64,000 bases of DNA from an uncultured Candidatus Saccharibacteria bacterium. GTDB taxonomy: Bacteria > Patescibacteriota > Minisyncoccia > UBA9983. The stretch lies in contig CAYJQX010000001.1 in assembly GCA_964372755.1 (NCBI GenBank), forward strand, positions 6,563 through 70,562, written 5' to 3'. Below the pieces are notes generated by a model that was not told where the DNA came from, did no database searches, and worked only from the letters and a program-made list of their open reading frames with translations. Shown piece by piece: positions 1-64,000 of this stretch (the stretch's first letter is position 1; every line of letters begins with the position of its first letter). The position numbers and the translations under genes were made by a program.

Positions 1-1241
1 CCTTGAGCTAATTTTTCTACCCGCCATCTATCTAGATTTTCAGCAACTTCAGTAAAATTTGGCTCTAAAATAACCAAGTAGCCATTTTTATCTACTGCCC
101 GTATCCTTCCCATGGAATCAAAATTTACTTGGGTGAGCCCAGACACTCTCTTTACTTCATCTAAGGTATCTTTTATTACTACAACCAGATCTTCTTTGGA
201 GTAAAAAAGGAAGAAATTTCCGGTCGGATCCAATTGGAGATTACGAACACTTTCATATTTTTTTGGAAATTCTGTTACTACTGATTTCCACGTATTTGGC
301 TCTTCACTTAAATCAAGTCGTGCGACACTTCTAGGATTACTGCTCTGACAGTAATAAATGACATTCGGGTTTGAAGGATCTATCGCTATATTTCTCTCCA
401 CAGAGGGTATGCTTTCAGAAAATATTGGTGAACCTTGAGCATCTCCGGTATCAAAGATATTTATACCAACATCAGTGATAAGTGCGTAATGGGATGCATT
501 AAGTTGTTTGTAACCCTCATTTTCTCCAAGTAATTTCTCTACTTCTTTTTTTAGTTCTTGTGGTATTGGATCAGATGGATTTAGTCTTTTCCAATCTTTT
601 GGGGCAAGAGTGACTCCTTTTTCATTTTTTGTTACAAAAGCAAAGAAAGCACCTTCCTTTGTGGTTAATAACACATATTTATCTGACAGAACAGTAAGCT
701 CGGAGGCAGAAAGCTTTACGGGTTTTTGACCGGAACTTCTTAGTTCAAAATATGTATTTCGATAATTACCGAGAGACTTTTGTGCAAACGCTTTCAACTC
801 AAGTGGAACTTGGTCAATCATCATGATTAAATTACTACTCACATGATCACGGCTGTTACCTATATAAGGTTTACCGATTTTATGTCCTATATCAGATTCT
901 GCCCAATTTACTGTTATTTCTTTAGTACTCAAAGGGGGCTTGAAGTCGTCAATAGGTTCAGCATTTTCATCAAGAATTATTATTTCAGGAGATTCCTCTA
1001 ATGTAATAATTGTATAGTTATTCCAAGGTCGAATTATTTCAATTTTCTTTTTTTCACCGCCTTCTTGATTGATAGGTTGTGCTGATCTTTGTATTTCTTT
1101 CAACTCCAATTCTGGCAAAGCCCGCCCTTCTTCTATGGGTGGCTGTAGTGGTTTACCCGAAGCATCTAATTGAGATTCTGAAAATTCCATATACAAGAAT
1201 AGTAATAAAATTTTCGTCAATGGTAAAGCGCCCGCATTCAT
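1..1241 (-). CDS. hypothetical protein, C-terminus cut by window edge (start at 1241 or alternative ATG at 1190)
   Basis: Hand-translated minus-strand frame is open from ATG 1239-1241 (MNAGALPLTKILLLFLYMEFSESQLDASGKPLQPPIEEGRALPELELKEIQ...) down to coordinate 1 with no stop. It is absent from the ORF track only because it has no stop inside the window. A GGGGA SD-like element sits about 6 nt upstream of 1241. No family recognised. Confidence 0.5.
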   Translation of the reverse strand, partial: MNAGALPLTKILLLFLYMEFSESQLDASGKPLQPPIEEGRALPELELKEIQRSAQPINQEGGEKKKIEIIRPWNNYTIITLEESPEIIILDENAEPIDDFKPPLSTKEITVNWAESDIGHKIGKPYIGNSRDHVSSNLIMMIDQVPLELKAFAQKSLGNYRNTYFELRSSGQKPVKLSASELTVLSDKYVLLTTKEGAFFAFVTKNEKGVTLAPKDWKRLNPSDPIPQELKKEVEKLLGENEGYKQLNASHYALITDVGINIFDTGDAQGSPIFSESIPSVERNIAIDPSNPNVIYYCQSSNPRSVARLDLSEEPNTWKSVVTEFPKKYESVRNLQLDPTGNFFLFYSKEDLVVVIKDTLDEVKRVSGLTQVNFDSMGRIRAVDKNGYLVILEPNFTEVAENLDRWRVEKLAQ

Positions 1242-1697
1242 TCCCCAGACCCCTTTCTGCGGGTGGGAAATCAACCGAGGCAAAACGAAAAATCCTTTTT
1301 CCCAGAAAAAAGATTTTCGCTTTGCCGAGTCCGTATTGAAGCCCCACGCACCCGGCGCGTGCCACATTACCAATTTTGGAAATAGGTTCTAACTTGGTAC
1401 AATAAATACACAATATAATCGAGTCAGGCGGGCGGGTAAGCCGTTAATGTAGGTTCGATTCCAACGTGGTGCAGAATACTTGAATTAGTCCGAACGCATT
1501 TTTCCGAAAAAATCCCCCCGAAAAAATTCGGAAAGGCGGCCGAGTCGCACCGCTCAAAACCGCAAAAGAACCCGGAGAAAAACATCGGCTCGAACCATGT
1601 TTTAGAAAATCGCCAATTCGTTTTTGCCCCGAAAATTCAATACCAACTGGCCGCCGAGCGAAGCGAGGCGGCTTCCTCTGGCTTGCTATTTCCGAAA

Positions 1698-1774
1698 TGG
1701 TGCGGGATGGAGGATTCGAACCCCCGGCATCGTCAGTGTAAATGACGCGCTCTAACCAACTGAGCTAATCCCGC
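1698..1774 (-). tRNA. tRNA-Val (anticodon TAC), CCA encoded
   Basis: Reverse complement is GCGGGAT TA GCTC AGTTGGTTA GAGC G CGTCA TTTACAC TGACG ATGCC GGGGG TTCGAAT CCTCC ATCCCGC ACCA. This gives a canonical cloverleaf with 7-bp acceptor stem, D arm, anticodon loop TTTACAC (anticodon TAC) and a TTCGAAT T-loop. Confidence 0.85.
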
Positions 1775-1865
1775 GATTATTTTAATCTATACGAAAAACA
1801 ACCTGAGGACAAGATGTGTATAAGTAGACTGGTAATATGTATTCTACATACAGTATACTTTACTT

Positions 1866-2540
1866 GTGAAAATAATTGAAAAACAAAAGGCTAGGGAGTT
1901 ACGAAAACAAGGTAAGTCGATTAACCAGATTGTAAAGGAAGCTGGATTATCAAAGTCTAGTGTTAGCGATTGGGTTAGAGATATTGTTTTAACAAAAGCC
2001 CAGAGAAATAAAATTTCTCAAAGAGGTAGGAGTGTTGAATCTATAGAGAGAAGAAGATCAAGTCGTCTTGCAAATGAATATAAAAAGAAAAGAGCCATAA
2101 TTGATTTAGCGAAAGAGGATTTTGATAATATTACTGCAGAGCAGTTAAAGCTAATCGGAATTATTTTATATTTAGGCGAGGGGGCAAAAACTAATAAGGG
2201 AGTGGTTTCTGTGGCAAACAGTGATCCGATAGTTATTAAAATTGTGGCTAAATTCTTAAGAGAAACCTGTAAGGTTTCTGAGGATAAATTTCGTGGACAT
2301 ATACATACATTTGCTCATGCCGATGTAAACAAAACAGAAAGATTTTGGTCAAAAATTTCAGGAATTCCCAGAAATCAGTTTTATAAAACATATATTAAGT
2401 CTAGTTCTGCTAGCTTGCAAAAAAGACAAACACTTCCTTTTGGAACATTTAGTATTTCTACCAATGACACAAAACTTTTTCTGACTATAATGGGTTGGAT
2501 TGAAAGGATTAAGGAATTAACTGTTGGATTTATTAAATAG
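1866..2540 (+). CDS. HTH (resolvase/sigma-r4-like) + LAGLIDADG-like endonuclease family protein
   Basis: GTG start. N-terminal HTH KSINQIVKEAGLSKSSVSDWVRD. LAGLIDADG-like block LIGIILYLGEGAKTNK. Paralog of ORF 61792-62457, aligning over LYLGEG / LFLYWGEGG and the C-terminal part. Lies directly beside tRNA-Val. Confidence 0.5.
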   Translation: MKIIEKQKARELRKQGKSINQIVKEAGLSKSSVSDWVRDIVLTKAQRNKISQRGRSVESIERRRSSRLANEYKKKRAIIDLAKEDFDNITAEQLKLIGIILYLGEGAKTNKGVVSVANSDPIVIKIVAKFLRETCKVSEDKFRGHIHTFAHADVNKTERFWSKISGIPRNQFYKTYIKSSSASLQKRQTLPFGTFSISTNDTKLFLTIMGWIERIKELTVGFIK

Positions 2541-2548
2541 ACTTTTTT

Positions 2549-3256
2549 ATGCAAATTACCTCTATTTACGAAGACGAAGATGTTTTGGTTTTGAATAAAC
2601 CCGCCGGATTACAGGTGCATCCTGCGCCGAATGGGGACACAACACAAAAAACATTGGTTGATTGGATTAAAGAAAACCGACCGGAAATTTTGGGGGTAGG
2701 CGATGACCCTCTTTTGCGCCCGGGGATTGTTCATCGTTTAGACAAAGACACCTCCGGTGTTTTAGTCGTCGCCAAAAATCAGTCCACGTTTGAGTTTTTA
2801 AAAAAACAATTCCAAGAAAAAGTTTTACAAAAAACATATATGGCCCTTGTTTACGGCAATATTAAAAACAACGAAGGAATTATTAATCGGCCGATTGGCA
2901 AGAGCAGGAGCGATTTCCGCAAGAGGTCTTCTTTTGATAACTTGCGTGGGAAAATAAGGGAGGCAATAACCGAGTACAAAGTTCTTCAAAGATTTAAGGA
3001 TTTCACATTTATTGAATGCTATCCAAAAACGGGTCGAACCCACCAGATAAGAGTCCATATGAAGTTTATCGGCCATCCGATAGTCGGGGATATTCTCTAT
3101 GGGGGAAGGAAGAAAATTCCGCCCGAAGGTCTTGCAAGGCAATTTCTGCACGCCAATTCCATAGAAATTACTCTTCCAAACGGAACAAAAGCCCTCTTTG
3201 AGGCTGATTTACCTGCTGATCTTGAGGGCGTTCTCAAAACCTTGCAAAAACTCTGA
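2549..3256 (+). CDS. RluA-family pseudouridine synthase
   Basis: Catalytic motif HRLDKDTSGVLVVAK and downstream THQIRVH are typical of RluA/RluD-class 23S rRNA/tRNA pseudouridine synthases. Confidence 0.85.
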   Translation: MQITSIYEDEDVLVLNKPAGLQVHPAPNGDTTQKTLVDWIKENRPEILGVGDDPLLRPGIVHRLDKDTSGVLVVAKNQSTFEFLKKQFQEKVLQKTYMALVYGNIKNNEGIINRPIGKSRSDFRKRSSFDNLRGKIREAITEYKVLQRFKDFTFIECYPKTGRTHQIRVHMKFIGHPIVGDILYGGRKKIPPEGLARQFLHANSIEITLPNGTKALFEADLPADLEGVLKTLQKL

Positions 3257-3281
3257 TTTCTGTGCTATTGTTACGAGCGTT

Positions 3282-3680
3282 ATGGCATACTCAATAAAGG
3301 AGGAAAGAAAAAGCTGGGCGCCTGTTATCAGAGCCGGCAACACCGTAAAGGTGTGGCAAAAAATCAAGGAAGGCGATAAATTCCGCCTTCAGGCTTTTGA
3401 AGGACTGGTAATCGCCCATAAACATGGCACTGAAGCCGGAGCGACTTTTACCGTGAGAAAAGTGTCAGAAGGTATTGGCATTGAAAGAATTTTTCCTCTT
3501 TATTCTCCGAATGTGGAAAAAATCGATCTTGTAAAAAGCTCTCAAGTGCGTCGCGCCAAACTTTACTATGTTCGCGAAAAAGCCGCTAAAGAGATAAAAA
3601 AGAAAATGCGTCGCTTAAACACTCTTCCCAAAAAAGAGGCGGTAATGGAGGATGTCATCGAAACTTTTAAAGAAGAATAA
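3282..3680 (+). CDS. rplS: 50S ribosomal protein L19
   Basis: MAYSIKEERKSWAPVIRAGNTVKVWQKIKEGDKFRLQAFEGLVIAHKHG...RAKLYYVR matches the L19 signature. The internal ATG at 3282 was chosen over the upstream GTG of the track ORF. Confidence 0.85.
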   Translation: MAYSIKEERKSWAPVIRAGNTVKVWQKIKEGDKFRLQAFEGLVIAHKHGTEAGATFTVRKVSEGIGIERIFPLYSPNVEKIDLVKSSQVRRAKLYYVREKAAKEIKKKMRRLNTLPKKEAVMEDVIETFKEE

Positions 3681-3733
3681 TCTTTTTTACTATAATCCTC
3701 AGGATTTGTTATTTTAAATAATTAATTAAAATT

Positions 3734-3816
3734 GCGCGGGTGCTGTAACGGTAGCCAGGCTGGCTTGAGGTGCCAGTGTCCGCAAGGACGTGGAGGTTCA
3801 AGTCCTCTCCCGCGCA
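3734..3816 (+). tRNA. tRNA-Leu (anticodon GAG), type II with long variable arm
   Basis: GCGCGGG TG CTG TAACGGTAGC CAG G CTGGC TTGAGGT GCCAG TGTCCGCAAGGACGT GGAGG TTCAAGT CCTCT CCCGCGC A. It has a 3-bp D stem, anticodon loop TTGAGGT and a variable-arm hairpin GTCC/GGAC. CCA is not encoded. Confidence 0.85.
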
Positions 3817-3967
3817 TAGTGAGCGAAGCGAACAAAGCGCGGAGCGAGCCAACTGCTTGGCTCGCGAGAGAGGGCTTGAATGCCGGAGTCATATCAAGTC
3901 AGCAGACGAGATGGCGAGGCGGGGGCGAGAAAATTTGTGAGTGACTGACGAACAAATTATTCGTGCC

Positions 3968-3995
3968 CAAGTCCTGATGTCTCTCCCGCGCACCA
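3968..3995 (+). repeat. direct degenerate copy of the tRNA-Leu 3' end (CAAGTCCT..TCTCCCGCGCA + CCA)
   Basis: CAAGTCCTgatgtCTCTCCCGCGCACCA matches the tRNA-Leu 3' region CAAGTCCTCTCCCGCGCA apart from a 5-nt insertion. The intervening 3817-3967 is GC-rich with the hairpin GAGCGAGCC aactgctt GGCTCGCGAG. Confidence 0.5.
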
Positions 3996-4072
3996 GAACA
4001 GAACTCAAAGGTTTCCTTCAACTTCGCTCAGGACAGGTTTCGGAGGTCGAATAAATGTGGCTTTGATAAAAT

Positions 4073-5149
4073 TTAATTGAAAATCTCAAACGAGCAGTTG
4101 TTTTTGTTTGGAATACTTCCTAGGTACTCGTCACAAAAAATCGCAGTTTCCTCGGGGGATAAAAGTTTTGGCTGGGTGCTTATTATTTTGTAGGGGATAA
4201 TATGAACCTCTGTTTTGTTTTGTCCCAAAATCACTCCACCCGCGATTCCTTGATTGGTCTCTGCTTCAAGCTGGTCAAAAACAAAATTTCCGAGAGAGTA
4301 AAAGATCGCTTTTCCTTTATATACTTCAACTGACTCTATGACATGAGGATGGTGGCCGAAAATTATATCGGCGCCACTGTCTATAAGGCTATGAGCTATT
4401 TGCTCCTGATTTTTTGAATGTTGCTTTTGATATTCTATTCCCCAGTGGATATTTACAACGACGTAATCGTTTTCTTCTTTTAATTTCCCAACGAGAGGGT
4501 AAAAATCATGTAGAGGAATCGGTTGGACGGTTTCGTCTATTCCCAAAAAGGCGATATTTTTCTCTCCGATCTGCTTTGAGATGTGGCTTTTCTCGATTGT
4601 TCGTCCGCCAAAATATTCTATGCCAAAGTCATCCAAATTATTTTCTGTGGCGCGGACACCCTCTAGGTAGCAATCAAAGATATGATTATTGGCTAAGTTT
4701 ACCAGACTTACCCCCGCTTTTTTTAGTCTTTCACCCGTACTTTTGGAAAATTGGAAATTATATGCTTTCTTTTGGCAGTTTTCTCTTTCTGTTTCAATAA
4801 TTGGTCCTTCCAGATTACCCACAACAAAGTCTATTTTTTCTTCCAGAAAAGCGTTTTTTATTTCCTCAATATGCTCAAAAGGTTCGCGTCCTTTTGTGAT
4901 GGCATTTCTTACTCCGCGATCCAGCATTATGTCTCCAAAATTTAGGATGGAAATACCCCCCGTCAATTCTTTATATGGGTCTTTCGGTGGGTTTGGTATT
5001 TCTGGATAATTTTCTTGGGAGGTTTGAATTGACTCGTTTTCTTTTGTCTTAAAATAAATCAAGGTTGCCAAGAGAAAAAATATGGCGCCCATGAATACAA
5101 GAAAATGCAACGATTTTTTACCTTTTACCTTTTCCGAGTAATTTTCCAT
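4073..5149 (-). CDS. CapA/PgsA-family metallophosphoesterase (poly-gamma-glutamate synthesis-like), N-terminal membrane anchor
   Basis: Motifs LANNH and GHHPH and a calcineurin-like fold signature. Start placed at internal Met (MENYSEKVKGKKSLHFLVFMGAIFFLL, a TM anchor) so it does not overlap the divergent ORF at 5282. Confidence 0.65.
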   Translation of the reverse strand: MENYSEKVKGKKSLHFLVFMGAIFFLLATLIYFKTKENESIQTSQENYPEIPNPPKDPYKELTGGISILNFGDIMLDRGVRNAITKGREPFEHIEEIKNAFLEEKIDFVVGNLEGPIIETERENCQKKAYNFQFSKSTGERLKKAGVSLVNLANNHIFDCYLEGVRATENNLDDFGIEYFGGRTIEKSHISKQIGEKNIAFLGIDETVQPIPLHDFYPLVGKLKEENDYVVVNIHWGIEYQKQHSKNQEQIAHSLIDSGADIIFGHHPHVIESVEVYKGKAIFYSLGNFVFDQLEAETNQGIAGGVILGQNKTEVHIIPYKIISTQPKLLSPEETAIFCDEYLGSIPNKNNCSFEIFN

Positions 5150-5281
5150 ATTCACCAATGATGTGATTCTACCACTTTCCAAAATTTTTACGCTTTCTCC
5201 CGGGGAGAGAAGGACTGGATTGTTTATGGTATTTGTGGTATCGTCGGAGACGGTATAAGACTTAATCAAAAATATAAAAAT

Positions 5282-6304
5282 ATGGAAAATGTAGAAACAG
5301 CTATAGGGGGCGCGGGGGAGAAAGGCTTTCAAGATCATGGAGAGATAAAATTTCCTAAGGTTTTTTCTTTAATTGAATCTTCTTGGAATATTTACAAAGC
5401 AAATTGGCGGACCTTTTTCGGAGTCATCATTATTCCTCTTGCTGTCTCTGCTTTGTTTAATATTACGAGTCAGTTTATTGGAAATAGTAACAGTTTTTTT
5501 GGTTTTGCTTCATTCTCTGTTTTTTATTTACTTGCCCTATTTTTCCAAGTTTGGGGATATGTGGCTCTTTTGGTTGTGATAACAAACAACGAAGAGAAAA
5601 TCAGCTTCAGAGAAGCTTTCAAAAGAAGTTTACGGAAAATCCATTCTTATCTCTGGGTGACTATTTTATATGTCGCTCTTTTTTTGGGAGGACTGATTTT
5701 TTTTGTAGTTCCTGCCGTTCTTTTTGCCCTGTGGTTTATTTTTAGTTTCTTTATTCTTGTTGCAGAAAACGAGAAAGGAATGAATGCGTTGCTGAAGAGC
5801 CGTGAATACGTAAGAGGTCATTGGTGGCGGATTTTCGGAAAAATATTTTCTTTTGTTTTCTTGGCAATTGTCTCTTGTGTCATATTTCTTTTGCCTGCGG
5901 GTTTGGCTTTTAAGTTTAGTGATTTTTCTTTTCCTCTTATCGCTTTCTTGATTTTTTACTTTTCTATTTTTATGGCATTGGTAACTTTTATTCTTGTCCC
6001 GACGGGCCAAATTTATGCTTTCCTGATATACAAACATCTCAAGGAAATAAAAAAAGATTTTGAATTCAAACCGACAAAGAAAAGAAAAGCCCTTTTCTTT
6101 TCCGTGGCAATCATTGGCCCAGTTGTCGCTCTTGCTTTAACGGCATATTTTATACTCACTGTTTTGGGCTCAATTTTTAAAGCTTTTGGAACACCAAGAC
6201 AGTTTCCTTATGAAAACACCTCCGTTTCTTCGGGGAATGATTTGCAGATTAAAGATCTGGATGCTTTTTTGAATCTCCCAAAAACGATTCCTCCAAAAAA
6301 TTGA
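5282..6304 (+). CDS. polytopic membrane protein, function unknown
   Basis: Multiple hydrophobic helices (FFGVIIIPLAVSALF, LIFFVVPAVLFALWFIFSFFILV and others). No catalytic motif recognised. Confidence 0.45.
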   Translation: MENVETAIGGAGEKGFQDHGEIKFPKVFSLIESSWNIYKANWRTFFGVIIIPLAVSALFNITSQFIGNSNSFFGFASFSVFYLLALFFQVWGYVALLVVITNNEEKISFREAFKRSLRKIHSYLWVTILYVALFLGGLIFFVVPAVLFALWFIFSFFILVAENEKGMNALLKSREYVRGHWWRIFGKIFSFVFLAIVSCVIFLLPAGLAFKFSDFSFPLIAFLIFYFSIFMALVTFILVPTGQIYAFLIYKHLKEIKKDFEFKPTKKRKALFFSVAIIGPVVALALTAYFILTVLGSIFKAFGTPRQFPYENTSVSSGNDLQIKDLDAFLNLPKTIPPKN

Positions 6305-6329
6305 CACATAATCTACGTTGTGATACAAT
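6301..6329 (+). promoter_or_regulatory. sigma70-like promoter: TTGACA-N17-TGaTACAAT, 6 nt before the GTG start of the MscS gene
   Basis: TTGACA at 6301-6306 and an extended -10 TGATACAAT at 6321-6329. Start codon GTG at 6336 implies a leaderless or near-leaderless transcript. Confidence 0.5.
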
Positions 6330-6335
6330 ATAGGG

Positions 6336-7214
6336 GTGGAGTTATTCTCTTTTATAGACGGTTTTTGGAACAAAAATACTTTAGCTGGAGCTACGGCTAT
6401 TTTTGTTCTTGTTATTATCTATCGGCTACTTAGCAAAACTCTTCTTAAACATTTTGAAGAAAAAGGCGTAAAACAAGACGAAAGAAAAAACTTCTTTCTT
6501 TTCTGGCGCTATGGCTGGTATACCTTGGGTATTGTTTTGCTTTTAGTGAGTTTTTCTGGTTCTATCGCGGGCTTGGGTATTTCCGCCGCGTTTCTCGGTC
6601 TTATTATGGGTTGGTCGCTTCAAGCGCCGGTAACGGGCCTTGCGGGCTGGCTTATGATTATTTTGAAACGTCCGTTTAAAATCGGGGACAGAATAATTAT
6701 TGCCGGCATTACCGGAGACGTAACGGATATTAATCTAACCCACATAGTTTTGAATCAGGTGGGTGGCACTATTGGCGGAGAGGAGAGATCGGGCCGGGCG
6801 GTTTTGATTCCAAACGCCACTTTGTTCGGGCAAATAATTTACAACTACACTTCAGAAAGTCATTATTTGCTTGATGAAGTGGTAATTAATGTTACTTTTG
6901 AATCAGATATGGAAGAAGCCAATAAAATTCTTCTTTTGTCAGCCGAAGAGGTGACAGGGGATGTAATGAGGAAAACAAATGAAAAGCCATTTATCCGAAC
7001 GGAAATCATGGAATATGGCGTGCGTCTTCGCTTGCGCTACAAAGCTTTCGCCAAAGACAGGCAGAGAACAACCAGCGAAATATCGGTGCGGATTTTAAAA
7101 GGTTTTAGGGCGTCAGACAAGGTGGCTTTTGCTTATCCTCATACGGAGATAGTTTATAAACCCGACACCAATACGCGAATTGATGCGAATGGCACGAATA
7201 GTATTAAATCCTAA
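6336..7214 (+). CDS. mechanosensitive ion channel, MscS family
   Basis: Three N-terminal TM helices followed by the MscS beta-domain pattern LKRPFKIGDRIIIAGITGDVTDINLTHIVLNQVGG. Confidence 0.8.
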   Translation: MELFSFIDGFWNKNTLAGATAIFVLVIIYRLLSKTLLKHFEEKGVKQDERKNFFLFWRYGWYTLGIVLLLVSFSGSIAGLGISAAFLGLIMGWSLQAPVTGLAGWLMIILKRPFKIGDRIIIAGITGDVTDINLTHIVLNQVGGTIGGEERSGRAVLIPNATLFGQIIYNYTSESHYLLDEVVINVTFESDMEEANKILLLSAEEVTGDVMRKTNEKPFIRTEIMEYGVRLRLRYKAFAKDRQRTTSEISVRILKGFRASDKVAFAYPHTEIVYKPDTNTRIDANGTNSIKS

Positions 7215-7262
7215 CTTCCTTCATTCGCGATATTCGTGGGTATTATTCGTGTATTGGTGTCG
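7163..7262 (+). repeat. about 100-nt imperfect-palindromic MITE-like repeat, copy 1 (terminal inverted repeats CGACACCAATACGCGAAT / ATTCGTGTATTGGTGTCG)
   Basis: Related copies at 27469-27602, 34733-34773 and 39161-39263. This copy contains the last codons and the TAA stop of the MscS gene. Confidence 0.55.
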
Positions 7263-7284
7263 TTACTAAAATTTCATTTTAACT

Positions 7285-7842
7285 ATGACTAATCTTTACA
7301 CAGGCAAAGGAGATGGCGGAGATACGGGATTTTTTGATACCAAAAAAAGAGTATCCAAAGGCTCTTTGCGCGTGGAAGCTCTTGGCGCTCTCGACGAGAT
7401 AAATTCCCTTTTGGGAGTTTTGAAAGTCAAAGCCAGAAAAGATAATTTTAAAAATGTAAGCGAAGTTTTGTTTATCGTGCAAAACGACCTTTTCACCATT
7501 CAAGCGGAAACGGCGGCTATTTATGCGGGGGAAAACACACCCACAAAAACAATGCCAAAAGAAAGAGTGGAGTGGCTCGAGGACATCATCCAAAAAATCG
7601 GCGAGCAGATGAACCCGATAAAAAGTTTTACTGTCGCTGGAGGAAGCGAGCTTTCCGCTACTTTTGATTATGCCAGAGCCATTTCAAGAAGAGTGGAAAG
7701 AGTGGTCGTGCGTCTCAAAGACGAAGAAGGTTTTGGAGTAGAGTCGCTTCGATATTTGAACAGGCTTTCTTCTCTTCTTTTTGCTTTAGCTAGATTTGTA
7801 AACCATAAGCGTGGTATAAGAGAGGAAGCTCCGAAGTATTAG
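7285..7842 (+). CDS. PduO-type ATP:cob(I)alamin adenosyltransferase
   Basis: N-terminus MTNLYTGKGDGGDTGFFD...RVSKGSLRVEALGALDEINSLLG matches the PduO/MMAB family signature. Confidence 0.75.
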   Translation: MTNLYTGKGDGGDTGFFDTKKRVSKGSLRVEALGALDEINSLLGVLKVKARKDNFKNVSEVLFIVQNDLFTIQAETAAIYAGENTPTKTMPKERVEWLEDIIQKIGEQMNPIKSFTVAGGSELSATFDYARAISRRVERVVVRLKDEEGFGVESLRYLNRLSSLLFALARFVNHKRGIREEAPKY

Positions 7843-7918
7843 AGAGGAGGGATTGTATGTGGGATGTAGAGTATAGTGTGTAACTAGTCAGTATTTTAGC
7901 GTATCATTGTAAACTAAT

Positions 7919-7995
7919 GGTGGTCGTAGCTCAATTGGTAGAGCTCCGGTTTGTGGTACCGGCGGTTGCGGGTTCAAGCCCCGTCGATCACCCCA
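7919..7995 (+). tRNA. tRNA-His (anticodon GTG) with extra 5' G(-1), CCA encoded
   Basis: G GTGGTCG TA GCTC AATTGGTA GAGC T CCGGT TTGTGGT ACCGG CGGTT GCGGG TTCAAGC CCCGT CGATCAC C CCA. The G-1:C73 pair is characteristic of tRNA-His. Confidence 0.85.
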
Positions 7996-8101
7996 GACGT
8001 TTCAACTAAAAATGTTTGTTTTAGGTTCTAAATAAGATTTCCTTTTCGCTTCGGCATCATAGATTAAAGCCCTTCTTTTTTCTCTGATACAATAGGCTGT
8101 G

Positions 8102-9814
8102 ATGACTCAAAATCAAGCGCTTGAGATAATGAAAACAGGCGCTAATGTTTTTTTGACCGGCGAGCCCGGATCAGGGAAGACGCATACCATAAACGAGTAT
8201 GTGGCTTATTTGCTCTCTTGTGGCATTGAACCTTCTATTACGGCTTCAACCGGCATTGCCGCGACCCATATTGGCGGAATGACTATTCACTCGTGGAGTG
8301 GTATCGGGATTAGATCCAGATTGACTGAATACGATTTAGATAAAATTACTTCAACAGAATATATTGTAAAACGGGTGCGAAAAGCCAAGGTTCTCATCAT
8401 CGACGAAATTTCCATGCTCTCCGGAGAAACTCTTAATATGGTGGACGCCGTGTGCAAAGAAATAAAAAGAAATTCACTCTCTTTTGGCGGAATGCAAGTG
8501 ATTTTGGTGGGGGATTTTTTCCAACTTCCGCCTGTAAATAAAATTGAAAGAGAGGATGAGCCGGCGCAAATTTCTTTTCTTTTGGAAAATAAATCACATT
8601 TCGCTTACGAATCAGCCTCGTGGAAACAGGCTAATTTTATTGTTTGTTATTTAACCGAACAGCACAGGCAGGACGACCCTGATTTTCTCTCGCTCCTTTC
8701 TTCAATAAGGCGGAAGAATTTTAACCTTAGCCAGATCAAACATATGGAAAATCGCAAGATTTTAATACAAAACGCACCGCCACATGCGCCAAAACTTTTT
8801 TCGCACAATATAGACGTGGATGATGTTAATAAAAAAGCCCTGGAAGATATTTCGGGGAGCCCAAAAGTTTTCGAGATGTCCTCAAAAGGGAATGAAATTT
8901 TGATAAATGCCCTAAAAAAAGGATGCTTGTCTCCAGAGAAACTTTCTCTTAAAATCGGAGCCTCGGTAATGTTTACGAAAAATAGCCCAAGAGAGGGATT
9001 TGTAAACGGGACGCTTGGAGAAGTGACAGGCTTTGACAAAGAAAACGGCTATCCGCTTGTTAAGATTCGCAGTGGAAGGACAATTATGGTTCAACCTATG
9101 GATTGGACGATTGAGGAAGGAGGCACTATTCGCGCGCGAATCACGCAGATGCCTTTGAGGTTGGCTTGGGCGATCACGGTGCACAAGAGCCAAGGAATGA
9201 GCTTGGATCAAGCCGTGGTAGATTTATCACAAGTTTTTGAATTCGGGCAGGGATACGTGGCTCTCTCCAGAGTGCGGAGATTTTCCGGTCTTTATCTGTT
9301 GGGTTGGAACAAGCGGGCTTTTGAGGTTCATCCGGAAGTCTTAGAAAAAGATCAGTATTTTCAAAGTATTTCCCAAGAGATGGCAAGCGCTTTTTCTAAA
9401 ATGGATTCTGGCGAGATTGCAAAATTGCACAAAAATTTTATTGTTGCTTGCGGAGGAAAGAAAACTCAATTGCGAAAGAAAGCGCTAACTCGAATCGGGA
9501 CAAAGGATAAGAAAAAAACGACCTTTGAAACAACCTTGGAAATTTTTAAAAAAGGGAATAATGTTTCGGAAATTGCCAAAGAAAGAAATTTGGCTGAAAC
9601 GACCATCGTTTCCCACTTGGAAAAATTATATATGAAAGATTTGATTGATCAGAAAGAAATTTTGCGTATTATTCCCGCGCGGACAAGGGTGGATTTGGAA
9701 AAGATACAAAGAGCTTTTGGAGAAAGTGAGGACAATAAGCTCCTGCCCGTTTTTGAGAAGTTTAAAGGTAAGTATTCGTTCGAAGATTTGAGACTCGTGA
9801 GGTTGCTTGTTTGA
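8102..9814 (+). CDS. Pif1/RecD-family ATP-dependent DNA helicase with C-terminal HTH domain
   Basis: Walker A GEPGSGKTH, Walker B VLIIDEISM, the Pif1 signature DFFQLPPV, and a C-terminal HTH region (NVSEIAKERNLAETTIVSHLEKL). The extended -10 TGATACAAT at 8085-8093 lies 8 nt before the ATG. Confidence 0.8.
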   Translation: MTQNQALEIMKTGANVFLTGEPGSGKTHTINEYVAYLLSCGIEPSITASTGIAATHIGGMTIHSWSGIGIRSRLTEYDLDKITSTEYIVKRVRKAKVLIIDEISMLSGETLNMVDAVCKEIKRNSLSFGGMQVILVGDFFQLPPVNKIEREDEPAQISFLLENKSHFAYESASWKQANFIVCYLTEQHRQDDPDFLSLLSSIRRKNFNLSQIKHMENRKILIQNAPPHAPKLFSHNIDVDDVNKKALEDISGSPKVFEMSSKGNEILINALKKGCLSPEKLSLKIGASVMFTKNSPREGFVNGTLGEVTGFDKENGYPLVKIRSGRTIMVQPMDWTIEEGGTIRARITQMPLRLAWAITVHKSQGMSLDQAVVDLSQVFEFGQGYVALSRVRRFSGLYLLGWNKRAFEVHPEVLEKDQYFQSISQEMASAFSKMDSGEIAKLHKNFIVACGGKKTQLRKKALTRIGTKDKKKTTFETTLEIFKKGNNVSEIAKERNLAETTIVSHLEKLYMKDLIDQKEILRIIPARTRVDLEKIQRAFGESEDNKLLPVFEKFKGKYSFEDLRLVRLLV

Positions 9815-9901
9815 CAAGACCTGTCGTGGAAAGCTAAAATTCCCTTTGGTTTTGTTTTTTAACTATATTTATCTTCTTAAAATAACGCGAGGGGGTTCGT
9901 T

Positions 9902-10708
9902 ATGTTTGTGGTTAAAGTAGGCGGGAGTCGAGGGATTAATTTGGAATATGTAATCAAAGATTTGGCTGACTTATCAGCAGGAGGAGAGAAATTTGTTTTG
10001 GTGCATGGCGTTTCCGAAGAGATGAACGAGATGTCGTCTAGACTCGGAAAGCCTGTGCGCACGATAACTTCGCCGTCCGGCTATGTTAGTCGGTACACAG
10101 ACAAGGAGACTATGGATATTTTTGGGATGGTCTCTGCGAAAATAAGGAACAAGATAGTTGAAGCGTTCCAGCAAAGAAAAGTTAACGCCCTCGGTTTAAG
10201 CGGAGTGGACGGACGGTTGTTGGAGGGCAAAAGAAAAGACTACATTCGCTCCATGGATGAGAAGGGGAGAATCTTGGTTATCCGCGACGATTACACAGGA
10301 AGAGTTGAAGAAGTGAATGTACCCTTACTCAACTCCCTGTTAAGGCAGGGATATGTTCCCATCGTCAGTCCCATGGCTGTGAGCCATGAAAGCGAGGCTA
10401 TCAATGTGGATGGCGATCGTGCCGCCGCGATAATTGCCGGAGCTCTTGGATTTTGTCGGCTGATTATTATTTCAAACACAGCCGGGTTGTTAAGGGACCC
10501 CGAAGACGAGTCATCACTCATTCAGACTCTTACTGAGGCCAAGATTGACGAGACCATAGAAAAATTTGCCCGTGGAAGAATGAAGAAAAAACTCTTGGGC
10601 GCTAAGGAGGCCTTTAGTCTGGGTGTCAAAGAGGTCATCTTGGCCGATGGGCGGATAGAGTTTCCAGTCTCCATCGCCCTTTCCGGCAGGGGAACTGTAA
10701 TAAGATAG
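9902..10708 (+). CDS. amino-acid kinase family protein, LysZ/ArgB-like ([LysW]-aminoadipate/acetylglutamate kinase-like)
   Basis: MFVVKVGGSRGINLEY...VLVHGVSEEMNEMSSRLGKPVRTITSPSGYVSRYTDKETMDIF...GLSGVDGRLL...INVDGDRAAAIIAGAL is nearly collinear with Thermus LysZ. A GAGGGGG SD sits 6 nt upstream. Confidence 0.65.
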   Translation: MFVVKVGGSRGINLEYVIKDLADLSAGGEKFVLVHGVSEEMNEMSSRLGKPVRTITSPSGYVSRYTDKETMDIFGMVSAKIRNKIVEAFQQRKVNALGLSGVDGRLLEGKRKDYIRSMDEKGRILVIRDDYTGRVEEVNVPLLNSLLRQGYVPIVSPMAVSHESEAINVDGDRAAAIIAGALGFCRLIIISNTAGLLRDPEDESSLIQTLTEAKIDETIEKFARGRMKKKLLGAKEAFSLGVKEVILADGRIEFPVSIALSGRGTVIR

Positions 10709-10720
10709 AGTTTGTGTTCG

Positions 10721-10757
10721 GCCCGAGACAAGTGCTGTCTCGGGCTTTTTTTATTTT
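10721..10757 (+). terminator. rho-independent terminator
   Basis: GCCCGAGACA agtgc TGTCTCGGGC is a perfect 10-bp stem, followed by TTTTTTTATTTT. Confidence 0.75.
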
Positions 10758-10771
10758 CGTGATGAGATAGT

Positions 10772-11371
10772 ATGGAAAGTGTGAAAAGAGAGGAAAAACT
10801 GGCCGATTTTCTTTTTGAGATCGGAACATTGAGAAAAACGGCTCGGGCGCACAGGCAGGTGCTTTTTTCGGATGATTTGTCCGACAATATCGCCTCGCAT
10901 TCTTTTCGAGTGGCTGTTATCGGCTGGGTTTTGGCGAAAATGGAAAAAGCGGATGAAAATAAAGTTCTTAAAATGTGTCTTCTCCACGATACAGGGGAAA
11001 CCAGAAGCAATGACCATAATTGGATTCATAAAAAATACACTAAAGTTTTCGATAAAGAAATTATAGAAGATCAGCTCTCCGGTTTGCCTTACAAAGATTT
11101 TTTGTCTGCGGCCCAAGAATATGAAGAGAGAAAAACCAAAGAGTCTATAATTGCCAAAGACGCCGATATTCTTGATCAGATTTTGCTTTTGCGGGAATAT
11201 GAATGGGGAGGAAACAAAGAAGCATCCCTTTGGCTTTATGGAAATGGCAAGAAAGGGAAAAGCCAGCTCAAAAAATTAAAGCTGAAATCTTCTATTAGGC
11301 TCGGAGAGGCAATCTATAATCAAAACCCTTCCGATTGGTGGGATAATATCTGGACGCCAAAAAACAGATAG
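10772..11371 (+). CDS. HD-domain phosphohydrolase (YfbR-like 5'-deoxynucleotidase family)
   Basis: HD motif HSFRVAVIGW...LLHDTGETRSND and the downstream AKDADILDQ. Confidence 0.7.
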   Translation: MESVKREEKLADFLFEIGTLRKTARAHRQVLFSDDLSDNIASHSFRVAVIGWVLAKMEKADENKVLKMCLLHDTGETRSNDHNWIHKKYTKVFDKEIIEDQLSGLPYKDFLSAAQEYEERKTKESIIAKDADILDQILLLREYEWGGNKEASLWLYGNGKKGKSQLKKLKLKSSIRLGEAIYNQNPSDWWDNIWTPKNR

Positions 11372-11422
11372 GTCCTTAATTATTTTTCCCAGAGAAAATA
11401 TAAATAAAACTTTAAATATTTT

Positions 11423-11866
11423 ATGGAAAGAAGTTTGGATGTAATGCTCATACATTTTTTCAGAAAAATTTCCGTGCCGATGGCGCGCCTTGGGCTTTTT
11501 GTGATTTTTTTCTGGTTCGGCGCGCTTAAAGTTTTTGGATTGAGTCCCGCCAGCGGATTAGTGGAATCTCTTTTTGAAAAAACAATCAGTTTTATGGCTT
11601 TCAACCACTTTATAATTTTATTTGGGTTATTTGAATGTTTCATCGGAGCATTATTTTTAATTAAAGGTATGGAAAGATTGGCGATGCTGTTACTTATCTT
11701 TCACATGGCAACAACTTCCATGCCTTTGTTTTTAGTAAAAGAGGCTGTCTGGAGCGGATTTTTAGTGCCGACTTTGGAGGGGCAATATATAATCAAAAAC
11801 CTCGTGGTGATTGCCTCGGCTATCGGCATTGTTTCGCACCTGCACCCTGTTGGTAGAAAAAAATAA
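11423..11866 (+). CDS. small polytopic membrane protein, unknown function
   Basis: Four predicted TM helices. No motif recognised. Confidence 0.4.
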   Translation: MERSLDVMLIHFFRKISVPMARLGLFVIFFWFGALKVFGLSPASGLVESLFEKTISFMAFNHFIILFGLFECFIGALFLIKGMERLAMLLLIFHMATTSMPLFLVKEAVWSGFLVPTLEGQYIIKNLVVIASAIGIVSHLHPVGRKK

Positions 11867-11903
11867 TATCCCGTTTTTCAAAAAAGAAAAACGGGATATT
11901 TTA
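11866..11903. terminator. bidirectional terminator hairpin between convergent genes
   Basis: ATATCCCGTTTTT caaaaaag AAAAACGGGATAT is a 13-bp stem flanked by A/T runs on both strands. Confidence 0.65.
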
Positions 11904-11921
11904 AGACCACCTAAACCCCTT

Positions 11922-12380
11922 CTAAACCCCTTTTACTATAAATTTTTTTATCAGTTCCCGATGAGTTTTAAAAAATCTCTCTTCGGGAAAGAAAATGTCA
12001 TCAAATTCTTTGAGCTTGATGGTGAAAATCGTTCCTTCTGTCATTATGGTTTTTGGCAGAGAGGATATTTCTTCTTCGGATGCTTGCAACCAAAAAAGGA
12101 TAAGTTCATGGCCGGGTTTTTGCAGGCGCCCGACTTCTCTTAGAGGCTTCTCCGTGATGTCAAAACCTGCTTTATTTTTCACCACTCTTCTGGCGGTTTC
12201 CTCGGGTGTTTCTTTCAAGATTTTTCTTCCAACAGGAAGTTTCCAGAAAGTCTGCTTGTGGACATCTTCTTCTCGGATGCATAGTACATGAAGAACAGAG
12301 CCCTTTCTTTTCGGTTTTTTGATTGGGCAGTGAATAAAAACTGCTGAAGCATGATCTTTTTCTGGGTTGAACTCGGACAA
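11922..12380 (-). CDS. NUDIX hydrolase
   Basis: NUDIX-box-like FWKLPVGRKILKETPEETARRVVKNKAGFD, matching the GX5EX7REUXEEXGU pattern. Confidence 0.55.
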   Translation of the reverse strand: MSEFNPEKDHASAVFIHCPIKKPKRKGSVLHVLCIREEDVHKQTFWKLPVGRKILKETPEETARRVVKNKAGFDITEKPLREVGRLQKPGHELILFWLQASEEEISSLPKTIMTEGTIFTIKLKEFDDIFFPEERFFKTHRELIKKFIVKGV

Positions 12381-12530
12381 AACAATTCACCTCCTTTTTC
12401 GATTCTCCTCTGAATTATAATTTAGGGTAAACAAATTCTGGCTCTATTATAACAGAAACAAAAATAAGTTATAATCAATGGATTCTCGGGTTCTGAAAAT
12501 AAGAGTAGAATCTAGGTATTTTTCATATAA

Positions 12531-13082
12531 ATGTTTGCAGAAATAGTCTACCTTACGCTGAATATTTTTCTGATTGCGCTTATTGTTGTTTTTACCTATG
12601 GGCTTATTTGGTCTCGGCGCGCTCCGCCTTTTATACCCGTGCCGAAAGATGTTGTTCCCCTTGTTATGGAAACTCTTGGGTTGAAGTCCGGAGAAATTTT
12701 TTACGATTTGGGCTCCGGCGATGGCAGGATTGTTTTTGGCGCCAAACAGAATCAGCCGAATGCCGACTGCAGGGGAGTAGAATATAACCGTATGGTCTAT
12801 TGGTTTAGCTTATGGAAAAGAAAAAAATTAAAATTAGACGGAGTGAAATTGATGAGAAAAAGTTTTTACAAAATTTCTGTTTCCGATGCGGACGCTATTT
12901 TCACTTACTTATATCCAAAAACCATGGATCTGCTTCTGCCGAAGCTTGAAGAAGAACTAAAACCGGGCGGAAGAGTGGTCTCCGTTGATTTTGAATTCTC
13001 AAAAAAAGCACCAAGCGAGGTGATTGAAATTAAAGGCAGAGATAGAAAACTCGGGAGGAGAATACTTGTTTATAGATTTTAA
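12531..13082 (+). CDS. membrane-anchored class I SAM-dependent methyltransferase
   Basis: N-terminal TM helix, then motif I EIFYDLGSGDGRIVF. Confidence 0.5.
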   Translation: MFAEIVYLTLNIFLIALIVVFTYGLIWSRRAPPFIPVPKDVVPLVMETLGLKSGEIFYDLGSGDGRIVFGAKQNQPNADCRGVEYNRMVYWFSLWKRKKLKLDGVKLMRKSFYKISVSDADAIFTYLYPKTMDLLLPKLEEELKPGGRVVSVDFEFSKKAPSEVIEIKGRDRKLGRRILVYRF

Positions 13083-13120
13083 CCGCTTAAATTCTCTGGA
13101 TTTAAGTTATACTCAAAGAT

Positions 13121-13993
13121 ATGGAAATTCTTACAACAGAGCCTTCAAAAGACTACGAGTTGGTAGATTCTGGCGACGGGGAAAAACTGGAGAGATACGG
13201 AAATTTTGTGCTTGCCCGTCCTGATCCTCAAGCCATTTGGGAAAAAAGATTGTCAAAAAAAATCTGGGACTCTGCCCACGGGGTTTTTTTAAATGCGAGC
13301 AAAACCCGCTCTGGCTGGAAGCTACTTTCAAAATTGCCGGAGAGATGGCCTGTGCAAATGAATGATCTAAAGTTCTGGGTTCGACCAAGCCCTTTTAAAC
13401 ATACTGGGATTTTTCCTGAACAGTTGGGAAATTGGCAGTGGATTGAGGAGAAAATAAAAACTTCTGGTCGTGCGCCTGCGGTCCTCAATCTTTTTGGCTA
13501 CACGGGAGGGGCAACCCTAGCCAGTCTTCATAGCGGAGCCTCGGTTGTTCATGTTGACAGTTCTAAAACAGCGATTGGCTGGGCCAAAGACAACACGGAA
13601 CTTTCTGGACTTTCCGATAGGCCTGTTCGATGGATATTGGAAGACACCCTTTCTTTTGTAAGAAGAGAAGTTCGTCGCGGAAACAGATATGACGGAATTA
13701 TTCTAGATCCGCCTTCTTTCGGCAGGGGTGTTAAAGGAGAGGTTTGGAAAATAGAAAAAAACTTGCCGGAGCTAATGGAGCTCGTCTTAGAGCTTTTACC
13801 GGGAACTCCTCTTTTTATTTTGTTAAATGGTTACGCTTCCGGTTATTCATCTTTGGCTTATAAAAATAATTTATTACCCCTTATGAACCGTTATGGAGGA
13901 AAATTGTCTTTCGGCGAGCTTTCAATCAAAGAATCTGGAAATGGTTACAGACTTCTGCCGGCCGGTATTTTTGCCAGATGGAGCCTGCAGTAA
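13121..13993 (+). CDS. SAM-dependent RNA methyltransferase, RlmI/RlmK (Methyltrans_SAM) family
   Basis: VLNLFGYTGGATLASL (motif I) and GIILDPPSFGRG (motif IV, DPPxF) are typical of RlmI-type 23S rRNA methyltransferases. TATACT sits 7 nt before the ATG. Confidence 0.6.
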   Translation: MEILTTEPSKDYELVDSGDGEKLERYGNFVLARPDPQAIWEKRLSKKIWDSAHGVFLNASKTRSGWKLLSKLPERWPVQMNDLKFWVRPSPFKHTGIFPEQLGNWQWIEEKIKTSGRAPAVLNLFGYTGGATLASLHSGASVVHVDSSKTAIGWAKDNTELSGLSDRPVRWILEDTLSFVRREVRRGNRYDGIILDPPSFGRGVKGEVWKIEKNLPELMELVLELLPGTPLFILLNGYASGYSSLAYKNNLLPLMNRYGGKLSFGELSIKESGNGYRLLPAGIFARWSLQ

Positions 13994-14078
13994 TCGACTT
14001 GATCCTATCAATTGTTCCTCTTAAGATTTTTCCATCCAGTAATAGATAAAAATTATTATTTTCTGATACAATAAAAAA

Positions 14079-14462
14079 GTGGAGTACGGAATAAACAAAA
14101 ATATAACGCCTGCCGAGGAATTGGAAATTTTACGCAACAGAGTAAAGGAGCTTGAAGCCGTAAACCCAAACTCTGAAAAGAAAGAAATTATAAAAGAGGT
14201 GTTAGCAAAACACCTTGAAGAAACACCTTCCCCAATTTTGCCTCCACAAGAGGGCTCCCCAAAAATACAGGAATCTGTGAATGAGGATGGCGTGGAGATT
14301 ATTGTGGATGAACACGGCGTGGATATGCACAAGTTTCTTTCCTTAATTCACGAAAAAGGCGTCTGGTATGCGCTGGATCTGGCTCGCCGGACATCTCCCC
14401 ACTTGCTGGACGATTTTCACAGTGTGACAATTCAATATTTACAATCAAATCATGGGTTTTGA
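14079..14462 (+). CDS. hypothetical protein
   Basis: GTG start 6 nt after TGATACAAT (14064-14072). Acidic, helical composition. No family recognised. Confidence 0.4.
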   Translation: MEYGINKNITPAEELEILRNRVKELEAVNPNSEKKEIIKEVLAKHLEETPSPILPPQEGSPKIQESVNEDGVEIIVDEHGVDMHKFLSLIHEKGVWYALDLARRTSPHLLDDFHSVTIQYLQSNHGF

Positions 14463-14593
14463 AAGGAAAATGTTGCTCTCGGGGTGAGTGCTCATGGTGA
14501 AATATAGAAAGCATCTTTTTCTTGAAACAGTCGGTTTTTTATTTGATTTATTTTACTGCATACCATATAAAATAAGTTCTCTCTTTTTAAAAA

Positions 14594-16978
14594 ATGCCTT
14601 TCCTTGCCTACATTTTTATGATTATCCCTCTTGCCGGATTAGCTTATACGGCTATTTATTTCTCTCATCGCCATTTGGAGAGAAAAAAATTACTGGAGAG
14701 TTTGAATTATGTCTTGTATGAAATAACCCTGCCGCAAGATAAATTAAAGGAAGGAGAAACATTCAAAGAAAGTGTGGCTTCAATGGCCAAACTCTATGTG
14801 GGACTCTCTGGCGAAAATACCCCGTTTTCTTTTGAAGTGGGATTGCCTGAAAAGGGGAGTGAAATAGTTTTTTTTGCCTCCGTATTGAAATCAAAAAGCG
14901 ACCTTTTTGAAAAACAACTGCAGGGCGTTTTTCCAAACGCGCAAACCAAGCTTAGAAAGGCCGACTACAATGTGTTTAAACCGGAAGGAGTGTCAGTGGC
15001 GACGGAGGCCACTCTCAAAGAACCTTATTTCTTACCTATAAAAACTTTTGACAAGTTTGAAGCCGATCCATTGACTCTGGTTTTAAACACTTTTTCTAAA
15101 ATAAAAAAAGAAGGTGAAGGCGCGGTCATTCAAGTTGTTTTAGCTCATGCCAACGAGTCAAAAATTAAACATATTCTCCATGCCGGAAATTCTATGAGGA
15201 ATGGCAAATCTTTCAAAAAGGCCATTAAAGGGGAAGAGACAATAATCTGGGCAGTTTTGAGAGGTTTTTGGCATCTTATCGCCGGATTTCCGAAGGAGCC
15301 AGAAAAACCAGAAAATACCGATTCCGTAAAGCTTAAATTACTGGAAGAAAAAGCTCTTTATCCTATTCTTGTGGCGAATATTCGTCTTATCGCCTCAGCC
15401 GAAAATGAGACAAGAGCCGAAGGAATTTTAAGCGAGTTGAAAAGCGCTTTCCAGCAATTTACAGATACCGCGGGAAACAGCTTGGTTTTTAAAAAACTTT
15501 CCTTTGTAGATACAAGAGATTTGTTCTTTAGATTTTCTTTCCGATTGCCGAATGATAAAAAGGCTATTTTTTTAAACGCTGGAGAAGTGGCCACAATTTT
15601 TCATATGCCAAAAGGCATTTTAGGAGCTTCTGCTCCACAGCTGAAATACACAAAAACCAGAGAATCGGCTCCGCCACTCAATCTTGCGAAAAATGGCGTT
15701 TTGCTCGGAGAAAATATCTACAGAGGAGAATCTTTGCCGGTGTATTTGTCCGATGATGACAGACGCAGGCATTTATATGTCATCGGTCAAACAGGCACAG
15801 GAAAATCTACGATGATAAAAAACATGGCGGTACAAGACATTGAAGCAGGCAAGGGTGTTTGTTTTATAGATCCGCATGGCTCCGATCTGCAGGATATTTT
15901 GGCTCGCGTGCCCGATAATCGCATAGAAGACGTTGTTTATTTCAATCCGAGCGACGTGGAACGGCCGATGGGGCTCAATATGCTGGAATACGATCCCCGT
16001 TATCCGGAACAAAAAACGTTTGTGGTCAACGAGCTTTTGGGGATTTTTAACAAACTTTTTGATATGAAAACGGCCGGAGGACCGATGTTTGAACAATATT
16101 TTAGGAATGCCACTCTTTTGGTTATGGATGATCCGGCTTCCGGAAACACTCTTTTTGAAATTTCTCGAGTTTTAAGCGATAAGACTTTTCGCGATTATAA
16201 ACTTTCTAAAACCACCAACCCGATCGCCCTTTCTTTTTGGAGAGATGTGGCGGAAAAAGCGGGAGGAGAAGGAGCGCTTCAAAACATTGTGCCTTATATC
16301 ACTTCCAAGTTTGATAATTTTCTCTCAAACGATATTATGCGTCCGATAATCGGGCAAGAAAGATCTTCCCTTAATTTTCGGGAAATAATGGATAGCCAGA
16401 AGATTTTACTGGTCAATCTCTCCAAAGGAAGATTGGGAGATTTAAACTCTTCGCTTTTGGGTCTAATTTTGGTGGGCAAACTTTTAATGGCTTCATTGTC
16501 GCGAGTGGATATGCCGGAGGCGGAGCGAAAAGATTTTTATCTATACATTGATGAATTTCAAAATGTTACCACCAATTCTATAGCCACTATTCTTTCGGAG
16601 GCAAGAAAATATCGTCTAGATCTCACCATCGCTCATCAATTTATCGGCCAACTGCAGGAAGATATCAAGAAAGCCGTTTTCGGCAATGTGGGTTCAATGG
16701 CTATTTTTCGTGTCGGCGCCGAGGATTCTGAGTTTTTGGAAAAACAACTCGCTCCTTTATACACGGCTCAAGACCTAATGAATATAGACAATTATAACGC
16801 TTATGTCAGGTTGCTTATTGCCGGAGAAACAGCCCGGCCTTTTAATATTATCGCGAGACCTTTTACCAAGGGAAGCGAGGAGGTCAAAGAAAAAGTTGCG
16901 GCCTTCTCTTCCTTAAAATATGGGAGGCCAAGGGATGAGATAGAGGCGGAGATAAGAAAGAAGTATTTACAAGATTAA
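14594..16978 (+). CDS. type IV secretion coupling-protein-like ATPase (VirD4/TraG/TrwB-like), N-terminal TM anchor
   Basis: N-terminal TM MPFLAYIFMIIPLAGLAYTAIYF. Walker A HLYVIGQTGTGKST, Walker B FYLYIDEFQNV, plus the downstream LTIAHQFIGQL and MAIFRVG blocks typical of the T4SS-DNA_transf/TraG family. Confidence 0.6.
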   Translation: MPFLAYIFMIIPLAGLAYTAIYFSHRHLERKKLLESLNYVLYEITLPQDKLKEGETFKESVASMAKLYVGLSGENTPFSFEVGLPEKGSEIVFFASVLKSKSDLFEKQLQGVFPNAQTKLRKADYNVFKPEGVSVATEATLKEPYFLPIKTFDKFEADPLTLVLNTFSKIKKEGEGAVIQVVLAHANESKIKHILHAGNSMRNGKSFKKAIKGEETIIWAVLRGFWHLIAGFPKEPEKPENTDSVKLKLLEEKALYPILVANIRLIASAENETRAEGILSELKSAFQQFTDTAGNSLVFKKLSFVDTRDLFFRFSFRLPNDKKAIFLNAGEVATIFHMPKGILGASAPQLKYTKTRESAPPLNLAKNGVLLGENIYRGESLPVYLSDDDRRRHLYVIGQTGTGKSTMIKNMAVQDIEAGKGVCFIDPHGSDLQDILARVPDNRIEDVVYFNPSDVERPMGLNMLEYDPRYPEQKTFVVNELLGIFNKLFDMKTAGGPMFEQYFRNATLLVMDDPASGNTLFEISRVLSDKTFRDYKLSKTTNPIALSFWRDVAEKAGGEGALQNIVPYITSKFDNFLSNDIMRPIIGQERSSLNFREIMDSQKILLVNLSKGRLGDLNSSLLGLILVGKLLMASLSRVDMPEAERKDFYLYIDEFQNVTTNSIATILSEARKYRLDLTIAHQFIGQLQEDIKKAVFGNVGSMAIFRVGAEDSEFLEKQLAPLYTAQDLMNIDNYNAYVRLLIAGETARPFNIIARPFTKGSEEVKEKVAAFSSLKYGRPRDEIEAEIRKKYLQD

Positions 16979-17042
16979 AATGACAACTTTTTATTGTTCT
17001 GGTATTATTAAGATATAATTTATTAATAGAAAAATAATTTTT

Positions 17043-17369
17043 ATGCCCCCAAAAACACAAACGCTTCAAAACGACATTGTTACGGCTCTCGGCCTTAACG
17101 ATTTGCCGGAGGAGACTCGTGACGAGCTCATTGCCAAAATGACGGAAGTAGTGATCAAAAGACTGCTTCTCAATATTTTTGAAAAATTATCGGAGGATTC
17201 GGTTGAGGAGTTCGGCAAGCTTCAGACTTCCGGAGATGCGGAAGCTATGGAAGCTTTCTTGAAGGAAAAAATAGAAGATTACGATGGACTAGTGCAGAAA
17301 ACGGTTTCCGATTTTATTACCGAGGTGAAAGGAACAATAGAGACATTAAAAAGTTCCATAAATTCTTAA
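17043..17369 (+). CDS. small acidic hypothetical protein
   Basis: 108 aa, helical and acidic. Sits immediately downstream of the VirD4-like gene. Confidence 0.4.
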   Translation: MPPKTQTLQNDIVTALGLNDLPEETRDELIAKMTEVVIKRLLLNIFEKLSEDSVEEFGKLQTSGDAEAMEAFLKEKIEDYDGLVQKTVSDFITEVKGTIETLKSSINS

Positions 17370-17378
17370 TGATAAAAC

Positions 17379-20009
17379 ATGAGCTTAGAAAATCCCATCA
17401 ATCCACTGAATAACCCTGTCATCAGGAAAGGAGTTCTTGATGCTTTGGAGGGTAGGAATGATTTACCTACCTCTTTAGAGGTGGCGACCGCGAGAGCTTC
17501 AAGATTAAATGGACACGAAGAAGACGGGAACTCTTCTGGTAGTACGAAAAGTGAGAAGAAAGAGGAGGCTAATTTGGTGGACGCCGAGACGCAAATGGTT
17601 TTGGATGAAATGAAAGCCAAGGAAGAGCGTGAGAAAATGGAAAAACTTATGAGCGGAGGAGACAAAGAGCCGGAAATTCCGGGCGTGGTTGTTTTTGATT
17701 CCCCTAATGCTGAAATTCAAATGTCTTCTAATAAAAATCCAACTGATGCTGAGAGTATGCGCGGAGAAGCTGAAATTGTTCCGAAAATCCAAAAAGAAAC
17801 AGCCCCTGTTCCTCCTCAAGAATCTCCCCAAGAAGAAAAAATAGAAGCGAAAGAAGAGAAAAAAGAAATGCCTCAAATTTCCATAGAGGAAGCCAAAAAG
17901 AATCTTGATTCTTTTAGAAAAGCTTACGCTGTCTCAAGAGAAGCTAACGAAACAGCCATGAAAAAAGGAATGACTTCCGGAGAAATGCTAGCGATGGGAA
18001 AAGAAGCGGCCGATAAAGAAAGAGAATATTTTGAAGCTGTGGCAATGTATCGAGCCTCCTTGTTTAACGAGGCGCAAGGCAAGGGAGAGGCAAATGAAAA
18101 CATATTAAAAAATATTTTACTTGAGACAGTCACAAAGGAAGCCATTAACCTTCATGGAGAAAAAGTGCAGGCGGGATATGAGTCTCGCGGAGGCGATCCG
18201 AAATGGATAAAAGCCGGAAAAGTGGTGGCTAAAATAGGGGAGTGGTATACCAAACAGCCTTTAAAATATAAACTGGCCGCTGGTATTGGGCTAGGCCTTC
18301 TGGGAGGGTTGGCTGGAGGAGTAGTTGCTAGCGGTGTTTTTGCCGGACAGGCTGTTTTGCGGGGTGTAGGAGGAGCGGCTTCTGGAGTAGCGGTTGAAAG
18401 AGGTTTGGGAAAATGGCAGGAGAAAAGTTCCCAGAAAGAAGTATTAAAGGATTTTGGCGGCAACTTGATGGAGCATCTCGTTCAAATCGGAGGAGAAGCC
18501 GACAAAAAAATCTTAGCTTTGGAGAAAACGGAAAAATGGAATAGATTTAAACGTTTTGCCACAGCTGGTACCGTGGCGACTTTAATTGGTTCAGGTGCTT
18601 TTGCTGAAACTTTAAAATATGGTATCGGGAAAGTATCTTCTTTTTTTGGAGGAGGCAGTGTTTCAGCCCAGGAAACAGTTACTGGCAAAGTATTACCATC
18701 TTCCGAAAATATTCCAAGAAAATTTGACATGGGCGCGTTTGGAGAAGGAAGCAAAGCAGGGGAAATTGCAAAAGATTCCTTAAAATATGCTTCTCAAGAA
18801 GAAGCAAGGTTGAGAATGGGACTTCCTGAGGGAACGGTAATGCCGGAAATACCAAAATCGGTCGAAGATGTTTCGTTGGCTGGCTCGGCTGAAACAGCTA
18901 GCCTTTCAGCCGTAGCTGAGGGGGCAGTAAAAACAGCGGAAAGCATAGGAAGCGGCGAGTATGTCGTTAAAACAGGAGATAATCTTTGGCATATAGTCAG
19001 AGACAAAATAAATGAGGGAAGTTATTTCAAGGGCTTGACGGGGTCGTCCGAGGAATTAGCGGCCAAGAAAGCCAATGTGATCGCCAATCTTTTGAGGGAA
19101 GTGGAGAAAGATCCGAAAGCGTACGGAATCAATTCGCCCAAGGGCATAAATTTTGTTTATCCGGGAGACCATATCCAAATGCCAAAAGGTTTGTCTGATG
19201 CAAAAATAATGCAAGGTCTGATTGAACGAGCCAATAATCTTAGCTCTGATCAGATGAAAGTTATCACAGAGTCAATGAAAAAAATAGCCGGGGGAAAAGT
19301 GCTGGAAGATTTGGTTGATAATCAGACGGGGATAAAATTGCCATCAATGGGATTGCCCTATGAAGCCCACACAGCTTTAGAAGATAAATTAAATACGATG
19401 TCTTCTGTTACCCCAGAAGCTCCGGTAAGTGAAGTGCCGGAAAGACTTGGGTATACCGGCCTGCCATACGAGATGCATGCTGGGTTAGAGGATCAGATGA
19501 ATACGGGCGGAACAGAAAATCTTCCAAAGACAGAAATTCCAAGTAATCCACCGGTTAATGAAATGCAGGGCACTGTTTTGCCGGAAGAGCAGGGGCTTAC
19601 AGATGCCGAGAAGACTCTCTCGGCGGTCAATGAAGGAACAGCGAAGGCTTTGGCGAGAGAATCTTATAATATCAATGCGTTGGGGATTTTCGGACCCAAT
19701 TCCCCGATTTCTTATCGAGACATAAAAGAAATCCCTGTAAAGAAATTTCTTGACGCCTTGCCTCTTTCTGCCGAGGAAACAGAGAAAAATTTCAGTAATA
19801 GCACGCAATATATAAAAATACCCGGCCACAGTGGGGTATTAAATAATGTACAACTCGCTAAATATTTGAATCTTCGCGATTTTTTGAACAGTCCGGAAGT
19901 TTTTGGAAAAGGGTTTGATGCAAAACAGCTGGCTAACATAAAAATCGGAGATGCGATGAAAAATATTCCAAAGGAGTTGGTTGATAAATGGACTAGCTCT
20001 CATAAATAA
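17379..20009 (+). CDS. large (876 aa) membrane-associated protein with Gly-rich TM region, LysM-like motif and C-terminal tandem repeats
   Basis: AAGIGLGLLGGLAGGVVASGVFAGQAVLRGVGGAASGVAV is a Gly-zipper TM. YVVKTGDNLWHIVRDKI is LysM-like. Tandem repeat about 30 aa long, x2: GLPYEAHTALEDKLNTM / GLPYEMHAGLEDQMNTG. Confidence 0.45.
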   Translation: MSLENPINPLNNPVIRKGVLDALEGRNDLPTSLEVATARASRLNGHEEDGNSSGSTKSEKKEEANLVDAETQMVLDEMKAKEEREKMEKLMSGGDKEPEIPGVVVFDSPNAEIQMSSNKNPTDAESMRGEAEIVPKIQKETAPVPPQESPQEEKIEAKEEKKEMPQISIEEAKKNLDSFRKAYAVSREANETAMKKGMTSGEMLAMGKEAADKEREYFEAVAMYRASLFNEAQGKGEANENILKNILLETVTKEAINLHGEKVQAGYESRGGDPKWIKAGKVVAKIGEWYTKQPLKYKLAAGIGLGLLGGLAGGVVASGVFAGQAVLRGVGGAASGVAVERGLGKWQEKSSQKEVLKDFGGNLMEHLVQIGGEADKKILALEKTEKWNRFKRFATAGTVATLIGSGAFAETLKYGIGKVSSFFGGGSVSAQETVTGKVLPSSENIPRKFDMGAFGEGSKAGEIAKDSLKYASQEEARLRMGLPEGTVMPEIPKSVEDVSLAGSAETASLSAVAEGAVKTAESIGSGEYVVKTGDNLWHIVRDKINEGSYFKGLTGSSEELAAKKANVIANLLREVEKDPKAYGINSPKGINFVYPGDHIQMPKGLSDAKIMQGLIERANNLSSDQMKVITESMKKIAGGKVLEDLVDNQTGIKLPSMGLPYEAHTALEDKLNTMSSVTPEAPVSEVPERLGYTGLPYEMHAGLEDQMNTGGTENLPKTEIPSNPPVNEMQGTVLPEEQGLTDAEKTLSAVNEGTAKALARESYNINALGIFGPNSPISYRDIKEIPVKKFLDALPLSAEETEKNFSNSTQYIKIPGHSGVLNNVQLAKYLNLRDFLNSPEVFGKGFDAKQLANIKIGDAMKNIPKELVDKWTSSHK

Positions 20010-20012
20010 AGA

Positions 20013-20828
20013 ATGAAAGAAGTTGGGGGCGGACCGAAAAAAAAATTAGGTCAGAATTTTCTGACATCGGGCAAGATAGCGGGGGATATTGTATCCTCCG
20101 CTGGTCTTATTTCAAGCGATGTTGTTTTGGAAATCGGTCCGGGCAAGGGATTTTTGACGAAAGAAATTCTTAAAACCGGCGCGAAAATTATCGCTATTGA
20201 AAAAGATAAGGCGCTTGTGTCGATATTAAATTCACTTTTCGCCAGTGAAATTAAAAAAGGCTCTTTGGAGATTATCAGTGGAGATATTCGGGAATTTTTG
20301 AACAACAAGACCCGCGCTCCAAACCGCATTTTACTTACTACGCGCTACAAACTCATTGCTAATATTCCCTACTATCTCACTTCCTACCTCATCACTTCAT
20401 TTTTGAGGCTGTCTAATCCTCCGACAGAGATGATTTTGATGGTTCAAAAAGAAGTGGCGGAGAGGATTATCGCCAAAGACGGCAAAGAAAACCTTTTGTC
20501 TCTTTCAGTCAAATATTATGGCGAGCCGAAAATAGAGAGGCTGGTTAAAGCCGGAAGTTTTTTTCCAAAACCGAAAGTGGACTCCGCCGTTCTTTCCATA
20601 AAGAATATTCGCAAAGAAAATTCAAGGAGGTCAAAAACTTTTTTTAATTTAATAGAAAAAAGTTTTAACCAGAAAAGGAAAAAAATGTTTTCTGTTTTGA
20701 GTCAAAGCATAAAGAAAGAAACCCTTGCGAAAGCTTTTGAAAAGGGCGGTTTTAGCCAGAACATCCGCGCCGAAGATCTCTCGCTGGGTCAATGGAGGCT
20801 TTTGGCCGATTTTATCCCCATTGAATAA
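20013..20828 (+). CDS. rsmA: 16S rRNA (adenine1518/1519-N6)-dimethyltransferase
   Basis: KsgA signature LGQNFL, motif I LEIGPGKGFLT and NIPYYLTS. Confidence 0.85.
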   Translation: MKEVGGGPKKKLGQNFLTSGKIAGDIVSSAGLISSDVVLEIGPGKGFLTKEILKTGAKIIAIEKDKALVSILNSLFASEIKKGSLEIISGDIREFLNNKTRAPNRILLTTRYKLIANIPYYLTSYLITSFLRLSNPPTEMILMVQKEVAERIIAKDGKENLLSLSVKYYGEPKIERLVKAGSFFPKPKVDSAVLSIKNIRKENSRRSKTFFNLIEKSFNQKRKKMFSVLSQSIKKETLAKAFEKGGFSQNIRAEDLSLGQWRLLADFIPIE

Positions 20829-20889
20829 GTTTCTTTTGACGGAAAACAAGGCTGACGCGTGATACAATAATAAGCGGTATCAATATAAA

Positions 20890-21873
20890 ATGAGGATTAC
20901 CGCGTACCTTCCAACCAAAAGAAATGCTTATTGGATTTTGGCCGTTTTGATAATCTCTATCGGCCTTTTGGTGGTGTATCCGAGAAAGAAGATTCCAAAT
21001 TATTCTTATTCTAAAAATCTTTCTGGAATTCTTTCTCAACAAGCCGGAGGAGCAGACGATATAGACGGCGATGGCCTGAAAGATTGGGAAGAGGTTCTTT
21101 GGAAAACGGATCCGAATAGTCCAGATTCGGACAATGACGGCACTTCGGATGGAGAAGAGGTGGCTCTGGGCCGTGATCCGTTAAAACCCGGCCCAGACGA
21201 TATTTTCAACAATCCTCTCGCTTCAAATGTTTTTGTAAACAAATACGATACCGAGACGGAAGGTCTCTCCAGAAGGCTTTTTGCCGAATACTTAACGCTC
21301 AAGAAAGACGGGAGCTTGGATGACGAAACAAAAACGCAAATTATAGAAAGATTCATTAATGATTTGCCGGGACAAGACGGAGCGAAAGACCCTTTCACCT
21401 TGGCTGATTTGAAAATATCAAAAGATAATTCCGCCAGTGCTTACAGGAGGTATGGGAATATTTTAGGGCTTCTTGTGGCGGAAATGACCAAACCGGTAAA
21501 CGAGGAAGAATTGGAAATATTTTCTCGAGCCGTTGAAACAAATAATAATGAAATTTTGAAAAAATTGGATCCGGCCAAAGAAACTTTCAGAGGAATCGCT
21601 TCCACAATATCTCTGATGGAGGTTCCTTCGGGTTTGGCGGAAAATCATTTGACGTTGCTTAATTCTTTAGTTGGCGCCTATTATTCTCTCTCCGCCATGC
21701 AGGAAGTAAATAACGATCCCGCTCTCGCCTTGGGAGGCTTAAACGCTTATCAGTATGAGGTGGAGGTTATTACCGGTTCTTTTAAAGTGATCAGCCAAGC
21801 TGTCAAAAATAAAGGCGTGGTTTATTCTCCCAAAGAAGCGGGCGCTCTTATTTTTGAACTGGGCTCCGTTTAA
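20890..21873 (+). CDS. membrane-anchored hypothetical protein with Asp-rich calcium-binding-like repeats
   Basis: N-terminal TM. DIDGDGLKDWEE and DPNSPDSDNDGTSDGEE resemble thrombospondin type 3 or EF-hand-like D-x-D-x-D-G loops. Confidence 0.4.
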   Translation: MRITAYLPTKRNAYWILAVLIISIGLLVVYPRKKIPNYSYSKNLSGILSQQAGGADDIDGDGLKDWEEVLWKTDPNSPDSDNDGTSDGEEVALGRDPLKPGPDDIFNNPLASNVFVNKYDTETEGLSRRLFAEYLTLKKDGSLDDETKTQIIERFINDLPGQDGAKDPFTLADLKISKDNSASAYRRYGNILGLLVAEMTKPVNEEELEIFSRAVETNNNEILKKLDPAKETFRGIASTISLMEVPSGLAENHLTLLNSLVGAYYSLSAMQEVNNDPALALGGLNAYQYEVEVITGSFKVISQAVKNKGVVYSPKEAGALIFELGSV

Positions 21874-21887
21874 TTTTTGATATTTAA

Positions 21888-23945
21888 ATGAAAATTTTCA
21901 GTAAAAAAATTATTTCCCTTTTTATCGTCTCCTCCATTTTTTTGCAGATGCTTTTGCCTGTTGTTGTTTTGGCGGTGGAAGATGGAGCAAGCTTGGGAGG
22001 AGGAGAAAGCTCGTCCGGTTCCGGAGGAGCTGGCAGTTTGATACCGGGGAATGGTTGCTTCAGCGGAAAGGGCATCATGGGGAGAATAAGAAGTTTTGGC
22101 GAAAGAGTTTTTGGGGGCAAAGAGAAAGAGCAGGGAGCCAAAAATGTTTCCGATTTAGAGTTTAATGTAAGCGAGCTTGAAGCGGCGGCTGAAGAAGAAA
22201 ATGCGGCCAATCTCATTAAAGAGCAGGCTTCTCTTGAGAGGTTTCAAAAAGTTTTTGGCGACAAATTGAAACTCGGCTCGGCGGCTTCCGCTGTTTCCGA
22301 TGCCACCGGAATTTCCGGTTCAAGCGCATCCAGCGCGGCCAAAAGGGGTTTAAGTAGCGCGACTGAATTCGGAGCCAAACTTATTCCTATCCCCGGCGCC
22401 GGGGATGCAATAAGGGGAGCTCTTGGCAAGATTCCCGGTATTGGTGCCGTCTTTGGCGGAGGTCCGCAAGAAACAAAAGAAGTGGACGGCCCTCTTCTTG
22501 ACGCCACCAAGAACCTTTATGAAGTCCAGAAGGAGATGCTAAAAAAACAGGAGGAGACAAGAAAAATTGTTCAGACGGAGTGCGTCAAAAGCCATATTTA
22601 TGATTCCATCGCGTGGTTTGTGGCCAAGCGCATCATCCATAGTTTTACCACTAGCATTGTCGGATGGATAAGCGGGGAAGGCAAATCCGATCCGAAATTT
22701 ATCGTCAATACTCCAGAGTTTTGGAAAGATGTGGCAAACGAAGCCTCCGGTTTGGTCATAGAAGAGTTGGGGGTGGGGGATCTTCTTTGCAAGCCTTTTA
22801 AATTTCAACTCCAGTTTGATTTGAAGTTTAGGCAAAAAAGATTGGATACGAGACTGAAATGTACGGCTGACGACGTGGTGGATAATTTCAGGGATAGTTT
22901 TTCCTACGGCGGGTGGGATAGCTGGCTGAAACTTACAGCCAATCCGCAAAATTATTATTCCGGCGCCTATCTTTCTTCTTTGGACGAAATAGCAAGAAGG
23001 AGACAGGAAGCCGTTGAGGCGGCAAAGACGGATCAGGAAGCGGGGGGAAATTTTATGGGAGTAAGAGTGTGTGTAAACCAAACAGCAAACGGTTTGTGCG
23101 CGCGCTGGGAAACTAGGACTCCCGGAAAAACGGTGAGCGATCTTTTATCCCGTGCTTTAGGGAGCGATATTGCCCAGCTTGAACTGGCCGATGAGTTTAA
23201 CGAAATTGCCGTCGCTTTGGTTAATCGAATGAGAGGCTGGATTGTAACAGGCGGAGGAGGAAACAAAGGACTCCTAAAATTTGACGGGAAAATAGAAGAG
23301 GTGGCTGATTCTTCGGGAACGGGAGGAGGCGGATCCGGACAAACAGGGGGAGGGAACACTTCTTCCGATAATCAAGTAGAGACAAAAAGAGCGGAAATTA
23401 TCTCTCGCTTGGATGCTTATCTTTCAAGAGAGATTGCCTACAGGGACGCAAAACAAAAAATCTTAGACTTTATTTTAGAGAACGAGGGAAGTTACACGGA
23501 CTTAAAATTATGTTATCAGGGACAATTTTTTGTTAATCGCCAGAAGTTTTCCGGTAAAACAAACCCGACAGAAGCTGAAAAGGCGGAATTTGAGAAGGAA
23601 GACGAAAGACTCTCTGGCCTCATTGCCGGAGTGGGCGCCACCACTACCTCAATCTTTGGTCCTCTTGCAAGCGGTGTTCAGACAGAAATAGACCGCTCGC
23701 AAGCAATCATTGATGAGTTTTTTGACGGCAAATCCATCGCCAGAAATGTCACTATACTTGAGGCTTTAAATAGCGTGGAGGCAAATTATTTAAGCGGAGA
23801 GGCGATTAGGAATGTTCATGATGGTCTGGACGTGAAAAACGCGGAAGACGAGCTGGAGAGTTTGAAGAAAACTTTGAGTGAGAAAAGCGTTGAAACAGAA
23901 TTTAACAAATGTTTGGCCGATCTGGAAATCTTAAACAAAAAATGA
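21888..23945 (+). CDS. secreted hypothetical protein (685 aa)
   Basis: Signal peptide MKIFSKKIISLFIVSSIFLQMLLPVVVLA and Gly/Ser-rich linkers. Its stop overlaps the start of the next gene (ATGA). Confidence 0.4.
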   Translation: MKIFSKKIISLFIVSSIFLQMLLPVVVLAVEDGASLGGGESSSGSGGAGSLIPGNGCFSGKGIMGRIRSFGERVFGGKEKEQGAKNVSDLEFNVSELEAAAEEENAANLIKEQASLERFQKVFGDKLKLGSAASAVSDATGISGSSASSAAKRGLSSATEFGAKLIPIPGAGDAIRGALGKIPGIGAVFGGGPQETKEVDGPLLDATKNLYEVQKEMLKKQEETRKIVQTECVKSHIYDSIAWFVAKRIIHSFTTSIVGWISGEGKSDPKFIVNTPEFWKDVANEASGLVIEELGVGDLLCKPFKFQLQFDLKFRQKRLDTRLKCTADDVVDNFRDSFSYGGWDSWLKLTANPQNYYSGAYLSSLDEIARRRQEAVEAAKTDQEAGGNFMGVRVCVNQTANGLCARWETRTPGKTVSDLLSRALGSDIAQLELADEFNEIAVALVNRMRGWIVTGGGGNKGLLKFDGKIEEVADSSGTGGGGSGQTGGGNTSSDNQVETKRAEIISRLDAYLSREIAYRDAKQKILDFILENEGSYTDLKLCYQGQFFVNRQKFSGKTNPTEAEKAEFEKEDERLSGLIAGVGATTTSIFGPLASGVQTEIDRSQAIIDEFFDGKSIARNVTILEALNSVEANYLSGEAIRNVHDGLDVKNAEDELESLKKTLSEKSVETEFNKCLADLEILNKK

Positions 23946-26224
23946 GAAGAAAAATTTTAAAATCCGACATTTTTGTTTTTACCGGTTTTTTTGTCCTGAT
24001 TTTATTTTTCTTTTACGGGCCGTTTTCGGCGCATACCACTTACGCAGCATTTGAATTTATTGATATTGGGGCAGGGGTTTTAAAAAAATTAGTTGCCGGC
24101 ATCGGCGGAATAGTCATCCATATCGCCTCTTGGTTTTTAGCCCTTTCGGGATGGATTTTTGATTACACGATACAATTTTCCATTCTTAATTATTTCGGCG
24201 AGGGCGGATTTGTAGAAAAAGGGTGGACGACGGTGAGAGATCTCTCCAATGTGGTTTTTATATTCATTCTTTTGTACGCGGCTTTCATGACTGTCTTGGG
24301 GATGGGCGGAGTGGATATTAAAAAAGTGGTGGCCAATGTGGTCTTGATTGCCCTACTGGTTAATTTCAGTTTGGTTATCACAAAGGTGGTCATAGACGCC
24401 AACAACATCTTGGCGGTGGAGTTTTACAACAAACTTAACAACATTGAGGATGCCAGCAACCCCGGAAAAAAACTCACTCTTTCTGAAGGAATATCAAATG
24501 CTCTAAGCCCGCAGAATTTTTTTAAGCAACCAGAAGACAATTCTTCGTTTTGGGGAGAAATATTTTCCCGCGGGGCAGAAGCTGACGAGGAATCAACCCT
24601 GATGCAGATAGCCATAAGCACCATTTTTGGCTCAATATTCATTTTGGCTCTGGCTTTCGTGCTTTTGGCCGGAGGGCTAATGTTTATTCTCCGCACCGCC
24701 GCTCTGTGGCTTGTTATGATTCTCTCTCCCGCCGCTTTTGTTTGCTACGCTGTTCCGGGAGCGGAAAAATTTTTCACCAAATGGAAAGGGCATTTGATCA
24801 ACCACGCCCTTTTTGCGCCGGCCTATATGTTTTATCTCTATGTGGTCGTCAAAATTGTTTCCGAGTCCAATCTTCTCTCTTCAACGGGCAGGGAAAACGT
24901 TCATTTGAGTGCGGACGCCAAAGACCTGGACACGGCCTCCATGGGTCTGATTTTCAAATACCTAATCGTTCTTTTTCTCCTCACAATGGCTTTAAAACTC
25001 GCGAGTGATATGGGCGCTTATGGCGCTTCGGCGGCCAATAAATATTTTGATAAAGGCAAGGGTTGGCTGACCGGTAAGGCGAAAAGAATCAGTCAAAAAG
25101 TTCCCGGAGGCGCCTCTAGAGTTTTGTTGAGCAACCAAAAAACAAGACAAGCTCTGCAGAGTTTTGCGGCCAGCAGTCCGAGGGTCGGGGGGGCTATTTC
25201 AAGAACAGTTCGCTCTGGCGCCAAGCTCGGCTTAAACGAAGAGCTTATCAAAGCGAGAGCAGAGACAGCGAAATCCCTGACACCGGAACAGCAAGCAAAA
25301 TATTTCGCAAAGCTTGGCAGAGTGCCTTTTGCCGGCCGTTTGCAAGGGGCAAGTTCTAATGTTCCAGGCCTTAAGCAAGCGGCTTTTGTCCTAAGTCCTG
25401 TTGCAGCAATTATGAATTTTCTTGGCGGGGATAACCAGTCTCAAAAGAGAATGCTTGAAGAAATGTCCTCAAGCCAGAGAAGAAAATTTGTTGCTGAAGC
25501 TGACAAGGATACTGGCGCCAGAGCGCTCGTTAATAAATATTTGTTGGAGAAAGAAATCTTGGACAAACTCTCTTCAGAGGAGAAAATGGAATTTTATGCC
25601 AGAGGAGAAAATGATCCCACTATTGCCAAGGATCCGAGCAATGTAGAGTTCAGAAAAGGAATGGAAAAGAAAATTCTTGAAAACACGGAAGAATTCCAGA
25701 AACTTTCTATCCGTGACAGGGTGGAATTTGGAAAAATGATCGATAAAATGGGTGGAGATGTTGCTTTATTCAATAAGGCTGTCGATAAAATGTCAAAAGA
25801 AGACAAAGAGAATTATACTAAAACAAAAAACGAGGTTGGCAGGAAGGAAAAAATCGGAGATTTTCTTCTTAAGACAGATCCCATTTCTGGTAATCCCATT
25901 TCTGTGCCGGATCTTTCGGATAAAAGCGTCTTGGGTCGTTTCAACAACATAAAACCGGATGAGATTCAAACTTTAAGAGACGATCTGTTTACAGACAGCA
26001 ACGTTGATTACATGTTGGATAATCTTAGAACCGAACATTTCAATAAAATCATGGCTCGTGGCGATGAATCTTCCGATAAATTTATTGAAAGAGTTATCGC
26101 TAAAGCCCCCGGAGCCAAAAGTCCGGATGATGTCAGCAAGGCTTGGAAAACAATTTCTCCGTCTGTATCCGCTTGGGCTATCAGTCCGGCCGGACGATAT
26201 GCGCTAGAATCAAGATTGCCATAA
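23942..26224 (+). CDS. polytopic membrane protein, VirB6/TrbL-like candidate
   Basis: ATG overlaps the upstream TGA (translational coupling). At least six hydrophobic helices in the N-terminal 400 aa, then a long hydrophilic C-terminal domain, which is the VirB6-type architecture. Confidence 0.45.
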   Translation: MRRKILKSDIFVFTGFFVLILFFFYGPFSAHTTYAAFEFIDIGAGVLKKLVAGIGGIVIHIASWFLALSGWIFDYTIQFSILNYFGEGGFVEKGWTTVRDLSNVVFIFILLYAAFMTVLGMGGVDIKKVVANVVLIALLVNFSLVITKVVIDANNILAVEFYNKLNNIEDASNPGKKLTLSEGISNALSPQNFFKQPEDNSSFWGEIFSRGAEADEESTLMQIAISTIFGSIFILALAFVLLAGGLMFILRTAALWLVMILSPAAFVCYAVPGAEKFFTKWKGHLINHALFAPAYMFYLYVVVKIVSESNLLSSTGRENVHLSADAKDLDTASMGLIFKYLIVLFLLTMALKLASDMGAYGASAANKYFDKGKGWLTGKAKRISQKVPGGASRVLLSNQKTRQALQSFAASSPRVGGAISRTVRSGAKLGLNEELIKARAETAKSLTPEQQAKYFAKLGRVPFAGRLQGASSNVPGLKQAAFVLSPVAAIMNFLGGDNQSQKRMLEEMSSSQRRKFVAEADKDTGARALVNKYLLEKEILDKLSSEEKMEFYARGENDPTIAKDPSNVEFRKGMEKKILENTEEFQKLSIRDRVEFGKMIDKMGGDVALFNKAVDKMSKEDKENYTKTKNEVGRKEKIGDFLLKTDPISGNPISVPDLSDKSVLGRFNNIKPDEIQTLRDDLFTDSNVDYMLDNLRTEHFNKIMARGDESSDKFIERVIAKAPGAKSPDDVSKAWKTISPSVSAWAISPAGRYALESRLP

Positions 26225-26254
26225 TAATATAGTAGAGAATAATTATTTTTAAAG

Positions 26255-27010
26255 ATGAAAAAACATTCTTTTGAAGACATAAAAAAAGCTTACGCTTCTT
26301 TGCCGGAAGATTTGATTGAAGCGGGGTCTTCTGTTCAAACCACAGAAGCTTTAAGGGACATAGGCAAAAAATATGGGCTGATGATGGATCAGGCCGGGGA
26401 AATGGCGAGCGAAGCCGGTTCCGTCATCCTCGGCCTTACGCCTGTCCAGGAATTTGTTCCCAATCTTCAGGAAAGACTTGGAGTTTCTAAAGACATTGCC
26501 ACAAAGATAGCGGAAGACATCAGCGCTCAAGTTTTTTCCAAAGTAAGGGAGTCGATGAAAAAGATTCATTCAACTCACGGCGGAGATCAAGCTCTTTTAG
26601 AGGTGAAAGAAAATGCTCCCGCGGAAAAAAAGGATGATGTGCTAAAACATTTGGATGAAGACGCGGAAATAGAAAAGGATTTGAAAACAATGGTTGTTTC
26701 CAAAAACACGGAAGAAGAAAAAAAGAGATTTCCTGTGAGTGATTTAATTAATGCTTCTTTAGGTCTGGAGAGCAGGGAAAGAGAAGAATCTTTTCCCATA
26801 AACGACCTTATTAATGCATCCCTTCCTCCAGAGAATTTGCCGATCAATGGCTCTTCGAATTTACCACGACAGGAAAAAACTTCATCTACGCCTGTCCCTA
26901 AACCTCCGGTAAAACCAGCCGTTCCTCAAATAACCAGAATGCCGAAAGAAGAAAAAACACTGAATGTTCCCCTAAAGACAAAAGATCCCTACAGAGAACC
27001 AATAAGTTAG
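26255..27010 (+). CDS. hypothetical protein with tandem FP(V/I)SDLINASL repeats
   Basis: RFPVSDLINASLGLESREREESFPINDLINASLPPE. Pro-rich C-terminus. Confidence 0.4.
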   Translation: MKKHSFEDIKKAYASLPEDLIEAGSSVQTTEALRDIGKKYGLMMDQAGEMASEAGSVILGLTPVQEFVPNLQERLGVSKDIATKIAEDISAQVFSKVRESMKKIHSTHGGDQALLEVKENAPAEKKDDVLKHLDEDAEIEKDLKTMVVSKNTEEEKKRFPVSDLINASLGLESREREESFPINDLINASLPPENLPINGSSNLPRQEKTSSTPVPKPPVKPAVPQITRMPKEEKTLNVPLKTKDPYREPIS

Positions 27011-27034
27011 AAATAACAACTAAATCTAAAAGCG

Positions 27035-27466
27035 ATGAAATTTCAAGTTCCGCAATTCATAGAAGTTGAGACAAAAATATTCGGGCCGCTGACTTTGAAG
27101 CAGTTTTTGTATTTAGCCGGAGGCGCCGGCGCTTCTATCGTGCTCTACAGTTTGCTCCCTTTCTTTTTGATGATTATTTTCGCTGCGCCGATTGTCGCCC
27201 TCGCCCTCGCCCTCGCTTTTTACAAGCTAAATAATCAGCCTTTTGTGAGGGTGCTTGAAAATGCCATTAAGTTTTATCTGTCAGGCAGGCTTTTTTTGTG
27301 GAAGAAGACGCCAAATGAGGACAATAAATCAGTTTCTGTTGATAAAGAAGGAATATTGAAAACTGCGGGAATACAAACAAGCGGAACAACAGGTTATGTG
27401 CCGAAATTAACGCAAAGCAAATTAAAAGATTTATCCTGGAGTTTGGATATTAATAAAGAAACATAA
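27035..27466 (+). CDS. PrgI-family (VirB3-like) small membrane protein of Gram-positive-type T4SS
   Basis: MKFQVPQFIEVETKIFGPLTLKQFLYLAGGAGASIVLYSL matches the PrgI family N-terminal consensus (K.P.D.E...IFG.LT.RQF.YL) followed by a TM hairpin. Confidence 0.6.
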   Translation: MKFQVPQFIEVETKIFGPLTLKQFLYLAGGAGASIVLYSLLPFFLMIIFAAPIVALALALAFYKLNNQPFVRVLENAIKFYLSGRLFLWKKTPNEDNKSVSVDKEGILKTAGIQTSGTTGYVPKLTQSKLKDLSWSLDINKET

Positions 27467-27468
27467 CT

Positions 27469-27602
27469 CGACTCCAATACGCGAATTGACTCGAATGACA
27501 CTAATAGTATTAAAGCCTAACTTCTTTCATCCGCGTCATTCGTGCGCATTATTCCCTCCTTTGCTAGGAAGCTACGGGCGGGCAAGCGTGTATTAGCGTC
27601 GG
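27469..27602 (+). repeat. MITE-like repeat copy 2 (with an internal insertion of about 35 nt)
   Basis: CGACTCCAATACGCGAATTGACTCGAATGACACTAATAGTATTAAAGCCTAACTTCTTTCATCCGCGTCATTCGTGCGCATTATTC ... CGTGTATTAGCGTCGG is collinear with copy 1 at 7163-7262. Confidence 0.55.
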
Positions 27603-27608
27603 GTAAAA

Positions 27609-27624
27609 TGTTATAATTAAATCG
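27609..27624 (+). promoter_or_regulatory. extended -10 TGTTATAAT positioned 7 nt before the ATG (leaderless-type promoter)
   Basis: TGTTATAAT taaatcg ATG. The same layout recurs at many genes in this window. Confidence 0.45.
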
Positions 27625-28284
27625 ATGGCTATAAGTTCACAAGCAACACAAGTATTTGTTCCCATAAAAGAAATTCGTGAAGGAGTGGTTATTTTAAAAG
27701 ACGAATCGTTCAGAATGATTTTAATGTGCTCCACTCTGAATTTTGCTCTTAAATCTGAAGACGAGCAGAGCGCCATTGTCATGCAATATCAAAATTTTTT
27801 AAACTCCCTTGATTTTTCGGTGCAATTTTTTATCCAGTCGAGAAAATTAAACATTAATCCATACCTTACTACCCTTGAAGAGGCAAGAGTTCAACAGCCG
27901 AACGAGCTTTTGAAAATCCAAACAAAAGAATACATAGATTTTATTAGAAATTTTGTTACAACGACCAATATAGTGGAGAAAACTTTTTATGTGGTTGTGC
28001 CTTATGCTTCCTCCATTGCCATGCCCACAAAATCTTCGAACCCCATAAGCGGAATTCTTTCTATTTTTTCTCGGAACAAAGATAATCTGGGGCAGGCTGA
28101 GGCAATGCGTTTTGCCGAAGCAAGACTGCAAATTCAGCAAAGAGCAGACGTGGTTTCTCAAGGCTTGGCTGGAGCCGGCATTCGTTCCAAACAGCTTGGA
28201 ACGGAGGAGTTGATCGAGCTCTATTACAAACTTTTCAATCCGGGCGAGCTGGAAAAAGAATCTCTTAAAAGCATAAAATCATAA
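27625..28284 (+). CDS. virB4: VirB4/TrbE/CagE-family T4SS ATPase, N-terminal domain fragment
   Basis: VFVPIKEIREGVVILKDESFRMILMCSTLNFALKSEDEQSAIVMQYQNFLNSLDFSVQFFIQSRKLNINPYL matches the conserved VirB4 N-terminal domain. It ends with TAA one nt before the next ATG. Confidence 0.65.
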   Translation: MAISSQATQVFVPIKEIREGVVILKDESFRMILMCSTLNFALKSEDEQSAIVMQYQNFLNSLDFSVQFFIQSRKLNINPYLTTLEEARVQQPNELLKIQTKEYIDFIRNFVTTTNIVEKTFYVVVPYASSIAMPTKSSNPISGILSIFSRNKDNLGQAEAMRFAEARLQIQQRADVVSQGLAGAGIRSKQLGTEELIELYYKLFNPGELEKESLKSIKS

Positions 28285-28285
28285 C

Positions 28286-30154
28286 ATGAGCATATTAGAT
28301 TCCTTAAAAAATAATTCTGTCACCCCAGCTCCTCAGACGCCGCAACCTTCTTTGCAAAATCCTTCTGTGGCAAGCGGAGAAATATTGCCGGTCATACCTC
28401 AAAATATTTATGAATATGGCGTTTTAAAATTGCAGGACGTTATTGCTCCGTCGGCCCTGGAAGTAGCTTCAAACCACATAAAAATCGGCGAGAAGGTAGC
28501 AAGGGTGATTTTTGCCATGTCTTATCCGAGATTTTTATCATCGGATTGGTTTTCTCCGATAGTTAATCTCGATAAAGTTTTTGATGTTTCTATTTTTGTT
28601 CATCCGATAGATACCGCTTCAGTTTTGCATCAAATGCAGAGAAGGGTGGCGGAAGTGCAATCTCAAATTAACGAGAGAGAATCCAAAGGATTGGTGCGCG
28701 ACCCGATGCTCGATACCGCTTATCAAGATCTGGAGAATTTACGCGATGACCTCCAACAGGCCACTGAAAAATTATTTAATCTAGGGCTTTATGTTACGGT
28801 TTATGCCGACTCACTGGACGAATTGGATAAAATAGAAACGGAAGTGCGCCAGATTATGGAATCCAAGCTTATTTATGTAAAACCGGCTCTTTTCCAACAG
28901 CTTGACGGGCTCTACACGGTCTTTCCTTTTGAGACGGATAAATTGGACATTCATAATCAGATGAATTCGTCTCCTCTCTCTTCTCTTTTTCCTTTTGTCT
29001 CTTTTGATCTTTCTTCCGACAGAGGAATTCTTTATGGAGTAAACAGACACAATAACGGCCTTGTTCTTTTTGATCGATATTCTCTGGAAAATTACAACTC
29101 GGTAGTTTTTGCCAAGTCTGGTTCGGGAAAATCTTACGCGACCAAATTGGAAATTTTGCGTACCCTTATGTTTGATACGGACGTGATCGTGATAGATCCG
29201 GAGAGGGAATATGAATATCTGGCGGAATCGGTAGACGGACAATATTTCAGCATCTCTCTTTCATCCAAACATCATATTAATCCTTTTGATCTGCCTCCTG
29301 TGGGCGAAGGAGAATCCCCCTCGGATGTTTTGAGAAGCAACATCATTTCCCTCGTGGGACTCTTTCGTTTGATGTTGGGCGGTCTTACGCCGGAGGAAGA
29401 CTCTGTTATTGACAGAGCGATTACCGAAACTTACGCTTCTCGCGATATCACGCCGGACACGGATTTTTCTACTCTTCCTCCACCGACTTTGTCGGACTTA
29501 GAAATTATTTTAGCCAGTATGGAGGGAGCGGAGTCTTTGGCCCAGCGCTTGGCCAAGTTTACTCGCGGGACTTGGGCCGGCTTTATCAACCAGCCGACCA
29601 ATGTTGACGTGAACCGAAAGTTTGTCGTTTTTTCCGTTCGCGACATGGAAGACGAGCTTCGTCCGATCGCGATGTATATAGTTATGCACTATATCTGGAA
29701 CATGGTCAGGAAAAATATCAGGAAAAGACTTTTGGTGGTGGATGAGGCTTGGTGGATGATGAAATCCGAAGACACGGCTTCTTTTCTTTTTGGCATCGCC
29801 AAACGAGGCAGAAAATATTTTTTGGGATTGCTCACTATCACTCAAAACGTGGAAGACTTTTTAAGTTCTCCTTACGGAGTGCCAATCATAACAAACTCTT
29901 CTATGCAGTTGCTGTTGAAGCAATCGCCTGCTTCCATAGAGATAGTGAAAAAGACTTTCAATCTTACAGAGGAGGAGAAATTTCTGCTTTTGGAATCAGA
30001 CGTGGGGGAGGGTATCTTTTTTGCGGGAGCCAAACATGTGGCCATAAAAGTCATTGCTTCATATACAGAAGATCAGATTATTACTTCCGATCCGGCCCAG
30101 CTTTTGGCCATAAAAAAAGCGCGAGAGGAAATTGGCAACCCCGTTACCGCTTGA
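28286..30154 (+). CDS. virB4: VirB4/TrbE/CagE-family T4SS ATPase, central and C-terminal ATPase domain
   Basis: Walker A VVFAKSGSGKSYAT and Walker B RLLVVDEAWWMM. The LTITQNVEDF motif is typical of VirB4. Confidence 0.75.
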   Translation: MSILDSLKNNSVTPAPQTPQPSLQNPSVASGEILPVIPQNIYEYGVLKLQDVIAPSALEVASNHIKIGEKVARVIFAMSYPRFLSSDWFSPIVNLDKVFDVSIFVHPIDTASVLHQMQRRVAEVQSQINERESKGLVRDPMLDTAYQDLENLRDDLQQATEKLFNLGLYVTVYADSLDELDKIETEVRQIMESKLIYVKPALFQQLDGLYTVFPFETDKLDIHNQMNSSPLSSLFPFVSFDLSSDRGILYGVNRHNNGLVLFDRYSLENYNSVVFAKSGSGKSYATKLEILRTLMFDTDVIVIDPEREYEYLAESVDGQYFSISLSSKHHINPFDLPPVGEGESPSDVLRSNIISLVGLFRLMLGGLTPEEDSVIDRAITETYASRDITPDTDFSTLPPPTLSDLEIILASMEGAESLAQRLAKFTRGTWAGFINQPTNVDVNRKFVVFSVRDMEDELRPIAMYIVMHYIWNMVRKNIRKRLLVVDEAWWMMKSEDTASFLFGIAKRGRKYFLGLLTITQNVEDFLSSPYGVPIITNSSMQLLLKQSPASIEIVKKTFNLTEEEKFLLLESDVGEGIFFAGAKHVAIKVIASYTEDQIITSDPAQLLAIKKAREEIGNPVTA

Positions 30155-30198
30155 TTGAGATAAGGGATTAGAGGATTTGTTTTAAGTTTTTTAAAAAA

Positions 30199-30744
30199 AT
30201 GGCCGTTACACGTTATTCAGAAGAAGAGTTGCTGGAGGAAGAGAGGCGAACCACCTTGGAGAAAGCTCGTATGGAGGAAGATTCAGAAGAAGAGTCAGAG
30301 GAAGAAGAAACCTCTCGCCCTATGTATTCAGACAGAGAAGAAGAAAATGAAGAAAAAAAAGAGCCGAGAATTTCTACTTTCACGGCAATCCTGATGCTTG
30401 TTTTTGTTTCAACCGTAGAACTTGCGCAGTTCGGCCTTACCTTTCTTGTTGTGGGAGTCGTGGTGAGCCCGATAATCGCTTTCTGCGCGCAAATGATTGT
30501 GACTTTTTGGTTTTGGATGAAAGGCGTCAGCTTCAGGAGCGCTAAAAAAATTATCACAATCGGGGTTTCCATGCTCATAGAATTTATTCCCGGTTTGGAT
30601 GTCTTGCCAGGATTCTTGCTTCAAGTTATTGCTATTATATTAATGACAAAAGCCGAAGATGGCGCGCTGGGTAAAATTGCCTCGACAGTGCCAGGCGGAA
30701 AAAAATTAACGGAAGCCGTCGAGAAGACCTTGAAGAAAGCTTAA
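30199..30744 (+). CDS. small membrane protein with highly acidic N-terminal region (possible pilin/VirB2-like subunit, speculative)
   Basis: EEELLEEERR...DSEEESEEEETS is followed by two or three TM helices (AILMLVFVSTVELAQFGLTFLVVGVVVSPIIAF, ITIGVSMLIEFIPGLDVLPGFLLQVIAIILM). Confidence 0.4.
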   Translation: MAVTRYSEEELLEEERRTTLEKARMEEDSEEESEEEETSRPMYSDREEENEEKKEPRISTFTAILMLVFVSTVELAQFGLTFLVVGVVVSPIIAFCAQMIVTFWFWMKGVSFRSAKKIITIGVSMLIEFIPGLDVLPGFLLQVIAIILMTKAEDGALGKIASTVPGGKKLTEAVEKTLKKA

Positions 30745-30747
30745 AAA

Positions 30748-31731
30748 ATGAAGAAAAATTTTTATCTGATACTAACATTGATAATTATCTTTACGGCGAC
30801 CTTTTTAGCGCCAAGATTTTTTGTTTTAGCCTTCGGAGATGATTTATCTCTTTCAGTTTTTCCGGAAAATCCCGAGGCCGGAGAGGAAATAAAAATCACC
30901 GCTTCAGGTTTTACTTTCAATGTAGATGATTCCGATTTTATTTGGGCGATAAACGGCAAGGTGGCGCTCAAGGGACGCGGAGAAAAGTCTTTGACTTTCA
31001 CAAATGGCGAAGCTGGCAAGGTAACGGAAGTCGTTGTAACGGTAATAGGAGAAAACGGGGAAAGTGTGGTAAGGAAAATCTCCTTTGCTCCGCAAGATCT
31101 GGATATTTTATGGGAAGCCGAAACCTACACTCCTCCTTTTTACAGGGGGAAAGCTCTGCCGAGCTCTGAAGCCTATATCACCTTTTTTGCCCTGCCACAT
31201 TTTTTTGTGAGCGGAAAAAAACTCGCGCCAACGGAACTTACTTACACTTGGAAAATCAACAACAAAATTCTAAGCGATTTTTCAGGGCTGGGGAAAACCA
31301 GTATCCGCATAAAAGGCCCGGAACTTTTTTCCAAGATGGAGGTGGAAGTTGCCGTTTCAAACAGGACCGGCTCCACATCGCAAAATAAAAAATTGACCAT
31401 AGAACCTATTTTTCCGGAACTTATTTTTTATCGCGAGGATGCTCTGGAGGGGACAAATTATGCCAAAGTTTTGGAAAATCCGGCTAAATTTGGCGAAGGA
31501 GAAGTTGGGGTAAGGGTCGAGCCGTATTTCTTTTCTCTTTCAGAGATTAATTTTCTTGATTACGCGTGGAGAGTGAACGGATTTTTATCAAAGCAATACG
31601 AGAAATCCAGAGTGGTTGTTTTCAGAAACAGAGAAGGCCAGGAGAAGGGGCGAGTAAGTGTCTCCCTTGAAGTGCAGAATCAAAAAAATGTGGGGCAAAT
31701 TAGTAAAGCCAGCGCCATGTTAGAATTTTAG
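30748..31731 (+). CDS. secreted hypothetical protein
   Basis: Signal peptide MKKNFYLILTLIIIFTATFLAPRFFVLA. Beta-rich. Confidence 0.4.
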   Translation: MKKNFYLILTLIIIFTATFLAPRFFVLAFGDDLSLSVFPENPEAGEEIKITASGFTFNVDDSDFIWAINGKVALKGRGEKSLTFTNGEAGKVTEVVVTVIGENGESVVRKISFAPQDLDILWEAETYTPPFYRGKALPSSEAYITFFALPHFFVSGKKLAPTELTYTWKINNKILSDFSGLGKTSIRIKGPELFSKMEVEVAVSNRTGSTSQNKKLTIEPIFPELIFYREDALEGTNYAKVLENPAKFGEGEVGVRVEPYFFSLSEINFLDYAWRVNGFLSKQYEKSRVVVFRNREGQEKGRVSVSLEVQNQKNVGQISKASAMLEF

Positions 31732-31734
31732 AAT

Positions 31735-32754
31735 ATGAAAAAGATAGCGTATATTTTTCTTTTTATTTTTATATTTTTTCCGACAGCTTTGTTGGCTGTG
31801 GATTTTATAGATCCGAATTCATCCAATCCTTGCGGGGGAGGCGGTATAACGGAAGATATCCAGAGAGGCAACGAATTCAGGCCGTGTCTTTTGGCTCCTT
31901 TGCCGACAGGGGCGGCCAATGAAGCAAGCCCCACCTTCACCGAGTATCTTACTTTTGTTTACAGGTTTTTGATTGCTGGGACGGCTTTGGTTGCCACCGG
32001 CCAGATAGTTTACGCGGGAATTTTGCGTATTTGGGGCGGAGTGAGCCAGTCAAGTATCACCAAATCAAGAGAGATCATAGAACGATCTCTCTGGGGTCTT
32101 GGCCTTGCTCTATCTTCTTACTTAATTCTCTACACCATCAATCCCAGTCTGGCGGAGATTAAACTGGAAATTCCGCCGATAGTATGGAAGGTGCAGAAGT
32201 TTGAGCCGGTTGAAAAGGGTCCCACCCAAGGTTCTGTTCTAAGTGGCGAAAATATTTCCTCTTCAGAGGAGGCAACAAGAAAATATATACTCAGTAAAGG
32301 TGTAACTATTGTGAGTTCTGGAAATAATTCTGGTGTTGTGGATGCCTGTCCTGATGGGGAAAAATTCTTTGATTATAAAGAAAGAACAGGCAGGAGTTGT
32401 ACCTCAGTAAGAGGTTTAGCTACAAGTACCATAGACAAGATTGGTAATTTAAAAAAGGATTGTAATTGCTCCGTTGCTATTAGTGGAGGGACTGAAGAAG
32501 GACATCAAACTCATGGCCCGAATCATCCAAGTACCTTAGATCTGGAAAAGGGTTTGAATTTTGATAATTTAGAAAAATATATTAAGGAAAATTCTAGTGC
32601 TATTTGCACCAAAAAAATCAAGAAAAAAATAAAACAAGAAGATGGAACAGAGAAGGAAGTAGAAGTGGAAATTAAATCATACGTAACAGATGGTATTAAG
32701 TTTACGGATGAAGATAACCACTGGCACGTGCTGGTCGGAGGTAGATGTTATTAA
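31735..32754 (+). CDS. secreted/membrane hypothetical protein with Cys-rich C-terminal domain
   Basis: Signal peptide plus two hydrophobic helices (FLIAGTALVATGQIVYAGIL, LGLALSSYLILYTI), reminiscent of VirB2/TrbC pilin topology. The C-terminal domain has 8 Cys. Confidence 0.4.
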   Translation: MKKIAYIFLFIFIFFPTALLAVDFIDPNSSNPCGGGGITEDIQRGNEFRPCLLAPLPTGAANEASPTFTEYLTFVYRFLIAGTALVATGQIVYAGILRIWGGVSQSSITKSREIIERSLWGLGLALSSYLILYTINPSLAEIKLEIPPIVWKVQKFEPVEKGPTQGSVLSGENISSSEEATRKYILSKGVTIVSSGNNSGVVDACPDGEKFFDYKERTGRSCTSVRGLATSTIDKIGNLKKDCNCSVAISGGTEEGHQTHGPNHPSTLDLEKGLNFDNLEKYIKENSSAICTKKIKKKIKQEDGTEKEVEVEIKSYVTDGIKFTDEDNHWHVLVGGRCY

Positions 32755-32757
32755 TTT

Positions 32758-34002
32758 ATGTCAAAAAGAAAAATTATCATTTTAGTCCTGGCTGTAATTT
32801 TGATCGGTTTTTCCGCTTATTCCTATTTCTTTTTTGAAAAAAAAGATCTCAACAATAATACTGGAAATGATAACAGAGAGGGAACCTTAGAAAACCTTTT
32901 TCCTTCTTCTGGAGATGCGGAAAATGAAAAACAAAACGAGGGTGGAGTTTCTAGAGAAGAAAGTCAGCTTCCACAAGAAGGTTCAGAAAATAGAGAGGAA
33001 ATATTTGGTCAGGAGATAGAGGCGCCAAAGCAATTAACTATCAATCCAATCTCTGGTTATACCATTGTTTCCACAACTTCGGTCCGTTATGTAGAGACTT
33101 CAACGGGTCATATTTATGAAGTTGATTTTTCCGGAGAAAACTACAATAGATTATCTAATACTACTATTCTAAAAACAGAAGAGTCTTATTGGTCGCCCAA
33201 AGGAGACAAGGTTATCATTAGATATTTAAACGGCGTAAATGACTCTATGATTTTAAAAAATTATTCAGCTGTTTTGCCAAAATCGGCCTCTTCCACCGAG
33301 CTTACGGGATCATTCTTTAATGACTTTAAGGAAATAGCAGTTTCTTCTTCGGAGGAAAGTGTCGCTCTTCTCCAAAAAAATAGCGCAAAATACGATTTAA
33401 TTTTAACTAGCTTTGAGAATACCAAAAGAAAACTTCTTGCCAGTTTCCCCATAGGCCAGTTCAATATCTCTTGGGCCGGTAAAAATACTTTGTCTCTTTT
33501 AACAAAACCAACGAGGGGAATACAAGGAATCTTTTATGGGCTAGACATTAAAACAGGCTCACTAAGAAAAATAGTAGAAGGAAATTCCGGTTTGACGGCC
33601 AAACTTTCGCCGCTCAACAACTTTGTTTTTTATTCAGAAACTGACAAAACCGGAAAAGTCATAGGATATTTTTATGATGTTAAGAAAAACCAAAGACTTA
33701 TCCTTGGCACCAACACTTTTGCGGATAAATGTATCTGGAGCAACAAAACAGAGGGAATTATTTATTGCGCGGTTCCAAAGGAATATTCTTCCGGTGTTTA
33801 TCCGGATGATTGGTATAAAGGAGTAAAGAGTACGGAAGACAAACTATGGCTAGTAGATGCGCAAACAGGAGAGGTTCAAATTTTAAGTGAAAATATGGGC
33901 GGAAATATTGATGCCGTGGATTTGAAATTTACCTCTGACGAGAGTTATTTTTTCTACACAAACAAAAAAGATGGCACTCTATGGACGGTGAAAATAAGAT
34001 AA
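32758..34002 (+). CDS. membrane-anchored hypothetical protein, beta-propeller-like
   Basis: N-terminal TM anchor. Repeated Trp/Tyr-containing beta strands, TolB/WD40-like. Confidence 0.4.
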   Translation: MSKRKIIILVLAVILIGFSAYSYFFFEKKDLNNNTGNDNREGTLENLFPSSGDAENEKQNEGGVSREESQLPQEGSENREEIFGQEIEAPKQLTINPISGYTIVSTTSVRYVETSTGHIYEVDFSGENYNRLSNTTILKTEESYWSPKGDKVIIRYLNGVNDSMILKNYSAVLPKSASSTELTGSFFNDFKEIAVSSSEESVALLQKNSAKYDLILTSFENTKRKLLASFPIGQFNISWAGKNTLSLLTKPTRGIQGIFYGLDIKTGSLRKIVEGNSGLTAKLSPLNNFVFYSETDKTGKVIGYFYDVKKNQRLILGTNTFADKCIWSNKTEGIIYCAVPKEYSSGVYPDDWYKGVKSTEDKLWLVDAQTGEVQILSENMGGNIDAVDLKFTSDESYFFYTNKKDGTLWTVKIR

Positions 34003-34075
34003 GGTGTTTTTTTGACGGGAAACAAAAAACCAGCTAATTAAATATTGGCTGATTTTTTGTTTTGTTTATAAAATA

Positions 34076-34600
34076 TTATTTCTTTCTTTTCTCCTCTCTT
34101 TTTACCGCTTCTTTAATTTCTTTCTTGGCGGAAGTTGCGTTGCCCCAGCCTTTAATCTGAACCTTCTTACCTTCAAGCTCTTTGTAGGCCTGGAAGAAAT
34201 GGGAAATTTCTTTTAGAGAATGGCCGTGAATATCTTTTAAATCTTTCACATTTTCAAAACGGGGATTATCCGCTTGCACGCCGAGAATTTTAAAATCTTC
34301 TTCGCCTCCATCTATCATTTTTAAAATCCCAATCGGGCGCATTCGGACGACGCATCCGGGGAAAGAAGGATCGCTTCCTAAGACAAGGGCGTCTAAATGA
34401 TCTCCGTCTTCTGATCTGGTTTCGGGGATAAAGCCATAGTCGGCGGGATAATGCATGGGAGAAAAAAGAACACGATCGAGATGGATAGCGCCGGTTGTCT
34501 CATCAAATTCGTATTTATTTTGGCTGTTCTTGGGAATTTCTACTACGACATTTACTACTTCGGGATTTTTATCTCCAATTTTTATATTGTGTAAAGACAT
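34076..34600 (-). CDS. ppa: inorganic pyrophosphatase (family I)
   Basis: VVEIPKNSQNKYEFD...DGDHLDALVL...DGGEEDFKIL is the family I PPase signature, including the active-site Asp cluster. Confidence 0.9.
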   Translation of the reverse strand: MSLHNIKIGDKNPEVVNVVVEIPKNSQNKYEFDETTGAIHLDRVLFSPMHYPADYGFIPETRSEDGDHLDALVLGSDPSFPGCVVRMRPIGILKMIDGGEEDFKILGVQADNPRFENVKDLKDIHGHSLKEISHFFQAYKELEGKKVQIKGWGNATSAKKEIKEAVKREEKRKK

Positions 34601-34732
34601 GCTTGATAATTTAATTATTAGTAATTGTTTATTAATTCAAAAGGCAAGGGTCAAAATTTTCAGAGTTTTATACTTTACATTTTTTACTTTTAATTTTGCC
34701 TTTTGAGTTTTAACTTTTGATTTAAGTTTTTA

Positions 34733-34773
34733 ATTCGCGTCATTCGTGCGTATTATTCGTGTATTAGCGTCGG
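34733..34773 (+). repeat. MITE-like repeat, partial copy 3 (right half)
   Basis: TAATTCGCGTCATTCGTGCGTATTATTCGTGTATTAGCGTCGG. Overlaps the last codons and stop of nusA on the minus strand. Confidence 0.5.
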
Positions 34774-35931
34774 ATCTACGACTACTTCTTCCTCATCGGC
34801 GTTGGCCAAAGATTTCCCGTCTCTTGAAGAAATGTCTATCCTCCAACCTGTCAGACGGGCGGCTAGGCGCACATTCTGTCCGCCTTTTCCGATAGCCAGA
34901 GAAAGCTGGTCTTCGTCTACAATCACTTTGGCTTCGCGCATTTCTTTGTCGGTAATTTCCACGTCTACCACTTTGGCTGGTGAAAGAGAATTGCCTATAA
35001 ATTTTTCAGGATCGTCCGACCACTCTATCAAATCTATTTTTTCTCCTCCCAATTCCGAAATAATGGTGCCGACACGAACGCCTTTTTGTCCTACGCAAGC
35101 TCCCACAGGGTCTACTCCGGTTTCCTTGGAAAGGACAGCCACCTTGGAGCGGGAGCCGGCTTCCCGGACAATCGCTTTAATTTCTACAACACCGTTTGTG
35201 ATTTCAGGCACTTCCAACTCAAAAAGTTTCCCTAAAAATTTTGGGTGGGAGCGGGAGAGATAAAGATTGATACCACGCGGAGTATCTTCTATAAGATAGA
35301 GAAGCGCGCGAGTGCGTTCTCCCACACGATATCTTTCGCCGGCCATCTGTTCTTCCCGAGGGAGGATAGCCGTGGTTTTTTCCAAATTGATAAAAACATT
35401 ATTTGGCTCCACTCTTTGGACAATTCCGCTCACGATGGTATTTTCTCTGGACTTGAATTCTGCGTAAACGGAGCGTCTTTCTGCTTCTCTGATTCTTTGA
35501 GTGATAACTTGTTTGGCTGTTTGAGCGGCGATTCTGCCGTAATCCGTCTTTGACTCAAGCGGAAAAACAATCTCTTCTTCCGGATTCACATCTTTTTTTA
35601 TTTTTCTAGCTTCCTCGAGCATTATATGGTGTTCGGGATTGAAGCGCACTTTTTTCACGCCATTTTCATCTATCGTGACCTCTTCATAGTTGTCGCCCTC
35701 TTCGTTTTCGGGCTTAATCATGGATTCGTCTACCACTACTTTAATTTGGGAAAATTCAGTCTTCCCAGTTTCAAAATCAAAATTAGCGCGAATGATTTGT
35801 CCGCGTTTCCCGTAGTCTTTTTTATAAGCGGCCGCAAGAGCCATTTCTATGGCTTCTTTAACCTCTTCTTTTTTAATTCCTCGCTCGGCCTCAAGTTGCT
35901 CTAGAGCCACCTGCATCATCTTTAAATCCAT
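34753..35931 (-). CDS. nusA: transcription termination/antitermination factor NusA
   Basis: Has the N-terminal domain, S1 domain and two KH domains (GQNVRLAARLTGWRIDI). Lacks the C-terminal AR repeats, as in many small genomes. Confidence 0.9.
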   Translation of the reverse strand: MDLKMMQVALEQLEAERGIKKEEVKEAIEMALAAAYKKDYGKRGQIIRANFDFETGKTEFSQIKVVVDESMIKPENEEGDNYEEVTIDENGVKKVRFNPEHHIMLEEARKIKKDVNPEEEIVFPLESKTDYGRIAAQTAKQVITQRIREAERRSVYAEFKSRENTIVSGIVQRVEPNNVFINLEKTTAILPREEQMAGERYRVGERTRALLYLIEDTPRGINLYLSRSHPKFLGKLFELEVPEITNGVVEIKAIVREAGSRSKVAVLSKETGVDPVGACVGQKGVRVGTIISELGGEKIDLIEWSDDPEKFIGNSLSPAKVVDVEITDKEMREAKVIVDEDQLSLAIGKGGQNVRLAARLTGWRIDISSRDGKSLANADEEEVVVDPTLIHE

Positions 35932-36069
35932 ATTTTTTATTTAAACTTTTTTGTTAAAAAAGCCCGTTTCTCGAAATTTGAGAACGGACCATAAGTGCCT
36001 TTTATTATAGTTTATCCACATAGGGTTTGTCAATGTGGGCTTATTCTTGTGTGCTATAATGAGTCTATT

Positions 36070-36480
36070 ATGGATATGGACATAAAAAGCTTCATTTCTG
36101 CCAGTATTCCTCCCGAATCCTCTCAATCTTCAGAAGGAGGGAAGTCTCCCTCCGGAGGGATTAAACTTCTAGTAATCGTAGCTATAGTTGTCCTTATTGT
36201 GGGCGTTGTCTGGTATTATCCCACTATTTCTAGAAAAAATATCACGAGAGAAGAAGAAGCGATAAATAAACAAGTGGAAGAATTGGATAATTTGCGCAAG
36301 CAAGCAGGTGTTAAAACTTACTCAGAAAAAGAGCTTCAGGCTCAATCAAAGGAGCTTGATGCTATGAGACAAACTATTATAGGTTCAGATGGAAAGCCTG
36401 TCAAAGTAGAATCCAAACCGCTCACAGAAGCCGAAATTAAACAGCAGATTGACGAATTAGACGCATTAAGGAAAAGATAA
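36070..36480 (+). CDS. small membrane-anchored coiled-coil protein
   Basis: Internal ATG preceded by TGCTATAAT and a 9-nt spacer. One TM (LLVIVAIVVLIVGVVWYY), then a coiled-coil tail. Confidence 0.4.
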   Translation: MDMDIKSFISASIPPESSQSSEGGKSPSGGIKLLVIVAIVVLIVGVVWYYPTISRKNITREEEAINKQVEELDNLRKQAGVKTYSEKELQAQSKELDAMRQTIIGSDGKPVKVESKPLTEAEIKQQIDELDALRKR

Positions 36481-36520
36481 AATCTTCTAGTTTTTTAAGT
36501 TATTTTAAATTTTATTTTTA

Positions 36521-37927
36521 ATGAACAAAAAAATTCTCTTGCTTGCGATACTTGCTTTCGTTTTAGGAATGGGATTTTCCAAAGCTTTGGCTAATTGGTC
36601 TCCTCCTACCACTAATCCTACGGCGGGAAATGCCCCCACTCCTATTAGTGTTTCTGATTTGTCTCAATATAAAGGAGGGGCGCTTGGTGTGGGCGGTCTT
36701 TTTCGCGCTTTCAGTAATGTTTTGATAGACGGAAACCTTAATTTTTCTGCCAGCTCTACCGGAGCAATCAGAGTAAATGTTCCCGGCAAGCTCAATGCCA
36801 CCCAAGTTTGTATTAATGGAGATTGCAGAGGTAGTTGGGTCTCCGGAGGGGGTGGAGGTACAACAGTCAGCAACAATGGCTCCACTCTTGTGGCTGGAGA
36901 GGGCTTGAGTCTTTCTGATGGGACTCTTTCTTTGAATATAAATAACGGCACTGTCCAAACTTGTCCATCCGGTCAAAAGGCAGATGGCTTATCCCCGCTA
37001 GGAATTATTTCTTGTTCTGCCGATGCTGCTGGAGGTGTAGGGGGTTCGAACGTTTCTGGAGGGACAATAGGGAATCTAGCTTATTTCACCAGCCCAACTA
37101 CTTTGGGTAACTCTGCTCTTACACAGAACAACAAGGGAGCTCTTTACACTGGAGGCGCTTTGGGTGTGGGCGGACGTCTTGTTACTTGGGGGGGTTTTAA
37201 TGTGGGTTTGCCGGGTTTGGTGAATACGGCTCAAGTTTTTGTAAGACGCCCGAATCTTGGTGGCCAAGGAGTTTATGTTGGTAACCTCGATCCGGCTGGC
37301 TCTACTGATGGTTTTTCCACTAATTTTTCCGCAAACGCTACTCATTTCTCGGCGTTGATTAATGGCCAACCAGTTTTTAGTGTCGTCGGGAACGGGGACG
37401 GAAGTTTTAAAGGTAACCTTACGGTGGGTGGTACGGCTACTTTTGATAATGTCGTCACTTTCAAAAATAAATTAGAATTGTGGCCTCTGGATTTGCAATC
37501 TAATTCAGTGTCGGGTGGAGTTTCTCTTTCAAGTTCTGCAAGCGGTCGTTTTGATATCATGTTCGGAAACAAAGTAGGGGCTTTGTTCAACGCAAATGGA
37601 AACCTGACTCTTCCGGGCATAAATGATGTAAATGGTGGCCACATTAGAGCCGGACGACTGGAAATTGTGGACGGAAATTTTGTAACCACTATAGACGATA
37701 GTGTTTTGACAACCCAAGACGTGAATTTGCAGGATCCAAAATGGTCTATCACTAAACCAGAGCAAACAGCTCCCACAGTTAATACCACTAGGACAATCGG
37801 CGCTGTTTTTTACGATGAATGGAATAGGTGTCCAACAGGATATTTTATAAGCGGAATAAGGTTCGGCAAGAAAACGGCCGTGGGCGCAACCGCGGCAACC
37901 ACTGTCATAGAATGCAGCAAGCTCTAA
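36521..37927 (+). CDS. secreted Gly/Ser/Thr-rich fibre/adhesin-like protein (paralog family A)
   Basis: Signal peptide, then ANWSPPTTNPTAGNAPTPISVSDLSQYKGGALGVGGLF and a Cys-x-G-D-C-x-x-x-W motif (VCINGDCRGSWVS). Shares an N-terminal module with ORF 39280-40692. Confidence 0.5.
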   Translation: MNKKILLLAILAFVLGMGFSKALANWSPPTTNPTAGNAPTPISVSDLSQYKGGALGVGGLFRAFSNVLIDGNLNFSASSTGAIRVNVPGKLNATQVCINGDCRGSWVSGGGGGTTVSNNGSTLVAGEGLSLSDGTLSLNINNGTVQTCPSGQKADGLSPLGIISCSADAAGGVGGSNVSGGTIGNLAYFTSPTTLGNSALTQNNKGALYTGGALGVGGRLVTWGGFNVGLPGLVNTAQVFVRRPNLGGQGVYVGNLDPAGSTDGFSTNFSANATHFSALINGQPVFSVVGNGDGSFKGNLTVGGTATFDNVVTFKNKLELWPLDLQSNSVSGGVSLSSSASGRFDIMFGNKVGALFNANGNLTLPGINDVNGGHIRAGRLEIVDGNFVTTIDDSVLTTQDVNLQDPKWSITKPEQTAPTVNTTRTIGAVFYDEWNRCPTGYFISGIRFGKKTAVGATAATTVIECSKL

Positions 37928-39150
37928 AAAGAATTATATTGGCGGGTGTTTTGCTTTTGGTTTTTTCTTTTTTACCTGTCGTTCGCGCGGCTGGCACGGA
38001 AGTTTCTATAAACGGGCAAGCTTGGTCTTCCAATATCGGTTGGATAGATTTTCAGCCCGCCTTCGGCGGAGTTAAGTATGACACTTCAAACGGTAACCTT
38101 TCCGGATACGGCTGGTCTTCCAATGTCGGCTGGATAAGTTTTGAAAATAACGACACTAATAATTGTCCGGCCGGTTCTTGCAGGCCGAAAGTAATTCAAG
38201 ATAGCGACAATCCGAGTGATCCGACAAAGGGCATGGTTACCGGTTGGGCGAGAGTGGTTTCCGCTTGCGCGACAGACAAGTGGAACGGGAGTAATTGCAC
38301 AGGCAACGGAAGCGCGGGAAATTTAGCTGGAGGCTGGGACGGCTGGATAAGTTTTAATTGCACCAATAGTAACGGATGCGGAACTTCTAACTATAAAACA
38401 AAAATCAATCACGTAACGGGGGATTTTTCTGGTTATGCCTGGGGTTCGGACGTTGTGGGTTGGATAAGCTTCAATTGCACCAATCACAGCGGATGCGCCC
38501 AATCAAATTATAAAGTAACAAAAACCCCGGTAGTGGCTCCGACAGTGGATCTTACAGCCACTCCTTCTTCTGTAAATCAAGGCGGGTCTTCCACTCTTTC
38601 TTGGACTTCAACGGATGCAACCTCTTGTGATGCTTCGGGCGATTGGTCTGGCAGCAAAACAACAAGCGGATCTTCTGGAACAGGGACGCTAAATTCGCCA
38701 CCGGCTTCTCGCTCATACACGCTCACCTGTACTGGTCCGGGTGGAAGCTCTTTTGATACTGTGGCAGTTTCGATTCTTTATGATTTTGGAATAACTTCCA
38801 CTCCGGCAAATACGCAGGCGACATTTATAAGCGGTGCGTCTGCTTCAACGACGCCGGTAGATATCACCATTTCTCCCCTTGGCGGGTTCGCTCAACCTGT
38901 TTCCCTTTCTGTTTCTTCTATCACCAAAGATACGGACGGATCTCCGGTTACTGGTTTTACCTATAATATGAACCCAGCAACACAAAGTTCCCCCTACAGC
39001 TCTGGTTCTACTCTAGTGATTACTCTTCCTGGCACCACTCCGGCTGGAAGTTATACTGCCACGATTCAAGGCACAGGCGGGGGCTTGGTACGCACAACTT
39101 CTTTGAGAATCAACAGTGGCGGGGTGACGCCGGAGGTAAGGGAAAGATAG
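37912..39150 (+). CDS. secreted Cys-rich repeat protein
   Basis: Signal peptide MQQALKRIILAGVLLLVFSFLPVVRAAG. Repeats GWI(D/S)F...N..GC...NYK, x3 or more. Thr/Ser-rich C-terminus. Confidence 0.45.
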   Translation: MQQALKRIILAGVLLLVFSFLPVVRAAGTEVSINGQAWSSNIGWIDFQPAFGGVKYDTSNGNLSGYGWSSNVGWISFENNDTNNCPAGSCRPKVIQDSDNPSDPTKGMVTGWARVVSACATDKWNGSNCTGNGSAGNLAGGWDGWISFNCTNSNGCGTSNYKTKINHVTGDFSGYAWGSDVVGWISFNCTNHSGCAQSNYKVTKTPVVAPTVDLTATPSSVNQGGSSTLSWTSTDATSCDASGDWSGSKTTSGSSGTGTLNSPPASRSYTLTCTGPGGSSFDTVAVSILYDFGITSTPANTQATFISGASASTTPVDITISPLGGFAQPVSLSVSSITKDTDGSPVTGFTYNMNPATQSSPYSSGSTLVITLPGTTPAGSYTATIQGTGGGLVRTTSLRINSGGVTPEVRER

Positions 39151-39160
39151 TAGGTAGTAT

Positions 39161-39263
39161 AATGCGAACCCACGAATGTATGCGAATAATAAGAATTACA
39201 AGATTAAACCAGTGGTAAATTATTATTTTAACCTTAATTTGCGTCACTCGGGCGCATTTATAG
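39161..39263 (+). repeat. MITE-like repeat copy 4 (inverted left half + direct right half)
   Basis: AATGCGAACCCACGAATGTATGCGAATAATAAGAAT ... GCGTCACTCGGGCGCATTTATAG is related to the core GCGTCATTCGTGCGCATTATTC of copies 1 to 3. Confidence 0.5.
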
Positions 39264-39279
39264 ATTCACATTACGCTTT

Positions 39280-40692
39280 ATGAAAACAACCAAAACAATT
39301 TTAATTAGCGCTACGATCTTTACGGCTATTTTTATTGGCCAAGTTGTTTTTGCCTCTTGGACTGCCCCAACAGCTGATCCGACAGCCAACAACACGGAAG
39401 CGCCGATTAATGTAAGTGGTATAACTCAAAGCAAAGCGGGCGCTCTGGGGTCGGGAATTTTCAAAGCTTATGGGGATGTTGTGGGTTTGATTGACAACAT
39501 GCAGATTGTCGCAAGCGGTAATTCAAATACAAACAAAGGAATTACTATCGGCTATGACACTTCCGGCAACGTCGGGCACATATATTCCAGAGAAGTCGGA
39601 GCGGGCTCAAGGCCTTTGTCCTTGAACGGAAATAGTTTATACAGCACTGGTCTAAACGGTTCTGTGGGTATTGGCAATAATTCGCCGACTCAAAAATTAG
39701 ATGTCACAGGCAATGTCAAAGCCACTCAATTCTGTTTGGGTGCAAGTTGTATAAGCGACTGGACTTCAACCGGCAATAGCCAATGGACAAACGTAACGGG
39801 AGGCATTAATTATAGCGGTGGCAACGTAGGAGTGGGGGCCTCGACACCCGGAGCAAAATTCCATGTTTCAGGCACTTCTCTTTTTGACGGCAATATTACC
39901 CTAGATATTGCCGGTTCCGGCAATGATAGTCCTTCTCTCACTTTTGTAAGGTCTCCAAACGCCAACTGGTCTTTTCAAGACAGAAGCGGAAATTTTTATT
40001 TGGACACGAACTCTGAGGCCGACCAAACATTTTTTGTTTCAAACACGAATTCATCAAGAGTAGCTTCTCTTGATGTTGAAGGGAATGTAAAAGGAAGCCA
40101 ATTATGTATTGGCGGTGATTGCCGTACTGCTTGGCCAAGCACGGGGACATCATATGTTGGTAGCGCAAACATAGGCATCAGTGGCAGTACAATAAGTTTG
40201 GTCAGTTCGCCGACAGTTTCAAGTCTTACTTCTCAAGGTGCTATTTCTGCGAACTCGTTAAATCAATCGACTTATGGTTTACTTGTTCCCAATGGTAACG
40301 TCGGGATTGGCACGGCAGCTCCAAGTTCTAAGCTTGAAGTTGTGGGGAATATAATTGCCAACAGTCCGATTGCTAGTAATCATGTGGCCACGAAAGGATA
40401 TGTTGACGCTCAAGCTGGCGGAGCGCAATCGGTCATGGTTAAATCTCAATCCTCCTCCGTCAGTTGTCCGTCGGGATATGTGATTGCTAAATGCGGTTTT
40501 GGGAGTGGAAACAACGCTCAAGTCCAGAGTGAGGTCAACAACGGCGCAGCGCAATCATTTCAGGACGGGATAGAGACGGGCAGTACTCTTACGCGGACGT
40601 ATTGTCGTTATAACGATCTCGGTAGCCAAACGGCCACAAATCCGTATCCCAACCAAAAGAACGCTGCTGTAGCGCTTTGTGTCAAGCAATAG
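39280..40692 (+). CDS. secreted Gly/Ser/Thr-rich fibre/adhesin-like protein (paralog family A)
   Basis: Signal peptide, then ASWTAPTADPTANNTEAPINVSGITQSKAGALGSGIF. Two copies of the C-x-G-x-x-C-x-x-x-W motif (FCLGASCISDWTS, LCIGGDCRTAWPS). Confidence 0.5.
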   Translation: MKTTKTILISATIFTAIFIGQVVFASWTAPTADPTANNTEAPINVSGITQSKAGALGSGIFKAYGDVVGLIDNMQIVASGNSNTNKGITIGYDTSGNVGHIYSREVGAGSRPLSLNGNSLYSTGLNGSVGIGNNSPTQKLDVTGNVKATQFCLGASCISDWTSTGNSQWTNVTGGINYSGGNVGVGASTPGAKFHVSGTSLFDGNITLDIAGSGNDSPSLTFVRSPNANWSFQDRSGNFYLDTNSEADQTFFVSNTNSSRVASLDVEGNVKGSQLCIGGDCRTAWPSTGTSYVGSANIGISGSTISLVSSPTVSSLTSQGAISANSLNQSTYGLLVPNGNVGIGTAAPSSKLEVVGNIIANSPIASNHVATKGYVDAQAGGAQSVMVKSQSSSVSCPSGYVIAKCGFGSGNNAQVQSEVNNGAAQSFQDGIETGSTLTRTYCRYNDLGSQTATNPYPNQKNAAVALCVKQ

Positions 40693-40695
40693 ATT

Positions 40696-41229
40696 ATGAA
40701 GGTTGTCACTAGCTTTGTTGTGGTTGCCGCAATTGCCGTTCTTGCTTATTTCTACGGTGATTTTAAAAGTGGTAAAATCGTCGAAACAGATAAAACATGT
40801 CCTGTTTCAGAGACGATGCACGAAGTGCGCGGACAATCACTTGTGGGTGTCGTTGAAGAAGGAACAACGATTCTAATTGAGGAGGGATACTATAAATGCC
40901 ATAAAGCAAAAAAGAATGAAATTGTCGCTTATCGGTATGCCGGGAATCCGAACTTGATTATAAAAATTATTAAAGGTGTTCCCGGAGATTCTCTAAAGAT
41001 AAATCCAGAAGGTCAGATCGTCGTCAATAATGAAATTCTTGCAACAACTATGAATGAGCCTTATATCACAAGAGTTGATCCGCCAAGCGCCCTTAAACTT
41101 TATGAAGGTGCAATTCCGGAAGACGCCTATCTTATTTTAGGCAATATTCCAAGTGGGGGAGTGGACAGCACTCGTTTCGGCCTTGTCCACATTTCTGATG
41201 TGGTAGGGAAAGTTAAAATAGCCCCGTAA
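40696..41229 (+). CDS. signal peptidase I-like (S26 family) membrane peptidase
   Basis: N-terminal TM. Ser block RGQSLVGVV, Lys box IIKIIKGVPGDSL and the C-terminal GNIPSGGVDSTRFGLV match S26 boxes B, D and E. Confidence 0.6.
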   Translation: MKVVTSFVVVAAIAVLAYFYGDFKSGKIVETDKTCPVSETMHEVRGQSLVGVVEEGTTILIEEGYYKCHKAKKNEIVAYRYAGNPNLIIKIIKGVPGDSLKINPEGQIVVNNEILATTMNEPYITRVDPPSALKLYEGAIPEDAYLILGNIPSGGVDSTRFGLVHISDVVGKVKIAP

Positions 41230-41388
41230 AGGCTCCTAAAAAGATATCCACAGCTTTTTTAGGGTTTTTGTTTTACCCCCTTGCGTTTTTGTGCTATAGG
41301 AGTACCCTCTGAAGTAGAAGGAACCTTCAAAATCCGAAAAAAGTCAAATCTTCATCCACGAAATATTTTCTAGCATAGGAGGTGTCTT

Positions 41389-42582
41389 ATGAAAAAGACA
41401 CTAGCAATGCTTATTATGGCCATGTTTTGCCTTGTTTTAACGGCAAATTGTGGCGGAGGAAAGAATCCGGTCGGAGGACCAAATCCGACACCCACACCGA
41501 CCCCAACACCAACGCCGACTCCGACACCAGATCCTACTCCAACTCCTACCCCGACTCCAACCCCCGCAAATTGGCCGATTATTGATTTCCCCGTGGATTT
41601 TTATCCGCGAGGAGTCGCCGTGACCGGCAATGTTTTAACGGTTGTAGGAGTAAGAACGAGTCCTGGAATTTCCAATGCCATAGCTGGCTTCGTTTTTGGC
41701 TACAACAAAGAGACAGGAGAGAAAATCTGGCAGGCCGTTGTTCCCGAAATGAAAGAAACGGGATACACGAGAGGGATCGGAGCCAGAGACAACAATATTT
41801 ATTTCCCATGGAACCAAACAAACCTGGCCGGCAAGGTGTATGTCAGCGCATATACCAACACCGGTTTGAAGGTGGATCCATGGCCGGTGAAGCTGGCGGA
41901 TTCTGATTATCAGACAGGTTTGGTGGCCAATGGACAGATCTTCGCTTCCACGCTGGAGAAAGTAACATCCTTTTCTCTGAATGGGGACATGATTTGGTCC
42001 AGCACTCTTGGACTTAGCCATGTTTACGAAGCGATATCAAGTATTGCTTCTGCCGGAGGCGATATTCTGGTGGTTGGCAGTACCACGCGGAGTTTGTACA
42101 AAACATCCCTCGGAGACTGGGATATTTTCTTGACCCGCAGAGATTCTATGGGGAATAAAGTGTGGAATATCCAGTGGGGGGATGACACCAGAAATACCTC
42201 CACATGGGGAGTGGCGACCAATAATTCCCATATCTTTTTGGGAATTATGACTGGGGCTAAGACCGGGGAACCTGGGACCACCACACGGGTTATAAGTTTT
42301 TCTTTGGGTGGTCCGGATAATGCCGACCCAGTCTGGATCTCATCTGATCTTGATGGTGGTGGTGCATACGGCATACGAGCTCTTTCGGCTGAAGGCAACG
42401 ATATCTACGTGCTATTAAAGCACGGCCTTCAGAGGGTTGATGCCACAACCGGCATCCTGGGATGGAAAATCCCAGAGGTCAGTTCAGACCAATTCGGAGG
42501 CATTGTCGTTGACGGCGGGTATCTGTATGTTGTGAACGGAGAGAAGCTCTACCGAGTATCTCGCGGTGGAGCCGTCTCCTAA
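41389..42582 (+). CDS. lipoprotein with (Pro-Thr)n linker and beta-propeller-like domain; compositionally atypical
   Basis: Lipobox LTANC. PTPTPTPTPTPTPTPDPTPTPTPTPTP linker. Clear GGAGG SD 7 nt upstream. Local GC visibly higher than flanks. Confidence 0.5.
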   Translation: MKKTLAMLIMAMFCLVLTANCGGGKNPVGGPNPTPTPTPTPTPTPTPDPTPTPTPTPTPANWPIIDFPVDFYPRGVAVTGNVLTVVGVRTSPGISNAIAGFVFGYNKETGEKIWQAVVPEMKETGYTRGIGARDNNIYFPWNQTNLAGKVYVSAYTNTGLKVDPWPVKLADSDYQTGLVANGQIFASTLEKVTSFSLNGDMIWSSTLGLSHVYEAISSIASAGGDILVVGSTTRSLYKTSLGDWDIFLTRRDSMGNKVWNIQWGDDTRNTSTWGVATNNSHIFLGIMTGAKTGEPGTTTRVISFSLGGPDNADPVWISSDLDGGGAYGIRALSAEGNDIYVLLKHGLQRVDATTGILGWKIPEVSSDQFGGIVVDGGYLYVVNGEKLYRVSRGGAVS

Positions 42583-42724
42583 AATGGTTTTTGATTTTGA
42601 AGCAAAAAAACAACAAGGCGCGTTTGTGCGATCCACGGCGCGTCTTTTTTCTTGCAAAACACTTCTTCCACAAAGAGGTGTTTTTTGCTGTCTAAAAATT
42701 CATTTTCCGTTTATAATTAAATCA

Positions 42725-43681
42725 ATGGCAGAAGAAAGAATATCTCCTTTCAGTTTTCTTTTTCGCGGATGCAGAGAATACAGCTTGAGCCCTTGGCAGT
42801 GCCCGCAGTTTTTGTTTTTGTTGATGGGTACGATTATCATTGCTTCTATTTTGGTGACTAATTTTGTGGCTCGCCGTTATGTAGAACCGGAAGTGGTGGC
42901 TCTCATAGTTCTTTTTGTGACAGGCGTTCTTTTTATAATCAGCTATGTCATAGTTTCTTCCTTTGAGCGAATCGCCGAATCTTCGCGCTCCAAATCCGAA
43001 TTTATCAGTATCATGTCTCACAGGCTAAGGGCTCCTCTTTCGGGCATAAAATGGAAAGTGGATGCCATGATGAGCGATAAGTTTTCCGGGAAAGTCGAAC
43101 TCGTGGAAGAATCTATTCACGAAATAAGAAATTATAATGAGAGGATGATTTCGTTGGTAAACGATCTCCTTGACCTAAACAGAATAGAGGATCACACCGT
43201 AAAATTAAATCCTTCTTCTTTTTCTTTGAGAGCGTTGGTGGATGAGGAGGCCGATATTTTAAAGAAAGAAGCAAAAACCAAAGATCTTGTTTTTGAAATA
43301 AAATCCAGTGAAAACCTCTTGCCTGTTTTTGCCGACAGGGGAAGAATAAAAAATATCGTTCTGCATCTTTTAGACAACGCGGTAAAGTATTCAACTCACG
43401 GAGGAGTGATACAAGTTTCTCTGGAATCTTGGCAAAACGGCAAACAAATCAGATTTTCGGTAAGAGACCAAGGGATTGGAGTGTCTGAAGAAGATCAAAA
43501 AAAGGTTTTTTCAAAGTTTTTCCGCGCGCGCAACAGCTTGCAATACCAAACGGAAGGAACTGGAGTGGGCATTTATCTGGCCAAAAAAATCGTGGAGTTA
43601 TCTCAAGGAGAGATTGGCTTTACTTCCGTAGAAGGGAAAGGTTCAACATTTTGGTTTACCTTGCCGTCGCAGGGCGTTTAA
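42725..43681 (+). CDS. sensor histidine kinase (HisKA + HATPase_c)
   Basis: Two TM helices. H-box ISIMSHRLRAPLSGI, N-box LLDNAVKYS, G-boxes DQGIGV and GTGVGIYLAK. TATAAT sits 7 nt before the ATG. Confidence 0.75.
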   Translation: MAEERISPFSFLFRGCREYSLSPWQCPQFLFLLMGTIIIASILVTNFVARRYVEPEVVALIVLFVTGVLFIISYVIVSSFERIAESSRSKSEFISIMSHRLRAPLSGIKWKVDAMMSDKFSGKVELVEESIHEIRNYNERMISLVNDLLDLNRIEDHTVKLNPSSFSLRALVDEEADILKKEAKTKDLVFEIKSSENLLPVFADRGRIKNIVLHLLDNAVKYSTHGGVIQVSLESWQNGKQIRFSVRDQGIGVSEEDQKKVFSKFFRARNSLQYQTEGTGVGIYLAKKIVELSQGEIGFTSVEGKGSTFWFTLPSQGV

Positions 43682-43703
43682 GTTTAACAGGTTTATATAT
43701 TAC

Positions 43704-44081
43704 ATGGCTAAAATTCTTTTTATAGAAGACGAAGTAAAATTCCAAAAGTCCTTTATGGAATTTTTTAGCAGGGAAGGCTTAGAGGTGATTCCTGCTTACG
43801 ACGGTGTCTCCGGATTGAAAATGGCGGAGGAAAATATGCCGGATTTAATAATTTTGGATCTTGTTTTGCCTAAAAAAGACGGTTTCGAAGTTTTGAAAGA
43901 AATAAAAACCAACGCTCTTCTTCAAAAAATCCCGATCATCGTACTCACAAACTTGGAAGGAGCGGAGGACATAGAAAGGGTAATGAAATACAAGGTGCAA
44001 GATTACCTTGTCAAAGCCAATTATTCTCTGCAGGAAATTTTGGGAGTAGTAAAAAAATATGTTCCGAATTCTAACTCATGA
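43704..44081 (+). CDS. stand-alone response regulator receiver domain (CheY-like)
   Basis: Receiver motifs ILFIEDE, the phospho-acceptor region IILDLVLP, IIVLT and the conserved K. Confidence 0.8.
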   Translation: MAKILFIEDEVKFQKSFMEFFSREGLEVIPAYDGVSGLKMAEENMPDLIILDLVLPKKDGFEVLKEIKTNALLQKIPIIVLTNLEGAEDIERVMKYKVQDYLVKANYSLQEILGVVKKYVPNSNS

Positions 44082-45838
44082 AAATAACTAATAATCAAAT
44101 TAAGCTTTTTCTTCTGGACTCTGATTTAGTTTCAGCCAAAGATGTTGCGGAAGCGGAGGAAAAAGCTAAGAAAGAAAACAAATCCCTAGGAGAAGTTTTG
44201 GTCTCGTCTGGAAAAATTTCAGAAGATCAGATGAGTCGTCTCTACGCCTATATAATGGGAATTCCTTTTTTAAGCCTTGAACACGAAAAGATAGACAGCA
44301 AAGTTCTCTCCATCATACCCGAACCGATTGCGCGGAGCCATAACATTGTGGCATACAAGCTCACAGGAGAAGAACTTGAAGTGGCTATGCTTGATCCCGA
44401 CGATCTGGAGACCATCGAATTTATCAGAAAGGCTAATAAATACAAGATAAAACCTCGTCTTACGGATCAAAAATCCATCAAGCAAGCGCTTTCCCAGTAT
44501 CAGAAAAGTTTGGGCGCGGAATTCGGAGAAATTATAGACACTGAAGCTAAACTTGTAACGGTAAAAGACAAAGAGGGCGAAGACGTTTCGCAAGAAGATT
44601 TAAAAAAACTTGCCGAAGATTTGCCGGTGGTAAAAATTGTCGATACTCTCTTGAGGCACGCGATTTTGCAAAGAGCCAGTGATATTCATATAGAGCCGAT
44701 GGATAACCAGGTTATTGCTCGCTATCGGATAGACGGGATTTTGCACGATGCTATGAATTTACCTAAGGAAACGGCTTCCGGTATTATCGCGAGAATCAAA
44801 GTGTTGGCGAGTTTAAAGCTGGACGAAAAAAGATTGCCTCAAGACGGGCGTTTTAAAATTGAAAGCCAAGAAGATAAAGTTTCCCTGCGTGTTTCTATTT
44901 TGCCGGTCTACAATGGCGAAAAAGTGGTTATGCGTATTCTGAGGGAAAATGCTAAAGGGTATACTCTTGAAGGCTTAGGTATTTCCCCAGATCAAATAGA
45001 AAGAATTCAAAATGCAATGAGAAGACCTCATGGCATGCTTCTTGTAACCGGTCCGACAGGCTCGGGTAAAACTACCACTCTCTACACCATTTTGGATATT
45101 TTAAATACTCCCGCAGTGAATATTTCCACGATTGAAGATCCGATAGAGTATCAAATGCCGCGTATCAATCAAAGCCAAGTCAAGCCAGAAATTGGATTTT
45201 CTTTCGCCAACGGCTTGCGTTCCCTGTTACGGCAAGATCCGGATATTATTATGGTGGGGGAAATCAGAGACAACGAAACGGCCGCGCTGGCTATAAACGC
45301 GGCTCTTACCGGACATTTGGTGCTCTCCACTTTGCATACAAACTCTTCAGCAGGAGCGATTCCAAGATTGATTGATATGAAAGTGGAACCTTTTCTTTTG
45401 TCTTCTACTTTGAATCTTATTGTCGCCCAGAGGCTTGTGCGCAAACTTTCTAAAGACAAGGAAAAATATTTTTTGAGCAAAGACCAATACGAAAGTTTAT
45501 CCAAAGAAGTCGATCTAAATCTTATTTTAGATTATTTGAAAAAATGGAAGATAATTCCAGTTAATGATAAAGAAAAAAATCCGTGGGAAAAAATTCCCTT
45601 TTATTTGCCGAAAGCGGGAGAGGATTCTGCCGATGGCTACTCGGGCAGGGTAGGGATCCACGAATCTATCCTTGTAACAGAAACGATAAGAGCCATGATT
45701 ATCGGAAATGCTTCTTCCGATGAAATAGAGAAACAAGCGAAAAAAGAAGGGCTGATGACAATGTTAGAAGATGGCATTGTAAAGGCAGTGCAGGGGATTA
45801 CTTCCATTGAAGAAGTGTTAAGAGTGACAAGAGAATGA
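44078..45838 (+). CDS. pilB: type IV pilus assembly ATPase PilB (GspE family)
   Basis: N-terminal GSPII-like domain, Walker A LVTGPTGSGKTTT and the His box LVLSTLHTNS. Overlaps the RR stop and the pilC start (ATGA). Confidence 0.9.
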   Translation: MKITNNQIKLFLLDSDLVSAKDVAEAEEKAKKENKSLGEVLVSSGKISEDQMSRLYAYIMGIPFLSLEHEKIDSKVLSIIPEPIARSHNIVAYKLTGEELEVAMLDPDDLETIEFIRKANKYKIKPRLTDQKSIKQALSQYQKSLGAEFGEIIDTEAKLVTVKDKEGEDVSQEDLKKLAEDLPVVKIVDTLLRHAILQRASDIHIEPMDNQVIARYRIDGILHDAMNLPKETASGIIARIKVLASLKLDEKRLPQDGRFKIESQEDKVSLRVSILPVYNGEKVVMRILRENAKGYTLEGLGISPDQIERIQNAMRRPHGMLLVTGPTGSGKTTTLYTILDILNTPAVNISTIEDPIEYQMPRINQSQVKPEIGFSFANGLRSLLRQDPDIIMVGEIRDNETAALAINAALTGHLVLSTLHTNSSAGAIPRLIDMKVEPFLLSSTLNLIVAQRLVRKLSKDKEKYFLSKDQYESLSKEVDLNLILDYLKKWKIIPVNDKEKNPWEKIPFYLPKAGEDSADGYSGRVGIHESILVTETIRAMIIGNASSDEIEKQAKKEGLMTMLEDGIVKAVQGITSIEEVLRVTRE

Positions 45839-47052
45839 TCTTTGCTTACAAAGCTAAAAAAATATCCGGCGAAAAAACAGAGGGCGCGTTGGAAGCTCGT
45901 GACCGTTTTGAACTGGCTCGCAATCTGCGGTCTAGCGGGTTCATTCTGACCGAATGGGAAGAAGCAAACAAAGAAAAGGGAAATGTTCTTAACATAAATT
46001 TTTCATTTCTTCAAAAAGTGTCTCTTTCCGATAAAATGATTTTCAGTAAAAATCTTTCAGCCATGGTTTCAGCGGGCATGCCAGTCGTAAGAGGGATAGA
46101 GACGTTAGCACGGGAGACAAGCAATAAAAATTTTCAAAAGATTTTAAAAGATATTGCCGACAATATCAAACGAGGAAAAAGCCTGAGTGAAAGCTTGAAA
46201 GAACATGAGAAAATCTTCTCTCCGCTTTTTGTCGCCATGGTCAAGGTAGGCGAGGAGGGCGGTAAACTTTCGGAATCTCTTTTACTTATCGGTTCTCAAC
46301 TGGAAAGAGACAACACGCTAAGAAGGAGAATCAAGGGAGCTTTGATGTATCCCCTTATAATATTGCTTGCTATGTTCGGGATCGGCGCGCTGATGATGAT
46401 TTACGTGGTGCCAACCTTGGTGGGTACTTTTACAGAGCTTGGAGTGGAACTTCCTAGCTCCACCAAGCTGATAATTTTTTTCAGCAATTCCCTCTCGCAT
46501 AATCCCATAATTACCTTCTCTATAATTTTTGCTTTAGCGGGGAGTCTTTTTTGGTTTTTAAAAACGGAAACAGGCAAAAGAATGATTGTGGAAATCATGC
46601 TTAAAATGCCGGTGCTTTCTGTTTTGGTCAAAAAGATTAACTCTGCCAGAACAGCCAGAGCCTTATCTTCTCTCATCGGTTCGGGTGTTAATTTGGTGGA
46701 AGGTTTGAATATTACTAAAAATGTTTTACAGAATTATCGTTACAGGGCAATTTTAGAAGAAGCTAGCAGTCGAATCCAAAAAGGAGGCACCTTATCGGAA
46801 ACTTTTCTCCGTTACGAAAATCTTTATCCCTCTTTGGTTGGAGAAATGGTTTCGGCGGGAGAAGAAACCGGCAAGCTCGGAGAAATGCTCAATCGCTTGG
46901 CTGACTTTTATGAAGAGGAAGTGGCTGATTCCACAAAAGACTTGTCCTCCATCATTGAGCCGATTATATTAATTTTTATCGGCATAGCAGTAGGCTTTTT
47001 TACAGTTTCCATGGTAAAACCTCTTTATTCGGTGTTAGACACCATTCAATAA
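45835..47052 (+). CDS. pilC: type IV pilus inner-membrane platform protein PilC (GspF family)
   Basis: Two GspF repeats with three TM helices. Confidence 0.85.
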   Translation: MIFAYKAKKISGEKTEGALEARDRFELARNLRSSGFILTEWEEANKEKGNVLNINFSFLQKVSLSDKMIFSKNLSAMVSAGMPVVRGIETLARETSNKNFQKILKDIADNIKRGKSLSESLKEHEKIFSPLFVAMVKVGEEGGKLSESLLLIGSQLERDNTLRRRIKGALMYPLIILLAMFGIGALMMIYVVPTLVGTFTELGVELPSSTKLIIFFSNSLSHNPIITFSIIFALAGSLFWFLKTETGKRMIVEIMLKMPVLSVLVKKINSARTARALSSLIGSGVNLVEGLNITKNVLQNYRYRAILEEASSRIQKGGTLSETFLRYENLYPSLVGEMVSAGEETGKLGEMLNRLADFYEEEVADSTKDLSSIIEPIILIFIGIAVGFFTVSMVKPLYSVLDTIQ

Positions 47053-47856
47053 ATGAACAAAAATTTTTACATTATTGGTAATTGGAAGATGAATCCCGTC
47101 AGCTTACTACAGGCAAGAAAATTAGCTTCTGAGTTGAAGAGGGGCGCTGTTAATTTAAAGAAAATAAAGCTTGTTATTTGCCCGCCTTATGTATATTTAA
47201 ATGTGATAAAACCCAGCCATAGTCTTTCTCTCGGAGCTCAAGATGTCTCCGTGGATGGCCCCGCGGGATCTTTTACGGGAGAAATTTCCTTAGAAATGCT
47301 AGGAGATTCTTCCGTGGATTGGATTATTGTGGGTCATTCCGAAAGAAGAGCAAAAGGAGAAACAAATATTCTAATAAATAAAAAAATTAAATTGGCTTTA
47401 AAGTCAGGTTTTAAAACTATTCTGTGTGTCGGGGAGCTAGAAAGAGGAGAAGAGGAAAGTAATTTTTTTGAAAACAAAAAAGAAAACGCCTTTGCATATG
47501 TCAGGAGGGAATTAAAAGAAGGCTTGTCTGGCATAGACAAAAAAAATTTAGCGAACCTCTTTATTGCTTACGAGCCGGTCTGGGCTCTCTCCTCTAATTC
47601 TAGAGGTCTTTCTGCTCCGCCTGAACATGCTTTTAAGATGGCTTTATATATAAGAAAAATCCTTTTGTCGGTAGTTGGCGAAAAAATTGCCAAATCAGTC
47701 CCCATTCTCTATGGAGGTTCAGTTTCAAAAGAAAACATTGCAGATTTTTTAAAGGATGGCTGGCTACAAGGCGCTCTTGTGGGATCAAAGAGTTTGAATG
47801 CCAAAGAATTTTTGGCGATTGCAAAAATTGCTTCCGCTACCGCGTACTTTAAGTAG
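47053..47856 (+). CDS. tpiA: triosephosphate isomerase
   Basis: GNWKMN, the catalytic GHSERR, and YGGS. Confidence 0.9.
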   Translation: MNKNFYIIGNWKMNPVSLLQARKLASELKRGAVNLKKIKLVICPPYVYLNVIKPSHSLSLGAQDVSVDGPAGSFTGEISLEMLGDSSVDWIIVGHSERRAKGETNILINKKIKLALKSGFKTILCVGELERGEEESNFFENKKENAFAYVRRELKEGLSGIDKKNLANLFIAYEPVWALSSNSRGLSAPPEHAFKMALYIRKILLSVVGEKIAKSVPILYGGSVSKENIADFLKDGWLQGALVGSKSLNAKEFLAIAKIASATAYFK

Positions 47857-47901
47857 GTTCAATTCCTGCTCTGCGCATTTCTTGCTACAATTAGGACCAA
47901 G

Positions 47902-48999
47902 ATGGATTTTAGAACCATTCGGAATTTTGACCCCAGAGACAAGCGAGTAATTGTTCGTGTTGATTTTAATGTCCCATTCAGAAATGGCAGGATTGAAGAT
48001 GACCACAGAATAAAGAAGTCTTTGCCGACGCTGAAATACTTGATCGATAAAGACGCTCAGATAATTCTCATTACTCATCTCTCTGATAATATTCCAGGAG
48101 CCTTAGTGGCGGTGTCTGATTATCTCAAGAAGATTTTTGAAACGGTTGTTTTTATTCCCGGTAACGATTTAAGTATTGCCAAAGAGACTCTGAAAATAAC
48201 GGTTCCCGGAGAAATTATTCTTCTTGATAACATACGACTTTTTGAGGGCGAAGAAAAAAACGATCCGGATTTTGCCAAGGAGTTGGCTTCTTTGGGGGAT
48301 TATTACGTGAATGATGCTTTTAGCGTAAGCCACAGATCGCATGCGTCCATCGTGGAGATGCCTAAAATAATGCCGGGGTTTGCGGGATTTCTTTTTGAAG
48401 AAGAATATAAAAATCTTAGCTTGGCTTTTAAGCCGGAACATCCCTTTTTGTTGATATTAGGAGGAGTGAAGTTTGAGAGCAAACTTGGGGTTTTAAATAA
48501 ATTTATAAAAATTGCCGATAAAATTTTCATCGGCGGAGGATTGGCTAATAATTTTTTTAAAGCGTTGGGAGAGGATATAGGAGAATCCGTGATGGATGAG
48601 ACGGTTAATGTTATGCCCTATATTGGCAACCCTAAAATATTTTTACCCATAGACAAAAGGATTAAAAATGGAAAAATCCTAGATCTAGGGCCTGAAAGTA
48701 TAAAATTTTTATCAGGTTTGATAGAAAGAGCAAAATTTATCTTGTGGAATGGGCCTCTGGGTAGTTACGAAACAGAAGACTTTGATTGGGGAACCAAAGA
48801 GTTAGCTAAAATTATTTCTCATTCAAAGGCTAAAATAGTGATTGGAGGGGGAAATACTTTAGATGTCCTAAAGCACCTAGTTGATGAAAGTGATTTAGAA
48901 AAACATGCTTTTCTCTCCACCGCCGGCGGAGCGATGCTGGAATTTTTAGCCAACGAAACCCTCGTCGGCCTAGAGGCTCTTAAAACAAAAAGAGATTAA
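47902..48999 (+). CDS. pgk: phosphoglycerate kinase (short form)
   Basis: RVDFNVP N-terminal signature and the C-terminal GGGLANNFFKALG, GGGNTL and STAGGAMLEFL. Confidence 0.8.
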   Translation: MDFRTIRNFDPRDKRVIVRVDFNVPFRNGRIEDDHRIKKSLPTLKYLIDKDAQIILITHLSDNIPGALVAVSDYLKKIFETVVFIPGNDLSIAKETLKITVPGEIILLDNIRLFEGEEKNDPDFAKELASLGDYYVNDAFSVSHRSHASIVEMPKIMPGFAGFLFEEEYKNLSLAFKPEHPFLLILGGVKFESKLGVLNKFIKIADKIFIGGGLANNFFKALGEDIGESVMDETVNVMPYIGNPKIFLPIDKRIKNGKILDLGPESIKFLSGLIERAKFILWNGPLGSYETEDFDWGTKELAKIISHSKAKIVIGGGNTLDVLKHLVDESDLEKHAFLSTAGGAMLEFLANETLVGLEALKTKRD

Positions 49000-49000
49000 G

Positions 49001-49016
49001 TGATATAATATTTTCT
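49001..49016 (+). promoter_or_regulatory. extended -10 TGATATAAT, 7 nt before the GTG start of recJ (leaderless-type)
   Basis: TGATATAAT attttct GTG. Confidence 0.45.
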
Positions 49017-50696
49017 GTGCTTAAGCAGTGGAGAATTATAGAAAAGCTTCATCCTCAGCTGGTTCAACATCTTCTTGAAACTCGAGGTCTCAAAGAGACA
49101 AAAGAAAAAGAAAGGTTTCTTTTCCCTGATTATGAAAATCATTTAATTGATCCATTTGAGATAAAGGGAATGGAGGAGCTTGTTGGCCGGTTTGTACAAG
49201 CGATCGATAAGAAGGAGATGATTGGCATATTAAGCGATTACGATGCCGATGGTGTGTGCTCGGCGGCGCTCTTTTCTGATTTTTTTCGTGCGATTGGCTA
49301 TAAAAAATATTTCATACATATTCCAGACAGAAACAAAGATGGTTATGGCCTTTCTTTGGATTTTGTCCTTGAAGCAAAAGAGAAAGGGGTGAGCTTGCTT
49401 TTTACTTTGGACTCGGGCGTCTCAAATTTCGAGGAGATAAAAAAAGCTTCCGAAATGGGAATAGATGTTATTGTGGTGGACCATCATGAACCGCCACCCA
49501 TACTTCCTTCCGCGCTTGTTATTGTGGATCCAAAACAAAAAGACGAGACATCTCCTTTTATCTATTTTTGTACGGCGGGATTATTATTTAAAATAATCTG
49601 TGCCCTTCTTAAAAAAAGGAATTTTGGTTTGCCTATCGGTTGGGAAAAATGGCTTTTGGATTTGGTGGCCGTGGCAACTATCGCCGACATGGTTCCCATG
49701 GTAAATGAAAACAGGATTCTTGTTCATTACGGTCTTAAAGTTTTACGCAGGAATCGTCGCCCCGGTTTAAATGCCTTGCTTCAGAGTAAAAGATTATGGG
49801 CGAGTAATTTATCCGAAGACGATGTTTCTTTTAGTATTGCTCCAAGTATCAATTTGGCTGGACGGATGACTCACGCTAAGGAAAGCCTAGACCTACTTCT
49901 TTCTCCGTCCGTAGAAGAGGCAAAGGAGATTATTTCAAGATTGAACACGCTCTCTCTCGATCGGAAAAAAGCTGTTTCTACGATCATAGATAGTTTGGAT
50001 AAAGAGCTTGGAGAAGGTAACAAAAAAAATTTGATTGTTTCGGGACATCCCGATTGGCATCCGGGAGTGCTGGGTTTGGCTGCAAACAAGATGGTGGAAA
50101 AATATGGGGGAATAGTTTTTCTTTGGGGGCAAGGAGCGGGAGACAACGCCAAAGGTTCTTGTCGGAGTGATGGCGGAGTGGATTTGGTAAGCTTAATGCA
50201 AGCTATGCCAGAAAATTTCTTGAGTGAATTCGGAGGACACAAATTAGCGGGCGGTTTTTCCTTGTCTTTGGAGAAAACAAAAAATTTGAAAAAAGTTATA
50301 GAAAAAACTTATAAAGCTTTTAAAAATCAGGAATCCGAAAAATCAATTTTTGCCGATGCGGAATTGGTTTTGGACGATGTAAATTGGCTTAATTATGAAA
50401 AAATAAGGAAACTTTCCCCGTTTGGCAAAGAGAATGTAAAGCCAATGTTTGTTTTTAGAGATATTATTATTGAAGAAATAAAAATCTTTGGCGTGGGAAG
50501 GGAACATATAAAACTCGTTTTGAACAATTCAAAAGGCGAAGAAATAACGGCCGTCAGTTTTTTTTCGGGATCTCATTTATGGGGAGTAAAAGAAAAGATT
50601 AAAAAAGGAGAAAAAATCGATCTTCTTGCTTCATTTGATATTGAGAATTATCGAGGCGCAAAAAATTTAATATTAAGGATAGTTGATGTAAAGTAA
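49017..50696 (+). CDS. recJ: single-stranded-DNA-specific exonuclease RecJ
   Basis: DHH motifs ILSDYDADGVCS, DHH (VVDHHEPP) and the DHHA1 GGGHKLAGGFSL. Confidence 0.8.
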   Translation: MLKQWRIIEKLHPQLVQHLLETRGLKETKEKERFLFPDYENHLIDPFEIKGMEELVGRFVQAIDKKEMIGILSDYDADGVCSAALFSDFFRAIGYKKYFIHIPDRNKDGYGLSLDFVLEAKEKGVSLLFTLDSGVSNFEEIKKASEMGIDVIVVDHHEPPPILPSALVIVDPKQKDETSPFIYFCTAGLLFKIICALLKKRNFGLPIGWEKWLLDLVAVATIADMVPMVNENRILVHYGLKVLRRNRRPGLNALLQSKRLWASNLSEDDVSFSIAPSINLAGRMTHAKESLDLLLSPSVEEAKEIISRLNTLSLDRKKAVSTIIDSLDKELGEGNKKNLIVSGHPDWHPGVLGLAANKMVEKYGGIVFLWGQGAGDNAKGSCRSDGGVDLVSLMQAMPENFLSEFGGHKLAGGFSLSLEKTKNLKKVIEKTYKAFKNQESEKSIFADAELVLDDVNWLNYEKIRKLSPFGKENVKPMFVFRDIIIEEIKIFGVGREHIKLVLNNSKGEEITAVSFFSGSHLWGVKEKIKKGEKIDLLASFDIENYRGAKNLILRIVDVK

Positions 50697-50706
50697 GAGC
50701 AGTATT

Positions 50707-51150
50707 ATGAATGAGCAAAAAATAGTCATTTATACCGATGGCGGAGCGAGAGGGAATCCGGGACCTTCAGGTATTGGAATTGTCATAAAAAATGAAAAAG
50801 AGGAAGCAATTAAGGTGTTTTCCGAGAGTATTGGTTTTAGAACTAACAACGAAGCGGAATATGAAGCCGTAATTATCGCCCTCATGAAATTAAAAGAAAT
50901 GACTTTGGAAGATGCTAAAAAAATTTCTGTTGAAATAAGAATGGACAGCCAGTTGGTAGCGAGACAGTTGAAGGGTGAATGGAAAATTAAAGAGAGTCGC
51001 TTAAAGGCCTTATCTTTGAGATTTAGCCAACTCGCTTCAAATTTTAAAGCCGTGAATTTTGTGGAAATTCCGAGAGAAAAAAACATTGAGGCGGACTTAT
51101 TGGCCAACAAGGCGATGGATTTGGCCGAAGAATCAAATTCGGAAATGTAA
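50707..51150 (+). CDS. rnhA: ribonuclease HI
   Basis: IYTDGGARGNPGPSGIG and the downstream E and D catalytic residues (NNEAEYEA, EIRMDSQLV). Confidence 0.8.
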   Translation: MNEQKIVIYTDGGARGNPGPSGIGIVIKNEKEEAIKVFSESIGFRTNNEAEYEAVIIALMKLKEMTLEDAKKISVEIRMDSQLVARQLKGEWKIKESRLKALSLRFSQLASNFKAVNFVEIPREKNIEADLLANKAMDLAEESNSEM

Positions 51151-51160
51151 GCCTTTTGAA

Positions 51161-52627
51161 ATGGATGTTTTTCTAAAAACAATTGTCGCCGGGTTCACCC
51201 TCGGTGTCTTTGTTTCTTCCGTATTTCCGCTCGACGACATTCTTATCCCTATCGTTTTTAGCTTCTTCTCTTTTTTTATTTTAGTTATTAGTTTTTTTCT
51301 GAGAAAGAAAACTTTCTTCCTGTTTTGCGGTCTTTTTGGTTTTTCTTTAGCCTTAGGAACTTTTTATTTTATTTCCTCAAGTCCGAAAATTATAAATTTT
51401 ATCCCGCAGAAGATTATTTTCGATGGCTATGTCAGCGAAGAACCAGACGAGAGGGAAAATAACGTAAGGCTGGTTATTGAATCGGAAGAATATGGGCGAA
51501 CGATGGTATATGCAAAAAAATACCCCTCCTTTTTTTATGGAGATAGGGTGGTTATCGAAGGGCTTTTAAAAAAACCAAAAGGTTTCCTTGATGACCGAGG
51601 GGAGTTTTTTGATTGGCCGGCATATCTTGCTAAAGACGGAATAAACAGCGAGATGATTTATCCAAAAATAGAGAAAGCGGAGGGGTTTTCAGGAAGTTTT
51701 TTTATCCGGAAGCTTCTTGAATTCAAAAATCTTTTCGTAAGATCTTTAAGGGCAAATATTCCGGAGCCGGAAGCCTCACTTTCCTCTGGAGTAACCATAG
51801 GAGCAAGAGGTTCTTTGCCTTACGAGATGGAGAATGATTTTAGAATATCCGGACTTAGTCATATTGTGGTTGTCTCCGGATACAATGTTTCCTTGGTGGC
51901 TGATTATATTTCCAGACTGGTTAATTTTTTCTCGGTCAGAGCCAGTTTTCTTTTTGGATTCTTGGGAGTTGTGGCATTTACTTTTATAACTGGGGCCTCA
52001 GCCACGGTTGTAAGGGCTTCTATTATGGCTTCTTTGATTCTTGTGGCAAGAAAAACTGGCCGGATGTATGCCGCTCCTCGGGCTCTGTGCATTGCTGGAT
52101 TTCTGATGATTTTAGAAAATCCCCGGCTTCTTGTTTTTGACCTCTCGTTTCAGCTTTCTTTCTTGGCTACGCTGGGTATTATGCTTTGTTCCAAACCATT
52201 GGAGGAAAGATTTTACAAATTGCCGAATTTTTTGGGCATCAGAGAAATAGCCTCGTCTACTCTTTCGGCGCAAATTTTTGTTTCGCCTCTTCTTGCCTAT
52301 AAAATAGGCATGGTTTCTTTTTCTGGAATTATTGCCAATCTTCTTGTTTTGATCACGGTGCCATTTCTAATGTTCTCTTCCGCGCTCACGGGGTTGCTTG
52401 GCATATTTTCTGAAATTCTGTCTTTGCCCTTTGCTTATGTTTCCTATATGGTTTCTCATTATATTATCGCTGTTTCCCATTACACGGCACTGATCCCGTA
52501 TGGATCGACAATCTTAGAAGATTTTTCCTTATCTCTTATGGTGTTGATTTACATAATAATTTTATCGGGTTTATTTTTCCTTATAAAATTAAATAAAAAA
52601 CAAGGATCTCAGCAAGATGAACAATAA
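51161..52627 (+). CDS. comEC: competence protein ComEC/Rec2 (DUF4131 + competence channel domains)
   Basis: Polytopic membrane protein with the competence-domain motif ISGLSHIVVVSGYNVSLVA. Start placed at the internal Met after rnhA. Confidence 0.7.
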   Translation: MDVFLKTIVAGFTLGVFVSSVFPLDDILIPIVFSFFSFFILVISFFLRKKTFFLFCGLFGFSLALGTFYFISSSPKIINFIPQKIIFDGYVSEEPDERENNVRLVIESEEYGRTMVYAKKYPSFFYGDRVVIEGLLKKPKGFLDDRGEFFDWPAYLAKDGINSEMIYPKIEKAEGFSGSFFIRKLLEFKNLFVRSLRANIPEPEASLSSGVTIGARGSLPYEMENDFRISGLSHIVVVSGYNVSLVADYISRLVNFFSVRASFLFGFLGVVAFTFITGASATVVRASIMASLILVARKTGRMYAAPRALCIAGFLMILENPRLLVFDLSFQLSFLATLGIMLCSKPLEERFYKLPNFLGIREIASSTLSAQIFVSPLLAYKIGMVSFSGIIANLLVLITVPFLMFSSALTGLLGIFSEILSLPFAYVSYMVSHYIIAVSHYTALIPYGSTILEDFSLSLMVLIYIIILSGLFFLIKLNKKQGSQQDEQ

Positions 52628-53480
52628 AAGAGTTTTTACCATTTCAATTTTTGGCCTGCTTTTGGCAAGTTGTCTGGTTGCTTGGTTCCTTGTTCTAAAG
52701 GAGTCTCCTCATTCTCTCAAGGTTTATTTTCTTGATGTCGGCCAAGGTGACGCTGTCTTTATTGAGACTCCAAATGGAAATCAAATTTTAGTTGACGGAG
52801 GCCCGTCCAACGGAAAAGCAGTAAAAGAGCTTTCCAAGATAATGCCTTTTTATGACAGGACTATCGATATGGTTTTAGCCAGCCATCCGCATGCCGATCA
52901 TATCGGCGGTTTAAACGAGGTTTTTGAGAGATACAAAGTTTCTTTGGTTGTTGATTCTGGGGTGGCGCATAAAACATCAGAGTACGAGGCTTATCAAAAA
53001 AATGTTAAAAACGAGAAAGCGAAATATATGAGTGGAGAAAGAGGCATGGCCATAAAGATAGACAATGAGGTTTATTTGGATATCTTATTGCCGATTCAAA
53101 CCAATGCTAATCTCGCTCCGCATGACGGCATGTTGGTTTTGAAGCTCCGTTCCCCTTATGGCAGTGTTTTTTTCTCTGGGGACATGGAGATGCCCTTGGA
53201 AAAATATTTGGCCAGTCTTCACGGCAATATCAAAAGTGCAATCCTGAAAGTCGGACACCACGGATCAAAAACATCCACCTCGGATGAGATTTTAGAAAAA
53301 GTGCAACCTGAATATGCCGTTATTCCAGTGGGAAAAGATAATAAATATGGACACCCGAATCTTGAGGTTTTGAAGAGACTGCGTGATTTAAACATAAAAA
53401 CTTTTCGCACGGATGAAGATGGCACTGTTGAAATTATTTTTGATGAAAAAGGCTTGAAAATTCCAAAAAATAATTTATAA
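52617..53480 (+). CDS. ComEC-associated metallo-beta-lactamase-fold hydrolase, encoded as a separate ORF
   Basis: N-terminal TM. MBL motif HPHADHIGG and the KVGHHGS block. Overlaps the comEC stop by 11 nt. In many bacteria this is the C-terminal domain of ComEC. Confidence 0.7.
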   Translation: MNNKRVFTISIFGLLLASCLVAWFLVLKESPHSLKVYFLDVGQGDAVFIETPNGNQILVDGGPSNGKAVKELSKIMPFYDRTIDMVLASHPHADHIGGLNEVFERYKVSLVVDSGVAHKTSEYEAYQKNVKNEKAKYMSGERGMAIKIDNEVYLDILLPIQTNANLAPHDGMLVLKLRSPYGSVFFSGDMEMPLEKYLASLHGNIKSAILKVGHHGSKTSTSDEILEKVQPEYAVIPVGKDNKYGHPNLEVLKRLRDLNIKTFRTDEDGTVEIIFDEKGLKIPKNNL

Positions 53481-53490
53481 TGACAGGCAT

Positions 53491-53964
53491 ATGAAAAATT
53501 TTGAAGAGACTCTTGTCATTATCAAACCGGAAGGACTACAAAGGAATTTACTCGGGGAAATTATTTCACGTTTTGAAAGGAAGGGTTTAAAAATAATCGG
53601 ACTAAAAATGGTCCATTTGGGCGACGTTATTTTAAACGATCACTATTTTCATCACAAAGACAAACCCTTCTTTGATTCCTTAAAAGAGTATATGAAGTCC
53701 TCGCCGGTTATAGTAATGGTTCTCTCCGGTCTCAAGGCGGTTTCGGCGGTAAGATTGATTGTTGGACCCACGAAGAGCTATGAAGCTGATGCGGGGACGA
53801 TCAGGGGAGACCTTTCTTTGAGTACTCAAACAAATATTGTTCATGCTTCCGACTCTGTCGAAAATGCCCAGATTGAAATAAAAAGGTTTTTTGGCGAGGA
53901 AGAACTTTTTGAATACAGAAAAATAGATATGGAATATGTTTATGGCGAAGACGAAAGAGGCTAA
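53491..53964 (+). CDS. ndk: nucleoside diphosphate kinase
   Basis: ETLVIIKPEG and the active-site NIVHASD (His). Confidence 0.85.
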   Translation: MKNFEETLVIIKPEGLQRNLLGEIISRFERKGLKIIGLKMVHLGDVILNDHYFHHKDKPFFDSLKEYMKSSPVIVMVLSGLKAVSAVRLIVGPTKSYEADAGTIRGDLSLSTQTNIVHASDSVENAQIEIKRFFGEEELFEYRKIDMEYVYGEDERG

Positions 53965-54003
53965 TTTCTTTAGATTTTATACGTTATTTGATATAATAAA
54001 TGT

Positions 54004-54132
54004 GGGTCATCGGGATATAACTTCCTAACAAAAATCACAAGGGAGCCTCATATTGTTCCGAAAGCTTAGCTTTCGGAATTGCGGGCACCCACCTGGCATT
54101 TAGCTAGGAGTGATTATATCCCTTCATGGCCC
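54004..54132 (+). ncRNA. candidate structured 5' leader / small RNA (unclassified)
   Basis: TATAAT at 53994-53999, then GGGTCATCGGGATATAA (54004-54020), which is complementary to TTATATCCCTTCATGGCCC (54114-54132). A perfect internal hairpin CCGAAAGC tta GCTTTCGG sits inside. The region lies upstream of the membrane-protein gene at 54210. Confidence 0.25.
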
Positions 54133-54209
54133 CCAGAAAAAATCTTTCCGAAAACTTTAAAAATAAGTGTTCTGGAAAGATTTTTTCTTTTGTTTTACTC
54201 TAATAAGAT

Positions 54210-54722
54210 ATGGAACCAAAGGCTAGACGAAGTCTTGTGAAATTTTTTCCGTTCATTACCTCGATAGCAATCTTTTTTGTGCTGTCTCTTATAAATTATC
54301 TGGCGGTTAGATCTTATCTATATTGGAAAATCTATTGGTTGGATATGGTCATGCATTCTTTAGGCGGACTAGCTCTCGGACTTTTATTTTTCTCGCTTCT
54401 TTTTTATTTGAAAGAAAATAACAAACTCTTTTCTCCGAAATATTTTATTTTTCTCTCTGTAGTATCTTTTGCAGTTTTTGGAGGAGTAATGTGGGAAATG
54501 TTTGAATATGTTATCAGAGAATTTTTTTCTCCTCTTATAGACTTAAGACGAAATTTGGTTTTTGGGGAGATAGGTTACCAAGATACAATTTCAGATTTAG
54601 GATTTGATTTTTTGGGAGGCTTGTTTGCTGGCCTTTTTTCTGTTCTCTATATCAGATATAATGAATCCCATGCGAGAAAAAGAAACATTGGAGAAAATGA
54701 TGCATCCGGACTGGAGTCATAA
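54210..54722 (+). CDS. small polytopic membrane protein, unknown function
   Basis: Four TM helices. Confidence 0.4.
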   Translation: MEPKARRSLVKFFPFITSIAIFFVLSLINYLAVRSYLYWKIYWLDMVMHSLGGLALGLLFFSLLFYLKENNKLFSPKYFIFLSVVSFAVFGGVMWEMFEYVIREFFSPLIDLRRNLVFGEIGYQDTISDLGFDFLGGLFAGLFSVLYIRYNESHARKRNIGENDASGLES

Positions 54723-55275
54723 ATACAAAATTTGTGTTTCTGGTAGCGCTTCGATGGCCGTTTGCGGAGAAGGAGCTAAAAATAAAGCAATTCTTGTTGG
54801 AGAGGAAATCGCTAAACAGGGTGGGGTTATCACGACCGGAGCAACGACCGGATTTCCTTACTGGTCTTCCTTCGGGGCAAAAAAGGCAGGCGGAATCTCT
54901 ATCGGCATTTCTCCGGCTATTACGGAGATTGAACACGTAAAAAAATATCATTTACCCACGGATACTTTCGATCTGATCATCTATACCGGCGCGGGATATT
55001 CAGCGAGAAATTTGCTTCTTACTCGTTCGTCTGATGCTGTTATTTTAGGCTGTGGAAGAATAGGCACCATAAATGAATTTACGGTCGCTTTTGAAGATAA
55101 AAAACCAATCGGGGTTTTAGAAGGGGATTGGACACTAGACGAAACTTTAAAAAATATTATCGAAAAAGCCAAAAGAGGAACTTCGGCTGGAATAATTTTT
55201 GACAGTGATCCCGTATCTTTAGTTTCAAAAGTCATTACCCTGATAGAAAAGAAAAAAAATCGTTTAAGACAATAA
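54697..55275 (+). CDS. TIGR00725-family Rossmann-fold protein (LOG/DprA-like SLOG family)
   Basis: KICVSGSAS...GEGAKNKAILVGEEIAKQGGVITTGATTGFPYW matches the TIGR00725 pattern. Start is uncertain (the ORF overlaps the upstream gene). Confidence 0.5.
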   Translation: MMHPDWSHKYKICVSGSASMAVCGEGAKNKAILVGEEIAKQGGVITTGATTGFPYWSSFGAKKAGGISIGISPAITEIEHVKKYHLPTDTFDLIIYTGAGYSARNLLLTRSSDAVILGCGRIGTINEFTVAFEDKKPIGVLEGDWTLDETLKNIIEKAKRGTSAGIIFDSDPVSLVSKVITLIEKKKNRLRQ

Positions 55276-55306
55276 TAATTTTTACTTATCTTCTATTTCC
55301 CGTGAA

Positions 55307-56473
55307 ATGATTTCAAAATATATTCAAGGTGTTGCTCTTTTGGTTGGAATGATTTTTGGGGCTGGTATTTTTGGCTTGCCTTATGTTTTTAGCGAAGCTG
55401 GCTTGGCTTGGAGCTTGCTGTTTTTTTTCTTGGCGCTTTTTATTGTCCTTATCTCACATATTCTCTATGCGGAGATAGTTTTTTTTCTAAAAGGAAACCA
55501 CCGTTTTGTTGGATATACAGAAATCTTGCTTGGTAAAAACGCCAGGATTTGGGGTCTTTTGAGCACTGTTTTTTCATACTATGGTTCACTTCTTATTTAT
55601 GGTCTTTTGGGAGGGATTTTTGTCAAGAATATCTTTAGCAATTTAGAGGTTGATATACTGACTTATTTATTTTTTTTGCTGGCTGGTATGCTCACCCTTT
55701 TGAAATTAAAAGATTTTGCCAAGGTTAATCTGTATCTGACCATTCCCTTACTGGGATTTGTAATATATCTTTTTTTCTCCTCTCTGCCTTTTATCAATAC
55801 AGAATATTTTTTATCTTCAGGTAATCACAGCTTCTCTTTTTCTTGGTTTTTGCCTTTTGGAGTATGGCTATTTGCTCTGGGAGGATATTCGTCCCTTCCG
55901 GAGGTAAGAGATATTTTTCGAAAAAGCAGTTTTCATCACTTTAGAAGAGTTATCCTTTTGAGTTTTGGGACTATTGTTTTTTCGTACCTTCTTTTTATTT
56001 TTGGCATATGGGGAGTAAGCGGTCCTCTTACAACGGAAGACGCTCTTTTAGGACTTCTTCCCGTTCTGGGATCGGGAGTTTTGTTGATTGGTTCTTTAAT
56101 AGGTATTTTAGCGGTTTTGACTTCTTATTTAGCCTTATCGGAAGATATGCGCTTTATTTTTAAGTTTGATTACAAGATTTCATCAACTTATGCTTGGCTT
56201 CTGACGGTGGCTCCACCGGTACTTTTTTTTGCCATGGGCGCCCAAAATTTTACAAGAGCCCTTAGTTTTATTGGCACCGTAGGATTGGGTATCTTTGCTT
56301 TGTTTATTGTTTTAATGTCAAAAGCTTTGAGAAAAGCAAACGAGACACGCCCTGAAATTTTTCAAGTCCTGCCCCGAAATGGAGAGTTACTGAAGTATTC
56401 AAAATTTTATGAGATTACAATTTTACTTGGCGTAGGCCTAGCTTCTATTCACGAGATCTGGAGAATTTTTTGA
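55307..56473 (+). CDS. amino-acid permease-family transporter
   Basis: Eleven or twelve TM helices. N-terminal GAGIFGLPYVFSEAG is typical of the aromatic/hydroxy amino-acid permease family. Confidence 0.55.
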   Translation: MISKYIQGVALLVGMIFGAGIFGLPYVFSEAGLAWSLLFFFLALFIVLISHILYAEIVFFLKGNHRFVGYTEILLGKNARIWGLLSTVFSYYGSLLIYGLLGGIFVKNIFSNLEVDILTYLFFLLAGMLTLLKLKDFAKVNLYLTIPLLGFVIYLFFSSLPFINTEYFLSSGNHSFSFSWFLPFGVWLFALGGYSSLPEVRDIFRKSSFHHFRRVILLSFGTIVFSYLLFIFGIWGVSGPLTTEDALLGLLPVLGSGVLLIGSLIGILAVLTSYLALSEDMRFIFKFDYKISSTYAWLLTVAPPVLFFAMGAQNFTRALSFIGTVGLGIFALFIVLMSKALRKANETRPEIFQVLPRNGELLKYSKFYEITILLGVGLASIHEIWRIF

Positions 56474-56522
56474 GATATTTTTGATCGCGATTGCGATGAT
56501 TTAAACTTTTTTATAAGACAAG

Positions 56523-56569
56523 AGTCAGTCAGCCTTAAGCAGTTTGCTTTACCTGACTGACTATTTTTT
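56523..56569. terminator. bidirectional terminator between the permease gene and rplT
   Basis: AGTCAGTCAG ...20-nt loop... CTGACTGACT is a perfect 10-bp stem, followed by ATTTTTT. The rplT stop codon lies in the loop. Confidence 0.7.
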
Positions 56570-56888
56570 CAAAGACAGCAGGATTGTTCTCGGCCAAAAA
56601 GGCAAGAACTTTTCGATCCAAAATAATGTTTCGTTTCTTAAGCTTGTCGATAAATTTACTGAAGGAAACTCCCAGTTTTCTTGAGGAAGCATTGATTTTC
56701 ACTTGTTGAAGCTCTCTCATTACGCCTTTTTTCTTTCTTCTGGCTTGAAAACTGTTGACACCCGCATGGAAAATGGCTACTTTAGCCGCTTTTTCTTTTG
56801 ATTTTATGCCAAAACGAAAACCTTTAGTTTTTTTCAAAACATTCCGTCTTCTTTTCGTTGCGATCATCCCACGTTTAACTCGAGCCAT
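56535..56888 (-). CDS. rplT: 50S ribosomal protein L20
   Basis: MARVKRGMIATKRRRNVLKKTKGFRF matches the L20 signature. Confidence 0.9.
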   Translation of the reverse strand: MARVKRGMIATKRRRNVLKKTKGFRFGIKSKEKAAKVAIFHAGVNSFQARRKKKGVMRELQQVKINASSRKLGVSFSKFIDKLKKRNIILDRKVLAFLAENNPAVFEKIVSQVKQTA

Positions 56889-56922
56889 ATTTTTAGATTA
56901 AGCAGGTCTTATTAATTAATGA

Positions 56923-57117
56923 TTATTTATGTGGCATAAAACGAGCCAACGACTTGTTTTTGATATTAACGCTAATCCTCCTTTTTTTATCTAATTGATT
57001 AGATCGATTTGCTTTGGCATTGAAATGATTCAAGCCGGCTCGGCGCCCCAAAACCTTGCCATTTTTGGTGATGGTCAGTCTCTTACTGAAAGATTTGTTT
57101 GTTTTGTTGGATGCCAT
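56923..57117 (-). CDS. rpmI: 50S ribosomal protein L35
   Basis: 64 aa, basic, between infC and rplT in the conserved infC-rpmI-rplT operon. Confidence 0.85.
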   Translation of the reverse strand: MASNKTNKSFSKRLTITKNGKVLGRRAGLNHFNAKANRSNQLDKKRRISVNIKNKSLARFMPHK

Positions 57118-57118
57118 A

Positions 57119-57628
57119 TTATTTCTTTTTTTCTATGATTATGTTTATGCCTCGGGGACCCTTTTTAGGTTCCTGGGCTACTTTATACTCTTCTGTCACA
57201 AATTTCAAGATGCGACTCATTCTTTCATTCAAAAAACTTGGTTCCAGATATTTTTCCCTTCCTCTCAACACCATGTCTATCTTGACCCTGTCCCCATCCT
57301 TTAAAAACTCAGAGATCTTCTTGGCCTTCATTTGGAGGTCATGTTCACCAGTACCTAGGTTTACTCTCACCCCCCGGATCTCCGTTTCTTTTACCTTACT
57401 CATAGCTTTTCGCACTTTCTTTTGTTCTTCATATTGCCACTTGCCATAGTCCATGATTTTTACAACTGGCGGAGTGGCACTTGAAACCAATTCAATCAAA
57501 TCAAACTCCAAAGACTTGGCTCTTTCTAAAGCTTCTGAAGTTTTCATCACACCCAAATTCTCTCCGCCGGGGCCAATGACACGAACTTCTTCGGAATCTA
57601 TTTGATTATTGATGCGAATTTTCTTCAA
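57119..57628 (-). CDS. infC: translation initiation factor IF-3 (TTG start)
   Basis: KKIRINNQIDSEEVRVIGPGGENLGVM matches IF-3. The start codon read by hand is TTG (revcomp of CAA at 57626-57628). Confidence 0.9.
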   Translation of the reverse strand: MKKIRINNQIDSEEVRVIGPGGENLGVMKTSEALERAKSLEFDLIELVSSATPPVVKIMDYGKWQYEEQKKVRKAMSKVKETEIRGVRVNLGTGEHDLQMKAKKISEFLKDGDRVKIDMVLRGREKYLEPSFLNERMSRILKFVTEEYKVAQEPKKGPRGINIIIEKKK

Positions 57629-57717
57629 TCAAGTTCTTATTTACAAGGTACATTGTAACACAGGATAGGTTTATAAGTCCAACCCTGTTTCTAGCAATTT
57701 TCTGGTATAATGAACAT

Positions 57718-58164
57718 ATGCCAGTTTTAGCCGAAAATCGTAAAGCCAGATTTGATTATGAAATCATTGAAGTTTTTGAATCGGGCTTAAAACTTACAGG
57801 TAGCGAAGTGAAAGCTGTTCGGGATGGAAAGGCCTCTATTGCGGGCGCTCATGTCATTATTCGCGGCGGGGAAGCTTATATTGTGGGGGTATCCATACAG
57901 CCATACCAGCCTTCAAATAAGTCTTCTTTGGTGGAAAAAGAAAGAACCATCACTCTTCTTCTAAACAAAAAGGAAATAGAATATCTTTTTGGGAAAACGG
58001 AAAAAACTGGTTTGACAATTGTGCCTATACGTGTTTATACTAAAGGGCCGAGAATAAAGCTGGAAATAGCTCTTTCTCGAGGCAAGAAAAAGAGCGATAA
58101 GAGGGAAACCATAAAAAAAAGAGACGATGAAAGGATTTCCGCTCGCGCTCTAGTACGGGAGTGA
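57718..58164 (+). CDS. smpB: SsrA-binding protein SmpB
   Basis: ENRKARFDYEIIEVFESGLKLTGSEVKAVRDGKASIAGAHV matches the SmpB signature. TGGTATAAT lies 6 nt before the ATG. Confidence 0.9.
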   Translation: MPVLAENRKARFDYEIIEVFESGLKLTGSEVKAVRDGKASIAGAHVIIRGGEAYIVGVSIQPYQPSNKSSLVEKERTITLLLNKKEIEYLFGKTEKTGLTIVPIRVYTKGPRIKLEIALSRGKKKSDKRETIKKRDDERISARALVRE

Positions 58165-58228
58165 CAATTGGTATCGACAAGAAATGTACTTTTATATGCG
58201 CATCGAGCAACATCTCAAATCTCGTAAA

Positions 58229-58516
58229 TCTGGGGGATAAAAACTCAAATGTAGCATCACCTTTTGCTACTCCGGCTCCCGCATACGCGTAAAGTCGGCG
58301 TTTCTTTCCGCAATTCTTGGTAGCGGAGAGAGGCGTTAATTGCCAAGATCGAAATATCACTTTGATTGATAGATGATGTTTCTAAACAAAAATCAATCAC
58401 GGCTTTAAAGATTTGGCCCACTTTCTACTTTAAGGTTTAAAAAATAAAGTGAAGCTACATGCGTAGAAATATTCAAGGAACCTTCTTGCACGTGGGTTCG
58501 AACCCCACCACTTCCA
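58229..58516 (+). ncRNA. ssrA: candidate tmRNA (ssrA) region; ends not resolved
   Basis: Immediately downstream of smpB. A tRNA-like T arm GTGGG TTCGAAC CCCAC (58492-58508) is followed by a 7-nt acceptor-like strand CACTTCC plus A (58509-58516). Upstream candidate 5' end GGGGGAT (58229), hairpin GTAGCA..TGCTAC and a short Ala-rich frame GCT ACT CCG GCT CCC GCA TAC GCG TAA (ATPAPAYA*). The intrinsic terminator at 58580-58607 closes the region. No clean 5' acceptor partner could be found by eye. Confidence 0.35.
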
Positions 58517-58579
58517 CTCGACTCGTTTTGCTTTGGAAAGCAAAACTCGCTCGTGGTAAACCACGTGAGCGATAAAAAT

Positions 58580-58607
58580 ACCCAACCGTAACGGTTGGGT
58601 ATTTTTG
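58580..58607 (+). terminator. rho-independent terminator
   Basis: ACCCAACCG taa CGGTTGGGT ATTTTTG. Confidence 0.7.
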
Positions 58608-58699
58608 AGTTGAGTGCCCCGAGGTTTTGTCGAGGGGCAGTATTCGACGAGTCGAGCGGGCTGTTTACCATGAAGTATCCGAGGGGATATAATTTATCT

Positions 58700-58966
58700 A
58701 TGTATTTTGTTTATATGATTATGAATTCTAGTAGAGATCTTTATGTCGGAGTTACTAAAAATCCAAATGAAAGAGTAAATTTTCATAACAAAAAACAAGG
58801 AGCGAATTTTACTAAAAATAGACTAGAATTCAAGATAGTTTTTCTTGAAGAGTATAAAAGTTTTAAAGAAGCAAGGCAAAGAGAAATCCAAATTAAAAAA
58901 TGGCGAAGAGACAAGAAAGAACGTTTAATAAGTCTTTACAAACAAGGATTAAACACAAAGAAATAA
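58700..58966 (+). CDS. small GIY-YIG nuclease-superfamily protein (YhbQ/UPF0213-like)
   Basis: MYFVYMIMNSSRDLYVGVTKNPNERVNFHN matches the GIY-x10-YIG...R...H...N pattern. TATAAT lies 6 nt before the ATG. Confidence 0.6.
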   Translation: MYFVYMIMNSSRDLYVGVTKNPNERVNFHNKKQGANFTKNRLEFKIVFLEEYKSFKEARQREIQIKKWRRDKKERLISLYKQGLNTKK

Positions 58967-59041
58967 TAGCGGTAATCAAGAGTGGGTTTCCGAGTCGTTC
59001 CAACCCTCGGAGTTACCTCTATTATTTGATAATATAGGCTT

Positions 59042-59671
59042 ATGAAAAATCTTGCTTCAATTTCAAAAACAAAAAGATTTGCTTTCATAGATGTTCAAAA
59101 CACAGCGAGTACAACTGCTAAATTGCTCGGATTTATTATTGATTGACATAAACTTAGTGTCTATCTGAAAGAAAAATGGAATTGTGAAAAAGTTTTCTTT
59201 TATTCTGGTATTGACGAAGGGGATACAGAGTCTGCAAAAGAATTCGATTCTCTGTCAAAAAGTGGCTGTATTGTAAAAGCTAAAACCGTTTTTTCTTACA
59301 AGAAACCGGACAAAACAATATCTATAAAATGTGTTGATTGCGGAAAAGATAATGTTGAAGTTGTCGACATGGGATATAATAGAAAATCAAATTGTGATGT
59401 TGATTTGACTGTTGATGCTATGGAAATAGCCAGCACTAAAACAGAATTTCTTATTTTTACCGGTGACGGTGATTTTGATTATCTTATTCGTAAAGTGGTG
59501 GAAAGAGGAACAAAAGTTTATATAGTTTCTTCCAATGCTGGAGTTCGAAAACCTGGAATAAATACAAAACGCCTTTCTACTAGGCTTAAAAGCCTAGTAG
59601 ATGGAAATAGGGGAAAAATTAACCTTATTGATATCAATAGTTGGAAAATGAGGATAAAGAAAGAGATATAA
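59042..59671 (+). pseudogene. NYN/LabA-like (PIN-related) domain gene interrupted by an in-frame TGA at 59144-59146
   Basis: A single frame reads MKNLASISKTKRFAFIDVQNTASTTAKLLGFIID * HKLSVYLKEKWNCEKVFFYSGIDEGD...NCDVDLTVDAMEIAS...EFLIFTGDGDFDYLIRKVVERGTKVYIVSS. The NYN/LabA conserved blocks span the stop. TGA is a genuine stop elsewhere in this window (for example pilB). Confidence 0.5.
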
Positions 59672-59855
59672 TACAAATCGCCACGAAGCGTGGCGATTTG
59701 CGAATGACATCAGCATACTATCAAAATCAGGGAAAAAGTCAAGGTTAGTGTAGATAAAACACCGGAAACACTCAATCTCGCCCAATTGAAAGTTTATCGT
59801 TTTCGTGACTTATTATTTGCCTTTCTGCCCCTAAAATCCTATACTCTTTAGGTAT

Positions 59856-61718
59856 ATGGAAAGCTTAAAATCCTTTTCCCGCCATATTGTGGCCGCCCTT
59901 TTGATTCTGATGATTATGGCCGGTTTGTATTCCATAATTGTCGGACGCGAAGCCAAAAAACCGGAGACTCTGACTCTTTCGGAGGTTGTTGGCGCTATCA
60001 AAGGAGGCAATATCAAAAATATAGAAATCAAAGGAAATGATTTAAAAATTGTTTTTGGTGATGACTCTGTAAAGGAAGCAAAGAAAGAAAGCGATGCGTC
60101 TTTGACTGATACTCTCGCCAACTACGGACTTTCTAAAGAGGAAATTTCCAAAGTGGGAATTTCCATAAAAGAACCCTCAGGTTTTCTTTTCTGGATTGGA
60201 AATATCTTGCCCTTTCTTGCTCCCATTATAATTATCCTTGTTTTTTTCTGGCTGGCTTCAAGGCAGGTCAAGGGGGCAAGCGGACAAGCTTTTTCTTTCG
60301 GGCAATCAAGAGCGAGGATTGCTCTGCCGGATGATCAAAAACCAAAAACTACTTTCAAAGATGTGGCGGGCGTGAAAGAAGCCAAAGAGGAACTTCTGGA
60401 AATCGTGGATTTTTTGAGAAGTCCGGAAAAATTTCTTTCAATCGGAGCAAAAATTCCCAAAGGCGTATTGTTGATGGGCGCGCCGGGGACAGGAAAAACT
60501 CTTTTGGCCCGCGCGGTAGCGGGCGAAGCAGAAGTGCCGTTTTTTCATATTTCCGGTTCGGAATTCGTGGAAATGTTTGTGGGGGTGGGCGCTTCTCGCG
60601 TGCGTGATCTGTTTAAGATGGCTAAACGCGCCGCTCCTGCCATAATTTTTATAGACGAGATAGACGCGGTGGGAAGACACAGGGGTTCTGGTATGGGAGG
60701 GGGACATGACGAAAGAGAGCAGACCCTAAATCAGATATTGGTGGAAATGGATGGATTTGAGCCGACGGAAAAGGTGATTGTAATGGCAGGGACAAACAGG
60801 CCGGATGTGTTGGATCCTGCTCTTCTTCGGCCGGGCAGGTTTGACAGAAGAGTAATTTTGGATTTGCCGGATATAAAAGAAAGAGAAGAGATATTGCAGA
60901 TTCATTCAGTCGGGAAACCGCTTGCGAAAGATATTGTTTTAAGAGTCATTGCCGAGCGCACTCCGGGGTTTTCCGGCGCTGATCTCATGAACTTAATGAA
61001 CGAAGCGGCAATTTTAACCGCTCGGCAAAACAGGAAAGAAGTGGAGCAAGATGATCTTATTCGTTCTATCGAAAAAGTAATGCTGGGGCCGGAGAGAAAA
61101 AGCCGGTTACTGACCGCGAAAGAAAAAAAGATTACCGCTTATCATGAAGCCGGGCACGCTCTCGTCTCTTCTGTTTTGCCCCACGCCGATCCGGTGCATA
61201 AAGTCTCAGTTGTCTCAAGAGGGAGAGCTGCCGGCTACACGCTAAAACTTCCTCTTGAAGAGAAACATCTTCATTCAAGAGCCCATTTTCTGGACGATTT
61301 GGCGGTTTCTATGGGCGGTTTTGTGGCGGAGAAATTAATTTTCGGAGATATGACTACGGGAGCTTCAAACGATATTCGCGTTTCGTCTGATTTAGCGCGT
61401 GCGGTAGTCACAAAATACGGCATGTCGGAAAAAATCGGGCCAGTCGCTTATGGTGAGGACGAGCCGGCTCTTTTTCTGGGAAAAGATTTTGGGCATGGTA
61501 AAAACTACTCCGAAGAAACAGCCAAAGAAATTGATGCCGAGGTGACCAAACTGATGAAAGACGCCGAAAGGCGGGCGCGGGATGTCATCACCAAACACAA
61601 AGACGCGCTGGAAGCCATTACAAAAACTCTGATGGAAAAAGAAACGATCGAACAGGCGGATTACGAAAAAATAATATCCTCTTTTGGAATTACGCCTAAG
61701 AGAGTAGAGATAGTATAG
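59856..61718 (+). CDS. ftsH: ATP-dependent zinc metalloprotease FtsH
   Basis: Walker A GAPGTGKT, the SRH, the zinc motif HEAGHAL, and an N-terminal TM pair. Confidence 0.9.
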
Positions 61719-61791
61719 CTGTTTAGATAGATATTTTTGTAAAAACGAACACACGCTGTATAATATACGCACCATTTAATGGTTCGTATAT

Positions 61792-62457
61792 ATGGCAAGA
61801 AAAGAAGATAAAATAAAAGCAATAAGTCTCCGGCTTAAAGGCCAAAGTTACAGCCAAATAAAATCTAAAATTAAAATAAGTAAAAGCACCTTGAGCAATT
61901 GGCTTCAAGATTATCCGCTTTCAGAAAAGAGAATAAGAGAACTTCGCGATTTAAATCCCCAAAGAATAGAGAGGTATAGGGCAACTAGAGCTTTGCAGAA
62001 AAAAACTCGCTTGGATGAGATTTATGCAAAAGAGAAGAAAGCGCTTCTGCCTTTTTCAAAACGAGACCTTTTTATCGCAGGTCTTTTCCTGTATTGGGGA
62101 GAGGGAGGGAAAACCGCCAATGCACAGTTGACTTTAACAAATACAAAACCAAGTATTATCAAGTTTTTTATTTTTTGGGCGGACAAAGTTTTAAAAATAA
62201 ATAAAAAAGATATTGTATTTCGTCTGCATATTTTTAAGGATATGAGTCCCGAGAAAGAGATATTTGCTTGGTCTAAAGAGTTAAAAGTTTCTAAAAATCA
62301 GTTTAGGAAATGTTTTGTAAAGAAAACTTTAAGTTCTAGCGTGACATACAAAAGAAGCTTTAGGCATGGGACATGTGACGCGATAATCAGGGGTGCTCGA
62401 TTAGCAGAAAAAGTTTTAATGTCACTTAAAGCGATTGAAGATAGTTTCCGAAATTGA
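61792..62457 (+). CDS. HTH + LAGLIDADG-like endonuclease family protein (paralog of 1866-2540)
   Basis: HTH QSYSQIKSKIKISKSTLSNWLQD. LAGLIDADG-like block FIAGLFLYWGEGGKTAN. The stop lies 18 nt before the tRNA at 62476. Confidence 0.5.
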   Translation: MARKEDKIKAISLRLKGQSYSQIKSKIKISKSTLSNWLQDYPLSEKRIRELRDLNPQRIERYRATRALQKKTRLDEIYAKEKKALLPFSKRDLFIAGLFLYWGEGGKTANAQLTLTNTKPSIIKFFIFWADKVLKINKKDIVFRLHIFKDMSPEKEIFAWSKELKVSKNQFRKCFVKKTLSSSVTYKRSFRHGTCDAIIRGARLAEKVLMSLKAIEDSFRN

Positions 62458-62475
62458 TATAGTCAGCAAATAAGC

Positions 62476-62547
62476 GCGTCCGTAGCTCAATGGTAGAGCA
62501 GTCGTCTTATACACGACTGGCTGGGGGTTCGAGTCCCTCCGGACGCA
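62476..62547 (+). tRNA. tRNA with anticodon TAT (UAU; would decode AUA = Ile); CCA not encoded
   Basis: GCGTCCG TA GCTC AATGGTA GAGC A GTCGT CTTATAC ACGAC TGGCT GGGGG TTCGAGT CCCTC CGGACGC A. The cloverleaf is regular. Anticodon stem GTCGT/ACGAC is perfect and the loop CTTATAC puts TAT at positions 34-36. Confidence 0.65.
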
Positions 62548-62563
62548 TAGCAAGTCTTCAGGC

Positions 62564-62585
62564 ATGCGTCTGGAGGGACTCGAAC
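62564..62585 (+). repeat. inverted copy of the tRNA 3' end, forming a 22-bp hairpin with the tRNA T-arm/acceptor 3' strand
   Basis: ATGCGTCTGGAGGGACTCGAAC is the reverse complement of the tRNA 3' end GTTCGAGTCCCTCCGGACGCAT (62528-62549). One G-U position. A 14-nt spacer separates them. Confidence 0.6.
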
Positions 62586-62716
62586 AGGAAAGGGGTCGGG
62601 CGATTTTTAAGCGTAAAAATCGGTTCAAAATCTGCTAATTTTAAACTTCCTTATTCTTCTATTTTTCCCGTGGAGGAAAAATACGAAACCGTGGGTTTAG
62701 TAGGAGCGAAGCGACG

Positions 62717-62739
62717 TTTGATTCCCTCCGGACTCATAT
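62717..62739 (+). repeat. direct degenerate copy of the tRNA(UAU) 3' end
   Basis: GTTTGATTCCCTCCGGACTCATA versus tRNA GTTCGAGTCCCTCCGGACGCATA gives 20 of 23 identical, about 170 nt downstream of the tRNA. Confidence 0.5.
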
Positions 62740-62805
62740 AATATTCTCTCCCTGCCCTTGACTTCACAACACCAGATATGATAGAAATTTTACTGGAAAT
62801 ACCAA

Positions 62806-62878
62806 AGCGGGTTCGTTCAAACGGTCCAGGACGCCTTTCTCCCCGGAAGGAAATAGGGTTCAAATCCCTACCCGCTTT
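62806..62878 (+). other. tRNA-like element / possible pseudo-tRNA (T arm and acceptor fold; D arm does not)
   Basis: AGCGGGT ... TAGGG TTCAAAT CCCTA CCCGCTT T. The acceptor (7 bp) and T arm are good. A candidate anticodon arm CCTTT CTCCCCG GAAGG exists, but no D arm could be folded. Followed by the terminator at 62881-62920. Confidence 0.3.
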
Positions 62879-62880
62879 TA

Positions 62881-62920
62881 CCCACAATCATTTTTTATAA
62901 TTGTGGGTTTTTTATTTTTT
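62881..62920 (+). terminator. rho-independent terminator
   Basis: CCCACAAT cattttttat AATTGTGGG TTTTTTATTTTTT. Confidence 0.7.
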
Positions 62921-62941
62921 AAATCGTATAATGGATAAGAA

Positions 62942-63766
62942 ATGGTAAATAAGGAGGTTTTAAATTATATCAGCGGGGAAATGGACAAAGGAACGTCGCG
63001 CGAAGCGATAGAAAAAAATCTTTTAAGCAATGGCTGGGACGCCAATGATTTAAAAGAAGCTTTTGCTTTAGTTTCTAGCGTCAATTCTTCATCTTCTTCT
63101 CCTGTCAACGCAAATAAAATTTCTGACATGAAGGAGGGAGTTTTAAAAACTGAACAGACCTTTCCCTCCGTGAAAACAATGCCAAATGAGGCAACCGACA
63201 ATAACTCTATAAATCCTGTTGCTAATTCTCCGTCTCCTAACCTTTCAAATAAAATTCCCGAAACTAAGCCTCTTTCTGGCTTTACGACGATGCAGAGCCA
63301 GCTTAGCCAATCGCCCTCGCCTCAAATGAATTCAGGAGAGACTAATTTATCGCAAAACTTTGCTAGTGTCAAAACCGTGACTCGCGAAACAAAAACAAGC
63401 GGTTTTATGGGATATGTTTGGACAGCTTTAATTTTCGTTTTAATTGGTCTGGGAGGAGGATTTTATATCTCAAATAAATTTTTTGGAATATCTGAACCGG
63501 TGGAGGAATACACCTCCTCAACACCACAGCCTGTTCTGCCCCCAACAAAAGATGTATCCGAAGATCCGGTATCAAATGAGATAGCAACCAGCACGAATGA
63601 TATTATATGTATTCAAGTGGTCACGAAAGCCAGAGATCCAAAGACGAAGATCGTAAAAGAATTTGGAACTCCTTGCGATGTTCCTGAAGGATGGGAGATA
63701 ATCTCTGCAACCAGTACGGATGTTTCTCCTTTGTCTAATTCAACATCTTCTGTTCCTAAAAGATAA
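62942..63766 (+). CDS. single-pass membrane protein, Ser/Pro-rich, unknown function
   Basis: TCGTATAAT lies 9 nt before the ATG. One TM helix (FMGYVWTALIFVLIGLGGGFYI) and low-complexity S/P/N-rich segments. Confidence 0.4.
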   Translation: MVNKEVLNYISGEMDKGTSREAIEKNLLSNGWDANDLKEAFALVSSVNSSSSSPVNANKISDMKEGVLKTEQTFPSVKTMPNEATDNNSINPVANSPSPNLSNKIPETKPLSGFTTMQSQLSQSPSPQMNSGETNLSQNFASVKTVTRETKTSGFMGYVWTALIFVLIGLGGGFYISNKFFGISEPVEEYTSSTPQPVLPPTKDVSEDPVSNEIATSTNDIICIQVVTKARDPKTKIVKEFGTPCDVPEGWEIISATSTDVSPLSNSTSSVPKR

Positions 63767-63767
63767 G

Positions 63768-63989
63768 CTACTCAAAATGAATTTCTTTGTGCCTCTTTTC
63801 TATAATCTGGAGAAGAGGTTTATTTTTTTCCAATTCAGGATCGTTTGATAAAATTAATTTCGCTTCCTCTCTGGCCGCTTCCACCATGCGAATATTTTTT
63901 ATCGCTTCCATGCCGACATCCGATATTCCCCACTGCTTTACCCCATCCAAATTTCCCGCGCCCCTAAATTTTAGGTCATATTCGGCCAA
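63768..63989 (-). CDS. small hypothetical protein (may extend beyond window end)
   Basis: 73-aa ORF at the window edge. No family recognised. Confidence 0.3.
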   Translation of the reverse strand: MAEYDLKFRGAGNLDGVKQWGISDVGMEAIKNIRMVEAAREEAKLILSNDPELEKNKPLLQIIEKRHKEIHFE

Positions 63990-64000
63990 TTCAAATCCAT

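Follow-up and report, generated by a model that had tools for sequence, protein, structure and literature searches.

The window (the whole 64-kb stretch of DNA that was analysed) contains a tRNA-Ile(UAU) gene within the order FtsH-(HTH)-tRNA-Ile(UAU)-RecG(-), which is kept in most of approximately 95 loci. An inverted and a direct copy of the 3′ end of this gene lie downstream of it, followed by a tRNA-like element and a terminator-like hairpin. The features of the locus are as follows.

62435..62463, plus strand: promoter-like site ahead of tRNA-Ile, with TTGAAG and TG-TATAGT spaced by 17 nt (consensus scan; putative function)
62476..62547, plus strand: tRNA-Ile(UAU), host gene of the element, with no encoded CCA (ARAGORN; Rfam tRNA model, 73.5 bits)
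62527..62548, plus strand: arm X1, tRNA G53 to the discriminator plus one nucleotide; left copy of the duplicated target segment
62549..62563, plus strand: spacer or loop AGCAAGTCTTCAGGC, 15 nt, between X1 and X′
62564..62585, plus strand: arm X′, inverted copy of X1, 22 nt (repeat search, folding)
62586..62715, plus strand: payload, 130 nt, between X′ and X3
62601-62622, plus strand: payload hairpin CGATTTTTA-AGCG-TAAAAATCG
62667-62715, plus strand: conserved right part of the payload
62704-62714, plus strand: payload motif GAGCGAAGCGA
62716..62738, plus strand: arm X3, which repeats the tRNA T-loop-to-3′ end in direct orientation and marks the insertion's right boundary
62758..62788, plus strand: conserved promoter-like block TTGAC...TAG(A/T)AAT upstream of the tRNA-Gly-like gene (sequence, L004 alignment; putative function)
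62806..62877, plus strand: divergent tRNA-Gly(CCC)-like gene or pseudogene, outside the hairpin element (ARAGORN; Rfam tRNA model)
62880..62915, plus strand: intrinsic-terminator-like hairpin (62880-62908) and T run (repeat search, folding)

Repeats and folding at the tRNA-Ile(UAU) gene

An exact inverted copy of the last 22 nt of the tRNA had been described in the initial annotation. The copy is present at 62564-62585, but X′ is complementary to X1 at 21 of 22 positions, with a T in place of the expected C that gives one G·U pair in the plus-strand RNA. The degenerate, direct 23-nt copy noted at the same time is also present, at coordinates corrected here to 62716-62738. X3 matches 62527-62549 at 20 of 23 positions, from G53 to three bases beyond the discriminator, and is 82% complementary to X′. 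With up to three mismatches allowed, the X1/X′ 22-mer has two sites in 64 kb and no others (0.00 expected from shuffled sequences). On the best reading, both copies delimit a single unit of approximately 190 bp (62548-62738) at the 3′ end of tRNA-Ile(UAU), in which the tRNA 3′ end (X) is followed by a spacer of 15 nt, the inverted X′, a payload of 130 nt and the direct X. The insert comprises 167 nt, is non-coding and contains no credible ORF, and X1 still belongs to the working tRNA-Ile.

The long hairpin that had been expected to incorporate the tRNA 3′ strand is stable. X1:X′ folds at -47.4 kcal/mol (z = -7.6) and outcompetes the cloverleaf in a 115-nt context (-62.5 kcal/mol with the hairpin versus -30.3 kcal/mol for the tRNA alone). 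The minimum-energy fold that contains X1:X′ reaches -101.5 kcal/mol, compared with approximately -90 kcal/mol for the tRNA alone (-30.3) together with the closed element (-60.2). A terminator scan revealed no intrinsic-terminator-like site between tRNA-Ile and 62880; the unit is therefore probably co-transcribed as a tRNA trailer, which may add an effect at the RNA level on top. A processing or termination structure, as had been considered, is possible, although the 22-bp hairpin has no T run after it.

The tRNA-like element had been grouped with the two repeats, a grouping that does not hold: the tRNA-Gly(CCC)-like element is a separate, lineage-specific gene or pseudogene, unrelated to the repeats, with its own promoter-like block and terminator. 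The element itself (62806-62877) is real, and its D arm, previously regarded as unfoldable, is paired as GUUC/GGAC by RNAfold, ARAGORN and the Rfam tRNA model. It scores 36.4 bits against RF00005 (gathering score 29) when 62795-62885 is searched alone with relaxed filters, is unreported by the Rfam tRNA model at default filters or in a 601-nt search, and can be compared with the 46-74 bits of the genuine tRNAs of the window. The anticodon loop, CUCCCCG, places an atypical C at position 37, where a canonical loop (U33, purine 37) has a purine. The promoter scan made no call at the 62758..62788 block. The terminator reported after the tRNA-like element was recovered as a hairpin at 62880-62908 (-11.6 kcal/mol, z = -4.7) and a T run. 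In L004, the nearest relative of the window locus, the tRNA-Gly-like region is approximately 50% identical and ARAGORN calls no tRNA. The terminator stem is ACCCACAGGAT/ATCCTGTGGGT in L004 and ACCCACAAT/ATTGTGGGT in the window, paired changes which indicate that the stem has been kept.

L004, the HTH protein of which is 86% identical, holds the complete unit, and this sole close relative is occupied like the window locus. Its inverted arm is a perfect complement and encloses an unrelated loop. Identities between the window and L004 are 95% for X′, 90% for the right payload, 87% for X3, 62% for the left payload (with a 52-nt indel) and 33% for the spacer, compared with 50-64% for other intergenic DNA. 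For 21 of 22 identical positions against a background of 0.58, the binomial p is ~1e-4. In the window, two hairpins with perfect pairing in L004 are disrupted and show no compensating changes. As a separate observation, the spacer AGCAAGTCTTCAGGC is similar to a hairpin loop that is present three times in L002 and in no other locus.

Related units at other loci and host genes

The same arrangement occurs at other tRNAs, a recurrence that the initial annotation had suggested looking for: it was found behind tRNA-Leu(GAG) in the window and behind tRNA-Ser(GCT) in L067. The features of the tRNA-Leu locus are as follows.

3734..3816, plus strand: tRNA-Leu(GAG), host of the second element in the window (ARAGORN; 46.2 bits)
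3817..3992, plus strand: second, canonical family member (folding; covariance model R1; HMM)
3821-3831, plus strand: linker with GAGCGAAGCGA
3837-3842, plus strand: copy of the acceptor 5′ strand, GCGCGG
3844-3865, plus strand: hairpin HP1, loop CTGC
3868-3880, plus strand: anti-T-arm GAGAGGGCTTGAA, then payload
3968-3992, plus strand: copy 3, CAAGTCCT-gatgt-CTCTCCCGCGCA

The tRNA-Leu element alone folds at -74 kcal/mol. It passes both sequence-model tests, scoring 46.4 bits (E = 8e-11) with covariance model R1, which was trained on the same sequence, and giving at 3914-3968 the only hit within 64 kb (E = 0.005) of a payload HMM derived from four members that lie outside the window. No close relative of the tRNA-Leu locus was found. 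The tRNA-Ile element of the window lacks HP1 (9 bp, CTRC loop, splitting the anti-arm), scores 13-17 bits with R1 and is not matched by the payload HMM. Its layout and a by-eye sequence similarity suggest that it belongs to the family as a weak member.

Further members lie behind four tmRNA genes (L006/L087, L074, L018 and L033/L060), which were found by covariance model R1 (E 5e-6 to 1e-3) and then read directly. These contain a GC hairpin and T run between X1 and X′, so that most of the element would follow a terminator. The family, found in several Patescibacteria, comprises units of about 105-230 nt with identical part order at no fewer than 16 loci and four kinds of host gene, and the arms match the local host gene in every member. 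Unrelated lineages and host genes have in common HP1 with its CTGC loop, a GAG.CGGGG.CG motif, an AT-rich hairpin and a GTGACC right end; pairwise comparisons of payloads from different lineages are for the most part not significant. In 54 cells, HP1 shows complete (100%) pairing, with seven of nine pairs changed on both sides and no G·U, a level of compensatory change reached by none of 500 shuffles.

Exact patterns for the tRNA-Ile 3′ half gave no matches in genome and metagenome collections, and a looser clade pattern yielded 93 loci. An anti-arm, payload and direct copy are present at 10 of 75 unique tRNA-Ile(UAU) loci, the arms matching each lineage's own acceptor sequence. The direct copy equals the local tRNA at 17 of 17 positions in L012, L043, L081 and L096, the acceptor stems of which differ from one another. 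The anti-arm complements the tRNA 3′ strand (GAGGG) and does not reproduce the 5′ T-stem strand (GGGGG). An ungapped search for full 22-nt inverted copies had missed the family because a hairpin splits the anti-arm in most members; L081, with a contiguous anti-arm and a canonical payload, bridges the two forms.

Both empty and occupied sites are represented. Among the sampled relatives, those closest to L081 and L012 are without the element, and the flank beyond copy 3 in L081 (the RecG-stop flank) is homologous to the flank beyond the tRNA in empty L019. L096 carries two units in tandem, and in L012 a palindrome, CGCGTGT|ACACGCG, adjoins the tRNA end with no loop. Loss via the direct repeats would look the same as gain, and the two cannot be separated in this patchy distribution. 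Additional contigs (L099-L104) stop at or near the tRNA and are uninformative.

Neither a kilobase-scale repeat partner nor an integrase was identified at any tRNA-Ile locus, and no recombinase gene lies in or adjoining any element. The subset of thirty other window ORFs scanned against Pfam included no integrase. Phage and plasmid BLAST gave no match to the element, and two patterns gave none in viral contigs. Rfam 15 contains no meaningful match to the window elements or to nine loci, the best being generic hairpins (for example mir-3688, 31.6 bits versus a gathering score of 84); no family of this kind was found in Rfam or in a limited literature search.

Several other identities were rejected. 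The 221-aa upstream HTH protein was dropped as a candidate homing endonuclease behind the duplications, as it belongs to a widespread family in fixed order with FtsH and the tRNA, occurs at empty and occupied sites alike, and is absent from occupied L012, L081 and L043. A retroviral-type primer-binding site was discarded since the inverted copy matches the genomic base after the discriminator and not CCA, and a convergent tRNA remnant since the minus strand shows nothing tRNA-like past G53. Strings of the CUGACGAG type and CGAAAC had hinted at a small ribozyme, hammerhead or otherwise, for which Rfam gives no support. An integron attC site would carry RYYYAAC / GTTRRRY, where the window has CTCGAAC / GTTCGAG.

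Origin of the unit

The best explanation, to which we would assign an even chance of being correct, is that the unit is a miniature, non-autonomous, non-coding insertion element with folded arms that mimic its tRNA or tmRNA target. Such an element would enter the host gene through site-specific recombination at the T-loop-to-3′ end segment, classically the target of tyrosine integrases. X and X′ would fold back on a single strand to give a duplex mimicking the double-stranded target, and integration of this folded strand would leave X, loop, X′, cargo and X, with X3 as the displaced or duplicated tRNA target. The direct repeats would then permit precise loss and tandem amplification. Mobility, a recombinase and a single-stranded intermediate are all presumed in this scheme. 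The observed layout is that predicted by CTXphi-type integration of a folded hairpin attP. It counts against an insertion element that, to our knowledge, no recombinase system explains the re-specification of both arms for a new host gene.

It is conceivable, though rather unlikely, that the unit is instead a structured RNA trailer. X′ would pair either with the tRNA 3′ half, blocking cloverleaf folding and processing, or with X3, freeing the tRNA, and so form a folding or processing switch; otherwise the stem-closed trailer could be released as a tRNA-minihelix-like sRNA, or act on the tRNA as an antisense partner or sponge. Probable co-transcription, with no terminator-like site from the tRNA to 62880, is consistent with this, as is the closeness in energy of the two states, but the tmRNA members place most of the element past a terminator. 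The plus strand is more stable than the minus strand in eight of nine elements, which counts towards an RNA role, and the lone mismatch between the arms in the window forms a G·U on the plus strand; yet G·U makes up only 0-2% of the predicted pairs in intact members (L004, L012, L096 and L097) and is missing from all 54 cells of HP1, and an RNA role does not account for the change of the tRNA G·U pair to Watson-Crick in the anti-arm. Similarly, the stem is kept around a free loop, the right payload is conserved in L004 and the internal hairpins covary, whereas the two hairpins broken in the window and the lack of a matching Rfam family argue the other way. A trailer function also offers no reason for arms that equal the host sequence at four kinds of gene.

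Serial att-site duplication, or decay of tRNA copies, had been the favoured reading in the initial annotation, and part of it is retained: X3 resembles a tRNA end displaced or duplicated on the distal side of an insertion, its extent is that from T-loop to 3′ end, and the direct copy in L081 lies where the tRNA end sits in empty relatives. As a full account, in which an integrase-bearing island or prophage in the tRNA was mostly deleted to leave attL, attR and a rearranged inverted fragment, it is improbable. The presence of partial tRNA copies where integrated elements end is well documented, a complete copy accompanied by a partial one being common after integration (bioRxiv 10.1101/2022.07.05.498093), and the three mismatches in copy 3 of the window would suit a decaying remnant. 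However, simple integration does not produce an inverted copy, and the two copies, inverted and direct, form the arms of a single stem-closed unit, which exceeds background in its conservation between the window and L004 and recurs with the same size range and part order across the family and its four kinds of host gene. Both arms follow lineage-specific acceptor sequences, and neither a kilobase-scale repeat partner nor an integrase was seen at the tRNA-Ile loci. A replication or repair accident (fold-back or template switch at the T-arm hairpin, with filler DNA and no element family) is very improbable: template switching perfects quasi-palindromes, X′ and X3 span the same tRNA segment and the L012 palindrome is loopless, but the internal parts common to unrelated lineages and host genes (HP1, motif, AT-rich hairpin and GTGACC end) and the conservation of the unit in L004 argue against it.

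Returning to the insertion element, it is a tentative and still doubtful further proposal that the units represent an undescribed class of miniature mobile element, the recognition arms of which reproduce in folded form the site where it integrates, namely the T-loop-to-3′ end of the occupied tRNA or tmRNA gene. Mobile DNA lands mainly at tRNA and tmRNA genes, and the known elements there are kilobase-sized with their own integrase; a family of approximately 150 nt with target-matched hairpin arms would be new. If the proposal is true, about 150 nt of non-coding DNA could hijack a host or helper recombinase, and some way to re-specify both arms for new host genes is implied. The Patescibacteria, the host phylum, have small genomes and are thought to be poor in mobile elements. 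The family would be either a minimal parasite of the tRNA integration system or a novel type of RNA attached to tRNAs. In practical terms, the units generate false tRNA fragments, may break assemblies at tRNA loci, and would provide a natural case of target mimicry through DNA folding that is testable in vitro.

Comparison with known systems

In Escherichia coli, 3′ETS-leuZ, a functional tRNA 3′ external transcribed spacer, is an sRNA sponge. The element here is likewise a structured sequence directly after a tRNA, for which an RNA role is possible by analogy; unlike 3′ETS-leuZ, it shows no evidence of a trans target. We know of no 3′ETS element with either self-complementarity to the tRNA or a duplicated tRNA end.

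With MITEs, the units share small size, non-coding and non-autonomous character, and terminal inverted repeats (62564-62585 versus 62716-62737, 82%). In contrast to MITEs, the repeats copy the upstream host gene rather than a fixed transposase site, and a short target-site duplication is missing. The two window elements have no arm sequence in common, and the 22-mer at the tRNA-Ile locus stands alone in 64 kb. Integron attC sites are also imperfect palindromes in which structure is conserved and sequence varies; they function in folded, single-stranded form, as is proposed by analogy for the element here, and at each insertion a portion of the site derives from the target. However, no intI, attI or cassette ORF is present here, and the repeat is approximately 20 nt compared with 6-7 nt.

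Islands and prophages with tyrosine integrases likewise target tRNA and tmRNA genes, duplicate the segment between the T-loop and a point slightly beyond the 3′ end, leave the intact gene and a displaced partial copy flanking the insert, and form tandem arrays. The element described here differs in being approximately 105-230 nt, non-coding and without an integrase, and in carrying an inverted target copy as well, both copies equalling the local gene in each lineage.

In CTXphi, the folded single-stranded attP(+) hairpin mimics dif and is recombined by host XerC (PMC3442271). Unlike CTXphi and IMEX, the units occupy a tRNA or tmRNA 3′ end and not dif, and their cargo is approximately 100 nt of hairpins in place of a phage genome. 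By analogy with these systems, the element would need a recombinase in trans. As in CTXphi and IMEX, inverted target-like sites fold into a target-mimicking stem (X1:X′ 21/22, X′:X3 82%), and the order target copy, loop, inverted copy, cargo and target copy is the one predicted for such integration (PMC3442271).

The tRNA-Ile(UAU) locus and its repeats

The window is patescibacterial (CPR) DNA; the nearest public FtsH is only ~70% identical and belongs to Parcubacteria/Paceibacteria-type genomes. The order FtsH, (HTH protein), tRNA-Ile(UAU), RecG (minus strand) is kept in most of ~95 related loci.

Features of the locus, in order (window positions)
59856-61718: FtsH
61792-62457: 221-aa HTH protein
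62476-62547: tRNA-Ile(UAU), with 394 nt of non-coding DNA on its 3' side
62527-62548: 3'-end arm of the tRNA
62564-62585: inverted copy of this arm (anti-arm)
62716-62738: direct copy of the tRNA 3' end
62806-62877: tRNA-Gly(CCC)-like element
After the non-coding DNA: 274-aa ORF
After the 274-aa ORF: end of RecG, minus strand

A tRNA-Ile with anticodon UAU, not CAU with lysidine, is conserved at this position across many Patescibacteria (~95 loci). The 221-aa protein combines an N-terminal HTH_23 domain with a LAGLIDADG-like motif (LFLYWGEGG), and belongs to a large Patescibacteria family (~1900 homologues) found nearly always in the FtsH/tRNA-Ile(UAU) interval. Small GIY-YIG nuclease genes recurrently adjoin the tmRNA and tRNA-Ile genes of the syntenic region (window 58595-58966; locus L002, 3547-3786 and 7350-7598; locus L005, 1849-2121). 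L002 (GCA_013152035.1) has a rearranged tRNA-Ile(UAU) locus at 7240-7850. It comprises a 5' tRNA fragment whose D-loop holds a 38-nt GC-rich hairpin in one or two copies, then a GIY-YIG gene, an intact tRNA-Ile and another partial copy, again with this hairpin; the GIY-YIG-tRNA block is bracketed by an exact 53-nt repeat. The loop of the 38-nt hairpin (CGCAAGCTTCAGGCG), which is similar to the 15-nt spacer of the window, recurs at none of the other loci. The short metagenome contigs L005, L099, L101 and L102-L104 terminate in or right after the tRNA-Ile gene, perhaps because assembly breaks there at sequence that is repeated or palindromic.

The initial annotation described an exact inverted copy of the tRNA 3' end, a direct degenerate copy and a tRNA-like element with no foldable D arm. 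All three features are present and the observation was largely correct, with details revised here. The inverted copy, 15 nt from the first arm, is not exact: it pairs at 21/22 positions, the odd one being a G·U pair in + strand RNA. With ≤3 mismatches allowed, the 22-mer matched only these two sites in 64 kb (0.00 expected by chance). The resulting hairpin (-47.4 kcal/mol, z = -7.6) outcompetes the tRNA cloverleaf in context. The direct copy matches at 20/23 positions. The segment common to both copies runs from G53 (T-loop region) to 1-3 bases beyond the discriminator. Both agree with the genomic base after the tRNA, not with CCA, which means that the copying was from DNA or a precursor rather than from the mature tRNA. 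A 20-nt stretch between the copies (62636-62655) is 90% complementary to 62948-62967, the Shine-Dalgarno region (AAGGAGG) of the downstream 274-aa ORF, and falls within a 52-nt stretch absent from the nearest relative.

The third feature is a separate, divergent tRNA-Gly(CCC)-like gene. It is called as tRNA-Gly(CCC) by ARAGORN, has C at position 37, and scores 36.4 bits against the Rfam tRNA model with relaxed speed filters, being otherwise missed; its cloverleaf fold includes a D arm, so the claim that none could form was wrong.

The nearest relative, Logan contig L004, shares the locus; its HTH protein and that of the window are 86% identical. Behind the same tRNA it carries a 22-nt inverted arm of perfect complementarity, enclosing a wholly different 16-nt loop, and the direct copy GTTCGATTTCCCTCCGGACGCAT.

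Identity of segments, window versus L004 (payload, DNA between inverted and direct copies)
tRNA-Ile: 99%
Spacer: 33%
Inverted arm: 95%
Left payload: 62%, 52-nt indel
Right payload: 90%
Direct copy: 87%
Other non-coding segments: 50-64%

For the inverted arm (21/22, background identity 0.58) the binomial p is ~1e-4, by our own calculation from segment counts. The arms and part of the payload are thus constrained or being homogenised, not drifting scars. The tRNA-Gly-like region is ~50% identical in L004, where ARAGORN calls no tRNA; the TTGAC...TAG(A/T)AAT block upstream of it and the terminator on its 3' side are kept, the latter with paired changes in its stem.

A family of insertions at tRNA and tmRNA genes

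tRNA and tmRNA genes host a family of small structured insertions, placed at the T-loop-to-3' end, whose inverted and direct arms equal the host gene. The initial reading of the repeats as att-site duplications or decayed tRNA copies was only partly right: the inverted and direct copies appear to be the arms of one member of this recurrent family, and the third feature stands apart.

A clade-specific tRNA pattern retrieved 93 further loci. An ungapped search of these found no further full 22-nt inverted copy, because most members have an anti-arm split by a hairpin. The canonical order is tRNA, linker, copy of the acceptor 5' strand, A, a 9-bp hairpin (HP1; CTGC or CTAC loop), GT, complement of the T-stem 3' strand and T-loop, 55-140-nt payload, and direct T-loop-to-3' end copy; this order or a variant is present at 10/75 unique tRNA-Ile(UAU) loci. 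At L012, L043, L081 and L096 the direct copy and the local tRNA agree at 17/17 positions, and acceptor stems within this group differ (ACACGCG, ACGCCCG, CCGCGCG). The anti-arm reads GAGGG, versus GGGGG in the tRNA's own 5' T-stem strand, so it derives by inversion from the 3' strand rather than by duplication of the 5' half. Folded alone, each element is closed by pairing of anti-arm and direct copy (-46 to -78 kcal/mol).

The element is absent from the nearest sampled relatives of L081 (L019, L040, L029, L017, L044) and of L012 (L028, L007, L016); in L019, L029 and L044 the RecG stop lies ~10-15 nt past the tRNA. The L081 flank 3' of the direct copy, CAAGATTGCTCACTCAAAATG, is homologous to the post-tRNA flank of the empty L019, CCAAGAAGTAATTACTCAAAATG, so the direct copy is the ancestral tRNA end and the remainder an insertion with a 17-21-nt duplication. 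L096 carries two tandem units that differ at a single base, and no locus showed a kilobase-scale repeat partner. At L027 (7785-7925) the downstream copy does not correspond to the resident tRNA-Ile: it is the 3' half of another tRNA-like sequence (T-stem CTTGG/CCAAG, acceptor CGGGCGG), as would be expected if the element had arrived from a different host gene or the resident 3' end had been replaced.

Screening every tRNA of the compared sequences located the same arrangement elsewhere. A second, clearer and canonical member lies in the window behind tRNA-Leu(GAG) (3817-3992; -74 kcal/mol alone); its arms match tRNA-Leu, and it comprises a 9-bp CTGC hairpin, an anti-T-arm and a direct tRNA-Leu 3'-end copy broken by 5 nt. 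Another follows a tRNA-Ser(GCT) in L067. R1, a covariance model of the 5' module, identified members 3' of tmRNA genes in L006/L087, L074, L018 and L033/L060 (E 5e-6 to 1e-3), with arms that are the complement and copy of the tmRNA T-loop-to-3' end, and with a GC hairpin and T run enclosed by the first arm and its inverted copy. A single compensatory pair separates HP1 of the tRNA-Leu element (GCGAGCCAA-CTGC-TTGGCTCGC) from that of the L074 tmRNA element (GCGAGCCGA-CTGC-TCGGCTCGC). In the six members compared, 54/54 HP1 cells are paired, with both sides changed in 7/9 pairs (0/500 shuffles as good); there is no one-sided change, and so no G·U pair. A payload HMM built from four members, all outside the window, has a single match in the 64 kb, the tRNA-Leu element payload (3914-3968, E = 0.005). 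Two of the six tRNA-type genes in the window (Ile, Leu) carry an element; Val, His, tmRNA and the Gly-like gene are without.

The exact 11-mer GAGCGAAGCGA occurs three times in the 64 kb (1656-1666, 3821-3831, 62704-62714; 0.95 matches expected from shuffles with one mismatch allowed), each ≤200 nt downstream of a tRNA gene (Val, Leu, Ile) and on the + strand, though tRNA-Val is on the - strand. It contains GCGAAGC, known as a very stable DNA mini-hairpin; similar strings are present after tRNA or tmRNA ends in L006 and L064.

The tRNA-Ile element of the window has the family layout without HP1, scores only 13-17 bits with R1, and is not matched by the payload HMM in the window search. L081, with a contiguous anti-arm and canonical payload, bridges the two forms. 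By eye, the Ile payload (GGGGTCGGGCG, then an AT-rich hairpin at 62601-62622) is like the canonical arrangement of CGGGGTCG.G and, after it, an AAAATTT hairpin. Two hairpins of L004 that are perfect there are weakened in the window. From this layout, the low model scores and the weakened hairpins, we read the Ile element as an older, partly decayed relative.

Origin of the elements and comparison with known systems

We infer that the elements may originate by integration of a folded single-stranded circle. The T-loop-to-3' end segment is the classical target of tyrosine integrases. A single-stranded circle with a fold-back hairpin attachment site mimicking the duplex target would integrate, and would leave arm, loop, inverted arm, cargo and arm, which is the observed order. 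Integration through such a hairpin has been described for CTXphi attP(+) and dif (PMC3442271), and element ends that carry a partial copy of the tRNA are a known signature of integration (bioRxiv 10.1101/2022.07.05.498093). Against this reading, no recombinase gene was linked to any element, and Pfam scans of 30 further window ORFs also yielded none; we know of no way of re-specifying both arms for a new host gene, and loss via the direct repeats would mimic patchy gain. The window also contains an ORF block (21888-34002) with a TraC/VirB4-like protein (27625-28284) and several large ORFs unmatched in Pfam. This block is possibly a cluster for type IV secretion or a conjugation-like process, which might supply single-stranded DNA.

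The chief alternative is that the elements act as RNA, either by switching as a tRNA trailer or as a minihelix-like RNA that is released. In its favour, co-transcription is likely in the window, and the + strand folds better than the - strand in 8/9 elements; structure at the DNA level is favoured by the exclusively Watson-Crick pairing of HP1, the very low G·U content of intact members, and a Watson-Crick pair in the anti-arm where the tRNA has G·U. An RNA role and integration at the DNA level are compatible.

The family appears to be undescribed: no Rfam family matches the elements, phage, plasmid and viral collections gave no matches, and a limited search of full-text literature found no description. 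The elements lack the integrase that defines integrase att duplications, the R''/R' consensus of integron attC sites, the shared terminal repeat of MITEs and the dif target of IMEX folded attP sites, and resemble each of these systems in single respects.
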